From a virus, in IMG/VR virus record IMGVR_UViG_3300044653_000098, positions 32,001 to 96,000 of that record: 64,000 nucleotides of DNA; one strand, written 5' to 3'. Under the pieces are notes generated by a model. It worked only from the letters and a program-made list of their open reading frames with translations, made no database searches and was not told the DNA's origin. A program made the position numbers and the translations under genes. Positions 1 through 64,000 of this stretch are shown here, one piece after another (positions within the stretch are counted from its first letter, which is position 1; each line of letters starts with the position of its first letter).

Positions 1-464
1 AGAAGGTCTGGAAAGAGCTGTACGGCCCGGGTGGCTCGCTCGTTACACACACGGTTACCGGGCCGCCTACGCCCGGACCCGGCACGCCCCCGCCTTCGGC
101 CTACGTCCCCGCAGCCAACTACACCTCAGCGATCCTGGCGTACGCCGGCCAGGGAGGCCCGGCCATCCCGCAGTACGCAGCTGGCGGCTCGGTCGGCGGC
201 CTCGCCTCGATGTTCGGCGGGTTCCAGGCCGGCGGCAGCGTGCCGGACTTCTCCGACTTCACCCCGGCGTTCCAGCAGCCAGGCATGCAGCAGGCCCCGC
301 GCGCCCTGAGTGAGGCAGCGCAGGCGAGCGGCGCCGGCCAGAGCATCGGGATGCAGGTCAACGGCGGCATCAACGTGCACAACCCGCTGCCCGAGCGCGC
401 TAGCGACTCGATAGCCCACCAGGTCAACCGCCTGTCGTTCCTGCACGGAAGGGGCGTTGCGTAA
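1..464 (+). CDS. Tape measure protein, C-terminal end (partial, starts before window)
   Basis: The frame of ORF 210..464 is open from base 3 (KVWKELYG...). YAAGG/FQAGG motifs are typical of actinophage TMP C-termini. The stop overlaps the start of the next tail gene. Confidence 0.7.
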   Translation, partial: KVWKELYGPGGSLVTHTVTGPPTPGPGTPPPSAYVPAANYTSAILAYAGQGGPAIPQYAAGGSVGGLASMFGGFQAGGSVPDFSDFTPAFQQPGMQQAPRALSEAAQASGAGQSIGMQVNGGINVHNPLPERASDSIAHQVNRLSFLHGRGVA

Positions 465-1354
465 TGGCGCTCACCGGCAACACCAACTTCCCGGCAGATG
501 AATACTGGAGCTGGTCTCCGGTCTATGGGCAGTATGCCGGGGACGCTGTCAGCCTCCAGATGCAGCACTGGAACATCGCTGTGTTCGGCGGCAGCCGGTT
601 CAGTCTGCCGACGCTGCGCGGCCAGGACATCGAGCAGCCCTACCGCTCGGGCCTGCAGTGGCGTCCCAAGTACCCGAACAGCCGCACGGTCACGCTCGGG
701 ATGTGGACCGCGGGCATCAACCAGACCACCGGGGTGCCGGACACAGCTGACCAGAGACTGACCTTCAACAACAACCTCCAGCAGCTGCGTGCGATGTTCT
801 TTCAGCGTGGCCCGTCCGGCAGCGCGCAGGGCCAGCTGACCCGGCGGTGGTGGCTGACGCAGGGCGGCCTCAAGCAGATCGTCACCGCTACGGCCATGGC
901 CGAGGTCGCCGGGACGATGGAGCCGACCAACATGGGCCGCACCAGTGCGAGCTTCAGCGTCGACCTGCTGCTGTCAGATCCGTACTTCTACGGGGCCGAG
1001 CGGGAGATCGCCGTCACCACCAGCGGCGCCTCGATCTTCGGCTACGGCGAGGGTGTGGTCGGTGAGGGCTACCCGAGCGCGGTGAATGCCTTCACGATTC
1101 AGCTCACCACGGGCCCGGTCACGGTCACCAACAGCACCGCCGGGGTCTCGGTCACCTACGGGGCTGCCATCGCCAACTCCCCGGTCACCCTGGACATCCT
1201 CAACAACACAGCCATAGACGATGCGGGCAACAACGTGATCGCCAACGTCACCCACGCCGGAGCGCGGCCGTGGATGACGATCGTGCCTGGCTCGAACGTC
1301 ATCGCCGTGTCCGATGGGACCGCCACCTTCACCTTCTCCGACGCCTACGTATAG
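464..1354 (+). CDS. Distal tail (Dit-like) minor tail protein
   Basis: 296 aa directly after TMP; SRTVTLG, FSVDLLLSDPYFYG and IVPGSNVIAV resemble Dit-family motifs. Confidence 0.7.
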   Translation: MALTGNTNFPADEYWSWSPVYGQYAGDAVSLQMQHWNIAVFGGSRFSLPTLRGQDIEQPYRSGLQWRPKYPNSRTVTLGMWTAGINQTTGVPDTADQRLTFNNNLQQLRAMFFQRGPSGSAQGQLTRRWWLTQGGLKQIVTATAMAEVAGTMEPTNMGRTSASFSVDLLLSDPYFYGAEREIAVTTSGASIFGYGEGVVGEGYPSAVNAFTIQLTTGPVTVTNSTAGVSVTYGAAIANSPVTLDILNNTAIDDAGNNVIANVTHAGARPWMTIVPGSNVIAVSDGTATFTFSDAYV

Positions 1355-1387
1355 AGGTACTCAGATGCCCAAGAACGTGGCCAGCTG

Positions 1388-2299
1388 ATGGCCAGCCGCT
1401 ACTACTCCTCGGTCGCTGTGCCCGGCAATCTCGGGGCCTCGATCTCCAACAGCGCGACCAGCCTCTACATGTCCACCACCCCGTCGGGCTACCCGGGGCA
1501 GTTCCCGTTCACGCTGTGCCTGGACGGCGGCACCTCCGGCATGGAGCTGGTCTCGGTCACGGCCGGGTCCGGCACGGCAGGCACTCCGTGGACCTGCACC
1601 CGCGGCTTTGACGGCACCACCGCCTCGGCTCATACCGGGGGGACCGGCACGGTCTCGCACGACTTCAGCGCCTACGACCTGACCACCAGCCGCAGCCACG
1701 AGGCGAGCGGGTCCGGCTCGGGTGTGCACGGCCTGCCGGCCAGCGCCTGGTCCACCGCGGCGAACGCCGTGATCAACGAGACGGTGCTGAACAACTCGAC
1801 CACCGCGGTGCAGACCTGGAGCGGGATCCCCGGCACCTACAACCACCTGATGGTGATCGTGCTCGGCCGGCTGACGGAGACCTCCGAGCAGACCGACTAC
1901 ATCACCCTGCAGATCAACGGGGACACCGGGGCGAACTACTCCTCCTGCCAGATCGAGACCAACAACGTCGGCGGCACGCTCAACAGCCCGAACTCGGTTG
2001 CCTCTTACGGGCAGACGTCCTTCTCGATCGGAAGGATCACCGCGAGTGGCGGGGGTGGCGCCGCCAACGCCGGGGCCCTGGTCGCTTACATCCCCTGGTA
2101 CACCAGCACCTCCTTCAACAAGGTGGTGCAGTCCCAGAGCGGTGGTGGCAACGGCACCAGCGCGCTTGTGGACTGCCGGATGTTCTGGGGCTTCTACAAC
2201 CCCACGGTCCAGGCTGCCATCACGTCTCTGTCCATCTCCGCGCCGAGCGGGAGCGATTTCAAGACGGGCACCAGCTTCGCCCTGCTGGGGGTGAGCTAG
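1388..2299 (+). CDS. Minor tail protein
   Basis: 303 aa, S/T/G-rich; ELVSVT...TRGFDGTTASAH N-terminal module and a C-terminal AITSLSISA...GTSFALLG beta domain; tail context. Confidence 0.65.
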   Translation: MASRYYSSVAVPGNLGASISNSATSLYMSTTPSGYPGQFPFTLCLDGGTSGMELVSVTAGSGTAGTPWTCTRGFDGTTASAHTGGTGTVSHDFSAYDLTTSRSHEASGSGSGVHGLPASAWSTAANAVINETVLNNSTTAVQTWSGIPGTYNHLMVIVLGRLTETSEQTDYITLQINGDTGANYSSCQIETNNVGGTLNSPNSVASYGQTSFSIGRITASGGGGAANAGALVAYIPWYTSTSFNKVVQSQSGGGNGTSALVDCRMFWGFYNPTVQAAITSLSISAPSGSDFKTGTSFALLGVS

Positions 2300-2536
2300 G
2301 TGTCGGTCGAGCACATCGTGGACTGCGGTGCGCAGCTCACCAACCACAGTGCGGTAGATGAAGACCTCTCCCCCGGGCGCCGGGCGGAGTTCGCCGTGCC
2401 CCCGGAGCTGACCTTCGGGCACATCAGGGAGCGCGACCGCCGCCAGCGCGAGGCGCTGGACCGGCTGCAGCTGGCGGCGGTCACCGACGAGCATCTCCGC
2501 GACATCCTCATTGTGCTGGGGGTGGAGGACCAGTGA
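2300..2536 (+). CDS. Small tail-associated hypothetical protein
   Basis: 78 aa, abuts previous stop. Confidence 0.45.
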   Translation: MSVEHIVDCGAQLTNHSAVDEDLSPGRRAEFAVPPELTFGHIRERDRRQREALDRLQLAAVTDEHLRDILIVLGVEDQ

Positions 2537-2712
2537 GCGAGCCCACCGTGATCACCGCCGAGACGGAAGAGATCACTTTGTCGGAGGGAGTGGAGATCGT
2601 CCAGCTGGTCCGCCCCGGCCGCCCGTATCCGGCTGCCCCGTTCCCCGGCCCCGGCGGCAGGGTCTCGGCCGCTGTCCCGGACCGCGGGCAGGGCTCGCGC
2701 CCGCGGCGGTAG
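2533..2712 (+). CDS. Small hypothetical protein (59 aa, MSEPTVITAETEEITL...)
   Basis: Not in the ORF track; GGAGGA upstream, GTGA overlap with the previous stop, fills the gap to the next gene. Confidence 0.4.
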   Translation: MSEPTVITAETEEITLSEGVEIVQLVRPGRPYPAAPFPGPGGRVSAAVPDRGQGSRPRR

Positions 2713-2715
2713 CTC

Positions 2716-5700
2716 ATGGCCACAGGAATAGGCACCACCACCCCGAGCATCCCCGAGCTGATCCCGGCTCCGGTCCAGACCTCCCAGCCGGGCCCGGGCG
2801 AGCCTGGCGGTCCCGGCGGCCCGGGGGGTTCCGCAGCCCCCGGCCTGGGCTCCGGTTACGAGATAGCTATTCGTGCGGCCCCGGACTACAGCACGCTCAT
2901 GGCGGTGCTGCCGAGATACGAGTCGCTTCAGTTCACCAAGATGCTGAACGACAAGGGCTCTGGCTCTGCGGTGTCCAACCTGGACGACGAGTGGTTCGAG
3001 ACCGCCACGCTCGCGCTCCCCGCCCCGACCGCCCCGGTGGTCATCGCCCAGGGCAGCTCCGACGCGACGGCGGACGTGTTCACCGCTGACGTCCAGACCT
3101 CCGCGGTGCAGGGCAGCGCGGTCACGGTCGTGTCCAGCGCGAGCGGGACAAACACCCCCATCACCTGCCAGGACACCGAAGGCAACATCTATCTCAACAC
3201 CCTGGCCCGGCTGCTGTCGTCCAACCCCTACTTCGAGCAGGCCGGCGCCGGGTCGGCGGCCAGCTGGAGCGGCTTCAACTGCACGCTCACCTCCCAGGCG
3301 CTGACCGGCTTGCCGGTGCCTTACGGAGCCCTGCTGACGGTGACCACGGCAGGGTGCGCGTGCGAAGGCAGCCCGGCCAAGTTCACGATCACGCCGGGCG
3401 CTTCCTACCTCGTCACCGCGCTGGTCTGGCTGCCCGCCGCGGGCACCGTCGTCCTCGGGGCCGACTGGGATACCAGCCTCGGGGTCTACGTCTCGACCAG
3501 CACTAACAACATCTCCGTGGAGGCGGAGACCTGGACAGCGATCGGGACGGTGATCACCGCCCCGGGCAGCGGCGTGGGCAAGGCGTACCCGCGGCTCGGC
3601 TACTCCACCAGCGTGGCGGCCGGGGGCACCATGCAGCTCACCGCGCTGGCGATGCAGCCCGCGGCCAGCATGCAGGTCTTCCAGGCTCTGAACATCACCG
3701 TGCTCACCCTGAATGATGCCATCAGCGTCACCTACGCGGCTGACGTCGCTCAGCAGACCAACCTCATTGCGGTGAACATGGCCGGGATCCAGCCGCAGAG
3801 CGCGGTCGACGTCGCTGTGGGTGCCTCCGGCACCTCTGCGCACGCCACTGCCACGGGCACCCCGTCCGAGTTCGGCGAGCTGGGCCTGTTCTTCGTCAAC
3901 AACGCTGCGGCCGGAGGCTCTCCTTCGGTGCCCGCGAACTGGAGCAGGCTGACGCAGCTGGCCGGGACTGGCCGGGGCGAGGCCCAGCGGCTGATGATCG
4001 GGCTCTACAACTACCCGCCCAGCGCCTTCTGGACAGCAGCAATTGATGCAGCGCCCACGACCGCCATCATCATTGCCAATGTGGACAGCGGCCCGGGCGC
4101 TGGCCAGGAGTCGAACTTCCTGGCTGTCTACCAGGAGGCAGCGGCCGCGGGCATCACCCTGGCCGGCTATGTGTCCACGAACTACGGCGCGGTCAGCCAG
4201 ACGGCCCTGCAGAACCAGATCCAGCAGTGGAATGATTATTACGGAATCACCAGCATATTCTTTGATACAGTCAACCCGGCTGCGGATTACGTCGACTACT
4301 ACCAGGAAGCTGTGCAGTATGTGCACGCGCAGCCGGGCGGCGCTGAGGCGATAGTTATTCTCAACCCGGGGTCTCCGCCAACGCAGGCGCTGTTCGGGGT
4401 GATTGGCGAGAACGACATCATTCAGGTCTGCGAAGATAGCTATGCCAACTTCGCCGGGGATGGAGCGCTCGCTCCCGCGTGGCTATTTGATGAAAGTTCC
4501 GCGAACATAGCGATCACCGTCAACCAGTGCCCGAACAGCACGGATATGACCACTGCGCTGGGGATCGCTGCCAGCGACTTCAATGCGGGGTACGTGTGGA
4601 TCACCGCTGATGCAATCTACAACGCCGAGCCCAGCTACTTCGCCGCGGAGGTCTCCGCGCTCGCGGGCACCGGCACGACCGAGCAGTACACCACGGTCTA
4701 CTACTCCGAGCTGACCAGCGATGCTGCGCAGTCTCCCTCGGCCACCATCACCAGTGCTGCCTGGCAGGCGCAGCTGCTCACCCTGGAGGGCACCGGCACC
4801 GCGCCGGCCTCCACGCTGTGGGACAACGAGCACCTGTGGCAGGTCTTGCTCGACGGCATTGTCGTCTTCGAGTTCTTTGCCGAAACGATAACCGAGCAGC
4901 AGGTCGACCAGAGCGAGCAGAGAAACGTCACCACCACCGGCCCCGGAACGATAACCGCATTGTCGTGGGCGGCTGCGATGCCTCCCGGATTTCCCAACAT
5001 CATTTTCAAGTGCGATGCAATCCAGGACGGCTTCGCAGAAATTGATGAGAATGGGAACCTGGAGGTCGACACCAGCCTGTGGAACATCATCAGCCCGACC
5101 GACATGGTCACGCTGAACCCGTCCGGCACGCTGCAGCTCACCGCCTCGCAAGATACAACCTATTGCGGTGCCACTCCCTACGACCTGACCGAGTCGCTGA
5201 TCTCTGCGCAGATAGCACCGCTCGGCCAGGGCACGGAGAACAGCACCGACATCACCGTGGCGCTCGACGGCTCCCAGGTCACGCAGTTCTATATCCAGAG
5301 CAACGCCAGCGCAGGCGACTATATTTTGATGGGAGTCACCGCGGCGGGCATCTACTGCCAGCTCGGGGACACCGAGTCCGGCACCCAGACCAAGGAACTC
5401 GGCGCCTACAACTCCCAGACCCAGCTGTACTGGCAGATGAGTGCCGACTACCTGGATGCTGACTCCGGCGCGGTGCAGGTCACCTTCTGGACCTCCGCAG
5501 ATGGGCAGACGTACACCCCGGTGTGGGTGGTGAACCCGAGCTGGGTGCCCGACAACGTCACGGTGTTCTTCGCCTGTTCTTACGATCAGAACAACAGCCA
5601 GGTGATGAGCATCACCAATGTGAACGGCAACGTCGTCACGCCGAGCAGCAGCGGCAACATCTACTTCGGTGAGCCGATCATGGCTGTCTGGGATGCGATC

Positions 5701-8361
5701 TTCACCGCGGCGCAGGGCCGGGGCACCATCCCGTTCGTCACCACCGCGCTGGACGGGGCGACCGACAGCTTCGGCAACCCCTGGACCGACAGCGAGAGTG
5801 TGCAGATCGAGAACGGCACCGACCTGTACTCGCTGCTGCAGTCCCACACCGCGATTGTCGACGCCGACTACCTCATGCAGCCCGGCTTTGTGCTGCAGGT
5901 GGGCCTGCCGGTGGAGGGCTCGATCACCCTCGGTGTCGACCGCAGCGAGCAGGTGGTATTCCGCGAGGGGCAGTGGATTCAGCAGAAGCAGTACACCCGC
6001 GACCGCAGCCAGATCGCCAACCTCGATGGCGGGGTCAACAGCGACGGCACCACGGTCAGCGCCTCGGACGAGGACTCCATCCTGGAGTGGGGGCAGCGCG
6101 AGGGGTGGGTGCAGACCGCGGTCCAGGTCAACCCGCAGTCCATGGAGATCGCTGTCCAGGCGAGCGTGCAGCAGACCGCGGATGAGGTGGAGAGCTACAC
6201 CATCCAGGTCGACCCGGCCCAGCCCGGCTGCAGTGCGTGGAAGGACTACAACGTCGGGGACTGGATCGGCCTGGAAGCTCCGGGGCCCGAGCCCGGCGGC
6301 CCGGACTTCAGCGCGAACTTTGTCTCGGCCGTCCGCGTCACCGCGATTGCCATCTCGGTCGACGCCACCGGCCTGGTTACCTGCCAGCTCACCCTCATGA
6401 CCTACCTGCAGTGGCTCCAGGAGCAGCTGCAGTACCTGGTGAACAAGATGGGCGGGCAGTTCATCAACTCGCTCGGCACCACCCCGGTCACCAGCTCGGC
6501 CAACGGCGTGCCGACGCAGCTGCCGACGATCTTCGCCCCGAATATCAACGGGCTCAACGGCGCCAATGTGCTCGGCACCACGGGCATCCCGAACGGGGCG
6601 CAGCTGGTCTACAACGCCATCACCGGGCAGTGGCAGGCCGCGTCCAGCCAGGACCCGGTCACCGGGTCCACGCTCAGCCCGACCGGCGCGAACCTGTCGA
6701 CGCTGCAGTACAGCACGCCGCAGGCGAGTCAGGGCAACCTGATCGCCTCGATCAGCAACGCCGGCGGCACCGACCCGACCGGCAACGCGTATCTGCCTGG
6801 CGTGGTGAGCTACGGCTCGACGGAGAGCCAGACCATCCAGCTCTACATGGGGCAGGTGGCGATCGGGCAGGCGCCGGGAACCCAGATCGTGCTCAACCCC
6901 GATGCTAACCAGGTCTTCAACATCACCACGGCGATTGCCGGGACGTTGCAGGCCATCGCTGAGTTCACCACCAACGACACGAACGAGGTGCTGCCGGGCG
7001 TCGCGGGCTCGCTGGTGCTCAACCCGGGCGCGTCCCAGAAGATGGCTACTGCGCTGACCAGCCCGCTGAACGGCAACTCCGCGGCCGCCGTGGTGCTGGA
7101 GACCGAGAACGATGCTGGCACCGACACCCCGGTGATCACCTTCGGTCAGGTCACCACCCCGGACGACTCGACGTTCGTTTTCACCCCGACCGCCACGCTC
7201 ACCCCGTGGGCGTTCCTGCTCTACGGCGGCGAGGGCGGCACGGTCGTGGAGACGATTGACGGGGCTGCCTCCGGCAACTGGCCGGTCCCCGGCACAGTGT
7301 CGCAGGTCAAGGCCGAGGTCTGGGGCCCTGCCGCTGGCGGTGGCGGGTCGAACCACAGCTTCTGGACCGTCCAGGCCGGAGGCGGCTCGGGCGGTGGTGC
7401 TTACTCGTGCGAGCCGGCCCTGGCCGTCACCCCGTTGGGCACCTGCCCGTATGTGCTGCCCGCAGGCGGGGCCGGGGGCGTCGGGTCGACTGGCTCGCCG
7501 GGCCAGCCCGCGGCCGCCACGTTCCAGGGCTTCGCAGTTACGGTCACTGCGGATGCCGGGCTGGTCGGTGCGGGCAGCGCCTCGCCGGGCAATGGGCAGG
7601 GTGGTCTCGGAGGTGCCGCCTCCGGCAACACGATCAGCTACCCCGGCGGAAACGGGGCCGACGGCGGATACAACGATGGCGGCGGTGGTGGCGGCGCTGC
7701 TGGTACAGGTGGCCCGGGCGGTGGCGGAGCGGTCAATGGCGGCGGGTCTCCGGGTACTGGCGGAGGCAAGGGCGGGAACGGCGGTGTCAGCGGCGGCCCG
7801 GGAAACGGGGGCAGCGGCAGTGCGCCTGGTGGTGGTGCCGGAGGCGCGGCCGGGACGTCCGCGAGCGGTACGACGACCGGAGGCAACGGCGCGGCCGCCC
7901 GGGCCCGGATCACCTACACCACCGGGGCCCCGGACATCATGGCCAGCTTCGCGGTCGCTGCGGGCACCGACCAGTTCGGCAACACCTACCCAGCCGGGAC
8001 AGTGCTGGCCGGGGCCGACACGGGCTGGACCTACGTCGGAACTGGCGGGGCCCCGGCGTTCGGCTCGGGCTGGAGCAATACCGGAAGCAGCAACGCCCCG
8101 ATGGCGTACAAGAACATCGGGCAGAACACGGTGCTGGTCATCGGGGTGGTTAACAACGGAACTGCTAGCAACACCACCCAGATTTTTACCCTGCCTACTG
8201 CCTACCGCCCCCTGACTCAGCAAGCGTTCCCGACAATCGAGATAACCAACGTCTACGGTAACTCTGTGGTCGTCCAGACCAACGGTGAGGTGAAGATGTA
8301 TAGTGCTGCGGGTGCTGGCACCTACTTCATAGGATTCACCTACAGCCTGGATATCACCTAG
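2716..8361 (+). CDS. Large minor tail / central fibre protein with CBM-like and spherulin-4 (GH135)-like insertions and a Gly-rich C-terminal region
   Basis: 1,881 aa; Tal-like segments (YNVGDWIG, VRVTAIAISVD); IIIANVDSGPG/GYVSTNYG/SIFFDT/VILNPG spherulin-4-like motifs; poly-Gly tract. Confidence 0.75.
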   Translation: MATGIGTTTPSIPELIPAPVQTSQPGPGEPGGPGGPGGSAAPGLGSGYEIAIRAAPDYSTLMAVLPRYESLQFTKMLNDKGSGSAVSNLDDEWFETATLALPAPTAPVVIAQGSSDATADVFTADVQTSAVQGSAVTVVSSASGTNTPITCQDTEGNIYLNTLARLLSSNPYFEQAGAGSAASWSGFNCTLTSQALTGLPVPYGALLTVTTAGCACEGSPAKFTITPGASYLVTALVWLPAAGTVVLGADWDTSLGVYVSTSTNNISVEAETWTAIGTVITAPGSGVGKAYPRLGYSTSVAAGGTMQLTALAMQPAASMQVFQALNITVLTLNDAISVTYAADVAQQTNLIAVNMAGIQPQSAVDVAVGASGTSAHATATGTPSEFGELGLFFVNNAAAGGSPSVPANWSRLTQLAGTGRGEAQRLMIGLYNYPPSAFWTAAIDAAPTTAIIIANVDSGPGAGQESNFLAVYQEAAAAGITLAGYVSTNYGAVSQTALQNQIQQWNDYYGITSIFFDTVNPAADYVDYYQEAVQYVHAQPGGAEAIVILNPGSPPTQALFGVIGENDIIQVCEDSYANFAGDGALAPAWLFDESSANIAITVNQCPNSTDMTTALGIAASDFNAGYVWITADAIYNAEPSYFAAEVSALAGTGTTEQYTTVYYSELTSDAAQSPSATITSAAWQAQLLTLEGTGTAPASTLWDNEHLWQVLLDGIVVFEFFAETITEQQVDQSEQRNVTTTGPGTITALSWAAAMPPGFPNIIFKCDAIQDGFAEIDENGNLEVDTSLWNIISPTDMVTLNPSGTLQLTASQDTTYCGATPYDLTESLISAQIAPLGQGTENSTDITVALDGSQVTQFYIQSNASAGDYILMGVTAAGIYCQLGDTESGTQTKELGAYNSQTQLYWQMSADYLDADSGAVQVTFWTSADGQTYTPVWVVNPSWVPDNVTVFFACSYDQNNSQVMSITNVNGNVVTPSSSGNIYFGEPIMAVWDAIFTAAQGRGTIPFVTTALDGATDSFGNPWTDSESVQIENGTDLYSLLQSHTAIVDADYLMQPGFVLQVGLPVEGSITLGVDRSEQVVFREGQWIQQKQYTRDRSQIANLDGGVNSDGTTVSASDEDSILEWGQREGWVQTAVQVNPQSMEIAVQASVQQTADEVESYTIQVDPAQPGCSAWKDYNVGDWIGLEAPGPEPGGPDFSANFVSAVRVTAIAISVDATGLVTCQLTLMTYLQWLQEQLQYLVNKMGGQFINSLGTTPVTSSANGVPTQLPTIFAPNINGLNGANVLGTTGIPNGAQLVYNAITGQWQAASSQDPVTGSTLSPTGANLSTLQYSTPQASQGNLIASISNAGGTDPTGNAYLPGVVSYGSTESQTIQLYMGQVAIGQAPGTQIVLNPDANQVFNITTAIAGTLQAIAEFTTNDTNEVLPGVAGSLVLNPGASQKMATALTSPLNGNSAAAVVLETENDAGTDTPVITFGQVTTPDDSTFVFTPTATLTPWAFLLYGGEGGTVVETIDGAASGNWPVPGTVSQVKAEVWGPAAGGGGSNHSFWTVQAGGGSGGGAYSCEPALAVTPLGTCPYVLPAGGAGGVGSTGSPGQPAAATFQGFAVTVTADAGLVGAGSASPGNGQGGLGGAASGNTISYPGGNGADGGYNDGGGGGGAAGTGGPGGGGAVNGGGSPGTGGGKGGNGGVSGGPGNGGSGSAPGGGAGGAAGTSASGTTTGGNGAAARARITYTTGAPDIMASFAVAAGTDQFGNTYPAGTVLAGADTGWTYVGTGGAPAFGSGWSNTGSSNAPMAYKNIGQNTVLVIGVVNNGTASNTTQIFTLPTAYRPLTQQAFPTIEITNVYGNSVVVQTNGEVKMYSAAGAGTYFIGFTYSLDIT

Positions 8362-8375
8362 CAGAGAGTGAAGCG

Positions 8376-8666
8376 ATGCCTCTTACAAGTGATTCAAACC
8401 TGCAGATCAGCATCCAGAATGTCCAGTATCAGTTCTTCACGCCAGATGGTCCTAGTGGTTTGGTTATTACTCTGCCGTTTCCTGAGGAGGCTACCGACAC
8501 CACCTACTGGGACAGCTTGGCTTACACGATCGCTGACGCACTCAATGGGGTAGAGAGCTGGGGCGGCTTGCAAGACTTCATAGTCAAGAACTTCGGCGGG
8601 AGTGATGTCGATAACGCACTGGGCGGGAATGGCTTCAGTGATCCGAATCTTCCCTACCCGGAGTGA
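8376..8666 (+). CDS. Hypothetical protein (lower GC)
   Basis: 96 aa acidic ORF following the large tail gene. Confidence 0.5.
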   Translation: MPLTSDSNLQISIQNVQYQFFTPDGPSGLVITLPFPEEATDTTYWDSLAYTIADALNGVESWGGLQDFIVKNFGGSDVDNALGGNGFSDPNLPYPE

Positions 8667-8680
8667 CGGGTATATAGATC

Positions 8681-9112
8681 ATGCCGGTAACCGACAGCGG
8701 ATCGGCCGTGTTCGGCCAGATGCTTGCCCGCGGCTCGCGGATCGGCCTTGGCGTGGGGGCCGGGGAGAACCCGGAGGACCGCGGCGCGGCCGCGCTGGGC
8801 GGGGACGGCAGCCCGCACTCCGCGTGGTACCGGCCCGCCGACACCGGCTTCCCGCAGCTTCAGGCTGATGGAACCATGATGCTGCGCGTCAGCTTCGACC
8901 CGGACGAGGCCAACTTCCTGTGGCGGGAGTACTGCATCTTCGTCACCACCGGGAAGATGACTCCGCACCACACCCTGGCCGAGGTGGCCAGCGGTGCGGT
9001 CATGCTCAGCCGCCGGTCGCCTGCGGCGCCGCTGCACGGCGAGGCCAAGACCCGGGAGAGCTGGCGGACGTGGGTGCTGCAGGTGCCCGTAAGGTTCACC
9101 GCACCCGATTAA
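8681..9112 (+). CDS. Tail-associated hypothetical protein
   Basis: 143 aa; EANFLWREY motif reminiscent of tail-fibre N-terminal/baseplate modules. Confidence 0.5.
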   Translation: MPVTDSGSAVFGQMLARGSRIGLGVGAGENPEDRGAAALGGDGSPHSAWYRPADTGFPQLQADGTMMLRVSFDPDEANFLWREYCIFVTTGKMTPHHTLAEVASGAVMLSRRSPAAPLHGEAKTRESWRTWVLQVPVRFTAPD

Positions 9113-9118
9113 TCCCGT

Positions 9119-12100
9119 GTGGCCCTGTCCAGTGTTGAGCTGACGCTTGATGTCTACGGTGGCTCTGGTCAGTCCATCACGCAGGGCACGGCGTTCTTCT
9201 CCCCCACGTCCTCCCTGACCGACACCACAGATCATGAGTTCATCTGGCAGACCCCCATCCCGGTGGCGCTGGAGCCTCCGGAAGGTGCAGCTGAGGACTG
9301 GCTGCCGACGGTCAGCCTGTACTCGACGGATTCGACCAACCTGAGCCCGGCTGGCTGGGCATGGACCGTCACCTTTGATGCTCCAGGAGCCCCGGAGCCG
9401 TTCAGTTTCTTCCTGCCGTACTCGGCCGGCGGCAGCCAGTACCTGTCCGAGCAGGCTCCGTATTACACCTCCCCGGTCCTCTACGGGTACATCCCGCTGC
9501 CGCCGGGCACACCGTCCGCCGGGCAGGTTCCCACCGCCACGGGCGTGGGGTCGGAGACCGTCTGGGGAGCGACCGGCTCGACGGGGCTGCCGCTTCCTGC
9601 GGGCACGGCTCAGGCCGGGTACGTGCCTGTAGCCACCGGGGCTGGCTCGGCCTCGGAGTGGTTCCCCGGCGCAGGACTCGCGCCGCTCGGCGGCAGCGGC
9701 GACGACACAGCTAACATCCAGGGGCTGCTCAACCTTGGCGGCATGGCCGCCCTGCAGGCCCTGAGCTTCAACTTCTCGGCCCCGCTGACCGTGCCGACCG
9801 GCGGCGGGATTACCTGCCCGATCGTGGCCCAGTCGTTCGGTGACCCGGGAGCCAACTACGGGATCGGCGGCCTCGCGCTGCAGGGCTGCATCCTCAAGGC
9901 GTCCTCCTCTTTCGCCGATGCCAACTCCTCGACCGGCTGCATCGTCATGACCTCCCCGAACGGAGTACAGGGCGGAGGCCAGCGGCTGGAGGGCATCAGC
10001 CTGGACCTGTCGAACACGCCCAACGGCAACAACCTCCACGGTGTGCTGGTCCAGAACAACACGGCCTGTGTGACTCTCCGGGACGTCACGGTCTACGGCG
10101 GCAACGCCCAGCTCGGGGGCGACTGCCTGCATGCCGTGGCTTCGCTGTACCAGCCCCCGGACCTGCTGAATATGGCATTCTGCCACTTCGTCGGCGGGAC
10201 CGGCGGCGTGACCATGAGCGGGGTTGCTGACACCTACGTCACGGCGTGCGAGTCGACGGGCAACAAGAACTACGCCTGGAACATCATCAACGGGAACAAC
10301 ACGAGATTCCTCGGCTGCAAGGGCGAGACCTCGAATGCCGGGCCCGGCTGGCTGTTCACCGCTGACTCAGGCTTCACTGGCGTGGTTCACCTCGCGCTGT
10401 GCACGAGCCAGAGCAACTACGGGGATGGGTTCAAGTTCACGGGGCTGGGAACCGGCACTTACCAGCTGATCGCCTGCTCCGATGATGGCTCCGGGGTCAA
10501 CGGAGGCTCTGGCGGTGGCAGCTACTCGGGGCTGAACGTCACCAGCTTCTCCGGCACGGTCGAGGCTACCGGCTGGAACACGCGGGTCAGCTCGGCTACG
10601 ACCAGCCCTGAGTATGGCGTGTCCATGACCAGCAGCAACACGCTGATCCTGACCAACGCCAACCTGGCTGGTGCGACCTCCCTGATCCATAACGGTGGCG
10701 GGAACATCAGCCTGCAGACTCCGTACAGCGGCCCGGGCCTGGCGCCGAGCGGGGACATCACCGGGGCTACGGACACAGCGGCTCTCCAGGCTGTGCTCAC
10801 CGCGGCCCCGGAAGGCAGCACTGTTTACCTGCAGGGTGGCATCTTCTACACGAATGCGCCGATCATTCACCCGCCGTGGGTGACCGTCATCGGCAACGGT
10901 GTGGTGCTCAACAACAGCTACCTGTCCGACAACCCCACAACGATCAAGCCGGTGGCTGCCTGGGCGCAGGGCAGCGCCGCAGTCGCCGCGGTCTGGCTGT
11001 CTGTGGACCAGACCACGGGCGGCTACGCGGCGGCGAGCGCGGGCCAGCAGCTCATCGGGGTCAACATCGATGGCTCGGCCGCCCCCTCCTCTGTGGACGG
11101 CTTCGACGTTTACGGCAACGTCGGCGGCGTCCAGATGGCGTATTGCTCAGCACAGTCGGTGACCGGCGGTGGCTTCAACTTCCTCTCCAGGTCCGGGAAC
11201 ATCCCGGACGGCCTGCGCCTCATTGGTCTTATGTCGGCCCGGGCCACCGGCAACAACTTCTTTTTCCAGGCCGCGGATGTGGTCGGCCACGACCTGCATG
11301 CGATCGGCAGCAATGCCGGTGACGGGTTCCGGATCATCACCTGTGCTAACAGCCACTTCTCGGACTGCCGCAGCGGCAACAACGCCGGGCACGGATGGAA
11401 CTTCGGCAACGGCACCGGCAGTGCGGCGCCGACCGGGTACATCTCGCTGCAGAACTGCAACAGCCAGCTGAACACCGAGGATGGCTGGTACGTCGACTGG
11501 ACGTCGGCTAACGGCGGCCACGTGCTCAACATGTCCGGCTGCACGTCGATCGGGGACGGAAACAACGGCGGCGCGGGCGGCGGCTCGTTCGGCGCGCTGA
11601 CGATCGTGCAGTCGACCGCGCCGATCCTGATGGACAACTTCGTCGTCATCAGCAACACCGGCACCGGGAACTGCCCGCAGTACGCGGTGAAAGCCACCAA
11701 CTGCGCCTACCTGCTGATCCGCTCCGGGATGCTCCAGGCATACAGCACCGTCTTCTACAACGGCGGGTCCAACGGCACCATTCTCATCGACCCCGGTGTG
11801 CTGACTGGCACCGGCTCGCCAACGGCACCGTCGTGGAACCCTCTCCCGGCAACGCTCAGCCCGGAGGCCCTGCCCTCCGACCACGGGTTCCTGGCGTGGA
11901 ACCTCGATCCGATGAAGGCGTCCGGCACCGGTCTCATGGTGTCCGAGACGCAGTACGTGCTCGGGGTTTTCATCCGGTCGCCCATGCTGGTGACGCACGT
12001 AACCATGGAGTCCACCGCGGGGGCGGCCGCGACCGGGTTCGTGGGTGCCGGCCTAGGTCTCTGCAGCTCTGCTGGCACGCTTCTCTCCGGCAGCGGCACG

Positions 12101-12379
12101 TCGGCATCTGTCTGGCAGACCACTGGCACGATGGAGTTCACTCTCACTACGCCGCAGCTCATCACCCCCGGTTTCTACTGGGTGATCTTCTTTGTGGAGA
12201 GCACTGGCACGATGCCTACGCTCAAGCAGAGTGGCGCTGGGAACGCAGCCAACCTGGGACTGAGCGCGTCCTCTTATCGCAGCTGCGTCAACGGGACTGC
12301 GGTCACCACTCTGGCTAGCATCACGCCGTCGGCAAACAGCCAGCTCAACCAGTTCCCGTTCCTGATAGCACTGTCGTGA
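9119..12379 (+). CDS. Tail fibre/spike with two right-handed beta-helix (pectate-lyase-like) domains, putative depolymerase
   Basis: 1,086 aa; two pectate_lyase_3-like starts (GDDTANIQGLL; DTAALQAVLTA...TVYLQGG); Asn/Gly beta-helix repeats. Confidence 0.75.
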   Translation: MALSSVELTLDVYGGSGQSITQGTAFFSPTSSLTDTTDHEFIWQTPIPVALEPPEGAAEDWLPTVSLYSTDSTNLSPAGWAWTVTFDAPGAPEPFSFFLPYSAGGSQYLSEQAPYYTSPVLYGYIPLPPGTPSAGQVPTATGVGSETVWGATGSTGLPLPAGTAQAGYVPVATGAGSASEWFPGAGLAPLGGSGDDTANIQGLLNLGGMAALQALSFNFSAPLTVPTGGGITCPIVAQSFGDPGANYGIGGLALQGCILKASSSFADANSSTGCIVMTSPNGVQGGGQRLEGISLDLSNTPNGNNLHGVLVQNNTACVTLRDVTVYGGNAQLGGDCLHAVASLYQPPDLLNMAFCHFVGGTGGVTMSGVADTYVTACESTGNKNYAWNIINGNNTRFLGCKGETSNAGPGWLFTADSGFTGVVHLALCTSQSNYGDGFKFTGLGTGTYQLIACSDDGSGVNGGSGGGSYSGLNVTSFSGTVEATGWNTRVSSATTSPEYGVSMTSSNTLILTNANLAGATSLIHNGGGNISLQTPYSGPGLAPSGDITGATDTAALQAVLTAAPEGSTVYLQGGIFYTNAPIIHPPWVTVIGNGVVLNNSYLSDNPTTIKPVAAWAQGSAAVAAVWLSVDQTTGGYAAASAGQQLIGVNIDGSAAPSSVDGFDVYGNVGGVQMAYCSAQSVTGGGFNFLSRSGNIPDGLRLIGLMSARATGNNFFFQAADVVGHDLHAIGSNAGDGFRIITCANSHFSDCRSGNNAGHGWNFGNGTGSAAPTGYISLQNCNSQLNTEDGWYVDWTSANGGHVLNMSGCTSIGDGNNGGAGGGSFGALTIVQSTAPILMDNFVVISNTGTGNCPQYAVKATNCAYLLIRSGMLQAYSTVFYNGGSNGTILIDPGVLTGTGSPTAPSWNPLPATLSPEALPSDHGFLAWNLDPMKASGTGLMVSETQYVLGVFIRSPMLVTHVTMESTAGAAATGFVGAGLGLCSSAGTLLSGSGTSASVWQTTGTMEFTLTTPQLITPGFYWVIFFVESTGTMPTLKQSGAGNAANLGLSASSYRSCVNGTAVTTLASITPSANSQLNQFPFLIALS

Positions 12380-12634
12380 TCAGCTGGGAAGCTCCCGCAC
12401 AGGCGGCGGCCGCATCGGCCCGTGGAACTGCACGCCCTCCCCGCGGAACTCCCCCGGAGGGTCGTGGTCCAGGAATGCCCCGGGAGGAAACTTCAGCGCA
12501 TGTGCGCACCCGTGTTCAGCGCAGCGTGCCTGCACCACAAAGTCCCCGTCGTCGGCCTGTCCCCATTCCCAGCCGACCAGCTGGGCATCTTCGACGTCAA
12601 AGATGGGCAGGCACTCACCCTGGCCGCTGCTCAT
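12380..12634 (-). CDS. Hypothetical protein between the fibre genes
   Basis: 84-aa ORF filling the gap; no SD seen. Confidence 0.3.
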   Translation of the reverse strand: MSSGQGECLPIFDVEDAQLVGWEWGQADDGDFVVQARCAEHGCAHALKFPPGAFLDHDPPGEFRGEGVQFHGPMRPPPVRELPS

Positions 12635-12672
12635 ACAGCCAGGGTAGGGGTCGCTGACCCGATTAACCGTGC

Positions 12673-14238
12673 ATGGCGCTCAACCAGGTTGTCCTGACGC
12701 TTGACGTTTACAACGGCGCGGGCAGCCTCGTTCAGGAGGGCTCTGCCTTCCTCACGCCGTCGAGTCCGCTGACCGACCCCACCGACCATCTCTACATCTG
12801 GCAGACGCCGATCTCTGTCTCCCTGGTGCCCCCGGAGGGCGCCGCGGAGGACTGGATGCCGACGGTCACGCTCTACAGCTGCGATAGCTCCAATCTCAGC
12901 CCGGGCGGATGGGCGTGGCAGATCAGTTTCCAGGCGCCCGGTGCGCCTCCTGGGTTCAATTTCTTCCTGAACTACTCCAACGGCGCTGACCAGTATCTGG
13001 ACGATCAGACCCCTGTCTACAGTGTGACTACGATGCAGGGGTACCTGCAGTACCCGACGGGCACGCCGTCCAACGGCAACGTCCCTACCTACGAGAGCGG
13101 CGCGATCCAGTGGGGCTCGGGCGGTGGTGGCGGGGGCATGTCGAACCCGATGACCACGCTCGGGGACATCATCGCCGGCGGGGCTTCCGGCTCTCCTGCC
13201 CGTGTGGCCGGGCCGACCGCGTCTGAGGGCGTGCTGACCAGCACACCGTCCGGCGGCGTGGCCCAGGACCCGGTCTGGACCACCCTGCAGGCCCTGCAGA
13301 ACGCGCAGGCCGGCGGCGTCACCTCCGGTGACTACCTGCGGGGCAACGGCACGAACATCCTTCTGGCCGCGCTGCAGGCTGCCGATCTGACCGGAACGGT
13401 CAGCGCTGCCCAGGGCGGCACCGGGCAGACCAGCTTGCAGGCAGCGATCAACTCCCTGGCCGGCGGTGTCACCAGCGGGGATTACCTGCGCGGGAACGGG
13501 ACTAATATCCTGCTCTCCGCGATCCAGGCAGCTGACCTGCCCACCGGCACCACCTCGGCCAAAGGCGCGCTGCAGCTCGATGGCACAGCCATCGACATCC
13601 AGCCTTTTGGCTTGGTGCCCGCGGCCGGCGGGAACGGCCTGTCCGCCGACTCCGGTCATGTCCACCCGCTGCCCGACGTCTTCTACGGCAACATGGGCTC
13701 GGTCCTGGCCTGGAACTACCCGCCGTCCCAGATCAGCACCTCCAGCGCGACCGGGGGCACACCGGGCACCAACGCGACGGTCTACTTCCTGCAGATACCG
13801 GTGGCCTATGCGAAGACCATCACTGACCTGAACTTCGGCATCGTCACCGCGGCGACAGGCACGATTACGCACGCCTATGCCGGGCTGGTGAACTCCTCCG
13901 GGCTCGTCGTGGCGGAGTCGGCGGACCGTGCCTCCGACGCCGCGCTCACCACGTCCTCGTCGCTGTGGAGCCCGCCGCTGTCCTCGACCTATGCGGCGGC
14001 GGCCGGAACCTATTATGCGTTCCTGTGGATCCTGATGGCCGGCGGTGGCTCCCCGCCCGCCATCGCCCGGTGCGCGGCCAACGGCGGCGTCACGACCCTG
14101 CTGAACCTGGGCACAGTCTCGGGTTCCTACCGGTTCAGCCAGCTCGCCAGCCAGACCGCGATCCAGACCGTCGGCAACAGCTACACGCTGACGTCGAATG
14201 CTATCTCCAGCTTCTCTGCCTGGTGCGCGCTGACGTGA
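12673..14238 (+). CDS. Second tail fibre, paralogous N- and C-terminal domains to 9119..12379
   Basis: First ~130 aa nearly identical (LTLDVY.G.G...IWQTPI.V.L.PPEGAAEDW.PTV.LYS.DS.NLSP.GWAW). Confidence 0.75.
   Translation: MALNQVVLTLDVYNGAGSLVQEGSAFLTPSSPLTDPTDHLYIWQTPISVSLVPPEGAAEDWMPTVTLYSCDSSNLSPGGWAWQISFQAPGAPPGFNFFLNYSNGADQYLDDQTPVYSVTTMQGYLQYPTGTPSNGNVPTYESGAIQWGSGGGGGGMSNPMTTLGDIIAGGASGSPARVAGPTASEGVLTSTPSGGVAQDPVWTTLQALQNAQAGGVTSGDYLRGNGTNILLAALQAADLTGTVSAAQGGTGQTSLQAAINSLAGGVTSGDYLRGNGTNILLSAIQAADLPTGTTSAKGALQLDGTAIDIQPFGLVPAAGGNGLSADSGHVHPLPDVFYGNMGSVLAWNYPPSQISTSSATGGTPGTNATVYFLQIPVAYAKTITDLNFGIVTAATGTITHAYAGLVNSSGLVVAESADRASDAALTTSSSLWSPPLSSTYAAAAGTYYAFLWILMAGGGSPPAIARCAANGGVTTLLNLGTVSGSYRFSQLASQTAIQTVGNSYTLTSNAISSFSAWCALT
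13309..13542 (+). repeat. Internal duplication in fibre 2 (AGGVTSGDYLRGNGTNILL.A.QAADL x2)
   Basis: Two 27-aa copies starting at 13309 and 13459 with synonymous divergence. Confidence 0.85.
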
Positions 14239-14303
14239 GGTGCTGAACCTGCTGTAGCATTTTCATTGCGGGTTGCTATCCCAGGTTCACCCGTATAGAA
14301 GGT

Positions 14304-14813
14304 ATGCGCACTGACGACACAGATCCCGTGATGAAGCAGGCCCTCGATGCGGCCAAGACCCAGCTGAGGCAGCAGGTCCGCATCCGCGCTGCTGCGGAAA
14401 CCCGTATCGGGCAGCTTCAGGCTACGGTCGCCTCGCTGACCGCCGCGGTGCACGGCCAGAGGCCGCCGGGAACCGGGGAAGTGATCAAGGGGTTCCTGGA
14501 CCGCCTGCAGCCGGGAGAGGATATCGACGTTGCCGAGCTGGTCAGGTACGGGCGGTCCGTGAACTGGGTCTCGACCTCCCCGGAGGAGCGCACGGCGCTG
14601 ATCGGCCGGCTGTCCCGGTGGGCTCTGGAGGGCCGCGTTGCCCGGGCTGATAGCCACCGGGCCGGCCGGTACCGGAAGCTGACCGAGGAGGAGCAGGCTG
14701 CCTACGAGGCCGCGGAGGAGGAGCGCCTGCGGAACATGCCCGTGGTCACCCGCACCCGCGGCTCCCAGGGACGGCCGGGAGGCCGGTATCCCAGTAGACA
14801 CGTGTCAACCTGA
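14304..14813 (+). CDS. Hypothetical protein (coiled coil plus possible winged helix)
   Basis: 169 aa; its 3' end contains the first palindrome copy. Confidence 0.5.
   Translation: MRTDDTDPVMKQALDAAKTQLRQQVRIRAAAETRIGQLQATVASLTAAVHGQRPPGTGEVIKGFLDRLQPGEDIDVAELVRYGRSVNWVSTSPEERTALIGRLSRWALEGRVARADSHRAGRYRKLTEEEQAAYEAAEEERLRNMPVVTRTRGSQGRPGGRYPSRHVST
14793..14810. promoter_or_regulatory. Cassette palindrome copy 1 (TAGACA-N18-TAGAGT on +)
   Basis: AGTAGACACGTGTCAACC; -10 at 14819-14824, ATG at 14832. Confidence 0.8.
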
Positions 14814-14831
14814 TCCGCTAGAGTTCTCCCC

Positions 14832-15107
14832 ATGATGAATCTTCCGGTAGACGAGTTCTGCGATGGTTGCGGCCAGCCGGCTGGCCTGTGCGGTGGCGAG
14901 TGCAGCCCTGACCTCATCGAGTACACCCCCATAATCCGGTATGCCGACGAGGTTCTGCATCTGGTCAATACCGAAGGCCGGCCGGTGCTGCTCGATCGCC
15001 ATCCGTCCCCGCACGTGCGCGTGCCGGTCGGGCTCTTCGAGATCACCCGCCACGGGCCCAGGGTCCGCCGGACCCCGGTGCAGCCGCGGGAATGGTGGGA
15101 GGACTAG
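14832..15107 (+). CDS. Hypothetical protein with Cys-rich N-terminus
   Basis: Apparently leaderless, downstream of the palindrome promoter. Confidence 0.5.
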   Translation: MMNLPVDEFCDGCGQPAGLCGGECSPDLIEYTPIIRYADEVLHLVNTEGRPVLLDRHPSPHVRVPVGLFEITRHGPRVRRTPVQPREWWED

Positions 15108-15438
15108 CACGCTACCCTGATCAGCTCCAGGTGGTCAGTCGGCGTTTCCTGTAATCCTCCCCACGCGCTCAGCCGTCCACCTTTCATCAGCATGCGCGCG
15201 TGGAGGTGGGGAGTGGTTGCCCGGTCCGTCCGCAAGATCGTCAAGACCCAGCGTGAGCTGAGGGAGGAATGCCTCGGCGCCGGGCACTGGGTCATCGAAG
15301 GTTACGACGTGCACCGGGCGACCGGCTCTGGCTCGGTGAAGCGGTGGCTCATAAACGATCCCCGCGGTAACAGGGTCGGCCAGCCGGCCACACTTGGACA
15401 GGCACGGCAAATGATCAGAGATCTGCTAGGGGAGTTAC

Positions 15439-15744
15439 GTGGTGTGGGCAGCGCTGACCATCTACAGCCTCATCGGCGGCACGATGGTGTTCTTTGTGTG
15501 GGCAGGGCTCACCGGCCAGCTGCCGTACCTGTTCGGCGCCAGCCCTGAACGCAGAGAGCAGCGCCGCCGCTACCGGCAGGTGATGCGCTGCCGCACCGTC
15601 CGGGCCCAGTCGGCCATGCTCCAGGAGGCGTGCCCGGAAGAGCACGGCAACGGCCATGTGGTGCTGTGGGCCGATCACAAGCCCTCCGCGGTCCGGCTCG
15701 ACCTGCTGTGGGGCCTGTTCACCTTCACCCGCGATCCAAGTTGA
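15439..15744 (+). CDS. Small membrane-anchored hypothetical protein
   Basis: N-terminal hydrophobic helix; GGGGAG upstream. Confidence 0.5.
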   Translation: MVWAALTIYSLIGGTMVFFVWAGLTGQLPYLFGASPERREQRRRYRQVMRCRTVRAQSAMLQEACPEEHGNGHVVLWADHKPSAVRLDLLWGLFTFTRDPS

Positions 15745-15756
15745 CACGTGTCTACC
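15739..15756. promoter_or_regulatory. Cassette palindrome copy 2 (TTGACA-N18-TAGTCT on +)
   Basis: AGTTGACACGTGTCTACC; -10 at 15765-15770. Confidence 0.85.
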
Positions 15757-15813
15757 AGCTTCGGTAGTCTGGTGCCCTGTTAAGAATCTGCTGGACGGTC
15801 TTTGGAGGGCGCC

Positions 15814-16092
15814 ATGCCACGTTGGCCAGACGATCCAACTGCGACACGTCCTCCCGGCATGTACCGCGATCCTGGGGAGCGGCGCGTGAGCGTTGCGCAG
15901 GCCAGGATCGCGCTGGCCCTGGAGAACCTTCAGGCCGAGCATGGCCTGACGACTATCGAGATGCTCCAGGCGATCACCTCCTGGCAGCAGACCGCCATCA
16001 AGTTCATGCTGCGGGCCGAGCGCGGGGCTCCGGGTGAGCCCGCGGAGGATCGTCTTATCGATCCTGAAGACGCCGTGAGCCCAGGGCTGTGA
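15814..16092 (+). CDS. Hypothetical protein
   Basis: GGAGGG before ATG; first of a run of overlapping genes ending in whiB. Confidence 0.5.
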   Translation: MPRWPDDPTATRPPGMYRDPGERRVSVAQARIALALENLQAEHGLTTIEMLQAITSWQQTAIKFMLRAERGAPGEPAEDRLIDPEDAVSPGL

Positions 16093-16274
16093 ACGGCCAC
16101 TGCCGGCAGCCGGAGTGCACGGCCACCTACGGCGCGCATAAGTGGGGCAAGATCCGGGCTCACAGTGAGGGCTGGTTCTTTCCCGATGACGCCGAGCCCG
16201 GTGGCTGGTGCCCGGATCACCTGCCCGAGTGGGTGCCGGACTGGCGCGCTCGCAAGTCGGCGGCCCGCGGATGA
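16089..16274 (+). CDS. Small Cys/His protein
   Basis: CRQPEC...WCPDH; start/stop overlaps on both sides. Confidence 0.5.
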   Translation: MNGHCRQPECTATYGAHKWGKIRAHSEGWFFPDDAEPGGWCPDHLPEWVPDWRARKSAARG

Positions 16275-16534
16275 ACCGGGTCCAGCTTGATCAGCAGGCT
16301 GAGCTTCTGGCCGAGGAGCTGTGGCGTGAGCTTGCCGGGCAGACGATGAAGAAATGGATGCTGCTCACGGGTGAGATGGTCGCTACCCCGGAGTGGGAGG
16401 CGTTCCGGGCCAAGGTCTTCGTCAGAGTAGAGAGCAGGATGAACAACTGGCTGCCCGCCGTCGAGGAGCTGCCCAATGGCCAGGCGCTGTCTGAGCCGGT
16501 CCCAGAGCGCCGCAGGCGCCGGGGGCGGATGTGA
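16271..16534 (+). CDS. Hypothetical protein
   Basis: ATGA overlap; MNRVQLDQQAELL... Confidence 0.5.
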   Translation: MNRVQLDQQAELLAEELWRELAGQTMKKWMLLTGEMVATPEWEAFRAKVFVRVESRMNNWLPAVEELPNGQALSEPVPERRRRRGRM

Positions 16535-16709
16535 CTAAGAGAGGCGCGTTCCCTGCGGGTAAGCACCAGGCTGCGCTCCGGCAGTCGGGGCGGTTCGTTG
16601 AGCACCCGGAAGACTGTGACTGCCGTCGGTGCAGGCGTCTGCGCAAGGCGTTCCTCCGGCGCTCTACGCCCCCCACAGACCCTCTGGGGCGCCCGATCGG
16701 CGGCCCTAG

Positions 16710-17030
16710 GTGAGCGTCTACCTCATCCACTTCGCCCGCCCGTTTGGCCCTGAGGGCGCCCCAGCGGGCAGCACGGCCCAGCACTACATCGGCAGCTCGC
16801 CCGAGTACCGGCTGAAGGCTCGCCTCCGCGAGGAGCTGACCGGCTGCGCGGCCGCCGCACGGCTCATGCAGCATGTGGTCGCCGCGGGTATCGCCTGTGA
16901 GGTCGTGCGGACATGGCCGGGCGGCCGCAAGCGGGAGCGCCAGCTCAAGACTCAGGGCAGCGCCCGCCGGCTGTGCCCGGCGTGCGGGGTCAGGCCCGGC
17001 AAGGGCTGGACAGTCAGGAGCGTGAAATGA
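16710..17030 (+). CDS. Small GIY-YIG-like endonuclease
   Basis: VYLIHF...HYIG...RL...ERQLK pattern, C-terminal CPAC. Confidence 0.65.
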   Translation: MSVYLIHFARPFGPEGAPAGSTAQHYIGSSPEYRLKARLREELTGCAAAARLMQHVVAAGIACEVVRTWPGGRKRERQLKTQGSARRLCPACGVRPGKGWTVRSVK

Positions 17031-17163
17031 TCACTGTTCTCGTGGCGTGCGCGCTCGGGCTGGTCCTTGCCGGAGGCATCTTCTGGTTTGCGTGGTGGAC
17101 GACTAAGCCGCTCCGGGGCTACATGGTTACCCGCGGCTGGCCGGCCAACCGGGTGCGCCGCCC

Positions 17164-17424
17164 GTGAGGTTCCTCGACACCAGCTGGCACGAGCGGGCCA
17201 AGTGCAAGGATGCTGACCCCAACCTGTTCTTCACCAAGGCGGGCCAGCACGCGGACGAGGCCAAGGCTCTGTGCGATGGCTGCCCGGTCAGGGAGCAGTG
17301 CCTGGAGGAAGCTCTGGGGATGTCTGCCACGTGTGACTTCGGGATCAGGGGCGGGCTGTCGCAGAAAGAGCGTCAGGCGATAAGAAAGGCCCGGCGCACG
17401 GCCGAGACCAGACTCTCAGCTTAA
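17164..17424 (+). CDS. whiB: WhiB-family transcription factor
   Basis: W..RAKC...P.LFF...AK.LCDGCPVREQCLE.AL...GIRGGLS..ER. Confidence 0.93.
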   Translation: MRFLDTSWHERAKCKDADPNLFFTKAGQHADEAKALCDGCPVREQCLEEALGMSATCDFGIRGGLSQKERQAIRKARRTAETRLSA

Positions 17425-17608
17425 CACTCAGGCAAGCGCAGGTCAGGGGCATAAATCTGTGGCCCGCCCGGCATAGCGCCCAAGCGGGCCACGAGTTTAG
17501 CGTGTGTGCTGTAGTCGATGGTGGCTGGGATCTGGTGCAGTTCCCACGTCGGTGCAGCCGAGGAGGTGAGTCAGGCGGGCAGTTTGGCCGCTGCCCGCCT
17601 GGCAAGCC

Positions 17609-18034
17609 CTACCAGATCTCCGGACCGGCCGGTGTCGCGGTCACCGTGATGAGCGCCATGTACTTCCCCTCCGAGACGTTCACGGTTCGCTTAATCGTGT
17701 AGTCGGTCGGGTAGCTCAGCTCGACCCCGGTGCCAAAGATCTCGAACGCCTGCTTGTGGGCGTAAGCCTGGATCGCCTCGTTGTCGTCCCCGTAGGCCCG
17801 GATCTCGGCGGAAGGGGCTAGGCGCTCGCGTGCCCGCACGTCCACCCGGGCGATGAAGCCCTGGCTGCGGTCCTCTCTGGAGACCGGGTTGGCTGAGTAG
17901 CCGGCGATCTCCAGCACCGTGCCGTGGCCGAAGAACTCCAGCGCCTCGTCCAGCGCGGCGTTCTCGATCTCGTGCGCTCCGGGTCCGCGGATGATGGTTT
18001 GGTAGATGCGCTCGTCCTTGGTGTCGTCGTTCAT
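17609..18034 (-). CDS. Hypothetical protein with an apparent internal two-fold repeat
   Basis: ALDEALEFFG / AHKQAFEIFG; AGGAGG SD. Confidence 0.55.
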   Translation of the reverse strand: MNDDTKDERIYQTIIRGPGAHEIENAALDEALEFFGHGTVLEIAGYSANPVSREDRSQGFIARVDVRARERLAPSAEIRAYGDDNEAIQAYAHKQAFEIFGTGVELSYPTDYTIKRTVNVSEGKYMALITVTATPAGPEIW

Positions 18035-18046
18035 GGGCGGTACCTC

Positions 18047-18661
18047 CTAGGTGGGCCGGAGCGGGTTCAGCTCGTCTTCCAGTCGGCCGACGAGCTTGTG
18101 CAGCTCGTCCAGCGTGAAACTCATCCGGTCGTCGTGGCGGTAGTCCCTCAGCACTTCGATGCCCAGCACTTCCAGGCGGGCTGAGAGGTCGTCGCGCTGG
18201 AGCTGGAGCCGGTTGCGTGCCGCGGTGGCTTCCTCCCGCTGGCGCCGGTCGTTGTCTTCCTGCCGGGCCATCTGCTGCATCACCTCGTCGTAGAGCCCGG
18301 TGACCGAGGCCATGCGGGTCAGCAGGGTGAGGTAGATCCCGGCGTCAGCGTGCTGCTGTGCCAGCCCCGTGGTGACCGCGGTCGGCTTGATCCTCATCAT
18401 CGTGGCGATCTGGTCCGGCAGGGCGTTCTGGCGCCCGATCAGCACCGGGTAGCCGACCGCGGGGGAGTAGGTGGGCCGCCCGGCTGCCGGCTTGGTGTAG
18501 CCTGCGTCGCCGGCCACCAGATATGCGGGATCGGAGGGCAGGTCGCCGCGCCATCTCTGGCGGTAGAGCGTGCTGGACAGAAACACCAGCGGCTGTGGGT
18601 GATTCCACGACCGGTTCTGGTATGCGTAGACGATGCCTAGTTTGATGTCCTGTTTCCTCAT
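18047..18661 (-). CDS. Hypothetical protein
   Basis: 204 aa, GGAGG SD, C-terminal coiled coil. Confidence 0.6.
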   Translation of the reverse strand: MRKQDIKLGIVYAYQNRSWNHPQPLVFLSSTLYRQRWRGDLPSDPAYLVAGDAGYTKPAAGRPTYSPAVGYPVLIGRQNALPDQIATMMRIKPTAVTTGLAQQHADAGIYLTLLTRMASVTGLYDEVMQQMARQEDNDRRQREEATAARNRLQLQRDDLSARLEVLGIEVLRDYRHDDRMSFTLDELHKLVGRLEDELNPLRPT

Positions 18662-19108
18662 CTATGCCTCCTCCTGGAGCTTGGCCAGCCCGGCGTCGGT
18701 GAGCCCGTACTGGAGCCGGTGCATTGTGGGTGTTCCGAAAGACCGCACCGTGCTGTCGAGCAGGCCGAGGCGCACCAGCCTCTGGGCCAAGCCCGCCATT
18801 CTGGCCGGGGTGCCCTCCAGCGCTTCCGCGAGCATGACGTGTGTGGTGGCACCCTCGTGCACGGCGTTGAGCACCCACCACAGGTTGTCGGCCATCCGCC
18901 TGCCCCATCTCACGTGCAGCAGCGCTGCGCAGATGTCGCGCTGGTCTGTGCGAGCCTGCTCCAGCACCTGCTGCAGTGTGTCGATGTTCCGGATCTTGAT
19001 CATCCCGATCTCGCCGGCCGCGAGGATCCACACACCGCCCTGGTCGTCCACACCGATTTGTGCTTCCGACTCGGGTACGTCGTAGAGGATCTTCATGCCC
19101 TGGTCCAT
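18662..19108 (-). CDS. Putative MarR-like winged-helix DNA-binding protein
   Basis: WVLNAVHEGATTHVMLAEALE...LAQRLVRLGLL...YGLTDAG. Confidence 0.55.
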   Translation of the reverse strand: MDQGMKILYDVPESEAQIGVDDQGGVWILAAGEIGMIKIRNIDTLQQVLEQARTDQRDICAALLHVRWGRRMADNLWWVLNAVHEGATTHVMLAEALEGTPARMAGLAQRLVRLGLLDSTVRSFGTPTMHRLQYGLTDAGLAKLQEEA

Positions 19109-19113
19109 AGTGA

Positions 19114-19462
19114 TCAGCTCCTGCTTCGTTCGATCGCGTCCGCGGCAAGTTCCATGATCCAGTCGGGGGCCGGGATGCCATAGAGAGACTTAGTGCTTGG
19201 GCTGTAGCTGAGGGACATCCACTGCTCGATCGGCCTGCCGGTGCCCCAGCGGCCCTTCACGGCTACGCGGGTGATGTCTGGCTTTTCTCCCACCTTGTAG
19301 CGCACGGCAACCCGCACCTGAGTGACCACGATCTCCGAGGTCTTCCGCTTGGCCCCTTCCGGGTAGCGGTGGACAAGGATCGTCGGCCAGCCCATGCGGC
19401 GTGGTCGTGCCCACACGTACTGGTCATCGTGGTAGCGGGTGAGGTCCGGCTCATTACCCATA
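19114..19462 (-). CDS. Hypothetical protein
   Basis: Start re-assigned to MGNEPD after a degenerate leader GGCCAAAGAACGGAGCC. Confidence 0.5.
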
Positions 19463-19507
19463 TCCTGGCTCCGTTCTTTGGCCAACTGCTCATACATTAG
19501 CACGTCT

Positions 19508-19525
19508 GGTTGACACGTGTCTACC
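19508..19525. promoter_or_regulatory. Cassette palindrome copy 3, bidirectional (TTGACA-N18-TAGGTT on +; TAGACA-N18-TAATGT on -)
   Basis: GGTTGACACGTGTCTACC between divergent genes; leader AGCCCAGTAAACGGAGGC at 19554-19571. Confidence 0.88.
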
Positions 19526-19574
19526 GACTCTGCTAGGTTTCTCTCATGACCACAGCCCAGTAAACGGAGGCCAG

Positions 19575-20516
19575 ATGGAAACCTACACGTTCGCCGACCC
19601 TGAGCTGTCCCCTCTGCCCATGAAGTGGGTCTGGGACGGTTACATCCCGCGGTACTGCATGACGGAGGGGTACGGCGAGGGCGGGACGATGAAGGGCCTC
19701 GGCATTCAGAGCATCATCGCCCTGATCACCCTCGGTGCGGACATGCCGGACGGCAGCCTCAACGGGTTCGGTGGTCCGCGCACCGTGATCAGCATCACGG
19801 GCGAGGATCTGCTGCGGCAGGGCATGGCCTGGCGCTACCGCGCGGCCGGCGCCGACACCCGCAATATCGTGGATCTCAGCAAGGACGAGAACGGCCGGCC
19901 CTTCAAGCTGAACGACGCGGGGCTCGCGCGCATCCGCGAGGAGATCGCCAAGATCAACTCTCACGAGGGCAAGTACCGGCATATGCCGGACTACGGCTTC
20001 CTGTACCTCGACCCCATGATGAGCATCGCGCCCCGCAGCGTCACCCAGAACACCACGTTCCGTGCGGTGCTGCTCGAACCTCTCGACGCGCTGTGCGCCG
20101 AGGAGGAGCTTGGCAAGGACGGCACGGGCTGCTTCCTCATGAACCACTCGACCAAGGACAAGAAGGTCGTGGCCGGCTCGGCCGCCGCAGTGCAGGGCCC
20201 GCGCATGGTTCTCGGGTTCCGCCAGAGCGACCGCAACCCGCTGTGGCGTGAGCTGTACCGGTACAAGACCAATATCACCGAGAACACCCCGGCTCCCGTG
20301 CCGTACATGGGGGAGGGCAAGGACACCAGTATCCGCGTGCGGTGGATGACGGACTCCTGGGAGCAGCGCCGCAGCGGGTCCGGTGTCCTGAGCCGGTACG
20401 GCTCGCGCGCCTCGGAGGCCATGGCTCCCGCGCCAGTCCCGGCCCCGTACGCGGCGCCCGTTCCGCAGCCGGCCAGCGTTGGCGAGATGTGGAAGAATCT
20501 CCAGTCCAGCATGTGA
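19575..20516 (+). CDS. AAA_25 / RepA-helicase-like P-loop protein with degenerate Walker A
   Basis: WVWDGYIP...GEGGTMKG; ITGED; RYRAAGAD; FLYLDP; MNHSTK...AGSAA. Confidence 0.7.
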   Translation: METYTFADPELSPLPMKWVWDGYIPRYCMTEGYGEGGTMKGLGIQSIIALITLGADMPDGSLNGFGGPRTVISITGEDLLRQGMAWRYRAAGADTRNIVDLSKDENGRPFKLNDAGLARIREEIAKINSHEGKYRHMPDYGFLYLDPMMSIAPRSVTQNTTFRAVLLEPLDALCAEEELGKDGTGCFLMNHSTKDKKVVAGSAAAVQGPRMVLGFRQSDRNPLWRELYRYKTNITENTPAPVPYMGEGKDTSIRVRWMTDSWEQRRSGSGVLSRYGSRASEAMAPAPVPAPYAAPVPQPASVGEMWKNLQSSM

Positions 20517-20535
20517 TGTAGCCGCGGAGGCAGTC

Positions 20536-20811
20536 ATGGAACGCATGGAGCTTGCCGACGCACGGTCCGGGCCCGCCCTGCAGGAGGCTGTGCGTCTTGC
20601 GCGCGACAAGCAGCGCACGACCGAGATCATCGAGGATGGCATGGTGATTGCGGTCATCAGTCCCGCGCAGAGCGCGGAGCCGGGCCACGCTGCCCGCGGC
20701 CAGGCACCGGATGAGATCGAGCAGGGCATTGCCTCAGCCTCCCGGCTGAGCGCTGAGCTTGGCCTGGAGCTGACCCGTGTCCGCGATCTCGTTGCACAGC
20801 AGAGAGGGTAG
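20536..20811 (+). CDS. Hypothetical protein, possible Phd/YefM-like N-terminus
   Basis: GGAGG before ATG; EAVRLA...TTEIIEDGMVIAVISP. Confidence 0.4.
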   Translation: MERMELADARSGPALQEAVRLARDKQRTTEIIEDGMVIAVISPAQSAEPGHAARGQAPDEIEQGIASASRLSAELGLELTRVRDLVAQQRG

Positions 20812-20818
20812 CTCACCT

Positions 20819-20836
20819 GGTTGACACGTGTCTACC
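20819..20836. promoter_or_regulatory. Cassette palindrome copy 4 (TTGACA-N17-TAATAT on +)
   Basis: Exact motif; leader AGCCCAGCAAACGGAGGC at 20859-20876. Confidence 0.88.
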
Positions 20837-20880
20837 GCACCATTAATATAGATCTATCAGCCCAGCAAACGGAGGCGATT

Positions 20881-21120
20881 ATGTGGAGACAGCGTAAGCC
20901 TGAGACCCAGCGCCAGCCGCATCCCGACCCGTCTATTGAGGTCGAGCTGCAGCGGATCATCTCGCTTCAGCGCGCGGCAGCCCGCAAAGAGACTGAGCTG
21001 GATCAGCTCCAGGAGCTTACCGGCAGGCTGCGGAAGGCTATGCAGGCCGAGGCTAGTGCTGTTACCAGCAACGGAGAGCGCCGCAAGCAGATCGACCGGG
21101 CATGTCGGCCGGACCGGTGA
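20881..21120 (+). CDS. Small coiled-coil hypothetical protein
   Basis: ATG follows the conserved leader; in frame with ORF 20821..21120. Confidence 0.55.
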   Translation: MWRQRKPETQRQPHPDPSIEVELQRIISLQRAAARKETELDQLQELTGRLRKAMQAEASAVTSNGERRKQIDRACRPDR

Positions 21121-21235
21121 GCTGGAGGCGGAGGTCGTTCGGCTCCATGACGAGATAGCCAACCGCCTCACTCCTATGCGCGAGGAAGACCGCGCGTACC
21201 TGTACGACTCCACCAAACAGAGAGGATGATGCGCC

Positions 21236-21784
21236 ATGAAAGGTATCTGGACCAGAAACCACTTCGACGTGGTTGCCGCGGTGCTGCAGCGTGCTGTCGA
21301 CACGGCTGACCACATCGAGGGGCCGCAGGGGAGCAGTGCGCACCGCGCGCTGGAGTTCGTGTGCGAGGCATTCGTCGCGGTATTCAATGCGGACAGCGAG
21401 CGCTTCCAGCCCGACCGGTTCCGCCAGGCGGCCGGCCTTGACCCCAAGGGCACCACGGTGCAGCTCGATGAGCGGGAGATGTTCTTCTACGAGCACGCTA
21501 ACTGGGCCGGGAAGTTCGAGGGGGAGTCCGCGGCGCACGCCCGCGGCCGCACCGCGATCTTGCTGGCCGACGCGGAGCGGTGCCTGGAGAAGACACCGGA
21601 CACCCGGATCGAGTGGGAGCCTGACCCGGCAGGCAGGGTTGGCACGGATTTCTGGGGTGCCTACCTGTACCAGGGCGGCAGGTTCCTCGGCTCGGATGAG
21701 GTGGAGCTGACCGGCGACCCGGAGAAGGACGCTGTTCGCAAGAGAGTCACCACTGCGATCCTCGCGCTGGAGTACCTTGCCTGA
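21236..21784 (+). CDS. Hypothetical protein
   Basis: TRNHFDVVAAVL...F.ADSERFQPDRFRQAAG resembles a recurring small phage domain. Confidence 0.6.
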   Translation: MKGIWTRNHFDVVAAVLQRAVDTADHIEGPQGSSAHRALEFVCEAFVAVFNADSERFQPDRFRQAAGLDPKGTTVQLDEREMFFYEHANWAGKFEGESAAHARGRTAILLADAERCLEKTPDTRIEWEPDPAGRVGTDFWGAYLYQGGRFLGSDEVELTGDPEKDAVRKRVTTAILALEYLA

Positions 21785-21877
21785 CAGGAGGTGAGTGGAC
21801 TCCACCTCGGAGCACCAGTTCTGCACTGCAGGCTGGTGCTCCGCTTTGTGTGAGGGTACTCCGTAAGGCCGTAGATA

Positions 21878-21895
21878 GGTTGACACGTGTCTACC
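21878..21895. promoter_or_regulatory. Cassette palindrome copy 5 (TTGACA-N17-TACCAT on +)
   Basis: Exact motif; leader AGCCCACCGAACGGAGGC at 21922-21939. Confidence 0.88.
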
Positions 21896-21943
21896 GTACC
21901 ACTACCATAGGGGTAGATGAAAGCCCACCGAACGGAGGCCACC

Positions 21944-22240
21944 ATGACAGCCATACGGGTCACTGTGGAGGCGATGAAGCATCCCGAGGTGCGGGAAACA
22001 CTGGAGGTCGATACTGATCTGCCGCTCCCGCTCACTGCGGACGGGGTAGCGCAGCTCTGGAACTCCCTGAACGGCCAGAGCAAGGTCACGGCCGCCGCGG
22101 GGTCGTTCTGGATTCGCCACGTGCGCGACGAGCACGGCGGTTGTGTGGAGTGCGGCAAGCTCGTCTCCGGCCGGTTCGGCCATGGCCCGTCGTGCTCGGT
22201 GCCGACCGGCGGCGAGCCTACCCCGGTGCTGTTCTCGTGA
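21944..22240 (+). CDS. Hypothetical protein with CxxC...H..C motif
   Basis: Starts after the conserved leader. Confidence 0.6.
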   Translation: MTAIRVTVEAMKHPEVRETLEVDTDLPLPLTADGVAQLWNSLNGQSKVTAAAGSFWIRHVRDEHGGCVECGKLVSGRFGHGPSCSVPTGGEPTPVLFS

Positions 22241-22457
22241 GGCCGCACCGCTGCTCGCGCCGGCTGTGCTTCCGCATCGCCCACGTCTGGGTGGGTGTCC
22301 CCGGCTACTGGCCAGCCCCGTCGACCGTCGGCCGGTGGAGCTGCCGCCGGCATGCCAAGTACATCCAGAGCGCGATGAACGTGGCGCTCCGGTTCCCCGC
22401 CTAGGTGGGCTGGCCACGGTACTCCGATTATCCGTATGAGCAGAGAGGAGGCAGTTC

Positions 22458-22673
22458 ATGATCATTCGTACGGCTGGTGAGCCCGACCTAGGCCGGGCCG
22501 AGATCCTGCACGAGCTTGCGTGGGCTGCCTACGATGCCTCTATCGAGGAAGTAGCAGACGGCGCCTCCCTCGCTGAGGTAGAGACTGCAGCCCGGCGTGT
22601 CGACACGTCCGCGGTCAACCTCGCGGACACCTGCCAGGCGGCCGGCCTCACGCCGGTTGCACAGCCCGCCTAG
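22458..22673 (+). CDS. Small acidic hypothetical protein
   Basis: GAGGAGG SD. Confidence 0.5.
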   Translation: MIIRTAGEPDLGRAEILHELAWAAYDASIEEVADGASLAEVETAARRVDTSAVNLADTCQAAGLTPVAQPA

Positions 22674-22750
22674 CGGGTACCTTGATTGAGCCCGGTAAAA
22701 ACTAACTCAAGCCTGCTTGAGCATGTCTCTGCAAAGCCGGGCACAGCGCG

Positions 22751-22790
22751 CGGGCCCGGGATTAGCTACCCCGGGCCCGTTCGTTTCTCT
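22751..22790. terminator. Hairpin terminator between convergent genes
   Basis: CGGGCCCGGG-loop-CCCGGGCCCG followed by TTCGTTT. Confidence 0.65.
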
Positions 22791-22791
22791 C

Positions 22792-23100
22792 TCAGACCTC
22801 TGGCCGGCTCGGCCACGGAAACGCGCGCTGCAGCTCGGTCAGGTCGTATGGCGGCTCGTCCGGCGTCACGAGCGTGAAGTCCTGCACATCCACGATCGGG
22901 TACCCGGCAGTCTCAGCCTGTGCGGCCGCCTCGTCGCTGTCGCGCGCCTGGTAGCTCGGCCCGGTCCATCCGCTAGGGGCCATCACTGTGTACGTCTCCA
23001 GGCAGCTCTGCGGGCCGGGCTGAGCGGCCTCCTCGCCGGGCCCGTCTGGCTGGCCCGCGGCCTGCATGCGGAGGAGGTCTTTGGTCTGCTGTGCGTCCAT
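22792..23100 (-). CDS. Acidic hypothetical protein
   Basis: GAGGAG SD; 102 aa. Confidence 0.55.
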   Translation of the reverse strand: MDAQQTKDLLRMQAAGQPDGPGEEAAQPGPQSCLETYTVMAPSGWTGPSYQARDSDEAAAQAETAGYPIVDVQDFTLVTPDEPPYDLTELQRAFPWPSRPEV

Positions 23101-23103
23101 CGC

Positions 23104-23637
23104 TCAGCTCTCCTCATCCAGCACGATCCAGGTCTTGCCTTCCAGCGCACTGGGCTCCACGCGGGCCGGGTACTCCGATCCGTCGCGTGCCCGGACCAGC
23201 AGCGGAAGCTCCCTCGTCAGCGCGGGATTGGTTGCCGGGATGATGATTTCTCCGGCCGCTTCGATCAGGTCTGCGGGTGTGGCAGGCAGAGACACCACGG
23301 TGCTCTCAGCGAAGAGCAAGATCCGGAACGCGCTGTCGGCGATCTCCAGGACTTCCGCGCTCCCCTCCTCGTCCGGATCGCTGTCGAGAACCGGCTGTGA
23401 GTAGGCCGGCGGGATGATCCGGGAGGCTGACCACGAGTCTTCTGCGGCAACCTCTCCGTCCTCGTCGCGCACGGTGATCTCGCCTCCGCTGATTACCCTC
23501 CACATGTCTTCACGCGGCAGCTCGTAGCTGGAGCTGGCCACGATCCGCGCGGCTTCCTCCGCGTTCTCGGCTACGATGGTCACGTTTGAAACGATGGTCC
23601 GGGCAATCTCCACATCAAACTCTGTCATGGTCATCAC
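23104..23637 (-). CDS. Highly acidic hypothetical protein
   Basis: 177 aa, D/E-rich; degenerate leader ACCAGAACGGAAG. Confidence 0.6.
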   Translation of the reverse strand: MMTMTEFDVEIARTIVSNVTIVAENAEEAARIVASSSYELPREDMWRVISGGEITVRDEDGEVAAEDSWSASRIIPPAYSQPVLDSDPDEEGSAEVLEIADSAFRILLFAESTVVSLPATPADLIEAAGEIIIPATNPALTRELPLLVRARDGSEYPARVEPSALEGKTWIVLDEES

Positions 23638-23687
23638 TTCCGTTCTGGTTTGGTCTTGGGGGTCTCCGGGTCGGCCGAGAGGTGCGC

Positions 23688-24179
23688 TCAGCGCACCCAG
23701 TAGTCGACTCCGCCGAAGCTGACCGTGGAGTAGTCGATCTTGAGTTCGTCGGCCGCCGCTTCCCAGTCGATGCAGTTGACCGGCCAGTTGGCGTCCTTGT
23801 CGATCGCGCCTATGTCGTCGGCAAGCTGTTCCGCGTACTCCTCGAAGTAGCTGTCGCGGATGAGCGTGGCCCCGTGCTTCCAGTCGCCCGCGTTGCTCTC
23901 TCCGTCGCTGGCAAGCTCGCGGAGCTGCTCCAGTTCTTCCGTCTGGTCCTCGTCCAGCCCGACCCCGTACTCCTCTGCCTGCTCGCGCAGGCTGGCCAGC
24001 TCGGCCGCCTCGTCGTCGGACACCCCTGGGTCTGTCTCCAGTGCGCGCAGTTCCGCGAGTCGGCGCTCTTGCGCTTCCAGCTCGGACAGCTCTTCGATCC
24101 GCGCGATCACGTCGCGGCTGTCAATCAGGTCCTCGTCATTGGTGATCGGTTCGGTAGCTGTGATCTCTGCCATGTCCAT
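23688..24179 (-). CDS. ArdA-like acidic antirestriction / DNA-mimic protein
   Basis: Very D/E-rich; FEEYAEQLADDIG...CIDWEAAADELKIDY resembles the ArdA C-terminal region; leader at 24181-24198. Confidence 0.65.
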   Translation of the reverse strand: MDMAEITATEPITNDEDLIDSRDVIARIEELSELEAQERRLAELRALETDPGVSDDEAAELASLREQAEEYGVGLDEDQTEELEQLRELASDGESNAGDWKHGATLIRDSYFEEYAEQLADDIGAIDKDANWPVNCIDWEAAADELKIDYSTVSFGGVDYWVR

Positions 24180-24219
24180 CGCCTCCGTTTACTGGGCTGT
24201 GCTCACAGCTTAGCTGACA

Positions 24220-24237
24220 GGTAGACACGTGTCAACC
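24220..24237. promoter_or_regulatory. Cassette palindrome copy 6 (TTGACA-N17-TAAGCT on -)
   Basis: GGTAGACACGTGTCAACC. Confidence 0.88.
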
Positions 24238-24272
24238 AGTTAGGGAACTCCGGGAGAGGGCATAATAGAGCC

Positions 24273-24437
24273 GTGACCATTCTGGTGCTCAGCCTCCTGG
24301 CCCTGGCCTACCTGTGCCGCCGGCCGCTCGGCGCGTGGATGCTGAGCAAGCTCACGCGCCTGGCGGTCAAGCTCCGCCCGTTCGGCATCGCCTATGTGCT
24401 GATGCTCGCGTTTTTCTTTGGCGTCCTGCACGTCTGA
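24273..24437 (+). CDS. 54-aa two-helix membrane protein
   Basis: VTILVLSLLALAYLC...FGIAYVLMLAFFFGVLHV; CATAAT-N6-GTG; hairpin right after the stop. Confidence 0.5.
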   Translation: MTILVLSLLALAYLCRRPLGAWMLSKLTRLAVKLRPFGIAYVLMLAFFFGVLHV

Positions 24438-24470
24438 GGGCCCGCCCAGACGCATCTAGGCGGGCCCTTC
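24436..24470. terminator. Hairpin terminator between convergent genes
   Basis: AGGGCCCGCCCAGA-CGCA-TCTAGGCGGGCCCT. Confidence 0.65.
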
Positions 24471-24483
24471 GTGCGTTCGTGCG

Positions 24484-25158
24484 CTACTCCTCGTCGTCCT
24501 CGTAGAGCTTGACCTGTGCGCGCTGCTCTCCGTCGAAGAACTCGCGCTCTCCGTAGCTGCTGAGGATCAGGCCGAGAGTGCCGTAGTCGGCCACCACGGT
24601 TCCCTCGGTCCACAGCACCGGCTCCTGAGAGGGGTCCGAGGTGAACGTCACGGTGTCGTCCTCGGAGAACTGGACACCCTCCAGCGGCTTCATCTTGAGC
24701 GCGTCGGGCCCGTCCTCCTGGAACGCGTAGACCTCCTCCCCAATGTTGTCCGAGGTGCCGCGCTCGTCCTGGTACCACGCGTTGGGGTAGTACCCGGATT
24801 CCACCATGAGCTTGGCCAGCTCGTAGGTGGCAATCTCGCGCGTGGGGTAGCCCGGCTCCTGCCAGTTGGCCGGCCGGTGCGTGCTCTCCATGACCACGCG
24901 GTAGGCGCCGCGGTCCTCGGTTACGTAGCCATCGAACTCGTCGGGCAGGTCTTGCCAGCCGTCGACCAGTTCTTTGGCCTCTTCTGCGGCGTCCTGGAGC
25001 GCGCCGAGTAGTGCGTCCGCGTCGCTGGAGAACCGGCCGCAGTTGATCTCCACGTCTCCGTCCTCGTCTTCCACGTCGATCGTGAGGATGATGCCGCCGT
25101 CCTCGTCGTCCTGCCGGACGATCTTGAAAGAGGGGTTTCCGTGCAGTGTGAGCTTCAT
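24484..25158 (-). CDS. Highly acidic hypothetical protein (candidate DNA mimic)
   Basis: 224 aa, very D/E-rich; leader at 25163-25180. Confidence 0.7.
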   Translation of the reverse strand: MKLTLHGNPSFKIVRQDDEDGGIILTIDVEDEDGDVEINCGRFSSDADALLGALQDAAEEAKELVDGWQDLPDEFDGYVTEDRGAYRVVMESTHRPANWQEPGYPTREIATYELAKLMVESGYYPNAWYQDERGTSDNIGEEVYAFQEDGPDALKMKPLEGVQFSEDDTVTFTSDPSQEPVLWTEGTVVADYGTLGLILSSYGEREFFDGEQRAQVKLYEDDEE

Positions 25159-25201
25159 GTGCGCCTCCGTTTACTGGGCTATGGCAGCAGCTTAGCTGAT
25201 A

Positions 25202-25219
25202 GGTAGACACGTGTCAACC
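25202..25219. promoter_or_regulatory. Cassette palindrome copy 7 (TTGACA-N17-TAAGCT on -)
   Basis: Exact motif. Confidence 0.88.
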
Positions 25220-25251
25220 AAAAGGCCCCCGGAAGTTAGATCCGGGGGCCT
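25220..25251 (-). terminator. Intrinsic terminator of the upstream cassette
   Basis: AGGCCCCCGGA-loop-TCCGGGGGCCT with a T run on the minus strand, abutting the palindrome. Confidence 0.8.
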
Positions 25252-25267
25252 CCGTAAGGCCGGAGCG

Positions 25268-25663
25268 CTAGGAGACCAGCGCGAGGAATGGCGCTGTGGA
25301 CTTCGGCCGGCGGTATGGCGCGTACTGCCGTACCTGCCTGATGAAGTCAGCGCACCCCTTGTACTGGCCGATGATCGCATCCGGGTCGATCTTGAAGAGG
25401 TGCGCGATCATCCAGCCGTAGTCATCCCACGACGCGGCGCGCGCCTCGTCATCCAGCGGATAGCTGCCGATCGTGCGGTGTGCGGTCGGCCTCGTGCCGT
25501 TGTGGCTGTAGGCATAGAACTGCACGCCATGGCTGTAGCCGGCCAGCCGCGGGCGGAAGTCCTGAACATCGTCGGGCCAGATGTCGGCCCCGTTCAGCAG
25601 ACGCGCCAGGCGGAAAGCCTCGCGCACGTCGTCTGAGGTGATTTTGGTGCTGTAGACCTTCAT
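25268..25663 (-). CDS. Hypothetical protein
   Basis: 131 aa; AASWDDYGWMIAHLF.IDPDA; leader at 25671-25688. Confidence 0.7.
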   Translation of the reverse strand: MKVYSTKITSDDVREAFRLARLLNGADIWPDDVQDFRPRLAGYSHGVQFYAYSHNGTRPTAHRTIGSYPLDDEARAASWDDYGWMIAHLFKIDPDAIIGQYKGCADFIRQVRQYAPYRRPKSTAPFLALVS

Positions 25664-25716
25664 GGGCTCGGCCTCCGTTTAGTGGGCTTGGCTTCCATCA
25701 CCTATCTAAGCACATT

Positions 25717-25734
25717 GGTAGACACGTGTCAACC
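25717..25734. promoter_or_regulatory. Cassette palindrome copy 8 (TTGACA on -)
   Basis: Exact motif. Confidence 0.85.
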
Positions 25735-25814
25735 ACCTAGGGAACTCCGTAAGGCCGGAGGCAGCAAAGACCGCCCGCACCGGCAGGCACGAGCGGTCTC
25801 TAGCCTCGATGCAG

Positions 25815-26111
25815 TTATTCCGCGCGCTCGTGCACAGCCTTGGTCATGTCCGGCTCCGCGTAGGTGCCTTCGGGCAGCCCGCCCGACCGGCGCCCGGTCT
25901 TGTAGGACGCCACGTCATCCGCGTGCACGTAGAAGACCAGCGTGCCGTGCTCCGGGAAGCTAGAGCGCACGTACAGCGCCGGAGCGTCCAGCTCAGCCCC
26001 GTGTGCGTCCGTGTCCATGGCCAGAACTTCCGGCCAGCCTGTCTCCTCCGGCTGAGTCAGCTCCAGCCCATCCGCGGGACCTTCGAGCAATTCCGCAAAC
26101 ATGTCATCCAT
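25815..26111 (-). CDS. Acidic hypothetical protein
   Basis: 98 aa; GGAG SD. Confidence 0.5.
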   Translation of the reverse strand: MDDMFAELLEGPADGLELTQPEETGWPEVLAMDTDAHGAELDAPALYVRSSFPEHGTLVFYVHADDVASYKTGRRSGGLPEGTYAEPDMTKAVHERAE

Positions 26112-26309
26112 GTGATCAGCTCCATTCTCCGATGCATCTATTTTGGCAACAGGCCAAGCTCGCGCATGTCCTCCATCACCACCCCGAACGGGCTGGAGCC
26201 GTCCGGGATCGCTGCCACGCGCCTGGCGAGATCAGTCAGGTACAGCCGCACCGCAAGCGCGTAGGTCTCAGGCGTGCCATGGAATTGCCAGGGCACGCGC
26301 ACGGCCGGC

Positions 26310-26669
26310 TCATCCGTCGTTGCCATGCGCCTCCTCGTTCGTCCAGCGCGGCACGTGGGGCCCGTTGCCGGCCGGATAGCAGTGATCATCCCCGGACGTG
26401 TCGAATACGTGTCCGTCGCTCGCTAGGTGCACGTAGTCACCACAGCCGCGACAGGTCACACCAGGGAGGTGCGGGGATACCTGAATCAGGAACTGTGAGC
26501 CGGCCGCGTCGGTGTAGATGAAGGACGCGCCCGTGTTCCATTCCTCCGGCTCAGAGCATCCGCTCAGGATGAGATCTCCGCTCGACAGCTCTTGCGCTAT
26601 GTAGATCGCACGCTCCGGCTTGGCCTGTGCGTAGAACTCATCCCGCAAAGGATCATGCTGTGTCGTCAT
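26310..26669 (-). CDS. Hypothetical protein with CxxC
   Basis: Start re-assigned to MTTQHDPL. Confidence 0.5.
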   Translation of the reverse strand: MTTQHDPLRDEFYAQAKPERAIYIAQELSSGDLILSGCSEPEEWNTGASFIYTDAAGSQFLIQVSPHLPGVTCRGCGDYVHLASDGHVFDTSGDDHCYPAGNGPHVPRWTNEEAHGNDG

Positions 26670-26688
26670 CTTGCTTCCGATGCACTTC

Positions 26689-27054
26689 TCAGAAAAGCTT
26701 GGCGGGCCGGTGCAGGTTGCGGCACAGCCCGCAGCGGAACACTCCGGTTGCATAGGGCATGCCGTTGTCATGGCTGGAGTACTGCGGCTCTTGGTGCCCG
26801 GGCGTGGCGTGGCACCGCGGGCAGTAGACACCCCCGTCCGTGTCGCCTACGGGGTTGCCGGTGCCGTCACAGATCACGCCGTGCTCGTTCAGCCGGTAGG
26901 TCAGCACGAGCGCGCCGTCGGCCCCCTCTTGCAAGATCACGCCTGGCCGCTGCCACACGTGCACGAGCATGCGCAGCGCTGCACGCGGGGAGGGCAGGCC
27001 GGCCGCGGTGCGCAGCGTGGGGGAATCGTTGCGCGCTACCGCGTAGCAGATCAT
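26689..27054 (-). CDS. Zn-ribbon hypothetical protein
   Basis: CPRC...CGLC; ATGA overlap with upstream gene. Confidence 0.55.
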   Translation of the reverse strand: MICYAVARNDSPTLRTAAGLPSPRAALRMLVHVWQRPGVILQEGADGALVLTYRLNEHGVICDGTGNPVGDTDGGVYCPRCHATPGHQEPQYSSHDNGMPYATGVFRCGLCRNLHRPAKLF

Positions 27055-27458
27055 GCGGACACCGCGCGGAAGATCTCAGCGCGCTGAGCGTCCGTCCAGT
27101 CCCCTACCACGTAGACGCTTACCTCTTCCTTTTCCGTGGTGTAGTTGTCCGGCAGGCTGCAGCTCAGCCACGCATGCGCGCTCAGCTCCGCGGGCACGGG
27201 GCTTACGCTTGGCTCGTAGGCTCCGGTGCGCTGGATACGCTCCACAGCCCACGCCACGCGCGCCGCGCTCTCGCGCTTGGACGCTCCGAGGTAGCGGCGC
27301 ACGCTGTACCACGGAAGTGGCTCCGGCCCGTCAAACTCAGGATCGTAAGCTTCCGTGTCGGTGCCATGGTCCCGGATCTCGCGGGAATCGCCTTCCATCC
27401 ATTCCCCCTCTTCTGAGTAGGGGTCAATGGTGCGCCGGTAGATCTGAATTTCGTACAT
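27051..27458 (-). CDS. Hypothetical protein
   Basis: 135 aa; leader at 27463-27479. Confidence 0.7.
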   Translation of the reverse strand: MYEIQIYRRTIDPYSEEGEWMEGDSREIRDHGTDTEAYDPEFDGPEPLPWYSVRRYLGASKRESAARVAWAVERIQRTGAYEPSVSPVPAELSAHAWLSCSLPDNYTTEKEEVSVYVVGDWTDAQRAEIFRAVSA

Positions 27459-27504
27459 GCTGGCCTCCGTTTGTGGGCTTGCTGTGTCCTCATTGTCTCA
27501 TGCC

Positions 27505-27522
27505 GGTAGACACGTGTCAACC
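27505..27522. promoter_or_regulatory. Cassette palindrome copy 9 (TTGACA-N17-GACAAT on -)
   Basis: Exact motif; followed by hairpin ACGGAGCCCCG...CGGGGCTCCGT (about 27528-27563). Confidence 0.85.
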
Positions 27523-27580
27523 ACAGCACGGAGCCCCGCACCTCTGCAGGCACGGGGCTCCGTACGGGCTTAGGCGGCCC

Positions 27581-28810
27581 CTAGTCGCGGCCGGCTGTGC
27601 CCGCGGGGAGGTCATCCCACGCGGTGTGCTGAATCCTCCGGCCATCCTCGCTGATCTCATACAGCACGGTGCAGCTCCGGGCCTTGACCTTGTTGCCGAC
27701 CGGAACCATGCTCGCGTAGTCGACCGCACAGGCAAGGAAGCGCACGCCCCGCACATACTCGCGCGTGTCCTCTGCGGTAGCGCAGAAGTGCAGACCGTGT
27801 CCGCAGTGCGGCTCCGGGGTGTAGTCCTCCGCTGTGACCGTGGAGCCAATCTCATACCGGATATCGCCATGGCCGACGGGCGAGCTCAGGTCAGCTAGCA
27901 CAGCCTTGACCAGTGTCACGGTCTTGCCGTCATCGCTGAGCGTCAGGCCACGCTCAGCGAGCCAGCGTGGTCTGGCGTTGCGCGCGTCACGCTTGGCTCT
28001 CCGCTGCGCAGCCTTGAGCCGGCGGACAGCCTCCGCACGCTCGCGCGCTTCGGTCTCCAGCCGTGCTGCCTTCTCTTCTGGGGTCTCGTACAGCCGCTTG
28101 GCGTTCGGATCGATCACCATGCCGGAACTGTCCACGCGGATACCGTCATAGAAGATCGCCGGCCGTTGCTGTGAGCCGTAGTCGGCAACCTTCGAGCCGT
28201 GGCAGTTGTGGCACGTGGCCTGATGCTGGCCGGTCACACCCATGCCGCGGTGCCTGTGCCATTGGCCAACCACGCGTACGGTTTCTGGCTGATCACGGAG
28301 AGGCCAGCCATTGCGCTGTAGTGCGGTTGGCACAGGCTCATTCCAGCGCACTGCAAAGTCATATGACCATTCAGAGCATGGGTAGGTCCGGCCCTCTATT
28401 CCCCGGTAGTGGTTGGTAACCGAGTAGTCGGCCGGGTGGTAGTAGCTGACCGTGCCCCAATCGTTTACGGTGACCAGTCCCGTGCCCTTGCACGTGCGGC
28501 ACTTCTGGAGCTTGGCCGGCATGTGGGGGTCTGAGCTGTGCCACACAGCCCAGACGCCACGGTGTGAGTACACCCGCGCGGGCCCGTAGCCATTGATCCT
28601 GTCTTTGGTGGTGACGGTCTCCCACCCGCCAGTGTTCAGGGTGTACGTGCCGTCTGCATGGATGGCCACCACGTCTGTGTTGTGGAGCCGGACAGCGTAG
28701 TTGCTACCTCTCTCCACTAGATAAGTGTTGTTCTGCAGCTTGCGCCGTGGTCCGTATCCGCGGTCCTGAGCACGCGCCATCATGGTCTGTGCGTCTTGGT
28801 AGCTGAGCAT
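27581..28810 (-). CDS. Multidomain hypothetical protein with split CxxCxG Zn finger
   Basis: 409 aa; RKLQNNTYL...TGGWETVTTKDRIN; CRTCKGTG...CHNCHG; YEIGSTV...CGHGLHFC; leader at 28818-28834. Confidence 0.7.
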   Translation of the reverse strand: MLSYQDAQTMMARAQDRGYGPRRKLQNNTYLVERGSNYAVRLHNTDVVAIHADGTYTLNTGGWETVTTKDRINGYGPARVYSHRGVWAVWHSSDPHMPAKLQKCRTCKGTGLVTVNDWGTVSYYHPADYSVTNHYRGIEGRTYPCSEWSYDFAVRWNEPVPTALQRNGWPLRDQPETVRVVGQWHRHRGMGVTGQHQATCHNCHGSKVADYGSQQRPAIFYDGIRVDSSGMVIDPNAKRLYETPEEKAARLETEARERAEAVRRLKAAQRRAKRDARNARPRWLAERGLTLSDDGKTVTLVKAVLADLSSPVGHGDIRYEIGSTVTAEDYTPEPHCGHGLHFCATAEDTREYVRGVRFLACAVDYASMVPVGNKVKARSCTVLYEISEDGRRIQHTAWDDLPAGTAGRD

Positions 28811-28863
28811 TGGTGCCGCCTCCGTTTGTGGGCTTGACCTTGTGACCTCACCTTAGCATGGCT

Positions 28864-28881
28864 GGTAGACACGTGTCAACT
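28864..28881. promoter_or_regulatory. Cassette palindrome copy 10 (TTGACA-N18-TAAGGT on -)
   Basis: GGTAGACACGTGTCAACT. Confidence 0.85.
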
Positions 28882-28882
28882 A

Positions 28883-28920
28883 GAAACCTCCCGTACCCTG
28901 TGGCGGATACGGGAGGTTTC
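28883..28920. terminator. Terminator hairpin abutting the palindrome
   Basis: GAAACCTCCCGTA-loop-TACGGGAGGTTTC, 13-bp stem. Confidence 0.8.
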
Positions 28921-28937
28921 CGGGGGTGAGCTGAGAG

Positions 28938-29474
28938 CTAGTCCGGCTCACCAAGCGGGCCGGTCATGCTCAGTATGTTTGTGGTGATCTCCTGCCGCAC
29001 GCTGGCCGGTATCGCTGCGGCCGACACTAGCGCGCTGACAACCTCGCGCCATTCCGCGCGGGTGAGGTCAGCACCGAGGATGTCATCATCCGCGATTCCG
29101 AACGTGTCAGACTCCCACACGTACAGCCGGCAGTTGTCGGCTACGTAGTACGGGAAGTGTTCCGCAACCAGCCGCTCTATCGTCGCGTCCCACGCTGCAG
29201 CATCGCCGCGGTAGAGCGGCGCACTGGCACGCTTGTTATCGAACGTGGCAGCGAGGTTATACATGGTGTCCGCCTCCGCGCGGATCTTCCATGCGTCCTC
29301 ATACTGGCCGGCGTCCGCGTAGCTGACCGCGGTGTCTCCTGCCTGATCGGCCGACTCGCTCAGCATGCGGCGCACCTCGTCGGCAACGTCGCGCCACGTG
29401 GTGGCCACGCTGAAATTGTCGTCGCTAGCTTCGGGCCCGTATCCGGGCAGTCCGTAGGCAAGGATCATGCGCAT
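28938..29474 (-). CDS. Acidic hypothetical protein
   Basis: 178 aa; GGGAGG SD. Confidence 0.65.
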   Translation of the reverse strand: MRMILAYGLPGYGPEASDDNFSVATTWRDVADEVRRMLSESADQAGDTAVSYADAGQYEDAWKIRAEADTMYNLAATFDNKRASAPLYRGDAAAWDATIERLVAEHFPYYVADNCRLYVWESDTFGIADDDILGADLTRAEWREVVSALVSAAAIPASVRQEITTNILSMTGPLGEPD

Positions 29475-29479
29475 GGCGG

Positions 29480-29662
29480 TTACCTCCCCTGCCTGATCAG
29501 GTATCCGAAGCCGGCCGCGTCGCGCTGGTCAGCGCGGAATGCGGCACGCTGCAGACTGGCACGCCGGCGGGCACGCTGCATGCGGCCGGCCTTGACGGCC
29601 AGGCGTTCAGCCAGCGGCGCACGCGGAGCCGCGTGGCGTGGGGTGGGGTTGGTGTCGTTCAT
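29480..29662 (-). CDS. Small basic hypothetical protein
   Basis: MNDTNPTP... after leader at 29670-29687. Confidence 0.55.
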   Translation of the reverse strand: MNDTNPTPRHAAPRAPLAERLAVKAGRMQRARRRASLQRAAFRADQRDAAGFGYLIRQGR

Positions 29663-29714
29663 TGTTCTAGCCTCCGTTTGGTGGGCTTGCTTACAGGTCA
29701 ATCCTCGCACGGAC

Positions 29715-29732
29715 GGTAGACACGTGTCAACC
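29715..29732. promoter_or_regulatory. Cassette palindrome copy 11, bidirectional
   Basis: TAGACA-N18-TAGTCT on +, TTGACA-N18-GAGGAT on -; mirror-image leaders at 29670-29687 and 29756-29773. Confidence 0.9.
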
Positions 29733-29780
29733 TCTCGTGCTAGTCTGATCTCATCAGCCCACCAAACGGAGGCACCCAAA

Positions 29781-29993
29781 ATGTTCAATCTCTACGTATG
29801 GGAAGGCGTCCTAGCAGGCTGGTCAAGCGGCATGGCTGTGGCGATCGGCCGCACGCAGGATGAGGCCATAGCCACGCTTGACCGCCTCACGCCTAAAGAT
29901 GTGCGTGAGCTGCAGAAGGAAACCCCGGAGGTTATCCCGTTGCGTGCCCGTGGCATGACGCCTAGAGGCTGGTACCTCTACGGGGGAGACTAA
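29781..29993 (+). CDS. Hypothetical protein (70 aa, MFNLYVWEGVL...)
   Basis: Starts after the conserved leader. Confidence 0.65.
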   Translation: MFNLYVWEGVLAGWSSGMAVAIGRTQDEAIATLDRLTPKDVRELQKETPEVIPLRARGMTPRGWYLYGGD

Positions 29994-30024
29994 GGGAACC
30001 CCGTAAGGCCGTTCACACGCGCCG

Positions 30025-30639
30025 ATGTGTGCGAGCGTGCCTGTTGTCGACTCGGCGGATATCTCCGATCTTCCGCCGGCGTTGCGGCCGCGTAAGGCCA
30101 GCGTGCCCGACGCGCTCTCTGATCTGCCCGTCGGGTTCAACGTGCTGCATGAGCCACGGCCGGCCGCTCAGCGCGCGGAGGCTGCACCGCTAGTTGTCCA
30201 GTGCTATCACTGTGCGCGCATCCGCCACAGCAAGTGTGCGCGCATTGCCGGAACGGGCCCGTGCCTGTGCTACCAATGCCACAGATTTAAGATCATTGCC
30301 GACGCTGAGTCAGCGCTCACCTCGCGTGACGCGCGGCGTTTGGCCGAATCGCTGCAGCTAACTCTGATCTTGCTAGCGCAGCGCATAGGCCGTGAGCCTA
30401 AAGACAATCCCGACCCCTATCCTCCTCGCGCTTGCGCGTGCGGCTGTGGCCGGCTCGTCTACAGCTCATCCCGCGGAGGCGCACGGAAGAAATACGCTCG
30501 CAAGTCATGCCTCAAGGCGGCCGACGCGCGACGTTCCCGGGCCCGCAAGCGAGAAGGGAAAACGGGCACGTTCGTGCTTATCTCCGCGTTCGATGCAGAT
30601 GGTTTCCCCCTGCCTGGCATGGTGGCTCCGCCGGCCTAG
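30025..30639 (+). CDS. Cys-rich Zn-binding hypothetical protein
   Basis: CYHC, CLCYQC, CACGCGR...KYARKSC. Confidence 0.5.
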   Translation: MCASVPVVDSADISDLPPALRPRKASVPDALSDLPVGFNVLHEPRPAAQRAEAAPLVVQCYHCARIRHSKCARIAGTGPCLCYQCHRFKIIADAESALTSRDARRLAESLQLTLILLAQRIGREPKDNPDPYPPRACACGCGRLVYSSSRGGARKKYARKSCLKAADARRSRARKREGKTGTFVLISAFDADGFPLPGMVAPPA

Positions 30640-30675
30640 GCGGGCCCTAGGCCCGGACGGTATGCCACGATGCAC

Positions 30676-30984
30676 TTATTTTGTGAGGTGCGCGTAGGGG
30701 TCTTGACCTTCTGGGTAGATCACCCATGGCTCGTCTGGGCCAGCCTCCCCGTAGCACGTGCCTAGCGGGTGGGGGGTCTCGTTATCCGCTATGGCCAGGA
30801 AAGCATCACGGTCGAATCCGGGTAGCAAGTTCTCAAGATCATAAGAGACTTGCTCCATGAAAGCTCCGGCTATCCGCGCGCAATCGTCGGTTGGCTCCAT
30901 GCCCATATCGATCATCTGCCGGTACATTTCGCTCATGCGCCGTGCGAGCGTTCCGGTAAGGCTGTCTGTGCTCATGGTCATCAC
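30676..30984 (-). CDS. Hypothetical protein
   Basis: GAGGAG SD; PGFDRDAFL echoes the F.PDRF motif of 21236..21784. Confidence 0.55.
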   Translation of the reverse strand: MMTMSTDSLTGTLARRMSEMYRQMIDMGMEPTDDCARIAGAFMEQVSYDLENLLPGFDRDAFLAIADNETPHPLGTCYGEAGPDEPWVIYPEGQDPYAHLTK

Positions 30985-31046
30985 TCCTCACCAATCCACG
31001 GCTATCCAGCAGATAGCCTCTCCGGACGGTGTGGGCACGGTGTCAG

Positions 31047-31994
31047 TCATGAGAGCGCGCCAATCTGGTAACCGAGGCGGGCAGTGAATGCGCGCATGCC
31101 GTCAAGATCCCCGGTGCAGCGGGGATCGGCTGTGGCAATCGAGAGCGTGAGCGCTCCCCATACCATCCACAGCTCAGCGAGCGACAGCACCCATGGCTGC
31201 GGGTTGCTGAGCTTGCCGTGGAGCGAGCGGAGCCGCGCGGAGTTAGCTTCCGTCGCGCCGGCGTTCTCAAGCTCGCTCAGCGCGTTCTCTGCGGCATCCT
31301 GAGCCATGGCACGCTCAGCGCTCGTGAGCAGTCCGGCCGGCCGCGGGTAGGTCTCTATCGGCCGTTGCTCTCCGTTGACGAACTGAAAATGATCTCCCGC
31401 GTACTCAGCCGACCACACGCGCTCGCGGTCCGCTTCCCGTGCCCACAGCTCAGACGCCATGAGCGCGGCTGAGTCAAAGTCAATCCCTGCGTACTGCTGC
31501 AGCGCTTGCGCTATCTGACACCAGCACGCGCACGTTCCCGCGTGCACAGGATTACCGCAGCTCTGGCACCAATCCGGAGCGCCGCGCGAGCGGAGCCATG
31601 CATCTACCGCGTCCGTAACCGCATTGGCCATGTCCGTTTCAGCGTCGCTGAACATCACCTCGCTCAGCTCATCCCCGCGCGGCTGGTAGCCGTCTAGCGC
31701 TGTGATCACGTATTCGTTGGCGTCCACATGATCATGCAGCTCAGCAAACGAGCGCGCGGTGTCCGGGATGACGCCGGCCGCTATGTCCTCCGTGATCATG
31801 CGCTGCACCTCTGTGGCGTAGCGCTGAATATCGGCCGGCTGTGGCACTATCGCTAGCGCATCCTTGTGCTCTGCCGACCGTAGGCAGTTCCCGCACGTGA
31901 CGTCAGACCATGCTGCGGTGTAGACGCAACGGTGCGCCGGCATGTGGCACGGTGACCAGGATGCGCCCGGTTGCCTGTAATGGGTCTTGCTCAT
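31047..31994 (-). CDS. Multidomain hypothetical protein
   Basis: MSKTHY after leader 32002-32018; VTCGNC; SFAELHDHVDANEY; CQSC. Confidence 0.7.
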   Translation of the reverse strand: MSKTHYRQPGASWSPCHMPAHRCVYTAAWSDVTCGNCLRSAEHKDALAIVPQPADIQRYATEVQRMITEDIAAGVIPDTARSFAELHDHVDANEYVITALDGYQPRGDELSEVMFSDAETDMANAVTDAVDAWLRSRGAPDWCQSCGNPVHAGTCACWCQIAQALQQYAGIDFDSAALMASELWAREADRERVWSAEYAGDHFQFVNGEQRPIETYPRPAGLLTSAERAMAQDAAENALSELENAGATEANSARLRSLHGKLSNPQPWVLSLAELWMVWGALTLSIATADPRCTGDLDGMRAFTARLGYQIGALS

Positions 31995-32043
31995 CTCGCT
32001 AGCCTCCGTTTGTGGGCTGTGGAGTCTCCACCGTACCATGCAC

Positions 32044-32061
32044 GGTTGACACGTGTCTACT
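32044..32061. promoter_or_regulatory. Cassette palindrome copy 12 (TAGACA-N18-TACGGT on -)
   Basis: GGTTGACACGTGTCTACT; followed by hairpin AGACCCCCGGA-N5-TCCGGGGGTCT (32069-32095). Confidence 0.85.
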
Positions 32062-32114
32062 CAGCACAAGACCCCCGGAGGCTATCCGGGGGTCTGTGTG
32101 GGCTTGGTTGTGGC

Positions 32115-32645
32115 CTAGTGGTTGTTCCCCTCGTCATACAGCCACGTGCCGCACATACGCTCATCACGGCAGATTGCCGACCCGTAGACCTCCGTTTTCC
32201 AGCCGGCCACGAGCTGAGCGAACTCAAGGTCAAGGCTGATCAGCACTATGTCTTGGGCACCATCGGCCGTCCAGTCATACACGGTGTAGGTCACCACGCC
32301 GGCGTCTTGCGCGCGGAGCCATGCGTTGCCGGCCGGAATCGCGGCGAACATCGGCGCGCACTCTGAGAAGTCCTCCGCAAGCTCAGCCTCCGCTGCTTCT
32401 ACGCGAGCACGGTCGGCTGTCGGGTCGTACATTCGGTTCCCAAAGTGTGAGAGCGGTGCATGGATCGGTTCGTCAAGCTCTCCAGCCTCCGCGGCGTCCA
32501 TAGCTGCGCTAATGGCGGCCGAGTTGCGCTGCAGCTCATCCTGCAACTGTGCGGCCGCGCGCTTGGCTACGGCGATCTTCTGTTCCGGGGACAGCTCCCC
32601 AAACCTCTTGCCGGCCGGCCACGCTGTGGGATCGTTCGGGTCCAT
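32115..32645 (-). CDS. Hypothetical protein
   Basis: MDPNDPTAW after leader 32654-32671. Confidence 0.65.
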   Translation of the reverse strand: MDPNDPTAWPAGKRFGELSPEQKIAVAKRAAAQLQDELQRNSAAISAAMDAAEAGELDEPIHAPLSHFGNRMYDPTADRARVEAAEAELAEDFSECAPMFAAIPAGNAWLRAQDAGVVTYTVYDWTADGAQDIVLISLDLEFAQLVAGWKTEVYGSAICRDERMCGTWLYDEGNNH

Positions 32646-32696
32646 TGCTCTGTGCCTCCGTTTGGTGGGCTGTGGAGACTCCATAGTCGCATGCGG

Positions 32697-32714
32697 GGTA
32701 GACACGTGTCAACC
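32697..32714. promoter_or_regulatory. Cassette palindrome copy 13, bidirectional
   Basis: TAGACA-N18-TAGACT on +, TTGACA-N18-GACTAT on -; leaders on both sides. Confidence 0.9.
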
Positions 32715-32771
32715 AGACACGCTAGACTCATCCCACGATGCACAGCCCACCAAACGGAGGCAAAGACTCAG

Positions 32772-33101
32772 ATGGCAAACATCAAATCTCATGACGGCCA
32801 GGCGCACATGAGCGCCACCTACAGCAAGCCGGAAGAGACGGCCAGCCTCACCACAGACGGCAAGACGCACCTGACGCTGACCGTCACCACAGACGGCCGC
32901 TTGCTGCGCAAGACAGCTCACCGTTTCCGCTCATCACAGCGCAAGTGCGGCTACCGGCTCAGCAGCACGGATTACCGCCTCGTGACCAAGGTCAGGGTGC
33001 ATCCTTCCCGCCTCACAGAGGAATACCGGCCGCAGCTCCGCGCTGATCTGGCAGCCATAGCGGCACGGTGGGGGTATGCCCCCGACCACACGGAAGCCTG
33101 A
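32772..33101 (+). CDS. Basic hypothetical protein
   Basis: MANIKSH after leader 32744-32761. Confidence 0.65.
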   Translation: MANIKSHDGQAHMSATYSKPEETASLTTDGKTHLTLTVTTDGRLLRKTAHRFRSSQRKCGYRLSSTDYRLVTKVRVHPSRLTEEYRPQLRADLAAIAARWGYAPDHTEA

Positions 33102-33143
33102 GCACGCCCACAGACGCACGTGCTGTTAGCTCAGCTCCCAAAA

Positions 33144-33183
33144 TACGGGCCGGAGGAAAAGCACAGCTAGCCTCCGGCCCGTA
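33144..33183. terminator. Hairpin after 32772..33101
   Basis: TACGGGCCGGAGG-loop-CCTCCGGCCCGTA. Confidence 0.65.
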
Positions 33184-33240
33184 CTCATGCGCCTAGGTGT
33201 CTCCACAGCAATCCGCGCACAAGAGCTAGCTCAGCTCTCC

Positions 33241-33350
33241 AGCCCCGCACAGCCGCTCGCGTGGCCTCCGTCCCGGGCGTGCCTGTGGGCATGATGTAGA
33301 GCCGTTATGCACCCATAGCCACAGCCCGCTAGTAGCGTCTGCGCGGGGCT
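33241..33350 (+). ncRNA. Candidate structured RNA in a 350-bp intergenic gap
   Basis: Outer 17-nt stem with 2 mismatches, nested stems with G-U pairs. Confidence 0.35.
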
Positions 33351-33455
33351 GAGCTTAACGGAGACAGCCGTACAGCCCTACCCGTATGTAATCGGGTAGG
33401 GCAAACGGCAGAATCGCTCTCAGGGCCGTACAGCTACAAGCGCTGCAGCCATGCG

Positions 33456-34670
33456 TCATCTATCGCGGCGTCCGTCTTGCGGTGCTTGCCTTCCCGCGTG
33501 CCGCGCCTTCATGCCGGCCTCCCACCTGTCCAGAGCGGACAGCACGTCAGCCTGTGCAGTGAGGCTGAGTGTCGCGGTGTAGACGAGTCCGTCAATGACT
33601 ACGAGTGTCAGGCTGACATAGCACTGCGGGCACACGGGCATGTCCCCGCCACACAACTCGCTGTAGGCGGTCAGTGTGCCATCACACGGGGCTGAGCAGT
33701 TCTCACAGCTCACAAGCTCAGCCGGCGCGGTGTAGGGGTGACCCTGCCATGGTGAGTCCGGCCGGTGCGCGTTACGGCCGCACGTGGTGCAGCGCTTGGA
33801 GTTGTGAGCCCCGGACACGTCATCCTTGGCCGGCTGTGCCGTGTCCTCACGCACGGGGCGGAGGTTCGGCCACGTGTAGCCAAGCGCGTAGTGGTCGGCA
33901 CTGTGCCCGTCGGTGAAACTGCAGGTCAGACCCGGCATTCCGGGGTGCATGGACGGGCACGGCTGAGCGTTCGCGCTGGTCCGCTCTTCCGCCGGCTCGT
34001 GCCGTTCCGTGCACGGGATCACCGCTATGGAGTCCCCATCGCTGTAGTGCCGCAGCTCTTCGTGGTAGTGCAGCTCGTGCCGCTCGCTGATCTCGTCTAT
34101 GAGCGCGTTCGTGTCGGCTAGCTCCCGCGCGTCATCGGCCGGCAGCACCTCTAGCGGCTGGTCAGTGTCGTGGGGTCCGTTCATGCCCCGCGCGTCACAC
34201 AGCCACGTGCGCTCGTACTCCACGTACACCAGACGCCACGTGCCTCCGGGGGTCATGCGGAACACTGGCCGGTGACAGTAGCTGCAGGTTCCCTCTTCCG
34301 GCTTCTCAGCTCCCACAACCACAGCAGCCTGAGCGTGCCCGCGTACGCGCGCCTCTTCCGGGCTGGTCACCATGGCTAGCAGCTCATCCGCTACGTGGCC
34401 GGTCTCCGCCATGCGCACGCGCTTGCCTGAGTCCGTCAGCACGTTGCCGTTGTCCTCGTGTCCGGGGCTGAGCGCTTCCGCTGCGGCTGTGGGCACGTAG
34501 AACACCTGCAGCTCAGGGTGAGCCGTGCCAAAGATTCCAGCAAGCTCATAAGCCTGATCCCACGTGCCCGCGTAGTTCGCCGCGCGCTGGAACCGGTTGG
34601 CTGTGGGCTTGCGGTAGGCGATCGTCCATGTGGCTATGGTGCGACTCTCGTGCGTGTTGGTGCTGGTCAT
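33456..34670 (-). CDS. Multidomain protein with several Cys/His (Zn) modules
   Basis: MTSTNTH after leader 34675-34691; CSYC, CTTC, CENC, CPQC. Confidence 0.7.
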   Translation of the reverse strand: MTSTNTHESRTIATWTIAYRKPTANRFQRAANYAGTWDQAYELAGIFGTAHPELQVFYVPTAAAEALSPGHEDNGNVLTDSGKRVRMAETGHVADELLAMVTSPEEARVRGHAQAAVVVGAEKPEEGTCSYCHRPVFRMTPGGTWRLVYVEYERTWLCDARGMNGPHDTDQPLEVLPADDARELADTNALIDEISERHELHYHEELRHYSDGDSIAVIPCTERHEPAEERTSANAQPCPSMHPGMPGLTCSFTDGHSADHYALGYTWPNLRPVREDTAQPAKDDVSGAHNSKRCTTCGRNAHRPDSPWQGHPYTAPAELVSCENCSAPCDGTLTAYSELCGGDMPVCPQCYVSLTLVVIDGLVYTATLSLTAQADVLSALDRWEAGMKARHAGRQAPQDGRRDR

Positions 34671-34724
34671 CTGTGCCTCCGTTTGCTGGGCAGTTGGGTC
34701 AACCATGCTCAGGCTTTCAATGGA

Positions 34725-34740
34725 GTAGACCTGTGTCTAC
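34725..34740. promoter_or_regulatory. Variant cassette palindrome
   Basis: GTAGACCTGTGTCTAC upstream of the last cassette. Confidence 0.55.
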
Positions 34741-35253
34741 CCGTTCAGCTCCCATTGTTATCAACCTGTAACCTACCCAAACGATCAGCCTCCGTTTATC
34801 GCCAGGCGCGCTACCAGCCATGACTTACCATCCGCCGGCTAGCCCAGTACCCAAATAGATGGGTACAGCCTCCGTTTAGCTCAGCCGTTCCCATACCTCG
34901 ATAGTCCCACCCAATGGGACACCCCCCGCGCCAACCGCTGCAGCTCCCCTGTGCCCGTGCCGCACAGCTCCCCGTGCGCAGCTCTCAGCGCCACGCACAG
35001 CCGCTCACAGCCCCTGCCCTGTGTCAGCACATGGCCAGCACCGCAGCGTGCCTCTCAGCCCCGCGGGCACACAGCTCAGCTCGGCCGGTCAGCTCAGCTC
35101 CCCGCGGCCGTCCGTTCGGCTGCCCCCGTTGCCGGCTAGGCCCCCGCCCCCGCCGTGCCCGCCCCCCGTCGTGCGGGGCGATGAGGGTTAGGAGTCCCGT
35201 TCCTCCGCCCCCGCACTGACCGGCGCCTTCCATTAACAGATGCACCCGCACAC

Positions 35254-35475
35254 GTCACAGCACATCACCCGTCCCTGCGGAGCCCAGGGTTTGATGGCCT
35301 GGGGAAGTGATTGTGATGTGTGATGGGGCCCCCTGACCTGTGATAACTCCAGGAAAGGTGGTCACAGTGATGTACCGCATCACTCATGTGCCCGGATGAT
35401 GTCACATGCCGCTGACCTGGGCGCATCACTATCTTGTGATGGAGGACATCACAGCTGCCGCCAAGTGGTGTGATC
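35254..35475. repeat. GTGAT/ATCAC repeat cluster
   Basis: 11 copies in both orientations within about 215 bp of non-coding DNA, plus two CTGACCTG. Confidence 0.75.
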
Positions 35476-35769
35476 TGGCGCCTGGCCGGTAATAATGGCA
35501 GGGCGTGCCCCGGGGAGCCTGCGGAACGATGATCAGCGTCCTCGTTCCGGCCAGGACCGTTACCCCCCGGGGCCGCCCCGCCAGCGAAACGGAAGGCGGA
35601 GGCCCATGAACGTAGCTAGCAAGGTGCCGGAGCGGCCGCAGCCGCCAGCTGCACCGGGCGGATATCACCAGGAAGCTGCGCCTGATAGTGCGTGGCGGGT
35701 GATCGGGGGGCTTGCCACGATCGGGAGCAAGCGGTGCCGGGCAGGCGCGACGCGGAACAAGCGGGCGGG

Positions 35770-36363
35770 ATGAGCCGCAGGCGCCGCAGGCGCCGCAGGA
35801 GGTTCCAGGCGGGCTGGCTGAGCTGGGCGGTGCCGCTGGCCGGGGGTGTGTGGATCTGGACGTCCCTGCACGATCCTGGACGCCAGGCGGGCATGTGGAC
35901 GATCGAGGGCGCCGCGGTGCTGGCCTGGCCGCTGGCGCTGACCGCGGCGTTCTACGTGCTGCCCGCGACTGCGATGTCTGCGGTACCGAGGGGGCTGCGC
36001 AAATGGTGGCGCCGGAGCTACACCGCGCGGCCGGCGATTCCGCTGTTCATCCGCCGGGCTGTGATGTACGCCGACGCGCACCGCTGTGTGCACTGCGGGG
36101 AGTGGCTGGACCTGCAGCTGGACCACGTCTTCCCCTGGAGCCTCGGCGGCCTGAGCGTGCTGTTCAACCTGATGGTGCTGTGCGGGACGTGCAACCGCGT
36201 GAAGTCCAACTACTGGCGGTTCCGCTCGGGGCATGAGATCTACCGGGCGTTCGACAACGCTGACAACATCCGGATGGCCCGGGAGATCCTGAGGTCGGAG
36301 AAGCTGGCGAGGATCAGCCCGCTGCGGTGGTACCGGGCTTCGCTCGCGCTAGGGGTGATCTAG
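35770..36363 (+). CDS. HNH endonuclease with N-terminal hydrophobic (membrane) segments
   Basis: CVHCG...LQLDHVFPWSLGG...NLMVLCGTCNRVKSN; two hydrophobic stretches after a poly-Arg start. Confidence 0.85.
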   Translation: MSRRRRRRRRRFQAGWLSWAVPLAGGVWIWTSLHDPGRQAGMWTIEGAAVLAWPLALTAAFYVLPATAMSAVPRGLRKWWRRSYTARPAIPLFIRRAVMYADAHRCVHCGEWLDLQLDHVFPWSLGGLSVLFNLMVLCGTCNRVKSNYWRFRSGHEIYRAFDNADNIRMAREILRSEKLARISPLRWYRASLALGVI

Positions 36364-36795
36364 GTGAACTGGGGAGCGCTGGAGGCGGTCGCGGCCGGGC
36401 TGGTCACCGCCGTTGTGGTGGTTGGCCTCGTCTGGCTCTATGTGACCCATTCCCCAGCGGCCTTCAGGCACAAGGCCGACGAGCACTACCTGGAGGCGCG
36501 GGACGCGGTGCTGGCGGCCGTCAGGCACCTGCCTAAGCGCAAGGTGGTGGTCCGGTCGGCCGACGGCACGGTGTTCCAGGTCGCCCGGCGCCCTCCGCTG
36601 CGGATCTACCTGCTGATGGTCGGCTGCAAAGGCACGACGTTCAGCTTCGGCCGGGACGGCCGGGTCGACCTCGGCGGGAACCGCGGGCGGTCTCTGTCAC
36701 AGGCGATGCGGGACGGCCATCATTCGTGGGCGAGCAGGGCGGAGCTATTCAAGATGGCCGAGCAGCTGAAGACGGCAAAGCCGGTGAAGCGGTGA
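36364..36795 (+). CDS. Membrane-anchored hypothetical protein
   Basis: N-terminal TM helix; abuts HNH stop. Confidence 0.55.
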   Translation: MNWGALEAVAAGLVTAVVVVGLVWLYVTHSPAAFRHKADEHYLEARDAVLAAVRHLPKRKVVVRSADGTVFQVARRPPLRIYLLMVGCKGTTFSFGRDGRVDLGGNRGRSLSQAMRDGHHSWASRAELFKMAEQLKTAKPVKR

Positions 36796-37112
36796 TAGAC
36801 GACATGCCGCTATGCGACTGCGAGTGGTGCCTGTCGTTCCGGCCTTACCCGGAGCCGCGTTGCCGTCCTCTGCGCTCTGTGCGCATCCGCGAGCGCCGGG
36901 CACGCAGGCGCCGCTGGCTCCAGGACGCCGCGTACATGCCGCTGTGGTGCCTGGATGCCACGCTGGGCGGGATGAGCCCCTCCGTGGCGCTGACGGCCGC
37001 CTGCGGGGTTTACCTAGGTGTGCTGTTCGAGATGCCGCTGTGGCTGGTCTGCGCCATCCTGTTCGTGGCCAGCGTCCTGCCCGCGCCCCCGGATCACACC
37101 TCCCAGCAGTGA
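36792..37112 (+). CDS. Small membrane protein with CxCxxC
   Basis: GTGA overlap; C-terminal hydrophobic helices. Confidence 0.45.
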   Translation: MIDDMPLCDCEWCLSFRPYPEPRCRPLRSVRIRERRARRRRWLQDAAYMPLWCLDATLGGMSPSVALTAACGVYLGVLFEMPLWLVCAILFVASVLPAPPDHTSQQ

Positions 37113-37136
37113 TCTGGCCAGCTCAGCGGTGTGACA

Positions 37137-39176
37137 TCACTGCTGGGGCGGAGGCGGCGTCTTCGGGTACCAGCGGCCGTTCTTGCTGTCGAGCAGCTCA
37201 GCGTCACGGTCCTTGCCCAGCTCGCGCTGGATGTGCGCACGGTCGACCCCGATCCCCTCTCTCTTGAGGATCGTGAGGATCTCGCTGGTCGCGATGCCCA
37301 TCCGGGAGCGCTCCGCGATCAGCGCGTAGGCCCGCAGCTTCCACGCCGGGGCGTTGCCCTGCGGGGTGTATCCCTGGGCGAAGGTGGTCAGGTCCGCCAG
37401 GGTGTCGCCCATCATCTCCTGGAACACGTCCAGCTGGGCCCTGCGCTCTTCCTCGCGGTCGATCACCGCGGTAGCTGCGGCGCTGCGCGCCGGGGCGGCT
37501 GCGGCCGGGGGCTCGGGCGCCAGGTTCTGGAACAGCTCGGAGCGGTTCCACCGCTCGGTGTAGTCCTCGCCCAGCACGGCGAGGTCGGCCTCGTCAAAGA
37601 CCGGCCGTATGGACGAGCAGCGGGCCGCGATCCGGTCGACCTTCGCGCGGTCCTCGGGGTGCTCGTCGCCGGGGTCGAGGCGGAAGAACTTCCACACCTT
37701 CAGCTTCCGGTCACGGTCGCCCATCCGCCAGATGAGCCCGGTGCCCCTGTGCTGGAGGCGGGAGATCGCCTTGGCCGCCGGGTCGGAGTCCGGGACCGCG
37801 GACCGGGCGTCCATCTCCGTCATCTGGCCGAGAGTAATTTTCAGGCCGCTCTGGCTCTTGAGGTCGCCGGAGCCGGCCTGGGAAACGGTTGGCCGCTGTG
37901 TGGTCCAGATTGGGTCGACCGCGGACGGCCGGCCTTTCCGGGTGATGTCGTTGGCCCAGGCGACCATCTGGACGTTGGAGACGCCGGCCAGCTGCTGCTT
38001 CTCCCGCGGGGCGTCGAGCATGAAAATGTCGGCCACCTCATCGCCCACGAGCATCACCGCGGGCTTGGCCCGGCTCGGCACGAGCTTGGTCCGGTGCCTG
38101 ACGGCGTTCTCGTCCCGGCGTCCCGCCACGAGCCGGTCGGCTGCCTTGAACATCAGGTATGCCTCCGCTCTGGTGGTGGCGACCCAGTCGATGCACGGGC
38201 GCAGGCCCTTGGCCCCGTTGTTGAGTACCTCGTCGTTGATCCATGGCTGGATCCACGGTCCCGACAGCGAGCCGCCGCCGAGGTCGACGCACCAGACGAT
38301 GACGTCCTCGCACGCGGAGAACTGCGCGATCAGGACGTTGAGAAGATTGCTCTTGCCCCAGCCCCGGATACCTGTCAGGAACGTTGCTACCTCGCGGAAC
38401 AGGATGCGGCCCAGCTCTCCGATCGCTGCGACGCCGATTGGGATGGGCTTGTTGATGGTGAGGACTTCGTCGTGCTCGGGGAACAGCACGGTCTCCTCAA
38501 AGATGTCTTCCTCGTTGAGGGTCATGATGGCCTCGCCACCGTGCTTGCCCCCCTCGAAGGTGATCGCTCCCGGGTCCATCTTCAGCGGGATGCAGAGCTT
38601 CTCCACACAGGTCCGCAGGGTGTTCAGGGTGACCGAGCCGTCCGTCGGGAGGCGCAGGTACACGATGCGGTTGCCTCGTGCCTCCTCGATCTGGATGATC
38701 GAGATGTTCAGCAGGCCGATCCGGGTGAAGGCCGCGATGAGCTTGCGCCGCTCTGCCGCTGCGGCGAACGACGCCGCGCGGGTGTTCGCCTGGTGGCTCT
38801 CCATGGCATGGCGTTCCCAGACCAGGCCGCCAGCGACAATCACGGCCCCGATAACCGCGACCAGAGAGACCAACGCCGGCCAGTGCCACACGCCGGTCAG
38901 CTTCGCATACACCAGCCATCCCGGAACAGTGACCGCGACCGCTATGGCGCAAATGACGACCGAGGAGGACTTCGACCGGATCGAGATCCCGGCCGCAACT
39001 GAGCCGGAGATCACGAGTGCGAGCGCCCCCGCCGGGAAAGCGTGGATCTTGGTGAGTGCGAACAGGAACAACGCCACGCCCACAGCCAGCCCGGTCTCGA
39101 TCATGTGCGTCCACACATGACGGGGTGCCGGGTCAAGGGACTTCGCCGGGGCGGGCTGGCTGCGGGTCGTGGTCAT
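37137..39176 (-). CDS. traB: FtsK/SpoIIIE-family DNA translocase, actinomycete TraB-like
   Basis: About four N-terminal TM helices; Walker A GIRGWGKS; VWCVDLGGG; Walker B MLVGDEVAD; TTQRPT; C-terminal wHTH-like region; AGGAGG SD. Confidence 0.8.
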   Translation of the reverse strand: MTTTRSQPAPAKSLDPAPRHVWTHMIETGLAVGVALFLFALTKIHAFPAGALALVISGSVAAGISIRSKSSSVVICAIAVAVTVPGWLVYAKLTGVWHWPALVSLVAVIGAVIVAGGLVWERHAMESHQANTRAASFAAAAERRKLIAAFTRIGLLNISIIQIEEARGNRIVYLRLPTDGSVTLNTLRTCVEKLCIPLKMDPGAITFEGGKHGGEAIMTLNEEDIFEETVLFPEHDEVLTINKPIPIGVAAIGELGRILFREVATFLTGIRGWGKSNLLNVLIAQFSACEDVIVWCVDLGGGSLSGPWIQPWINDEVLNNGAKGLRPCIDWVATTRAEAYLMFKAADRLVAGRRDENAVRHRTKLVPSRAKPAVMLVGDEVADIFMLDAPREKQQLAGVSNVQMVAWANDITRKGRPSAVDPIWTTQRPTVSQAGSGDLKSQSGLKITLGQMTEMDARSAVPDSDPAAKAISRLQHRGTGLIWRMGDRDRKLKVWKFFRLDPGDEHPEDRAKVDRIAARCSSIRPVFDEADLAVLGEDYTERWNRSELFQNLAPEPPAAAAPARSAAATAVIDREEERRAQLDVFQEMMGDTLADLTTFAQGYTPQGNAPAWKLRAYALIAERSRMGIATSEILTILKREGIGVDRAHIQRELGKDRDAELLDSKNGRWYPKTPPPPQQ

Positions 39177-39185
39177 CTTGTCCTC

Positions 39186-40925
39186 CTACTGGGTCAGCCA
39201 GAGACGGTGCGCCGCGCGGTGCGTGGCGAACGCGTCGCTTGCCGCATCCCCCGTGCTGGCGAGAGCTGAGCCGTACTCCCTCAGGCTCTCGATGAACGCC
39301 GGGTGGATGTGCTCGTCCGTCATCCCGTCAGCGGCCGCCTGGACTGCTTTGCCGATCACGCTGGGCAGCTCGGCCATCCGCTTAGCCCACTGGTCCAGGT
39401 CGTCGCCGCTGGTGGGATGGAACGTGGCAATGTGGTCGTGGACGGCCTCCTCGACCGCATCAAGGTTTCCTGACATAGGGCCTCCTCTAGTTGATGGTGC
39501 TCGCTGCCTGCGCACCTGCGGTGCTTGCAGCCGGGGTGCCGGAGCGGGGGCCGACCTTGGTGCTCCCTGCGGGGAAGCTGGTGCCGGAGCGGGGTTTGGC
39601 TTGCTCTGGCGCTCCTGCTCCCGCCTGGCGCGCTCGCGCTCTCTCCGTTCCTCCCTCATCCGCTTGTTCCAGACCTCCTGCCAGCGGCGGCCAAGCTGAG
39701 CGCCGCTGAGCAGACCTGGAATCCGGCGCTGCCGGGGTTCTCCCAGCCGCGGGACCGGGCGCCATTTGCCTGGAGCCCAGTTGCCTTTGCCCTGGACTTT
39801 GCGCAGCTTGCGCCTGCGGTGCAGCTGGCGCAGTCCTGCAGCCAGGGCGATGGGAGCCAGAATCCGGTCCCGCCACCGTGGCCGCTGGCTGCGGATGTGC
39901 TGGCGCAGGGCTCTTCGCTGAGCCCTGGTCTGCTTGCGCAGTGTCCTGCGGCGCTGCCCGCGCAGCCGCCGGCCGTGGCCTTTGGCTCCAGGACCCCACT
40001 GAACCTGCGGGCCGCCTGCGGGACGGACCGCCCCTGGCTGCCGCCGCCGGAGCCTGGCCGGGACGAGCTTTCGCAGTCTCCTGCGTGCCCGCCCAGGCTT
40101 AGGCGTGCTGCCTGTCGGGATGCCCGGAGGCCGTCCGCCAGCTGGCCGCAGACCGCGGCGTCCGCGCACCCGCGGGCGGCTGCCCGTGCCTGGCCGTGCG
40201 CCTGAGCCTCCAGCAGTCCGGGGACGGTGCGGGATGAACCGCCTGATGCCCCCTCGCGGACGGCTGGCGGTACCCGGGCGCCGCCCGCCTCCTGGGCGCC
40301 CGCCCGCCGGGCGTGAGCCCGCTGGACGGTGTGGCCGGTGCGGCAGGAACCTCCGCATGCCACGACGTGGGCCGCCCGCACCGGTTCCTGTGCCGGAGCG
40401 CCGTCGACCCGCGCCCGGACCAGTTCCCGAACGGCGCCTTCCGCTCCCCAGACCGCCGCCTGGGGACATAGTGCGCCTGCGCGAGCGCCCGGACGATCCG
40501 GAAGCGCCTGACCCGGAGCGCCTGCCCCGTCCCAGGCCCAGACCGCCGCGCCCTGATCCGCCGCCGGATCTCCGGCCTCCGCCCGCACTGCCGCGCGAGC
40601 GGCCGCCTCCGCCGAGCCTCGGCAGTACCCTCCCGCCCGAGGACCGGCTGCTTGAGCGCCGCTCCCTGCGGGACGAGCTGCCCGGAGGCCGTGCGAAGTG
40701 CTTCCGGATACGCGGGTACTGCCAGATTCCGGCTGCCCCGGTCCCGGCTGCCCCGGTCCCGGCCGCTGCCATCTCCACCGGGCCTGCGCCGAAACCGTGG
40801 ACAGCTCCGACCACGGCCGCGATGCCTCCCAGCAGATAGAGAATCGGCCTGCGGCCCCGGACATGCCCCGGGCGTTCCTGCGGGCCTGCACGCGGCTCTT
40901 CATCGAGGGTCTCTTCATCAGCCAC
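39186..40925 (-). CDS. TraA-like protein: TM helix, long Arg/Gly-rich tract, helical C-terminal domain
   Basis: AGGAGG SD, overlaps upstream stop, immediately upstream of traB as in actinomycete plasmid tra operons. Confidence 0.55.
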   Translation of the reverse strand: MADEETLDEEPRAGPQERPGHVRGRRPILYLLGGIAAVVGAVHGFGAGPVEMAAAGTGAAGTGAAGIWQYPRIRKHFARPPGSSSRRERRSSSRSSGGRVLPRLGGGGRSRGSAGGGRRSGGGSGRGGLGLGRGRRSGSGASGSSGRSRRRTMSPGGGLGSGRRRSGTGPGAGRRRSGTGTGAGGPRRGMRRFLPHRPHRPAGSRPAGGRPGGGRRPGTASRPRGGIRRFIPHRPRTAGGSGARPGTGSRPRVRGRRGLRPAGGRPPGIPTGSTPKPGRARRRLRKLVPARLRRRQPGAVRPAGGPQVQWGPGAKGHGRRLRGQRRRTLRKQTRAQRRALRQHIRSQRPRWRDRILAPIALAAGLRQLHRRRKLRKVQGKGNWAPGKWRPVPRLGEPRQRRIPGLLSGAQLGRRWQEVWNKRMREERRERERARREQERQSKPNPAPAPASPQGAPRSAPAPAPRLQAPQVRRQRAPSTRGGPMSGNLDAVEEAVHDHIATFHPTSGDDLDQWAKRMAELPSVIGKAVQAAADGMTDEHIHPAFIESLREYGSALASTGDAASDAFATHRAAHRLWLTQ

Positions 40926-41691
40926 TAGCCACCTCCTGTGCCATTCCTCGTGCTGCTGCCAGCACCTGCCTTGCGATGTGACGACTGCTCAGGCCGTACG
41001 CTTCGCGGAGCCCCCGCTCAGTGAAGCTCGTGCCCTTGCGGATTTCCTTGGAGATTTCTTGCACGAGCTGGCGCATCGCCGGGTCGGTGTCGAGCTTCGG
41101 CTTCGGGCCGCGCTTCGCGTTGATGCTGACCACGTTCTTCTCGCGCTGCTTTTCGGTGTGCTCGGTCACCACCACCGGGCGCTTGGGCTTCGGCTGCCTG
41201 CGCAGCTCCTCGGCTGCCTTGGCCTTGGCCACCGCGTCCTTGACCAGCCCGAGCCCAATGCCCAGCGCGATGGTGGCGACGAGCGGCGCAACGGCGCTGC
41301 CCAGCTTCACGACGATTCCGGCGTGCAGCCCGTCGTGCACGGCGTTTCCCAGGATCGATACCGTCAGTGCTCCGGTCGTCACGATCCATGCCCAGCCGCG
41401 GGTGCGCCACCGGGTGTCCCCGCGCAGAGCGCACAGGAACAGCCGCAGCTCCCCCAGGGCAATGAGCCAGTCAATTATGATGGGATAGCCAGCGGCCCAG
41501 GGCTCGTGAAGATGAAGGTAGTTAATAGCGAGAGCGAACAGGCCCCGGTAGGACTCCCCGAAAGCCCACGATGTTGCCGAAATGATGATTACTGTCAGGC
41601 CCCACATGGTAATGGGGTCTGCGCGCTGAAGCGCCTTGCTCAGGTTGCCTGCGTGTGCAGCTGCGCGGAACCTGGTCATCCTGCCGGCCAT
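40918..41691 (-). CDS. DUF2637 (Spd-like) membrane protein with C-terminal HTH
   Basis: AF.ESYRGL..LA...YPIIID...SILGNAVH...AVAPL; TERGLREAYGLSSRHIARQV; AGGAGG before ATG 41691. Confidence 0.75.
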   Translation of the reverse strand: MAGRMTRFRAAAHAGNLSKALQRADPITMWGLTVIIISATSWAFGESYRGLFALAINYLHLHEPWAAGYPIIIDWLIALGELRLFLCALRGDTRWRTRGWAWIVTTGALTVSILGNAVHDGLHAGIVVKLGSAVAPLVATIALGIGLGLVKDAVAKAKAAEELRRQPKPKRPVVVTEHTEKQREKNVVSINAKRGPKPKLDTDPAMRQLVQEISKEIRKGTSFTERGLREAYGLSSRHIARQVLAAARGMAQEVASG

Positions 41692-41875
41692 CCCGGACCC
41701 TCCTGGGTTCGTAGTCGGGTGGTTACAGCTCTCGGTGCGAGTTACTGTAGCCATAACGATTGTGGAACGCGATTGTTCCTGCGTATGCTGGCCTGTTCGG
41801 TGTTTGCCTTTGACACAGTGCTGGCCCTCGCCATTTAGATGGACGCACTTATGCCGCCGTCGCCGTGGCCTGCCG

Positions 41876-42271
41876 ATGAACGCGGTCATGGACAGGAACC
41901 TAAGCCGTTTGCTCCAGACGGGGCACTCGATTCCCGCAGATCTCCAGCAAGACGACACCGGCCCGCAGGTAGACGCGGCGGCGGCCGGGTGGGCACGGGT
42001 GCGCCAGATCCGCGGTACACAGGCCGATCCGAGGATGCCCCGCGAGCAGACTCCGTCCCCGGAGCCGGGGCAGCCGCCGGTCAACCACGCGCTGAGGCAG
42101 TTCCTGGCCACCGGCTCCTCGGCACCTCCGAGTGTGCGTGCCACCGGCCGCACGCCGCAGGCTCCCAGCGAGGTGCCGCCTGCCAAGGATGACGGCCGGT
42201 GGACCGGCCCCGGTTCAGCAGCGGCCGCGGTCCCGGTTGGCCTGGAGCAGGCGATGGGGCAGGACCGGTAG
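41876..42271 (+). CDS. Pro-rich hypothetical protein
   Basis: MNAVMDRNLSRLL..., divergent from the tra operon. Confidence 0.4.
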   Translation: MNAVMDRNLSRLLQTGHSIPADLQQDDTGPQVDAAAAGWARVRQIRGTQADPRMPREQTPSPEPGQPPVNHALRQFLATGSSAPPSVRATGRTPQAPSEVPPAKDDGRWTGPGSAAAAVPVGLEQAMGQDR

Positions 42272-42607
42272 CCGCCCCGTATAAGGTGCAGGCGCGGCTC
42301 CTGGCTTCTCTTGACCGGGGTTGTCTGGGAGCCGTGCCGCAGATGTCTCAGGCACGACAGCTGTCCCGTGCCCCTCCTGGGAAGGGCACGGTCCCGAGCC
42401 CGGAGTCTGAGACGCGGAGACGAGGGAGGGGCCTTTAAGCAGGTCCCCTGTAGGTCCCTCCCGACTCTCGGCGCCGGAAGATCACGACTTGGCACCTCCC
42501 CTTTTTGCGGTCTTGTCATTTTCTGGACACGACCGGTAGCCTCCAGCCGATAAGAGACGCCCCTGAGGCGCAGGTCACTGGTCTTGCACCTCGGCTAGGG
42601 GGCGTTC

Positions 42608-42949
42608 ATGAATGCTGCTGCGAAGGTCCGGCATGAGCCGGCCGTCTACTTCGTCACCGTCCTGGGCACGCTCGTCGCGCTCATCGTGGCGTTCGCCCAC
42701 CTCTCCCAGACCGATGCCGCCTACCTCGGCATGCTGGTTACCGGGCTGGGCACGATCATCACCGCCCTGCTGGCCCAGCCGCGCCACGTCGCGGTCATCG
42801 GCGGGGCGGCCGCTGACATCCTGCAGTCCCTCGTGCTGTTCAAGATTCACATGAGCAGCGGGGAGCAGGCCGCGATCCTCCAGGCGGTGGCGCTGCTCAC
42901 TGGCTACCTGGCGATGCGGCCGAACCTCACGCCCGACCACAGCGACTGA
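42608..42949 (+). CDS. Holin-like membrane protein
   Basis: 113 aa, about four hydrophobic helices, RHEPAV start and RPNLTP end as in actinophage holins. Confidence 0.55.
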   Translation: MNAAAKVRHEPAVYFVTVLGTLVALIVAFAHLSQTDAAYLGMLVTGLGTIITALLAQPRHVAVIGGAAADILQSLVLFKIHMSSGEQAAILQAVALLTGYLAMRPNLTPDHSD

Positions 42950-42973
42950 TCCGGGCGGAGCGGGGACCAGCAC

Positions 42974-43702
42974 ATGATGTTCATCGGTGGTATTTGCGTT
43001 TCCCAGGAACAGGCCGTCCATGCCCTCGACGTCCTGCGCGAAAGCCCTGGGATGATGGTCCGGCAGCCTCTCCAGCGGGCCGGGAACCCGCTGGCGGCCT
43101 GCGACTACCACGCGGCCGCAGCGCCGTACCGTTCCCGGCCCCAGGATGTGCCTGCGGCCGGCCGGGGCGCTGCCGGGCGGCACCTGACCAAGCCCGCGTT
43201 CGTGCTCGCGGTTGAGACAGCCCTGGCCCTCGACCGCCAGGCGGACGAGCGCAAGGCCGAGCTGGAGCGTGCGGTGGCTGCTCTGCAGCCACCTGTGTCC
43301 CGCGAGGATGTCGACGCGGCCATGGCAGCCTTCGCCGTTGATTGCTCTTACGTGACCTCGATGGCCAATAACGCCGTCGCGGTCCTGCGCAAGCGCTACG
43401 CCACGGGCCGGAGGTTTGCCCTCCGCGCGGCCTCCCAGGCGGCCGTGGCGCTGTGCTCCAGCCGTCCGGGTGCGTTCCGGTGCGCCGCGGTCGCGCCGTG
43501 CGGGACGGGAGACTGCAGGCTCGCCCGCGGGGTGCTGGCGGGGCTCGACATCCCGGCCGGCCGGGAAGCACGCGGCCCGGCGCTGGCCCGCCCGGGCAAC
43601 CATGTGGCGGCCGGGGACCGGTTCGCGCCTGATGTCATGCTCGACTCGCTGCTGGAGCGGCAGCCCTGGATCGCTGGCGGGGGTTTGTCTGTCGCCGTAT
43701 AG
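42974..43702 (+). CDS. Hypothetical protein sharing a domain with 55354..56499
   Basis: IGG...ALDVLRESPGMMVRQPLQRAGNPLA. Confidence 0.6.
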   Translation: MMFIGGICVSQEQAVHALDVLRESPGMMVRQPLQRAGNPLAACDYHAAAAPYRSRPQDVPAAGRGAAGRHLTKPAFVLAVETALALDRQADERKAELERAVAALQPPVSREDVDAAMAAFAVDCSYVTSMANNAVAVLRKRYATGRRFALRAASQAAVALCSSRPGAFRCAAVAPCGTGDCRLARGVLAGLDIPAGREARGPALARPGNHVAAGDRFAPDVMLDSLLERQPWIAGGGLSVAV

Positions 43703-43824
43703 TGACCGGTGCCTCCAGCCATCGCGCTGGGTGGCGGACAGCCCAGCAGGCGAGCAGGGCTGATGAAGCAGAGGGCCGGGGCCTACCGTGATCCCGGCCC
43801 TCCTGCATCTCCTATGCTCTCCCG

Positions 43825-44466
43825 GTGCCTGAAGTCCCTACCCTGCGCGAGAAGTGGCCCTCCATCCTGGCCACAGTGATCATTGCCCCAGCATCAGCGT
43901 GGCTGCTGAGTTTCGCCGGGGTGGCCGGCACCGTCACCGGGATCGCCGTCGGCAGCGCGCTGTCGGGCACGGCCGGGTCGGTGGTCGAGCGGTGGATCCG
44001 GCTGTCTCACCAGGCAGCCGCCCGCAAGCTGACCGAGCACAAGGCAGCATCCGCCCACGGCCGCCAGCCTCCTGCGCATGCGGAGGTGGAGGATCCCTGG
44101 GAGAGCTACTACCGGCCGGGCACGGCGGTGCGGCGTTTCGACATCCCGTGGCGCAGGGCGGCGCTGTGGGCAGCAGCCGCCATCGTGCTGTCCGGAGGAT
44201 CGGTAGTGGTGGCCCAGGCGGTCAGCCACCGTTCGGCCAGCGATCTGGTGCGGGGGATACCGGCGCGGCGTCGACCAGTGCCTGAGAACACGGTTGCTCC
44301 CGTTCCGTCCTATTCTCCGTCACCTTATGTAAGCCCTACGCCGGCCGTGACCCCCAGCTCATCACCCTCCGTCACGCCCAGCCCTTCGTCGTCGCCTTCC
44401 CCCACACCGGTCCCCTCCTCCACCCCGACGCCGGTCATCAGTCCGTCTCCGATAATCCCGGAGTGA
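43825..44466 (+). CDS. Membrane protein with Pro/Ser/Thr-rich tail
   Basis: Three hydrophobic segments; SPSP/TP repeats; TATGCT-N6-GTG. Confidence 0.65.
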   Translation: MPEVPTLREKWPSILATVIIAPASAWLLSFAGVAGTVTGIAVGSALSGTAGSVVERWIRLSHQAAARKLTEHKAASAHGRQPPAHAEVEDPWESYYRPGTAVRRFDIPWRRAALWAAAAIVLSGGSVVVAQAVSHRSASDLVRGIPARRRPVPENTVAPVPSYSPSPYVSPTPAVTPSSSPSVTPSPSSSPSPTPVPSSTPTPVISPSPIIPE

Positions 44467-44497
44467 GGATCGTCGCTGATCTGACGATGGCGCGGGC

Positions 44498-44941
44498 ATG
44501 AATGTCGTCACGGCGCCTGACCCGCGCTCTGCGCGGCTGCCGGTCCGGAGTCTTCTGCTCATCGCCGCGCTCTGCGTGCTCGCGGTCTTCTACACGATCC
44601 ACATGCGCCAGTGCCAGTCCGAGGCGTGGCGGATCATCGGCTCGCGCGACCCCTCCGGCGCTTGGTACGGGTTCTGGTCGGGGCTGGGCGGCTCGCTGCC
44701 GGACATCGCGCTGTTCACCGGGGTGACGGCGTGGTATCTGCACCACACCTGCCATATGAGCCCCTGGTGCCTGCGCTGGGGCAAGTTCGAGGCTGCCGGA
44801 GGGGTGTTCAGGCTGTGCCGTCACCACCACCCAGACATCGACGCGCTGAAGCATCTCTCGCGCCGCGACATGATTCACAAGCTGCACCGGGAGCACCTGG
44901 ACCGGACCTCTCGCAGAGCGCCGGCCAAGCCCAGGGCATGA
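44498..44941 (+). CDS. Membrane protein with Cys/His motif
   Basis: WYGFWSGLGG; CHMSPWCLRWG...LCRHHHP; ATGA overlap with the channel gene. Confidence 0.65.
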   Translation: MNVVTAPDPRSARLPVRSLLLIAALCVLAVFYTIHMRQCQSEAWRIIGSRDPSGAWYGFWSGLGGSLPDIALFTGVTAWYLHHTCHMSPWCLRWGKFEAAGGVFRLCRHHHPDIDALKHLSRRDMIHKLHREHLDRTSRRAPAKPRA

Positions 44942-45294
44942 ACGGCCACCACAAGGCCGCGCTCGCGACGATCTCGGCCTGCTCGGCCCTCACGATGCTG
45001 TGGGGCTGGCTGTTCTCGCTGGCCGAGCAGCTGCCGGCCACCACCGGCCTGTACTGGTCGGTGATCACCGCGGCGACCGTCGGCTACGGCGACGTGATCC
45101 CGCACAACCCGCTGGGCCGGCTGATTGCCGTGGCCGCCGCCATCACCGCGATCCCGCTCTACTCGGCCAGCGTCGGCCTGTTCATCGGGGGAGTGGCTGC
45201 CCGGGTCATCCACAACGTTGTGCACGATGCCAAGACCGAGATCAAGGACCATGTCGAGGAGCGTCTGCGGCATCATCTGCAAAACCGCATGTAG
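44938..45294 (+). CDS. Minimal two-TM potassium channel (KcsA-like)
   Basis: 118 aa; TM1, GLYWSVITAATVGYGDVIPHNPLGRLIA, TM2. Confidence 0.88.
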   Translation: MNGHHKAALATISACSALTMLWGWLFSLAEQLPATTGLYWSVITAATVGYGDVIPHNPLGRLIAVAAAITAIPLYSASVGLFIGGVAARVIHNVVHDAKTEIKDHVEERLRHHLQNRM

Positions 45295-45364
45295 CCTGCG
45301 CGTTCGCCTGCGCTGGGCACCTCACCTGCGGTAAGTTCACCGCGCAGCCTCCGGAAGGGACGCC

Positions 45365-45970
45365 ATGAGCAAGCAGCTGGGCCGCCGCGACGCACTCCGG
45401 ATCGAGGCGCTGCACGCCGCGGTCGCTTTCGCGGCCTCGGCTGAACCGGAGGTAGTGCTGCTTGCAGTAGCCGACGACTGTTTCGGCTGGCTCGTACGGC
45501 ACGAGACGGAGAAGCTCGCCGTCTCCGTTAAGGTGACCCGTCCCGATGGGACAGTCGCATTCACCGCCCAGCTCACCCAGTCAGCAGGAGAAGGGAACAC
45601 GCCGCTCATGACCGCTATGTTCGACGCAGACACCGCCACCATCACTATCGAGCCGGAAGACTCGATGAACCAGCCGACCGGCGACAGCCTGACCGTTGCG
45701 CAGAGCGACAACGGCACGCCGACGACCGGCGGCGCCCCGGCCACGCCTGGCACGATCGCCAACGTCACCTACACCACCGACGACAACGGCGCGATCACCG
45801 ACGTCACGGTCGCTCCGGTGGCCACGGGCTCGGTCACGATCACGGTGTCGGACCCGAGCGCGCCGGGCGTGGCCCCGTTCACCAACACCTTCGACGTCGC
45901 TGCGGGCGCAACTGCGTCGCTGGTCGGCGCCGTCACGGTCAACGCAGGGGCGAACTCGCCTTCTGCCTGA
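45365..45970 (+). CDS. Thr-rich protein with Ig-like C-terminal domain
   Basis: VTVAPVATGSVTITVSD beta pattern. Confidence 0.55.
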   Translation: MSKQLGRRDALRIEALHAAVAFAASAEPEVVLLAVADDCFGWLVRHETEKLAVSVKVTRPDGTVAFTAQLTQSAGEGNTPLMTAMFDADTATITIEPEDSMNQPTGDSLTVAQSDNGTPTTGGAPATPGTIANVTYTTDDNGAITDVTVAPVATGSVTITVSDPSAPGVAPFTNTFDVAAGATASLVGAVTVNAGANSPSA

Positions 45971-46146
45971 TTTACCGGACGATGCCCAGGACGTGAGCCC
46001 TGAGGCACGTGCCGGCGCAGCCGGGAACTGGCGGTCCTTTCCTCCTCTGGTCCGCCAGTTCGTCCGGCCGGCGCGCTTTCATGACCCCTGATCTGCTCTC
46101 ATCTGGGCATAGAGGTGCCCGATAGCAAGCCACCGGTATAAGAGAC

Positions 46147-47868
46147 GTGATCGCTGACGTCAGAACGTGGGATCCGCGTGTCCGCATGCAGGCTGCCTGG
46201 ATGGCCCACGAGGCGCCCGACATCACCGACTACGAGGTGCCAGCCTGCTGGAATGATAGAGTCTGCCTCCAGCACCGGCAGTCTGCCGGCCGCTGCCCGC
46301 TGTGCGGCTCGGACCGCAGCCCGCACCTGTGCCCGCTGTGCGACTACTGCGGGGTCATGCTCCGGCGCCACCAGCGGACTGGTTCGATGTGGCTGTTCCT
46401 GGCCGGGGATGCCCTGCTGGCGGACACGGTCGGCCTGGGCAAGACGCCCTCGGTGACCGGGATGCTCGCCTTCTGCAAGGAATCCGGCGAGCTGAGCCTG
46501 CAGAACCGGGCGGTGGTCGTCGCCAAGTCCAGCGCCGTCGGCCAGTGGGCCACGCAGCTGACCCGCATGATTCCGTCGCTGCGGGTGATCGCCACGACCG
46601 GCAGCATGCCCAAGCAGCAGCGGATCAACGCCTACCTGACCCCGTGGGAGGTAGCGGTCATCTCCGAGCGCACGCTGGCCTCGGCCCGCGGGGCGAAGCG
46701 GAGCAAGGAAGGCGACCTCACGTACCTGTCGCACTTCCCGGTCGGGATCGTCGTTGCCGACGACACCGATGCCATGCGCACCCGCACGACCCGGACGTCG
46801 CACGCGGTCCGTGAGCTGGCTGGCCGGGCGTCCAGGGTGGTCATCGTGCACGGCACGCCACTCCAGAAGAAGATGGATGAGCTTTACAACTTCCTGGAGC
46901 CGATCGGCGGCCCGGCCCGCCTCGGCAGCCAGCGGCAGTTCCATTACCGGTACGTCACCACCTCGACCGACTCCTACTACACCCGTGACAGCACCGGGCA
47001 GGTGGTCGAGTGCGAGCGCACCACCGACACCGGGGTCAAGAACGAGCAGGAGCTGCAGCGGCTGATCGCCCCGCTGATCCTGCGCCGCCGGCCCGAGCAC
47101 GTGGACGACATGACCCTGCCCGCGATCCAGCCGCACGTGGTCTGGCTCGACCCCTCCCCGGCCCAGGCCCGGCGCTATGCCGAGCTGCAGGACGGGGTGC
47201 TGCGTCTGATACGGGAGCAGGGCGAGACCATCTCCCGGCCGCAGGCGGCCGCGCTGTGGACCCACGGCTGGCAGATCTGCTCCGGGCTGGCCACCCTGGA
47301 CGAGGGGCCCGGTGACGACAGCATCAAGCTCGACTGGATCATGGAGCATGTCGAGCCGCCGAGCGCCATGAGCCTGGGCGGGTTCGCCGGCGATAAGGCC
47401 GTGGTCTTCGTCAACTTCAAGCCGAATGTGGAGGCCCTGTCCCGGAGACTGGACGTCGCGGGCATCCGGCATGTAGTCATGTGGGGGAACGAGACCGGCC
47501 AGGCCGAGCGTGACCGCCGGCTGGCCGCATTCCGCCAGGATCCTGGCTGCCGGATGCTGATCGGGACGACGACTATCGAGATGAGCCTGAACCTTCAGGC
47601 CGCGCGCCACCTCGTTGCCGTCGATACCATCCCGAACCCCGCGCGCATGACGCAGCTAGCGGGGCGCGTGAGGCGCGCGGGGTCTCCGTTCAGCACGGTG
47701 TACTTTCATCAGCTTCTGCTTCGTGGGACGCAGGAGGAGGGTATTCTCAACCAGCTGTACTCCGAGCAGGAGACCGCGGACACCGTCTGGGGAGAGCAGG
47801 GCGATCTGTTCCAGGACAGAACCCCGCTGGAGATGCTGCGGATGATCGCAGCCCGGAGGGCGGCATAG
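46147..47868 (+). CDS. SNF2-family helicase/ATPase with N-terminal Zn finger
   Basis: LLADTVGLGKT; VVADDTD; HGTPLQ; LILRR; KAVVFVNF; SLNLQAA; NPARMTQLAGRVRRAG. Confidence 0.88.
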   Translation: MIADVRTWDPRVRMQAAWMAHEAPDITDYEVPACWNDRVCLQHRQSAGRCPLCGSDRSPHLCPLCDYCGVMLRRHQRTGSMWLFLAGDALLADTVGLGKTPSVTGMLAFCKESGELSLQNRAVVVAKSSAVGQWATQLTRMIPSLRVIATTGSMPKQQRINAYLTPWEVAVISERTLASARGAKRSKEGDLTYLSHFPVGIVVADDTDAMRTRTTRTSHAVRELAGRASRVVIVHGTPLQKKMDELYNFLEPIGGPARLGSQRQFHYRYVTTSTDSYYTRDSTGQVVECERTTDTGVKNEQELQRLIAPLILRRRPEHVDDMTLPAIQPHVVWLDPSPAQARRYAELQDGVLRLIREQGETISRPQAAALWTHGWQICSGLATLDEGPGDDSIKLDWIMEHVEPPSAMSLGGFAGDKAVVFVNFKPNVEALSRRLDVAGIRHVVMWGNETGQAERDRRLAAFRQDPGCRMLIGTTTIEMSLNLQAARHLVAVDTIPNPARMTQLAGRVRRAGSPFSTVYFHQLLLRGTQEEGILNQLYSEQETADTVWGEQGDLFQDRTPLEMLRMIAARRAA

Positions 47869-47871
47869 GCC

Positions 47872-48066
47872 ATGGCTGTCACCGATCAGTTCTGGCGAGT
47901 GACTTTGAGACTGCCCCACGGAGCCGTGATGATATTTTCCGTAACGGGCGCTACGCGCCGGGACGCTGCGGCGGCCATGTTCCTGCACCTGCTGCACCAT
48001 GGCCCAGCCCCTAGCAAGATCAGCGACATCAAGTTGTGGCAGCAGGCTTCTCGCGTTAAGCCGTGA
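47872..48066 (+). CDS. Small hypothetical protein
   Basis: Fills the gap between SNF2 and sigma; overlaps sigma start. Confidence 0.4.
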   Translation: MAVTDQFWRVTLRLPHGAVMIFSVTGATRRDAAAAMFLHLLHHGPAPSKISDIKLWQQASRVKP

Positions 48067-48746
48067 CGCCGGAGATCGAGCGTCTTGTTGCGGAGCTGAT
48101 GCCCCAGGCCAAGGCCGAGGCGTGGAAGCTGTTCAACACGGCGCCCCAGCAGCTGAGCCTGGACGAGCTGGTCTCCTGGGCTTATCTCGGGCTGTCCAAG
48201 GCCGGGGACCGGTGGCAGGGGTACTGCGAGAAGAACAGCTACAGCCCGGATGCCACGCAGTATTTCGCTGCGTATGCGCTGCGCTACATCCGCGGGACGA
48301 TGGTCGACTCCCTGCGCTCCTCCGACCACGTCACCCGTTCGATGCGCCGCCGGGCCAAGGATCTGCGCGACGCCGGCCAGGATCTTGGCGTCGGTGAGAG
48401 TGAGCTGGCGGAGAAGACCGGCCTGACGGTCCAGCAGATCCGGGCCACGGTTGCCGCGGTGGCCCGGCGGCCGGTGTCCATGGATGCCGAGCCCGTCGAC
48501 ATCGCGGATGATGACGACGTGGAGGGCCAAGCGGTGGTTAACACCGTGCTGGCCGCCGCGGTGCAGGTGCTGCTGGCCCAGCCCCCCGACGTCCAGGCCG
48601 TGATCGCGCTGCGCTACCACCAGGGGATGGACCTGCGGGCGGTGGCTACGCAGCTGGGCTGGCCGGAATCCGAGGTGGGCGACCTGCACACCGCAGGCAT
48701 CCTCGCCGTGCACGAGGCCATGCTGTCCGCGGTTGATGAGTCCTAG
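48063..48746 (+). CDS. Sigma-70 family factor, FliA/WhiG-like
   Basis: DELVSWAYLGLSKA...FAAYALRYIRGTMVDSLRSSDHVTRSMR; VIALRYHQGMDLRAVATQLG. Confidence 0.85.
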   Translation: MTPEIERLVAELMPQAKAEAWKLFNTAPQQLSLDELVSWAYLGLSKAGDRWQGYCEKNSYSPDATQYFAAYALRYIRGTMVDSLRSSDHVTRSMRRRAKDLRDAGQDLGVGESELAEKTGLTVQQIRATVAAVARRPVSMDAEPVDIADDDDVEGQAVVNTVLAAAVQVLLAQPPDVQAVIALRYHQGMDLRAVATQLGWPESEVGDLHTAGILAVHEAMLSAVDES

Positions 48747-48763
48747 GGAGCGGTAACAGCCTC

Positions 48764-49228
48764 ATGCTGGATCGTGCAGAGAAGCTGGCCGGGCGCTGGT
48801 TCAAGGCGCAGATGGATGCCTACCTGGACCGCCTGAACGCCGAGGATCCCCCGAACTTCACGGTGCCTGAGGTGCTGCGCAACCCCCGCCACGACTGCAA
48901 GCACCGCGGCGGGATGTCGACGTCCTTCCGGATGGCGGAGATCTACGTCACCTCGCCGGAGATCTGGATCTGCTATTGCAGCAAGACTGGCCTGATGGGG
49001 CCGGACTTCCCTCATGACGACTGCCAGGGAGGCGTCGTGGCTGCCGTGGAGGCCCGCTTCGGCTTCCTGTACTCCGAGGGCCGGTGCCGCTGCGGGATCC
49101 ACGGCCGCTCGCCTCATGGCCGCATTGTCGATGCCGTAGAGCGTCCTCCGATCGGAAGGGTACGGGCGTGGCAGACGACGGACATGGCGGCAAAGTCCCC
49201 GGGAAGTGGAAGGACGCCCTCCCGGTAG
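48764..49228 (+). CDS. Cys-rich hypothetical protein
   Basis: 154 aa; AGGGAG SD. Confidence 0.5.
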   Translation: MLDRAEKLAGRWFKAQMDAYLDRLNAEDPPNFTVPEVLRNPRHDCKHRGGMSTSFRMAEIYVTSPEIWICYCSKTGLMGPDFPHDDCQGGVVAAVEARFGFLYSEGRCRCGIHGRSPHGRIVDAVERPPIGRVRAWQTTDMAAKSPGSGRTPSR

Positions 49229-49782
49229 TCCCCGATAAGGTTGCGGAGCACCTCGATGCGGGCCACGACGTGCCGCTGGAGGCCATGGTCAGCGAGAAGG
49301 CCATGGAGCAGTTCGAGGACCATGTCAGGCGCCAGGCAGAGCCGGTGCACGCTGAGGATCTGATCCCGGTCGCCCGCAACGACCCGCGGATCCAGGGGCC
49401 CGCCCCGGGCAACGGCTCGGTGCTGCCCAAGGTGCCGGTCCGGCGCCGCGTCATCCCCGCCCCGTTCAAGCGGCCGAGCATCCACATCGACCACCACGGC
49501 AAGAGCTGGCAGGTTAAGCACGTTGAGTCGGTGCAGGCCGGCGACATCGTGCCGGACGTCGGCCGGGTGGCCAAGGCTGAGCAGCGGACCCGGTACGTGC
49601 GGATGTCGGAAGTGATGAGGCTGGAGGATCTTCAGCTGCACGCCCTGAACCCGCACAAGCAGGTGGCGGTCGGCCTCGAAGTCGTGCTCACCGGTATAGA
49701 TGGCCGTGAGCACCTATTTGAGCCGTCTCAGCGCATACGAGTCTTCACCGCGGAAGAGCACGCGGGTGCCAGCGCCGACTAA
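49168..49782 (+). CDS. Hypothetical protein
   Basis: GGAAGG before GTG; VESVQAGDIVPDVGRV beta-barrel-like segment. Confidence 0.5.
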   Translation: MADDGHGGKVPGKWKDALPVVPDKVAEHLDAGHDVPLEAMVSEKAMEQFEDHVRRQAEPVHAEDLIPVARNDPRIQGPAPGNGSVLPKVPVRRRVIPAPFKRPSIHIDHHGKSWQVKHVESVQAGDIVPDVGRVAKAEQRTRYVRMSEVMRLEDLQLHALNPHKQVAVGLEVVLTGIDGREHLFEPSQRIRVFTAEEHAGASAD

Positions 49783-49962
49783 GGCCGAGCTGGGAGCCGT
49801 CCCGGCCGGCCTGATCACCGGCCTGCGCCCGCACGACTGCATCAACTGCACCTGGACCATGGTCCGCGGGGTGTGGACCCTGAAGTTCATCCACTCCGAG
49901 TGCCCGGCGCACCGCGGCCTGCCGCGCGCCACCGACGGCCTGCGCTCCTGGATGCTTACCGG

Positions 49963-50571
49963 ATGAAGACAGGCAGCCTCTGCACGGGCTACAGCGGCCT
50001 GGAGCTGGGCGCTGCCGCCTACTTCGACATCGACTTGCAGTGGGTGGCTGACAACGACTCTGACGCCGCGGTGGCGCTGGCTGAGCACCATCCTGGGGTG
50101 CTGAACCTCGGGGACATCAAAGAGGTCGACTGGTCCCGCGTCACCCCGGTCGAGCTGCTGCTCCTGGGCTTCCCGTGCCCGGACGTCTCGTCGGCCGGCC
50201 GGCGGGCAGGGCTGCAGCCCGGTAACAGGAGCGGGATCTGGTCGCACTGCGCTTATGCGATAGGAGTGCTACGACCTCAGCTGATCTTGGTGGAAAATGT
50301 AAAGGGGCTGCTCAGTGCTCGTGCCCACAGCGACGTGGAACCCTGCCCGTGGTGTATGGGAAACGCCACAGATCGCATCCTGCGGGCACTTGGTGCCGTA
50401 CTCGGTGACCTTGCCACGCTCGGGTACGATGCGGAATGGGAAACTCTATCCGCCTCTGACGCCGGCTGCTGCCATCCCCGTGATCGGGTCTTCATCGTCG
50501 CCTGGCCCCGTGCTGCTGAAGACACCGACAGCCCAGCTGGGGATCAACGGCGGGAGCCAGCATCCGTCTAA
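49963..50571 (+). CDS. C5 cytosine methyltransferase, N-terminal catalytic part (motifs I-VIII)
   Basis: SLCTGYSG; GDI; GFPCPD; ENV; HPRDRVFIVA. Confidence 0.88.
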   Translation: MKTGSLCTGYSGLELGAAAYFDIDLQWVADNDSDAAVALAEHHPGVLNLGDIKEVDWSRVTPVELLLLGFPCPDVSSAGRRAGLQPGNRSGIWSHCAYAIGVLRPQLILVENVKGLLSARAHSDVEPCPWCMGNATDRILRALGAVLGDLATLGYDAEWETLSASDAGCCHPRDRVFIVAWPRAAEDTDSPAGDQRREPASV

Positions 50572-51037
50572 GCGCAAGGCAGGCGGCCACGGCCCGACCC
50601 TGGCCGACGAGGTCGAGCACGAGATCCTGCTGAGGGACTGGGATCTGCTGCCAACGCCCGCGGCCCGCGACTTCAAATCAGGCGAGTCGAATCTGCTGGA
50701 GCGCAATGCGCGGCCGCTCAACGAGGTAGCCGTCAACTGGCTGCGTCCGGCCGGCGGGGTGGTCGACTGGGGCAAGTTCGCCCGTGCGGTGTTGCGGTGG
50801 GAGCAGGTGTTTGGTCACCTTGTGCCCTGCCCCCTGGAGCCCGGCCGGTTTGGCAACCTTGTGCTGGCTCCTGTGTTCGTGGAGTGGATGATGGGACTGG
50901 AGCCTGGGTGGGTGACGGACCTTCCCATCTCCCGTAACGCCAAGCTGAAGCTGCTTGGCAATGGTGTGGTTCCCCAGCAGGTGGCGCTTGCGCTGCCCCG
51001 GCTGCTGCAGCGGGTACCAGTGTCATGGATTCGCTAG
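50315..51037 (+). CDS. C5 cytosine methyltransferase, C-terminal part (TRD and motifs IX-X) in an overlapping frame
   Basis: LLPTPAARDFK; PVFVEWMMGLEPGW; LKLLGNGVVPQQ. Confidence 0.8.
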   Translation: MLVPTATWNPARGVWETPQIASCGHLVPYSVTLPRSGTMRNGKLYPPLTPAAAIPVIGSSSSPGPVLLKTPTAQLGINGGSQHPSKRKAGGHGPTLADEVEHEILLRDWDLLPTPAARDFKSGESNLLERNARPLNEVAVNWLRPAGGVVDWGKFARAVLRWEQVFGHLVPCPLEPGRFGNLVLAPVFVEWMMGLEPGWVTDLPISRNAKLKLLGNGVVPQQVALALPRLLQRVPVSWIR

Positions 51038-52506
51038 ATCACGGAAAGCGTGTTCTGGGAACGATACTGGGCCACCAGGACCGGCAGGCTCTCGACTACG
51101 CCCTGCGCTGGCTCCAGCCCGAGCACTTCACCGACGCCGTCCAGGCCAACATCTGGGTGATGTGCCAGCGGTACCTGGACCAGGCTGGCCACGTGCTTAC
51201 CCGCAGCGCGCTGGAAGACATCATGAGCCACCAGCCGCCCGGCACAGCCCTCATGTATACGGAGATGTTCGACAGCCTCGTGACGTGGAAGGCCGACGCC
51301 ACCGCGGCCGGCGTCGCTGCGTTTCAGTGGTCGGTGCAGCAGCTGCGCGATCTGGCCGCCGAGCGGCTGACGGGCGAGGCCCTGACCCGCGGGATGGAAA
51401 TCCTGCGCCGGGGCTGGACGGAGGGCCGCCAGTCCTGGTCCGGCCACGACGACGCCCGGCGCTGGCTGATCACCCGTTTCTCCGAGATCGAGCGCCAGAT
51501 GCGTTACGCCGAGGTGCCCGAGGGCGACATGCGCACCGAGGGCGCAGCCATGCTGAGCGAGTACGGAAATCGCAAGGCCATGGCTGCCCGAGGCGAGACC
51601 GGGAGCATCGCCACTGGCATCCTGGAGCTGGACAAGCTGCTCGGCGGCGGTCTGGAGCGGGGCGAGCTGGATTTCATCGCCGCCTACACCAGCGTCGGGA
51701 AGACCAGCCTGTGCGTCCACCTCGCCTGGCACGCCGCAGTGATGCAGGGCAAGAACGTCGTCTACTTCACCAGCGAGACGCTGCGCGAGCAGATCAAGAT
51801 CAAGGTGATCTCCCGGCACTCCCGGCTGGAGAAGTTTGGGCTGAAGTACGGGCTCAACAGCAAGGACATCAAGGCGGGACAGCTGACCCCGGAGGGCGAA
51901 CGGTCCTTCGCCGCGGTGAGGGACGATTTCGACCGGATCGCCGGGCGGCTGTTCATTGCCCAGGTGCCCAAGGGCGCCACGGTCAGCGTCATCGATGCGA
52001 GCCTGGAGCGCATTACCCGGGACTGGGAGGCCGATCTGGTCATCCTGGACTCGGTAAACCTGCTGCGGCCTGAGGAGACGCGCCGGTCCGGCTGGGAGGA
52101 GCACTCCCGCACGATCAAGGCGTCCAAGGAACTGGCAGCCACCTACCACGATGGCCGTGGGGTGCCTTTGGTTAGCCCGTGGCAGATATCCGAGTCCGGC
52201 CAGCGCGCGGCCCGCGAGCGCGGGCACTACCTAGTCGGGGATTTGGCCGAGTCACACGAGGCGGCCACCAGCTCGGATGTGGCCCTGTCGCTCATGAGTC
52301 CCGCGGACTTTGGCGGCGGCCGCAACGTCACGCTGGAGATGAGCGTGCTGAAGAACCGCGACGGTGAGTCCCTGCAGGGCGCAAGCTCCACCATCAAGCT
52401 GCGCACCGACTACGCCACGAGCTACTTCATGGCCCAGGGCGGAGGCTCCGACAGCGTCACCCAGCTGATGCAGTACCAGGCCAACGGGTCCAATGTCTTC
52501 GGGTGA
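51025..52506 (+). CDS. dnaB: DnaB-like replicative helicase
   Basis: IATGILELDKLLGGGLERGEL; AYTSVGKT; YFTSE; LVILD; SPWQ; VLKNRDG. Confidence 0.9.
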   Translation: MDSLDHGKRVLGTILGHQDRQALDYALRWLQPEHFTDAVQANIWVMCQRYLDQAGHVLTRSALEDIMSHQPPGTALMYTEMFDSLVTWKADATAAGVAAFQWSVQQLRDLAAERLTGEALTRGMEILRRGWTEGRQSWSGHDDARRWLITRFSEIERQMRYAEVPEGDMRTEGAAMLSEYGNRKAMAARGETGSIATGILELDKLLGGGLERGELDFIAAYTSVGKTSLCVHLAWHAAVMQGKNVVYFTSETLREQIKIKVISRHSRLEKFGLKYGLNSKDIKAGQLTPEGERSFAAVRDDFDRIAGRLFIAQVPKGATVSVIDASLERITRDWEADLVILDSVNLLRPEETRRSGWEEHSRTIKASKELAATYHDGRGVPLVSPWQISESGQRAARERGHYLVGDLAESHEAATSSDVALSLMSPADFGGGRNVTLEMSVLKNRDGESLQGASSTIKLRTDYATSYFMAQGGGSDSVTQLMQYQANGSNVFG

Positions 52507-53062
52507 GCTGGCCGGCGGCGAGCTGATCTCCCTGGCCAACCGGATCGTGCCTTTCCCGCTGGCATGCCGCGAGGCCGGGATGGACAACGTGCCAGAGCCC
52601 CGGCAGAGCGGCAGCCGGGCCTATTGCCCGTTCGGTGAGTTCAGCCACCCCGATGGTGGCCGGGATCAGGCGCTGCGCGTCTACTACGATCACGGGTTCT
52701 GCTTTGCGGAATGGCTGTACCTGTCCCCGGTCAAGATCCTCGCTCTGGCCCGGGATCTCGCCGCGGAGGAGGCTGCCAGGCACCTGCTCGACTGCGTCGG
52801 GTACCAGCCGGCCTCGTGGCAGGAGCGGTGGGAGGAGCTGCTGGAAGAGCGGCCGGAACCGGATTACGCTGCCCTGGCCCGTGCTCTTCGTTCCCGGCTG
52901 GAGGTTAGGTACGCTGACTGGGGGAATCGCCAACTCGATTCTAATGTTTCGACAATGCTGGCCAGCTGCCTTGGGCTGCTGACACGGGTCCACTCGGAGG
53001 CGGACTGCAAGCTTTGGCTGGAGCGGTCCTCAGAAGTGATGGCGCAGGCACTAGGAGGATGA
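52493..53062 (+). CDS. Primase-like Zn-binding domain protein (no TOPRIM)
   Basis: YCPFGEFSH...ALRVY...GFCF; overlaps dnaB. Confidence 0.55.
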   Translation: MSSGELAGGELISLANRIVPFPLACREAGMDNVPEPRQSGSRAYCPFGEFSHPDGGRDQALRVYYDHGFCFAEWLYLSPVKILALARDLAAEEAARHLLDCVGYQPASWQERWEELLEERPEPDYAALARALRSRLEVRYADWGNRQLDSNVSTMLASCLGLLTRVHSEADCKLWLERSSEVMAQALGG

Positions 53063-53063
53063 G

Positions 53064-53354
53064 ATGACTGCAAAGACCACGCTGAACGTCCCAAAGCTGC
53101 CCGGATGGATCACGCTGAGCGAGGCGGGAAAGATCCTGGGAGTCTCCCGGTGGGCGGTCCACAAGATGTGCGACCGGGAAGCTCTCAAGCCGGGTGAGAA
53201 GCCGGTGCTGAATGCTTTCTACATCGGGGATCCGGACCGCCCGGTATACCTTGTGCGCGAGGCGGAAGTCTCGGCCCTCAAGAGGAACCGGGGCCGCCCA
53301 GCCCAGCCCTCGGCTAGTTCCGCAGAGGCAGTGCCCGAGGTGCAGACGGCGTAA
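53064..53354 (+). CDS. HTH DNA-binding protein (excisionase/HTH_17-like)
   Basis: WITLSEAGKILGVSRWAVHKM. Confidence 0.75.
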   Translation: MTAKTTLNVPKLPGWITLSEAGKILGVSRWAVHKMCDREALKPGEKPVLNAFYIGDPDRPVYLVREAEVSALKRNRGRPAQPSASSAEAVPEVQTA

Positions 53355-53419
53355 CAAGAGCAGGGCCCTGGGATCCACGGGCGGTGGTCCCAGGGCTCTT
53401 CACGTTGGAGGGTGGGGAT

Positions 53420-53914
53420 ATGGCGATCTTCGCGGACATGGTGGCCGAGCAGGCGACGGAAGCTGCTGCCACCTATGATGGCCACCGCTGGCGCTGGCTG
53501 GTTGAGCAGTGGGGGCGCCCGGTACGCAGAAACGGTCTTGTCCTCCCGGAGCAGCAGCTGAGCGACGGCGCGGTTATTGATGTAGCAGGCGCCCTGACCT
53601 GTGATGCTGTCATGCGGCGCTGGCTTGGGCTGCCTGGCGAGGAGAATGCCCCCAGGCGGCGGGCTGCCCTGGAGCTGCAGGAGGCCCTGCACGGCTTCGA
53701 GATGGAGCGCGCAGCCCGGCCGCCGCAGGTGACCTACTCGCTGCCGCTCAGTGCTCCGGTGACGGAGGATCCGTACGGCAGCACCTATCCCATCCCCGCG
53801 CCTGCCACCAGCCCGGCAACCATGCCCGTGCCCGCGGTGCATCCGGCCCGTCCCGGCCTCATCGAGACCACCCATCAGGTCCGGGCGTTTCTCAGAGACC
53901 GCCTGCACAGATGA
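53420..53914 (+). CDS. Hypothetical protein
   Basis: GGAGG before MAIFADM. Confidence 0.5.
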   Translation: MAIFADMVAEQATEAAATYDGHRWRWLVEQWGRPVRRNGLVLPEQQLSDGAVIDVAGALTCDAVMRRWLGLPGEENAPRRRAALELQEALHGFEMERAARPPQVTYSLPLSAPVTEDPYGSTYPIPAPATSPATMPVPAVHPARPGLIETTHQVRAFLRDRLHR

Positions 53915-54315
53915 AAACCATCCTCACGTTCCTGGCACCGCGGGAGATGCTGTCTCCCGCACAGCTGTGGTTCCTGGCCGGGCAGGACCCCGCTCGCTAT
54001 CTGGAGCTGATGCGTGAGTATGGGTACATCGTGCCCTCCCGTGGCGCTCCCCAGGAGCCACTGCCGTGCGGCTGGCCAGACAATGGGCACCGGGTGCCAC
54101 TCGAGTATGACGACACCCTGGTCTGGGAGGAGCCGTCGGACAGCGGCAACGGTGTCTACCTGGTTCGCCAGCTGGCCGATGGGCGCTGGTACTGCCCATG
54201 TGAGGACTTCGAGTACCGCGGCATGGAGCGGCCTTGCAAGCACATCGTGCGCCGGCAGCGGAAGATCGCAGAGGCTGTCGCAAGCCAGGACGGCAGAGGT
54301 AGGGTGACGGCGTGA
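53911..54315 (+). CDS. SWIM zinc-finger protein
   Basis: YLV...WYCPCEDFEYR...PCKHI. Confidence 0.75.
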   Translation: MKTILTFLAPREMLSPAQLWFLAGQDPARYLELMREYGYIVPSRGAPQEPLPCGWPDNGHRVPLEYDDTLVWEEPSDSGNGVYLVRQLADGRWYCPCEDFEYRGMERPCKHIVRRQRKIAEAVASQDGRGRVTA

Positions 54316-54563
54316 ATGAGCTGCTGGAGGAACGCGGGTGGGAAGAGCTTCCTCCAGGGGAGCTGTGCTGGCTGGACTGTGCCGGGCAGGCCCTGCACAA
54401 GGAATGGCATCACAGCGAGATAGATCTCTGCGAACCGCACGCCCTGGTGCTGGAATCCGGGCGCAAGAACGCCACCTACGCTGGGGCGCTGACCCCGTCC
54501 GACTCGGTTGCAATCGAGTGGCCGTGGCGCCGCATTGCCCGTCAGCTTGTCGACGTCGTATAA
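54312..54563 (+). CDS. Small Cys/His protein
   Basis: CWLDC...LCEPH; GTGA overlap. Confidence 0.45.
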   Translation: MNELLEERGWEELPPGELCWLDCAGQALHKEWHHSEIDLCEPHALVLESGRKNATYAGALTPSDSVAIEWPWRRIARQLVDVV

Positions 54564-54568
54564 GTCCT

Positions 54569-54835
54569 ATGGCGGCAGGACGATGCGAGGGCTGTGGCAG
54601 ATCAGACTCTGCGTCCAAGATTGCGCGTCACATCCAGGCATGCGATGAGTGGCTGAAGCTGTACGCCAGGGATCCGGCGCTGGCGCTGTCTCCCGAGGAG
54701 TCGGCCCGGCGGTGGAAAGGCGGGGGCCGCGCTTCCGAGCGCGCGGCATATCTGCTGGCTGTAACCTCTGACATCGAGGAGCGCCGGGCCGCTGCCCTGG
54801 AGCGCTTCCGTCCCGCCGACATCCTGGCCGATTAG
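54569..54835 (+). CDS. Small Zn-finger protein
   Basis: CEGC...H...C; GTATA-N6-ATG. Confidence 0.55.
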   Translation: MAAGRCEGCGRSDSASKIARHIQACDEWLKLYARDPALALSPEESARRWKGGGRASERAAYLLAVTSDIEERRAAALERFRPADILAD

Positions 54836-54842
54836 GAGCGCC

Positions 54843-55283
54843 ATGCCCGATGATGCGCAGCCCACGACCAACTCCAAGATCGAGAACATGAAGCGGGCGC
54901 GGGAAGCTCAGTTCGCCGGCTGGTTCGAGAAACGGCACTGGCGGGTGGCCGAGGAGACCAACGGCCTGCGGACGCGCGATGGCATCACCATTCTGTACGA
55001 CCACGGGGAGTTCTGGGTCCAGCATCCCGGTGTGTTCAAGACCCCGCTCGGGCACCGCGGCAAGCGCGGGTTCCTGGTCAGGGAGACCGACGCCAAGGGC
55101 AATGACCTTGATCCTGCGTCGGTGCAAGCCTTCGGCCATCTCACCCTGAAGACGGCCGGGGAGCGCTACGGGACGATCCACGGCCTGCCGGCCGAGCCCC
55201 GCAGAGAGCCTCCTGAGGAGCTGCTGGGACAGCTGGACCCCCCTCACCCGGATTCGGACGACCCTCCTGAGCCGACTGGCTGA
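54843..55283 (+). CDS. Hypothetical protein
   Basis: AGGAG SD; 146 aa. Confidence 0.6.
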   Translation: MPDDAQPTTNSKIENMKRAREAQFAGWFEKRHWRVAEETNGLRTRDGITILYDHGEFWVQHPGVFKTPLGHRGKRGFLVRETDAKGNDLDPASVQAFGHLTLKTAGERYGTIHGLPAEPRREPPEELLGQLDPPHPDSDDPPEPTG

Positions 55284-55318
55284 GAACTGTCGCCCCTGGG
55301 TGGTAGGATTCCCTTCCA

Positions 55319-55348
55319 GTTGACACGGGTCTACCTCCCGGCTAGTCT
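55319..55348 (+). promoter_or_regulatory. Variant cassette palindrome promoter (TTGACA-N17-TAGTCT)
   Basis: GTTGACACGGGTCTAC, one mismatch to the core, upstream of ATG 55354. Confidence 0.75.
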
Positions 55349-55353
55349 GCTAG

Positions 55354-56499
55354 ATGGAAGAGCCCAGCACGCCTGGGCGCGCATTCCAGCTCGGAAGCAG
55401 GAGGATGCGCATGCCGCAACCTGTAAGTGCAGTGCCGTCATCGCCGGAAGAGTTCGTCAGGCTGTACCGCGATTATGTCGTGCATCTGGTCCGCAAGCTC
55501 GGGGTTCCGGACCAGGACTGTGAGGACGTCGCGAACGACATCCTGGAGAAAGAGCTGAGGGCCAGGGACACGCTCGGCCGCGAGGTCGGGGTCCTGGCGC
55601 TCTACAACCCCCGGCACGAGGTCGAGTTCCAGGGCGAGCGCAAGCGGGTAACCTTCCGCGCGTTCCTGTCCGCCCGGGTAGCCCTGAGAGTGCGGGGCAA
55701 GCGCGAGACCATTCAGCGCCGCGCCGGGCGCGAGCTGCTGATCTGCGACTCCGCGGTCAGCGACGGCCAGAGCTGGATCGACCTGTTCGGGGGATCGGTC
55801 ACCGACGACTACAGCCACCTGGACGCCGAGGAGTGGCTGGCCGCCATGCGTGACCGGCTGGCCCGCGTTCCCCGCAGCTCCCCCGGTGACAGCTGCGACC
55901 TCATCGCCTTGTTTGATGAGCTGGTCAGCCAGATCAAGCGGACCGGGGCGATCGACCGGTCCGCGGTGCAGTCCCGCTTCGACGTTGCCGACACCACGGT
56001 GACCAACTGGCTGCACCGGCTTCGCGAAATTATGGGCGCCGTCCCCGGCACCGAGCTGGCCCCGCCGGAGAGCCGCGTCATCGGCGGCGTGACCCTGACC
56101 ATGGCCGACATCCGGATGGCGCTCAACGTTCTGCGCAGCGCCCCCGGCATCATGGTCCGGCAGCCGCTGGCCAAGGCCGGGCACCCGCTGGCCAGGGCCG
56201 AGGCGGGCTGGTACCACTCTTTCTCCAAGGAAGAGATCAAGGCTTTCCCCGAGATCGCGGTCGACCCCCAGACCCACCGCAAGCCTGCCGGGCACGTGAA
56301 GCTCGCCGTGATCCACCGGCTGGAGCGGATGCTCGGGCTGCTCATGGCCGAGGCCCCGGCGCCCGAGCCGGAAGAGCCGCTGACCGAGTGGGAGCTGACC
56401 GAGGCCCGCCTGTGGTCGGCCGGCCTGAAGGACACCTCGGTGCTGGATGAGATCCACAAGTGGTGGGAGACCAGCCACTCGGAGGTATCAGTCGCATGA
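55354..56499 (+). CDS. Sigma-factor-like protein with extra C-terminal domain
   Basis: FVRLYRDYVVHLVRKLGVPDQDCEDVANDIL (region 2-like); TFRAFL; VQSRFDVADTTVTNWLHRLR (HTH). Confidence 0.6.
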   Translation: MEEPSTPGRAFQLGSRRMRMPQPVSAVPSSPEEFVRLYRDYVVHLVRKLGVPDQDCEDVANDILEKELRARDTLGREVGVLALYNPRHEVEFQGERKRVTFRAFLSARVALRVRGKRETIQRRAGRELLICDSAVSDGQSWIDLFGGSVTDDYSHLDAEEWLAAMRDRLARVPRSSPGDSCDLIALFDELVSQIKRTGAIDRSAVQSRFDVADTTVTNWLHRLREIMGAVPGTELAPPESRVIGGVTLTMADIRMALNVLRSAPGIMVRQPLAKAGHPLARAEAGWYHSFSKEEIKAFPEIAVDPQTHRKPAGHVKLAVIHRLERMLGLLMAEAPAPEPEEPLTEWELTEARLWSAGLKDTSVLDEIHKWWETSHSEVSVA

Positions 56500-56638
56500 T
56501 GGCAGAACAGACGGTTGTCGTTCAGGGTCTGGATGTCCTGGGCATCGTTGCAAGTATCGGGCTGGTGGTACTGATCTTTGGTCTTGTGTGGGTCATCAAT
56601 CTCCTGGGCGACATCCGCAGAGAGCTGCGGAGGAATCG

Positions 56639-57427
56639 GTGATCGTCGGCCACGACCGCGTCATGACCGAGTTGCTGTGCTGCTCCGAGCCGGCCATGCT
56701 TCTGCAGGGCCCCGCCAGCGTCGGCAAGTTCACCGCAGCCCGTCACGTCGCCTACTCCTGGGAAGTGCAGCAGGCCGACCTGTTCTGCATCGAGAAGCTT
56801 TCAGCAAACGATGCTAAGCGGGTGGCTGACCAGCTGGCTTACATCCCGCCGTTCGGTGAGCTGAAGGCGTTCATCATCCGGACGGACGGATCCACCCCCA
56901 TCGCCCAGAACATCCTGCTGAAGACGCTGGAGGAGCCCACGCCCGGCATCCGGTTCTTCCTGGTGGCTTCGGAGCCTGTGCTGCCCACGATCGCCTCGCG
57001 GTGCCGCCTGTTCCAGTTCGGGCTGCTCAGCGACGGTGAGGTCGAGCAGGTGCTTCGCCAGACCGGGATGAATGCCGAGTCGGCCGCCTTCCACGCACCG
57101 CTCGGCGCGGGCCGGGTGCAGGCCGCCAGGGCCGGGGTCAGTCCCCATGCCCGCGGTCAGGTCGTCTCAGCGCTGCGTGCGCTGGCCGCCAGGGATCCGT
57201 CCATGCTGCCCGCCGCCCTGAGGGAATGGGACGAGGCGGCTCACGAGCTGCTCAAGTTGTGGGCTGCTGAGGCCGCCTCCGGCCGGTGGCGCGTGTTCAC
57301 TGACGAGAGCGCCCCCGGTGCCAGTGCGGACATGGCCCGGAAGTTGCTCGGCCGGCTGGGCAGCTACTCCCAGAGCGCTCCCAAGCTGGCGGCTTACGCC
57401 GCGCTCGACTCCCTGTGCTGGAGCTGA
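56639..57427 (+). CDS. holB: DNA polymerase III delta-prime-like clamp-loader subunit
   Basis: LLQGPASVGKFTAA; AQNILLKTLEEP; LPTIASRC. Confidence 0.85.
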   Translation: MIVGHDRVMTELLCCSEPAMLLQGPASVGKFTAARHVAYSWEVQQADLFCIEKLSANDAKRVADQLAYIPPFGELKAFIIRTDGSTPIAQNILLKTLEEPTPGIRFFLVASEPVLPTIASRCRLFQFGLLSDGEVEQVLRQTGMNAESAAFHAPLGAGRVQAARAGVSPHARGQVVSALRALAARDPSMLPAALREWDEAAHELLKLWAAEAASGRWRVFTDESAPGASADMARKLLGRLGSYSQSAPKLAAYAALDSLCWS

Positions 57428-57489
57428 TTTCCTGCGCGATACCCCTCCTGTCGTGCAGCATTGCACCGACCACATAGGAGGGGAATACG

Positions 57490-58047
57490 ATGCCTGACGA
57501 GATCGGGGCTGTCGACCTCAGCGGACTGCCCGGCAGGATGGATGCCGCCCGGCGGCAGAGGAGTGAGCCGCCTCACCCGCAGCGCCCTCCGTCCCGGACC
57601 ACCGCCAGGGTGCACTCGGCGGTGACCAATCCAGATGGATCTGGCGTAGCCCAGATCATGGTCACGGACGACGCTCCTCCGTGGATGACCCCTGAGCTGG
57701 AGCAGAGCCACAAAGACCTGCTCGACCTGGGTGAGCAGGTGCAGCGGCGCAGTCAGGAGGTGCTGCGCTACGGGGGGAACATCCCCCTGGAGAGCATGTT
57801 CTCCCTGCAGCTGTTCACGCTGGTCGACATGCTCTTCCCGCGGACCACCGAGCGCGGCCAGAGGCAGTTTCTGGAGTATCAGGTCCGGGTGCAGAACCGG
57901 CTGCTGGAGATTCTCGACTCCGTTGAGGCGCAGATCCACCAGGCAGCCCTGGCCGCCGGGAGTCACGTTCCCCCGGAGGCCCTGGCCCGGATGGCTGAGC
58001 GCGCCGGGATACCCACCCCGGCGGCCGAGCAGAGACGAGGTGGATGA
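57490..58047 (+). CDS. Hypothetical protein
   Basis: AGGAGG SD; 185 aa. Confidence 0.6.
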   Translation: MPDEIGAVDLSGLPGRMDAARRQRSEPPHPQRPPSRTTARVHSAVTNPDGSGVAQIMVTDDAPPWMTPELEQSHKDLLDLGEQVQRRSQEVLRYGGNIPLESMFSLQLFTLVDMLFPRTTERGQRQFLEYQVRVQNRLLEILDSVEAQIHQAALAAGSHVPPEALARMAERAGIPTPAAEQRRGG

Positions 58048-59015
58048 TGGCAACTTACGGGCAGTGGGCTAAGAAACGGGAGCTGGGCAGGATCAGCTGG
58101 GTCTGCGGCAATGAGCCCGTGCTGATCGAGGAGATCGTCGCCACGGCGCTGGCGCAGGCCACGTCCAGCCTCGTCCTTGATGCGGCGGAATGCACTGAGG
58201 CCGACGTCTGGTCCGCGGCCGCCTCACCGCCGGCCGATCCGGACGAGCGCCTGCTGGTTCTCGTCCGCAGCGCCCAGCGGCTGAAACGGTGGGATCAGCT
58301 CGCCCCGCTGCTCACCGCCCGCGACCTCGGTCAGGTCCGGGTGCTGTTCGTCTCCTCTGAGGAACGGCTGGCCAGGCGCCGCGGTGAGGACGAGGAGAAG
58401 GCGGTCCTCGCACCGCATCTGGCCCTGCTGCGCGACAGCCGGCCGGGGATGGTGGTGGAGTGCCGGGTGCCGGAAGACTGGCGGGACATGCCCGAGTGGC
58501 TGCTTGAGTGGGCCAGCACGGCGCTCGGCGGTGCCGGGCGCGTGGCCGGGGAGATGCTGCTCATGCTGTCCGGCAGCATCACCGAAGCGGCTGCGGTGGC
58601 TGCCAAGCTCACCGGAGCCGGGATCCCCCCGAGCCGGGAGATGATCACTGCCCTGGCCGACCCGGCCGCTTCCTACACCGAGGCTGTGATAGCTGGACGC
58701 ACGGCGGAGGCCCTGGCAGCGGCCGCGGGCATGACCCGCGAGGACACCGGGGCTGCGATCGGGCTGCTTGCCTCCCGGCTCGACCTGCTGCTTGCCCTCC
58801 ACGAGGCCGCCATGAGGCACTGGGACGCCCGTGAGACCGCGGTGAAGGGCAGCGTGCCCAGCTTCCTCCAGCTGCGCTACAGGGCCGCTGCGGCCTCGTA
58901 CAGCCACGAGCGTGCCCGCTCGCTCCGGCTGGTCCTGGCGGAAGCTGACGCAGCGTGGCGCTCGGGAGCCCAGGATGGGGTGCCGGAGTTCGTCGCGGTG
59001 CTGTGGGCGGCTTAG
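58044..59015 (+). CDS. DNA polymerase III delta-like subunit (divergent)
   Basis: ISWVCGNEPVLIEE; RLLVLVRSA; size and proximity to holB. Confidence 0.6.
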   Translation: MMATYGQWAKKRELGRISWVCGNEPVLIEEIVATALAQATSSLVLDAAECTEADVWSAAASPPADPDERLLVLVRSAQRLKRWDQLAPLLTARDLGQVRVLFVSSEERLARRRGEDEEKAVLAPHLALLRDSRPGMVVECRVPEDWRDMPEWLLEWASTALGGAGRVAGEMLLMLSGSITEAAAVAAKLTGAGIPPSREMITALADPAASYTEAVIAGRTAEALAAAAGMTREDTGAAIGLLASRLDLLLALHEAAMRHWDARETAVKGSVPSFLQLRYRAAAASYSHERARSLRLVLAEADAAWRSGAQDGVPEFVAVLWAA

Positions 59016-59029
59016 GAGGTAGCAGGGAC

Positions 59030-59470
59030 ATGACGACCAAGCCACGCCAGCGCCCTGGCGATCAGCCGCTGCCGGTCCCGAATGAGCGTCCCTCGATTCA
59101 TGATCTGGCAATCGAGGATCTGACGACCGGGCTGTTCAGTGATCCCGCCCCCGGCATCGACCTCATGGGGTCGCGCAAAGACCTTGGACTGGAGCGGTAC
59201 GGCTCCCTGCTGCAGGCGTTCAACGGCCGTGACGCGCACCGGGATTCCCTGGAAGAGATGGCTGATCTAATCGTCTACACCAGGCAGATGATTGAGGAGC
59301 ACCGGGAGGCTGGAACACCCCCTGGGCCCATGCTCATTAGGCTGGAGGTTGTCTACCAGACCCTGCTGTTCCTGCTAGTCGATATGTCGACACTCTCGCT
59401 TCCTGCGCCAGAGCCGAGCTATGGTGATGGTGAGCAGGCAGGAGAGCCTGCGGACGGAGCTGGTTCATGA
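59030..59470 (+). CDS. Putative all-alpha NTP pyrophosphohydrolase-like protein
   Basis: RKDLGLERYG.LL..FNGRD...DSLEEMADLIVY. Confidence 0.5.
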   Translation: MTTKPRQRPGDQPLPVPNERPSIHDLAIEDLTTGLFSDPAPGIDLMGSRKDLGLERYGSLLQAFNGRDAHRDSLEEMADLIVYTRQMIEEHREAGTPPGPMLIRLEVVYQTLLFLLVDMSTLSLPAPEPSYGDGEQAGEPADGAGS

Positions 59471-59859
59471 CAGGCGCAGCCCCGCCCAGCTGGCGGGTTT
59501 ACCAGAAGGAATGGACCGTCGTCTACACCAGTGATGCAACGGACAAGGAAGGCGCGGCGGAGACCAGCCGGTTCCTTGCCGAGCATTATGATGGCCGCCT
59601 GAACGACGAGGACATCCGGATGAGTCTTACGGTCCCTGTCCTCGTGAACGGCCAGCGCCCCGAGAACTGCGAGCCAACGCATGCGCGCGGCTCGGTGCGG
59701 ACCTGGAACCTCCGTGGTGAGTGGGGCCTGCGCGAGGACGCAGACAACCACGTCGAGAGGATCTGGGCCGCAGAAGGTGTAGTCCCTACCGTGGTGGGGG
59801 CAGAAACACCACAGGAGCAGGAGCTGCTCGATTACGGGAAGAGGATGCTGCCCGCATGA
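59467..59859 (+). CDS. Hypothetical protein
   Basis: ATGA overlaps on both sides. Confidence 0.5.
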   Translation: MTGAAPPSWRVYQKEWTVVYTSDATDKEGAAETSRFLAEHYDGRLNDEDIRMSLTVPVLVNGQRPENCEPTHARGSVRTWNLRGEWGLREDADNHVERIWAAEGVVPTVVGAETPQEQELLDYGKRMLPA

Positions 59860-60031
59860 GCCCAGTTGCTGTCGAGGCACTCGAAACCAGGCTGGCGCAG
59901 ACAGAGCGCGAGCGTGACTTCGCGAACACGGTGGCCGCGGAGGCCGTCCGCATGCTCAGCGATGATCAGCTTCACGCGCTGCGCCGCCGGCTGGCGGGGT
60001 GCGACGAGCCTGCGCTCGTCCGCACGGGCTG

Positions 60032-60373
60032 ATGCGTGTCTACCGGGATCGCTCCGGGCGTGTCGCCGGCACGTCCCAGGGCTGCTTGTCCTACTTTATC
60101 GGATGGTCGTTCGGGGTCATCCTCACACTTGGGGGAATCGCCCTCATCTTCCTGTGGCCGCTGGCGGTCTTCCAGGGACCTAACGACTGGCAGCCCCGGC
60201 TCTTCTGGTTCTTCACCCAGTGGTTCCTCGTCTCCCTGATCGTCCGCCGGGTCTCCCGCGTCGCCAGGCGCCGCCGGCTCGCCGCGCAGGCCGACCGGGC
60301 CATCGCTGAAAAGTACGGGCCCGGCCCGAGGGACTGGTCGCCCATGACCGACGACGGCCGACGGGCAATCTGA
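60032..60373 (+). CDS. Membrane protein
   Basis: Two hydrophobic helices. Confidence 0.5.
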   Translation: MRVYRDRSGRVAGTSQGCLSYFIGWSFGVILTLGGIALIFLWPLAVFQGPNDWQPRLFWFFTQWFLVSLIVRRVSRVARRRRLAAQADRAIAEKYGPGPRDWSPMTDDGRRAI

Positions 60374-60395
60374 GCCTCACACGAGTAATACAGGC

Positions 60396-62927
60396 GTGAG
60401 CCAACCCACGACTGCGTTTGCGCCGGACTACGGTCTTATCTCCAGCGACGACGAGTTCGAGCAGCTCTGCCAGAAGCTGGTAGAAGATGGTCTGCCCTTC
60501 GGCTTTGACATCGAGACCAGCTATGACGGCGAGCCCCGCGAGGAAGCCCAGCTGCACCCGGAGACTAACTTCGTCTGCGGGCTGAGCTTCACCAATGCCA
60601 CGACCTGGGCCCGGTATGCACCGCTGCGCCACGACTTCGGGTTCAACCTGGACAACAAGCGCGCCGCCGTCGCCTTCTGGCAGGTGGTGCAGACCCGGCT
60701 GGGGATCCCGCACAACGCGAAGTTCGAGCGTCGCTGCCTGTCCCGCTGGTTCATGGAGTACCTGGGCGATCACCCGCTGCTGGGCGCCGCGGTGCGTGCG
60801 GCCTGCGGGTACTTCGACGTCCTGTCCGACACGATGCTGGAATCCTACGTCGAGGCGGCCAACCAGAAGCACGGGCTAAAGGAAATCACCTTCCTCAACT
60901 TCGGCCACAAGATGGCTGAGATCTTCGACCTGTTCCCGCAGCGCCTGACCAAGGGCGGCAAGCCGCGCAAGCTCACGCAGAAGGAACAGAAGAGCATCCG
61001 GTTCAGTGAGCTGGACCAGCACGACCCTAAGGTCATCGCGTACGCCTGCGAGGACTCCCTGTGGGCGCTGGTCCACCACTACCGCCGCTACCCGGTGGTC
61101 AAGGACAACTGGATCTACCAGCTGGAGATGGCGATCCTGCCGATCGCCTGCAAGATGGAGGACCGGGGGGTCCAGTACGACTGGAACTTCCTGCGTGAGG
61201 GAGCAGTGCGCGCCCGGGCGTTCCAGGACAAGCTGGCGCGGGTGATCAACGCTGAGCTGACCAAGCTCGTGCGCGGGATGGACCCGGAAGCCGACGAGGT
61301 TGACATCAACCTCGCCTCCCCGGCGCAGATCTCCGCGGTGCTCTACGACAAGCTCGGGTTCACGACCCGGCGCAAGACCAACAGCGGGAAGAACTCGACC
61401 GACGAGGTCGCGCTGACCGGGCTGGCCAAGTCCTATCCGGTGGTCCAGCGGATCCTGGACTGGAAGTCGCTGAATAAGCTCGCAGGCACCTATCTGGAGG
61501 TCTACGAGGAGCGGTTCAGCTACGCACCTGATGGCAGGGCCCACCCCGGCTGGCTCCAGCATGGGGTGCCGGCCGGCCGGTTCGCGGCCGCGGGGCCGCC
61601 GGTCCAGCAGAGCCCCAAGCACTACCACTACAAGATCACCCGCGAGGAGTGGCAGGAGGCCACCGGCACCGCGGCGGAGCAGGACATTACCTTTGACTTC
61701 AACTTCCGCGATGCGATCGTCGCCCCGCAGGGCTACTACCTGATCGGGTTCGACTACAAGAACATGGAGCTGCGGGTTCTGGCCGGCGAGGCCCAGGAGC
61801 CCGCGCTGCTGGAGGCGTTCGGCCGAGGCGAGGACGTCCACATGCTGACCGCCACGCTCATGCTCGGGCGCCCGGCGGCCCAGATCGCCAAGGACGACCG
61901 GGACAAGTTCGGCAAGATCATGAACTTCGCCCTGTCCTATCAGATGGGTGTTGACGGCCTGTCCCAGCGTCTCGGTGTCAGCAAGGACGAAGCTCAGGCT
62001 TTGTTCGATCAGTATTTTTCTGCCTACACCCGGATCAAGGCGTACATGGACCAGACCGTGGCCAGCGCCAAGGCGCTCGGCTACATCACCACCCGGTTCG
62101 GCCGGAAGGTGAAGATCTGGGAGTTCCTGAGCAATGAGCGGTGGATCTACGCCGCCGGGGAGCGCCTGGCTGGGAACGCGCCGATCCAGGGCGCCGGGAC
62201 CGGGGACTACCCGAAGATCGCCATGGTGCGCGCTGAGGCGGCTCTGCAGCAGGCTGGGCTGGCGGACTCGGCCGAGCTGGTCATGAACATGCACGACGCC
62301 CTGTACTGGTACGTGAAGGCCGACGTGGCCCCGGCCGACGTTATTCGCGTCCTGCAGCCCGCGGTTGTCTTCCCGGTTGAGGGCTGGCCGCCTATCGAGG
62401 TCGAGTGGTGCGCCGGGTACCGGTGGGGATCAATGAAGGACTTGGAGGTGCTGCCAGATGGCTCTGTACGGATCGCCGGAGCAGAGGAGCCAGCAGTCGG
62501 AGTACGTGAACCGGCTGGAGTACCTGAGCAAGATGAACCAGCCGCTGAGCCAGTCGGAGCGCGAGTGGCGGTTCCAGAGCCGGCGGTGGCCAGCGCTGCT
62601 CCTGCTGTGCTCGCTGGGCCTGCTCGCAGCCCTGACCCTGGCCTACCTGCTCTGGACACTGCGCCCCGCACTGTGATCGTCACGCTCGAACGTCAGCCCG
62701 AGGTCTTGGCCTGGACGGGTTTCTGCGGCTGGTTGCAGAGCGATGAGATGGCCGGGAGCAACCGGGTGATCGTGCGTGTGCCCGCGGGAGAAGTGGAGCT
62801 GGATATGCGGTGCAAGCTCGACCCGGCGTGGCAGCCTAATGTGTCCCTGCTCTTCGGCGGGGCGGTGGTCAACTACGCTCCTGATAGCGTCGATACAGGA
62901 GCCCTGGCCGCCGGACTGAGCCTTTAG
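60396..62927 (+). CDS. polA: Family A DNA polymerase with 3'-5' exonuclease and C-terminal extension
   Basis: FDIETS, HNAKFE, YACED (exo); DYKNMELRVLA, KIMNFALSY, NAPIQG, MHD. Confidence 0.93.
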   Translation: MSQPTTAFAPDYGLISSDDEFEQLCQKLVEDGLPFGFDIETSYDGEPREEAQLHPETNFVCGLSFTNATTWARYAPLRHDFGFNLDNKRAAVAFWQVVQTRLGIPHNAKFERRCLSRWFMEYLGDHPLLGAAVRAACGYFDVLSDTMLESYVEAANQKHGLKEITFLNFGHKMAEIFDLFPQRLTKGGKPRKLTQKEQKSIRFSELDQHDPKVIAYACEDSLWALVHHYRRYPVVKDNWIYQLEMAILPIACKMEDRGVQYDWNFLREGAVRARAFQDKLARVINAELTKLVRGMDPEADEVDINLASPAQISAVLYDKLGFTTRRKTNSGKNSTDEVALTGLAKSYPVVQRILDWKSLNKLAGTYLEVYEERFSYAPDGRAHPGWLQHGVPAGRFAAAGPPVQQSPKHYHYKITREEWQEATGTAAEQDITFDFNFRDAIVAPQGYYLIGFDYKNMELRVLAGEAQEPALLEAFGRGEDVHMLTATLMLGRPAAQIAKDDRDKFGKIMNFALSYQMGVDGLSQRLGVSKDEAQALFDQYFSAYTRIKAYMDQTVASAKALGYITTRFGRKVKIWEFLSNERWIYAAGERLAGNAPIQGAGTGDYPKIAMVRAEAALQQAGLADSAELVMNMHDALYWYVKADVAPADVIRVLQPAVVFPVEGWPPIEVEWCAGYRWGSMKDLEVLPDGSVRIAGAEEPAVGVREPAGVPEQDEPAAEPVGARVAVPEPAVASAAPAVLAGPARSPDPGLPALDTAPRTVIVTLERQPEVLAWTGFCGWLQSDEMAGSNRVIVRVPAGEVELDMRCKLDPAWQPNVSLLFGGAVVNYAPDSVDTGALAAGLSL

Positions 62928-62941
62928 GGAGTAACAGGATC

Positions 62942-63325
62942 ATGGATATCGAATACCACTGGGCGAGTGAGTACGCCCGCCGCAAGTTCGGCGTCACATT
63001 GAACGATGGAGACGATCTCTACCGTCTCCTCCGGGACATCCACCTCCGGGGCAGCGCCCCTGAGATTGCTGCGAAGCTGACGGGCGATCAGGTGTTCAAC
63101 CTGCTGAGCCTGGAGGCTGAATACCGCGCTCTTACCGCATACGGGATCTACGTCGGCGGCCTGTACGAGGCCGGAGGCGAGGCTGCGCTGCCTCCCGATG
63201 CACAGGACACCGCCACTAGGCTGCGTAAGCTGGCGGCGACACGCCAGGAGATGTTCGCTGACCTGCGCTCCAAGTTCGGGGCCGAGGAGCCTGCTATGGC
63301 CGGCGCGGCCGGGGCCGGTGTCTAG
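62942..63325 (+). CDS. Hypothetical protein
   Basis: 127 aa after the polymerase. Confidence 0.55.
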   Translation: MDIEYHWASEYARRKFGVTLNDGDDLYRLLRDIHLRGSAPEIAAKLTGDQVFNLLSLEAEYRALTAYGIYVGGLYEAGGEAALPPDAQDTATRLRKLAATRQEMFADLRSKFGAEEPAMAGAAGAGV

Positions 63326-63830
63326 CCCGGACCCATCCGCTAACCTCCGCGCTGCGATACTCAGCTGGCTTCAGGAGGCACAGCGCCTGCGCGCTCAGGT
63401 GTCGGCCGCTGTGCCTCCTCTGGGCTCTCACCCGGACCGCTTCGCTGAGGCGCTGCTGGTGGCCCGCGGGTGCCAGGACCGGGTCGAGCAGATCCTCGGT
63501 GAGGCGGAGAGCCTGCGGCACATGTCCCGTCGGTGGGCCTGGGATCTGGAAGCCACCGCCGACGACGCCTACGATGCCCAGGTGGCTGCGAACCGCCAGA
63601 TGGGTCGCGGCGGTGAAGGCGACTACCGCACCGGCCGCGAGCGCCAGGCGGAGATCAATCTTTCGATACTTACCCAGCTTCAGGCTCACCGGAGCGCCCG
63701 TCGTTTCTACGATGAAGTGGACGAGCTGGTCGAGCGGCTGCGGATCCTGCATCGCGGGATTGATGGAACGCGCCAGGATCTCGGCAACTACCTGCGTCAC
63801 GTGCAGTGGGAAAAGAGCATGGAACGATGA
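63318..63830 (+). CDS. Helical hypothetical protein
   Basis: GTG start overlapping previous gene. Confidence 0.55.
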   Translation: MSSPDPSANLRAAILSWLQEAQRLRAQVSAAVPPLGSHPDRFAEALLVARGCQDRVEQILGEAESLRHMSRRWAWDLEATADDAYDAQVAANRQMGRGGEGDYRTGRERQAEINLSILTQLQAHRSARRFYDEVDELVERLRILHRGIDGTRQDLGNYLRHVQWEKSMER

Positions 63831-64000
63831 GATGCCACAGGTGCCATAAAATGATAGGCCCTGGCGTCGCATGGGCTAAGCACGTGGAGTGTCGCCGGGT
63901 AGATGGAGTGCTGAAGGTCTTCGGCAAAGACATGCCGGACGGGAAACTGGCCGACGCCCGCGGCGAGCTGGTGTGGGCCAAGGACTCCAAGTGCTACTGG
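63827..64000 (+). CDS. Hypothetical protein, partial (MRCHRCHK...)
   Basis: ATGA overlap; open to the end of the window. Confidence 0.45.
   Translation, partial: MRCHRCHKMIGPGVAWAKHVECRRVDGVLKVFGKDMPDGKLADARGELVWAKDSKCYW

Follow-up and report, generated by a model that had tools for sequence, protein, structure and literature searches.

A putative plasmid-type DNA transfer module resident in the genome of a large tailed phage from soil

Why would a tailed phage carry a three-gene operon resembling the DNA transfer region of actinomycete plasmids, and what could such an operon do for it? The locus lies at 37137–41691 (minus strand) of the window, the 64,000-nt stretch analyzed here (positions 32,001–96,000 of IMG/VR record IMGVR_UViG_3300044653_000098). 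The record comes from soil, measures 141,724 bp (~142 kb) and represents a complete tailed phage. The host is probably a filamentous actinomycete; the genomes in which relatives occur measure 5–10 Mb and are labelled Streptosporangiaceae or uncultured Actinomycetota. Judging by gene content and homology, the operon is very probably an intact phage-resident copy of an actinomycete plasmid-type dsDNA transfer module.

The three genes are translationally coupled, each preceded by AGGAGG (starts and RBSs were read directly), and the start of gene 2 overlaps the stop of gene 1 by 8 nt. A sequence-only reading of the same DNA had described a tight minus-strand operon encoding a DUF2637-like multi-TM protein with an HTH, a protein with a TM segment and an Arg/Gly-rich region, and a 679-aa membrane FtsK-family ATPase with Walker A/B motifs and a wHTH-like tail; all of these assignments hold (Table 1).

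Table 1. Coding and non-coding features of the operon (window coordinates)
Feature	Position (nt)	Residues	Strand	Basis or remark
Gene 1, DUF2637 membrane protein, 257 aa	40918–41691		-	ATG after AGGAGGG; Pfam PF10935
Gene 1, HTH-like C-terminal domain	40924–41097	199–256	-	AF2 model
Gene 2, 579-aa middle protein	39186–40925		-	GTG after AGGAGG
Gene 2, TM helix	40785–40847	27–47	-	single hydrophobic helix
Gene 2, Gly-rich polybasic disordered region	39477–40715	71–483	-	net charge about +106
Gene 2, acidic helical companion domain, ~95–96 residues	39189–39476	484–579	-	BLAST and HMM
Gene 3, 679-aa TraB-like dsDNA translocase (putative)	37137–39176		-	ATG after AGGAGG overlapping upstream TAG
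Gene 3, FtsK alpha/beta motor		~159–555	-	AF2 fold and motifs
Gene 3, C-terminal winged helix	37164–37346	611–671	-	AF2: H-H-H-beta-beta, pLDDT 86–93
Leader/promoter region upstream of gene 1 (candidate)	41692–41818		-	four-way sister alignment
Perfect 12-nt inverted repeat, 22-nt spacer	37102–37147		.	repeat search; spans gene 3 stop, between convergent genes

The record is a metagenome assembly, and a plasmid or AICE fragment might have been joined to a phage contig. However, the operon is not an assembly chimera. An independent 22.9-kb Logan contig, produced by another assembler from the same data (the probable source run of the record), covers 33000–46000 with 0 differences and a flat depth of 25.5, the contiguity check named in the sequence-only reading. 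Near-identical pieces bridging the gene boundaries occur in 3 further soil runs, the flanking synteny on either side of the operon is retained in contigs of other samples, and the two ends of the record share a 183-nt overlap that contains 1 mismatch. No positive sign of a false join was found, and we regard its chance as practically nil. As had been claimed from the letters, the operon shares its record with tail genes and a replisome: tail genes, terminase, portal, protease, major capsid protein, DnaB, helicase and DNA polymerase are all present. The genome thus appears to combine a complete virion gene set with a tra locus, as in a pZL12-type plasmid-phage.

Four sister phages (132–142 kb) keep the operon at the same position, with pump (gene 3) identities of 53–91% and all three ORFs intact down to 53%. 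Because they retain it in the same place, the operon is neither a chimera nor a fresh AICE insertion, and it is a conserved part of the phage's own genome. Against the closer sisters, dN/dS equals 0.29 for the pump, 0.32–0.43 for the middle protein (gene 2) and 0.40 for the DUF2637 protein (gene 1); values of 0.3–0.4 are fairly relaxed. The profiles PF00589, PF00239 and PF07508 have 0 matches in the entire 141.7-kb genome, which therefore shows no integrase or serine recombinase, and ParA/ParB profiles (PF02195, PF13614) likewise have no match in the whole genome, these two being the plasmid-maintenance profiles searched. The combination that defines an AICE, an integrase, a replication initiator and Tra in one bounded element, does not appear to be present, and the earlier impression that this is not a freshly inserted AICE agrees with both the genome-wide profile searches and the sister synteny. 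The sole plasmid-like hint elsewhere is an AAA_25 ATPase at 19575–20516. In L017 and the sister phages, the pump gene has an HNH nuclease gene as its neighbour.

A recently captured plasmid or AICE fragment without any role in the phage life cycle would be consistent with the accessory-looking minus-strand segment in which the operon lies, between the tail module on one side and the lysis and replication modules on the other, and with flanks that vary among the sisters (36362–37092 is absent from L014). Nevertheless, such a passenger is very unlikely in view of three intact ORFs at one position in four sisters, dN/dS below 1, a nearly invariant leader and a phage-like GC3 of the pump gene (0.89, matching the phage). 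An integrase, a Rep gene or an att-like boundary did not turn up either, the profiles searched being those of integrases, recombinases and ParA/ParB.

Gene 3 possesses intact Walker A (GIRGWGKS, residues 269–276) and Walker B (VMLVGDE, residues 374–380) motifs, and four hydrophobic or TM helices within aa 19–123 form an N-terminal membrane anchor. For its AlphaFold2 (AF2) model (mean pLDDT 81), Foldseek ranks the TcpA coupling protein and FtsK motor structures highest, at E about 1e-14; the match to FtsK 6t8b_C has a TM of 0.72 on the target. The motor fold is common to chromosomal FtsK/SpoIIIE, T7SS EccC/EssC and pCW3 TcpA (Foldseek E 1e-14 to 1e-9). However, the pump has one ATPase domain where EccC has three, and it differs from all of these in its N-terminal membrane part and in having its own partner genes. 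At the sequence level, the protein matches PHROG 31069 (E 6.5e-34), whereas Pfam FtsK_SpoIIIE (PF01580) is sub-threshold (E 0.15), so three lines carry the family call: the PHROG, the fold and the scores that plasmid Tra proteins obtain in profile comparisons. A search of solved structures by sequence returned nothing, and NCBIfam returned nothing useful.

The proposed comparison of the pump with TraB versus FtsK and EccC by HMM and tree gave a clear separation. A pump-family HMM scores 137–322 bits on plasmid Tra proteins (137 on pZL12.71c; 173–322 on the FtsK-like genes of pADI95-16c, pSQ10, pFQ12, NZ_CP108173, NZ_CP109240 and NZ_CP054917), but 18–39 bits on the FtsK/EccC paralogs of two genomes from the putative host lineage. 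A quick tree sets FtsK and EccC on a long separate branch and gives pIJ101 Tra a very long branch of uncertain placement. The HMM does not detect pIJ101 Tra; as Pfam FtsK_SpoIIIE is also sub-threshold, the relation to classical TraB of small Streptomyces plasmids is distant. On these comparisons, gene 3 falls among plasmid transfer proteins and apart from chromosomal FtsK and EccC.

These scores also bear on a segregation or persistence role, in which the pump and its partners would act at division or sporulation septa, moving phage genomes or holding them there and giving a carrier state that reaches spores or daughter compartments and not new cells. SpoIIIE and SffA act at division or sporulation septa, and the FtsK-family motor fold of gene 3 resembles such chromosome-segregation pumps. 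Another persistence route might be useful to this phage, because integrase, serine recombinase, ParA and ParB are absent. The authors describing Thermobifida phage P1312 interpreted the copy in that phage as a protein of DNA segregation (PMC4569894). However, the pump scores far higher against plasmid Tra than against FtsK paralogs, it travels with plasmid-type partner genes, and there is no sequence sign of sporulation control; we therefore consider this role unlikely.

The partner genes strengthen the case for a plasmid-type transfer module. In gene 2, residues 71–330 contain 73 R+K versus 1 D+E, together with 68 Gly. The codon-position GC pattern is consistent with R/G codons, and the long frame is likewise open in sister phages L014, L004 and L072. 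The stretch encoding the C-terminal companion domain carries its own internal GGAGG and ATG; in distant relatives the companion is a stand-alone gene of 95–114 aa immediately upstream of the pump gene. BLAST found it upstream of the pump at 37 loci. With an HMM built from those copies, it is recognised at the C-terminal end of the protein encoded directly before tra in every plasmid of the set (pSQ10, pFQ12, pADI95-16c, NZ_CP108173, NZ_CP054917, NZ_CP109240), and pZL12.72c, P1312 gp64 and Hiyaa gp101 are matched too. In pIJ101, the companion HMM finds no such protein. At E ≤ 1e-3 the family takes in 728 cluster representatives from a set of 1.84 billion proteins, and PF28214 ('TraA-like'; Atlas lead, score 0.77) is a candidate identity for it.

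Gene 1 exceeds the Pfam DUF2637 (PF10935) cut-off of 22.8 bits, scoring 27.7 bits (29.4 when the whole genome was scanned), and copies in the sisters reach 24.1 and 20.0 bits. Orthologues share 41–82% identity, and tblastn of the protein against deposited phages returned no match. AF2 predicts four long helices (~aa 26–165), then a basic linker that leads to an HTH-like domain of three helices at the C-terminus, in a model of low overall confidence (pLDDT 60 overall, 72–82 in the C-terminal domain). The Pfam family note presumably ties DUF2637 to SpdB2. Since pIJ101 SpdB, an experimentally studied Spd protein, has no DUF2637 match (nor one to the companion HMM), the link to SpdB2 rests on that note and on architecture. 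The modelled layout of the gene 1 protein, in which four membrane helices precede a tail of DNA-binding type and the gene lies beside a pump gene, would be that described for SpdB2, which combines 4 TM helices with a DNA-binding portion (PMC4447253).

The TraB/Spd systems of Streptomyces plasmids (TraB and SpdB2 of pSVH1, Tra and SpdB of pIJ101, TraA with clt of pWTY27) share the pump architecture of an N-terminal membrane part, an FtsK-like motor and a C-terminal winged helix. In pIJ101 Tra, FtsK_SpoIIIE is followed by a MarR-type wHTH (MarR_2) at a position equivalent to the winged helix of the phage pump. The genes form a translationally coupled operon, as here, but their order differs: tra comes first in pIJ101, whereas the pump comes last in the phage. 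The same domain content as in the phage is found in the triplets of NZ_CP108173 (linear plasmid of Streptomyces sp. NBC_00147), pSQ10, pFQ12, pADI95-16c, NZ_CP054917 and the pZL12-like NZ_CP109240. NZ_CP108173 also shares the order DUF2637–middle–FtsK-like, and its DUF2637 protein scores 128 bits and ends in a C-terminal HTH. The layout of TM helix, Gly-rich polybasic arm and companion domain is common to phage and plasmid middle proteins, some of the latter bearing two companion domains. The plasmid proteins are longer than those of the phage (DUF2637 protein 581 aa, middle 520–810 aa, pump 710–840 aa); they are annotated just as hypothetical proteins or FtsK, and we found no study of these triplets. 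The kinship with actinomycete plasmid transfer regions noted in the sequence-only reading is thus borne out by the pump scores, the companion upstream of tra and this gene order.

The combination of a tailed phage with a transfer module is already on record for pZL12/phage ZL12 (GQ919031), and similar modules occur in the deposited phages Hiyaa and P1312. ZL12, a tailed phage, carries consecutive same-strand genes for a membrane protein (73c), a large protein (72c) and an FtsK-like protein (71c) in the order seen here, and 72c contains the companion domain (35.9 bits). However, identity between the pump and pZL12.71c is low (BLASTP spans 105 residues at 30%), and 73c, unlike gene 1, is not recognised as DUF2637. 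Moreover, pZL12 is a 90-kb element with ParA, ParB, an integrase/recombinase and a plasmid lifestyle, whereas none of those genes was detected in the 142-kb phage. To our knowledge, pZL12, itself also a plasmid, is the only phage-borne copy with experiments. We take 72c and 73c to be the 'two adjacent genes' needed for transfer. Transfer of pZL12 is reported to require a major tra gene plus two adjacent genes (PMC3583192); the original work (Zhong et al. 2010 J Bacteriol 192:3747) is cited there and in PMC5431353.

Isolated actinophages likewise carry genes labelled as FtsK-like DNA translocases (Hiyaa, Spocter, Galactica and Keanu of Streptomyces; Thermobifida P1312 gp63; Saccharomonospora PIS 136), and their records name the gene and give no role beyond 'DNA segregation' (PMC4569894). 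Their pumps share 22–28% identity with the present one (tblastn) and score 218–222 bits with the HMM. The companion lies directly upstream of the pump as a stand-alone protein in Hiyaa (gp101) and as the C-terminus of gp64 in P1312, and Hiyaa also encodes a membrane protein, gp98, with weak likeness to DUF2637. Hiyaa, like the present phage, lacks tyrosine or serine recombinase matches, while P1312 has a serine integrase. All of these phages belong to other lineages with genomes of 60–95 kb; blastn of the operon region against deposited phages gave no match.

Outside phages, the closest relatives are cassettes of two genes on chromosomes, not plasmids. They are sporadic (17/151 genomes of one family, a tally that takes in the unpublished genome G129), and the two loci with Pfam-annotated neighbours are surrounded by ordinary metabolic genes with no mobile-element genes within 10 kb, so the pump family need not be tied to conjugation. 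This sporadic occurrence, resembling that of accessory or defence-like genes, would suit a module that acts on foreign or host DNA, either expelling or blocking incoming plasmid or phage DNA, mobilising resident elements, or importing host DNA from adjacent compartments as a nucleotide source; the module would then serve host takeover or exclusion. The PHROGs class of the pump ('moron, auxiliary metabolic gene and host takeover'), the adjoining HNH nuclease gene and a weak PADLOC match to mad8 (19.8 bits) point the same way. However, the mad8 match is far under the membership level, the companion and DUF2637 proteins have no PADLOC match, and homology at the level of the module points to plasmid transfer regions, which makes such a function quite improbable.

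For the transfer reading we propose the following scheme. Gene 3 may form a membrane-anchored hexameric pump of the TraB/Tra kind, its winged helix picking the DNA to be pumped. The membrane-tethered gene 2 protein would gather or neutralise DNA at the membrane with its extremely basic disordered arm, and the companion domain, always travelling with this pump family, could dock on the pump; gene 1 would contribute a membrane protein of SpdB2 architecture, with four helices and a tail of DNA-binding type. The module would be inherited within a lineage of 132–142-kb siphophages without detectable integrase or partition genes, and the pump would move replicating phage DNA through a membrane or a septal cross-wall, so that it reaches adjacent hyphae or hyphal compartments of a mycelial host. 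Taken as a whole, a plasmid-type transfer module used to pump phage DNA to neighbouring compartments or hyphae is our best explanation, which we hold at roughly even chances. By analogy with the plasmids, movement of phage DNA between hyphal compartments without virus particles is plausible; that the module serves such virion-independent spread is possible, at a little under an even chance. Such spread might also bypass receptor-level defences, as the sequence-only reading proposed. The spread idea was voiced in 2015 for phage SpdB2 homologues (PMC4447253).

A bolder version, in which a virulent, integrase-less large siphophage uses the TraB module as a movement system, one adsorption infects the whole mycelium, and the companion is a universal adaptor of the pump family in phages, plasmids and chromosomal cassettes, seems to us doubtful; if true, it would parallel, in bacteria, the movement proteins of plant viruses. 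Should the module indeed move phage DNA between hyphal compartments, virions and receptors would not be the sole determinants of host range and plaque formation in mycelial actinomycetes. A second route of transmission would in that case be common to phages and conjugative plasmids, with a bearing on gene flow in antibiotic-producing soil bacteria. A narrower gain is the definition of a three-part module whose pump always occurs with a small companion domain and for which Hiyaa and pZL12 are culturable stand-ins.

As for cis-acting sites, no conserved repeat cluster of the clt/TRS type was found in or beside the pump gene. The sole local repeat, ATGCCGCT, occurs three times at 36800–37042 downstream of the pump gene; we rejected it as clt on two grounds: within a small plus-strand ORF it encodes an 'MPLW/C' repeat, and the 89% sister lacks this segment. 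Genome-wide 8-mer clustering returned coding repeats only (those of the R/G region and of a GNPF repeat protein encoded outside the window). The inverted repeat at the end of gene 3 is probably a bidirectional terminator without a T-tract; an E. coli-type terminator scan does not call it, and the E. coli-type promoter and terminator scan as a whole found nothing. Rfam gave chance-level matches only in 41600–42700. Within the leader, blocks at 41698–41707 (RBS), 41721–41730, 41744–41778 and 41805–41818 are nearly invariant in four sister phages, of which the most distant pair is only ~67% identical in coding DNA, suggesting that the leader may act as a promoter, operator or other cis site. A further conserved non-coding block lies at 42332–42463.

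The phage encodes a compact minus-strand operon (37137–41691) of three genes, for a DUF2637 protein, a middle protein and a TraB-like ATPase (the pump), as the sequence-only reading had proposed; direct reading confirmed it. Gene ends overlap or nearly abut, and each gene has an AGGAGG-type ribosome-binding site. The gene 1 product scores above the Pfam DUF2637 threshold and is modelled, with low confidence, as four long helices followed by a C-terminal three-helix domain. The gene 2 product comprises one transmembrane helix, about 410 Arg/Gly/Ser/Pro-rich residues with a net charge near +106, and 96 acidic, helical residues at its end. Its unusual codon-position GC profile arises because Arg and Gly codons produce such a profile, and the long frame is also open in three sister phages. 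In one of them (L014), public gene calls give two products, one of 394 aa from an overlapping alternative frame and one of 95 aa, and the conserved frame is a single one of 546 aa; high-GC, Arg/Gly-rich genes are liable to wrong-frame calling. In the gene 3 product, four hydrophobic helices at the N-terminus are followed by an FtsK alpha/beta motor, which carries the Walker A and B motifs, and by a C-terminal winged helix; Foldseek places the protein among FtsK motors and the TcpA coupling protein. The stop codon of gene 3 lies within a perfect 12-nt inverted repeat.

Features of the phage and of related loci (positions within the window, the whole record or the named locus)
Feature	Frame	Coordinates	Strand
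Gene 1, DUF2637	window	40918-41691	minus
Gene 2, middle protein	window	39186-40925	minus
Companion domain of gene 2	window	39189-39476	minus
Gene 3, pump	window	37137-39176	minus
HNH endonuclease gene	window	35692-36363	plus
HNH endonuclease gene, sister phage	L014	12445-13029	
HNH endonuclease gene, sister phage	L004	12133-12729	
HNH endonuclease gene, 76-kb contig	L017	11902-12453	
Two small ORFs (143 and 128 aa)	window	36364-37112	plus
Small divergent gene	window	41876-42271	plus
Intergenic block (132 nt)	window	42332-42463	
Holin-like gene, adjoining the operon region	window	42608-42949	
DnaB-type helicase, SNF2-like helicase, family-A DNA polymerase	window	46-63 kb	
Tape measure (2433 aa), Dit, fibre/minor tail proteins		25-46 kb	
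Tape measure	L007 (part of phage record)	7163-14464	
Long minor tail protein	window	2716-8361	
QGNPF-repeat protein, just outside the window	record	96,379-97,830 (window coordinates 64379-65830)	
tRNA array (30 genes), outside the window	record	120,048-123,804 (L009:12048-15804)	plus
Terminase, portal, protease, major capsid genes	record	128-140 kb	
Public calls within gene 2	L014	8357-9541 and 9703-9990	
Chromosomal cassette	L015	9673-11908	
Chromosomal cassette	L016	9660-12163	
Long chromosomal pump gene	L041	7866-11189	
Long chromosomal pump gene	L042	7893-11432	

A profile built from the pump and the 29 sequences nearest to it matched FtsK-like genes of actinomycete plasmids over nearly the full length: NZ_CP054917 (322 bits), the pZL12-like NZ_CP109240, where a terminase gene lies at a distance of 5 kb (310), Frankia pFQ12 (298), NZ_CP108173 (207), pSQ10 (195), pADI95-16c (173) and pZL12.71c (137). 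Products of phages Hiyaa (gp102, 222 bits) and P1312 (gp63, 218 bits) also matched. The possibility that the ATPase instead belongs with FtsK or EccC is opposed by the scores of those paralogs in two genomes of the putative host lineage, only 18–39 bits, and by a quick maximum-likelihood tree, where FtsK and EccC occupy a long separate branch. In the same tree five phage-type pumps form one clade (SH-aLRT 100), sister to three metagenomic sequences; a 20-member clade including the chromosomal copies adjoins these groups, and plasmid and other phage proteins lie in neighbouring clades. The Tra protein of pIJ101 is too divergent to be placed.

The relationship extends to the middle protein. Its C-terminal companion domain (~95 residues) corresponds, in 37 loci, to a stand-alone gene of 95–114 aa that directly precedes the pump gene. 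In each plasmid examined, a profile built from such copies located the domain at the C-terminal end of the protein whose gene directly precedes the pump gene; it also located the domain in pZL12.72c, in P1312 gp64 and in another three IMG/VR phages, and in Hiyaa the domain is the stand-alone gp101. Among 1.84 billion representative proteins there were 728 matches at E ≤ 1e-3, either stand-alone or C-terminal. The plasmid middle proteins also possess an N-terminal transmembrane segment and a Gly-rich stretch, with a net charge of +27 to +49 per 150 residues, and one Streptomyces linear plasmid has the phage's exact order: DUF2637 with a C-terminal helix-turn-helix, middle protein, pump. Phage and plasmids are thus homologous in the module as a whole rather than in a single ATPase. 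What this analysis usefully adds is the companion domain and the three-part layout common to both versions.

It is plausible that the operon works in phage DNA transfer, an idea that already has precedents. Plasmid pZL12 of Streptomyces is described as also able to form lytic virions (PMC3583192, PMC5431353); its record has membrane protein 73c, 72c and FtsK-like 71c consecutively, and carries ParA, ParB and an integrase, none of which was detected in the present phage. Annotated FtsK-like translocases already occur in deposited phages (Hiyaa and relatives, P1312, PIS 136), and Hiyaa, like our phage, yields no recombinase matches. Following the TraB literature, the pump would assemble into a hexameric membrane channel, select DNA through its winged helix and drive double-stranded DNA through a membrane or cross-wall. 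From the architecture and strict co-occurrence we infer that the companion domain may dock on the pump, and that the polybasic arm, tethered by its transmembrane helix and expected in the cytoplasm under the positive-inside rule, would gather DNA at the channel. The DUF2637 protein may play a role like that of SpdB2, a four-transmembrane, DNA-binding, pore-forming partner of TraB (Thoma et al. 2015, PMC4447253). A search for a clt-like site found none, which is the main weakness of the transfer model.

The operon is neither an artefact nor a fresh insertion. Against a chimeric assembly, a Logan contig from the probable source run covers 33000–46000 with zero differences and flat depth, and near-identical pieces of this region are present in three other soil runs. 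The operon recurs in syntenic contigs of 139.4, 140.5 and 132.5 kb that come from other samples (pump identity 89%, 53% and 90%), and its flanks are kept: the HNH gene on one side and, on the opposite side, the small divergent gene followed by the holin and helicase genes. Comparison with the closer sisters gives dN/dS values of 0.29 (pump), 0.32–0.43 (middle protein) and 0.40 (DUF2637 protein); about 100 nt 5′ of gene 1 hardly vary at all, and this includes the most distant sister. A recently inserted AICE, already doubted in the sequence-only reading, is further opposed by this kept position and by the lack of any detected tyrosine integrase, resolvase-type or large serine recombinase in the entire record. 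No ParA or ParB was detected in it either.

The record (141,724 bp, G+C 66.8%; window, bases 32001–96000) is classed as linear by IMG/VR. Its ends (1–183 and 141,542–141,724) overlap by 183 nt with one mismatch, and it is therefore either circular and closed or bounded by short terminal repeats. It is a complete tailed phage, with tail, capsid and replication genes; the identification of the operon as a plasmid-type transfer module inside a genuine phage is supported. The tRNA array and the absence of detected integrase and partition genes are consistent with a virulent lifestyle. The tape measure, which includes an endolysin-like segment, and a minor tail protein of 1881 aa are very long. Another gene encodes a Gln/Pro-rich 483-aa protein with four QGNPF repeats; strong 8-mer clusters occur in the genome only there and in the Arg/Gly region of gene 2.

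The intergenic block between the small divergent and holin-like genes is kept in four sister phages and folds into a pair of strong hairpins (about −70 kcal/mol); sisters L004 and L072 show apparent compensatory changes, and Rfam gave no match. It could be a pair of terminators lacking T-tracts, a lysis-gene regulatory element or a cis site for the pump. The HNH gene adjoins the pump gene 3′ end in sister phages and in a more distant 76-kb contig, which may reflect a recurring association or a homing element. Of the two small ORFs beside it, the 128-aa one contains three MPLW/C repeats, coded by ATGCCGCT; the segment is missing from the 89% sister, which has a different 94-aa gene there.

The closest non-phage relatives (31–40% identity) are not plasmid-borne; they are roughly 35 chromosomal two-gene cassettes (L015–L049; 114-aa companion plus 620–800-aa pump) of uncultured Actinomycetota and Streptosporangiaceae MAGs. 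In one family, 17 of the 151 sampled genomes have a cassette (16 of 150 without the unpublished genome G129). The flanks of the cassettes are mostly unrelated, except in one syntenic group of six genomes. At the two Pfam-annotated loci no mobile-element genes were found within 10 kb, the neighbours being ordinary metabolic genes. This distribution shows that pump and companion together form an accessory, mobile unit within the likely host lineage, and it leaves room for roles besides conjugation. Some chromosomal pump genes are longer (1010–1180 aa) and have a LAGLIDADG-type insertion (PF14528 in protein P0029), which suggests an intein within the ATPase. In other copies (G003, G004) the gene is divided between frames, possibly as a pseudogene.
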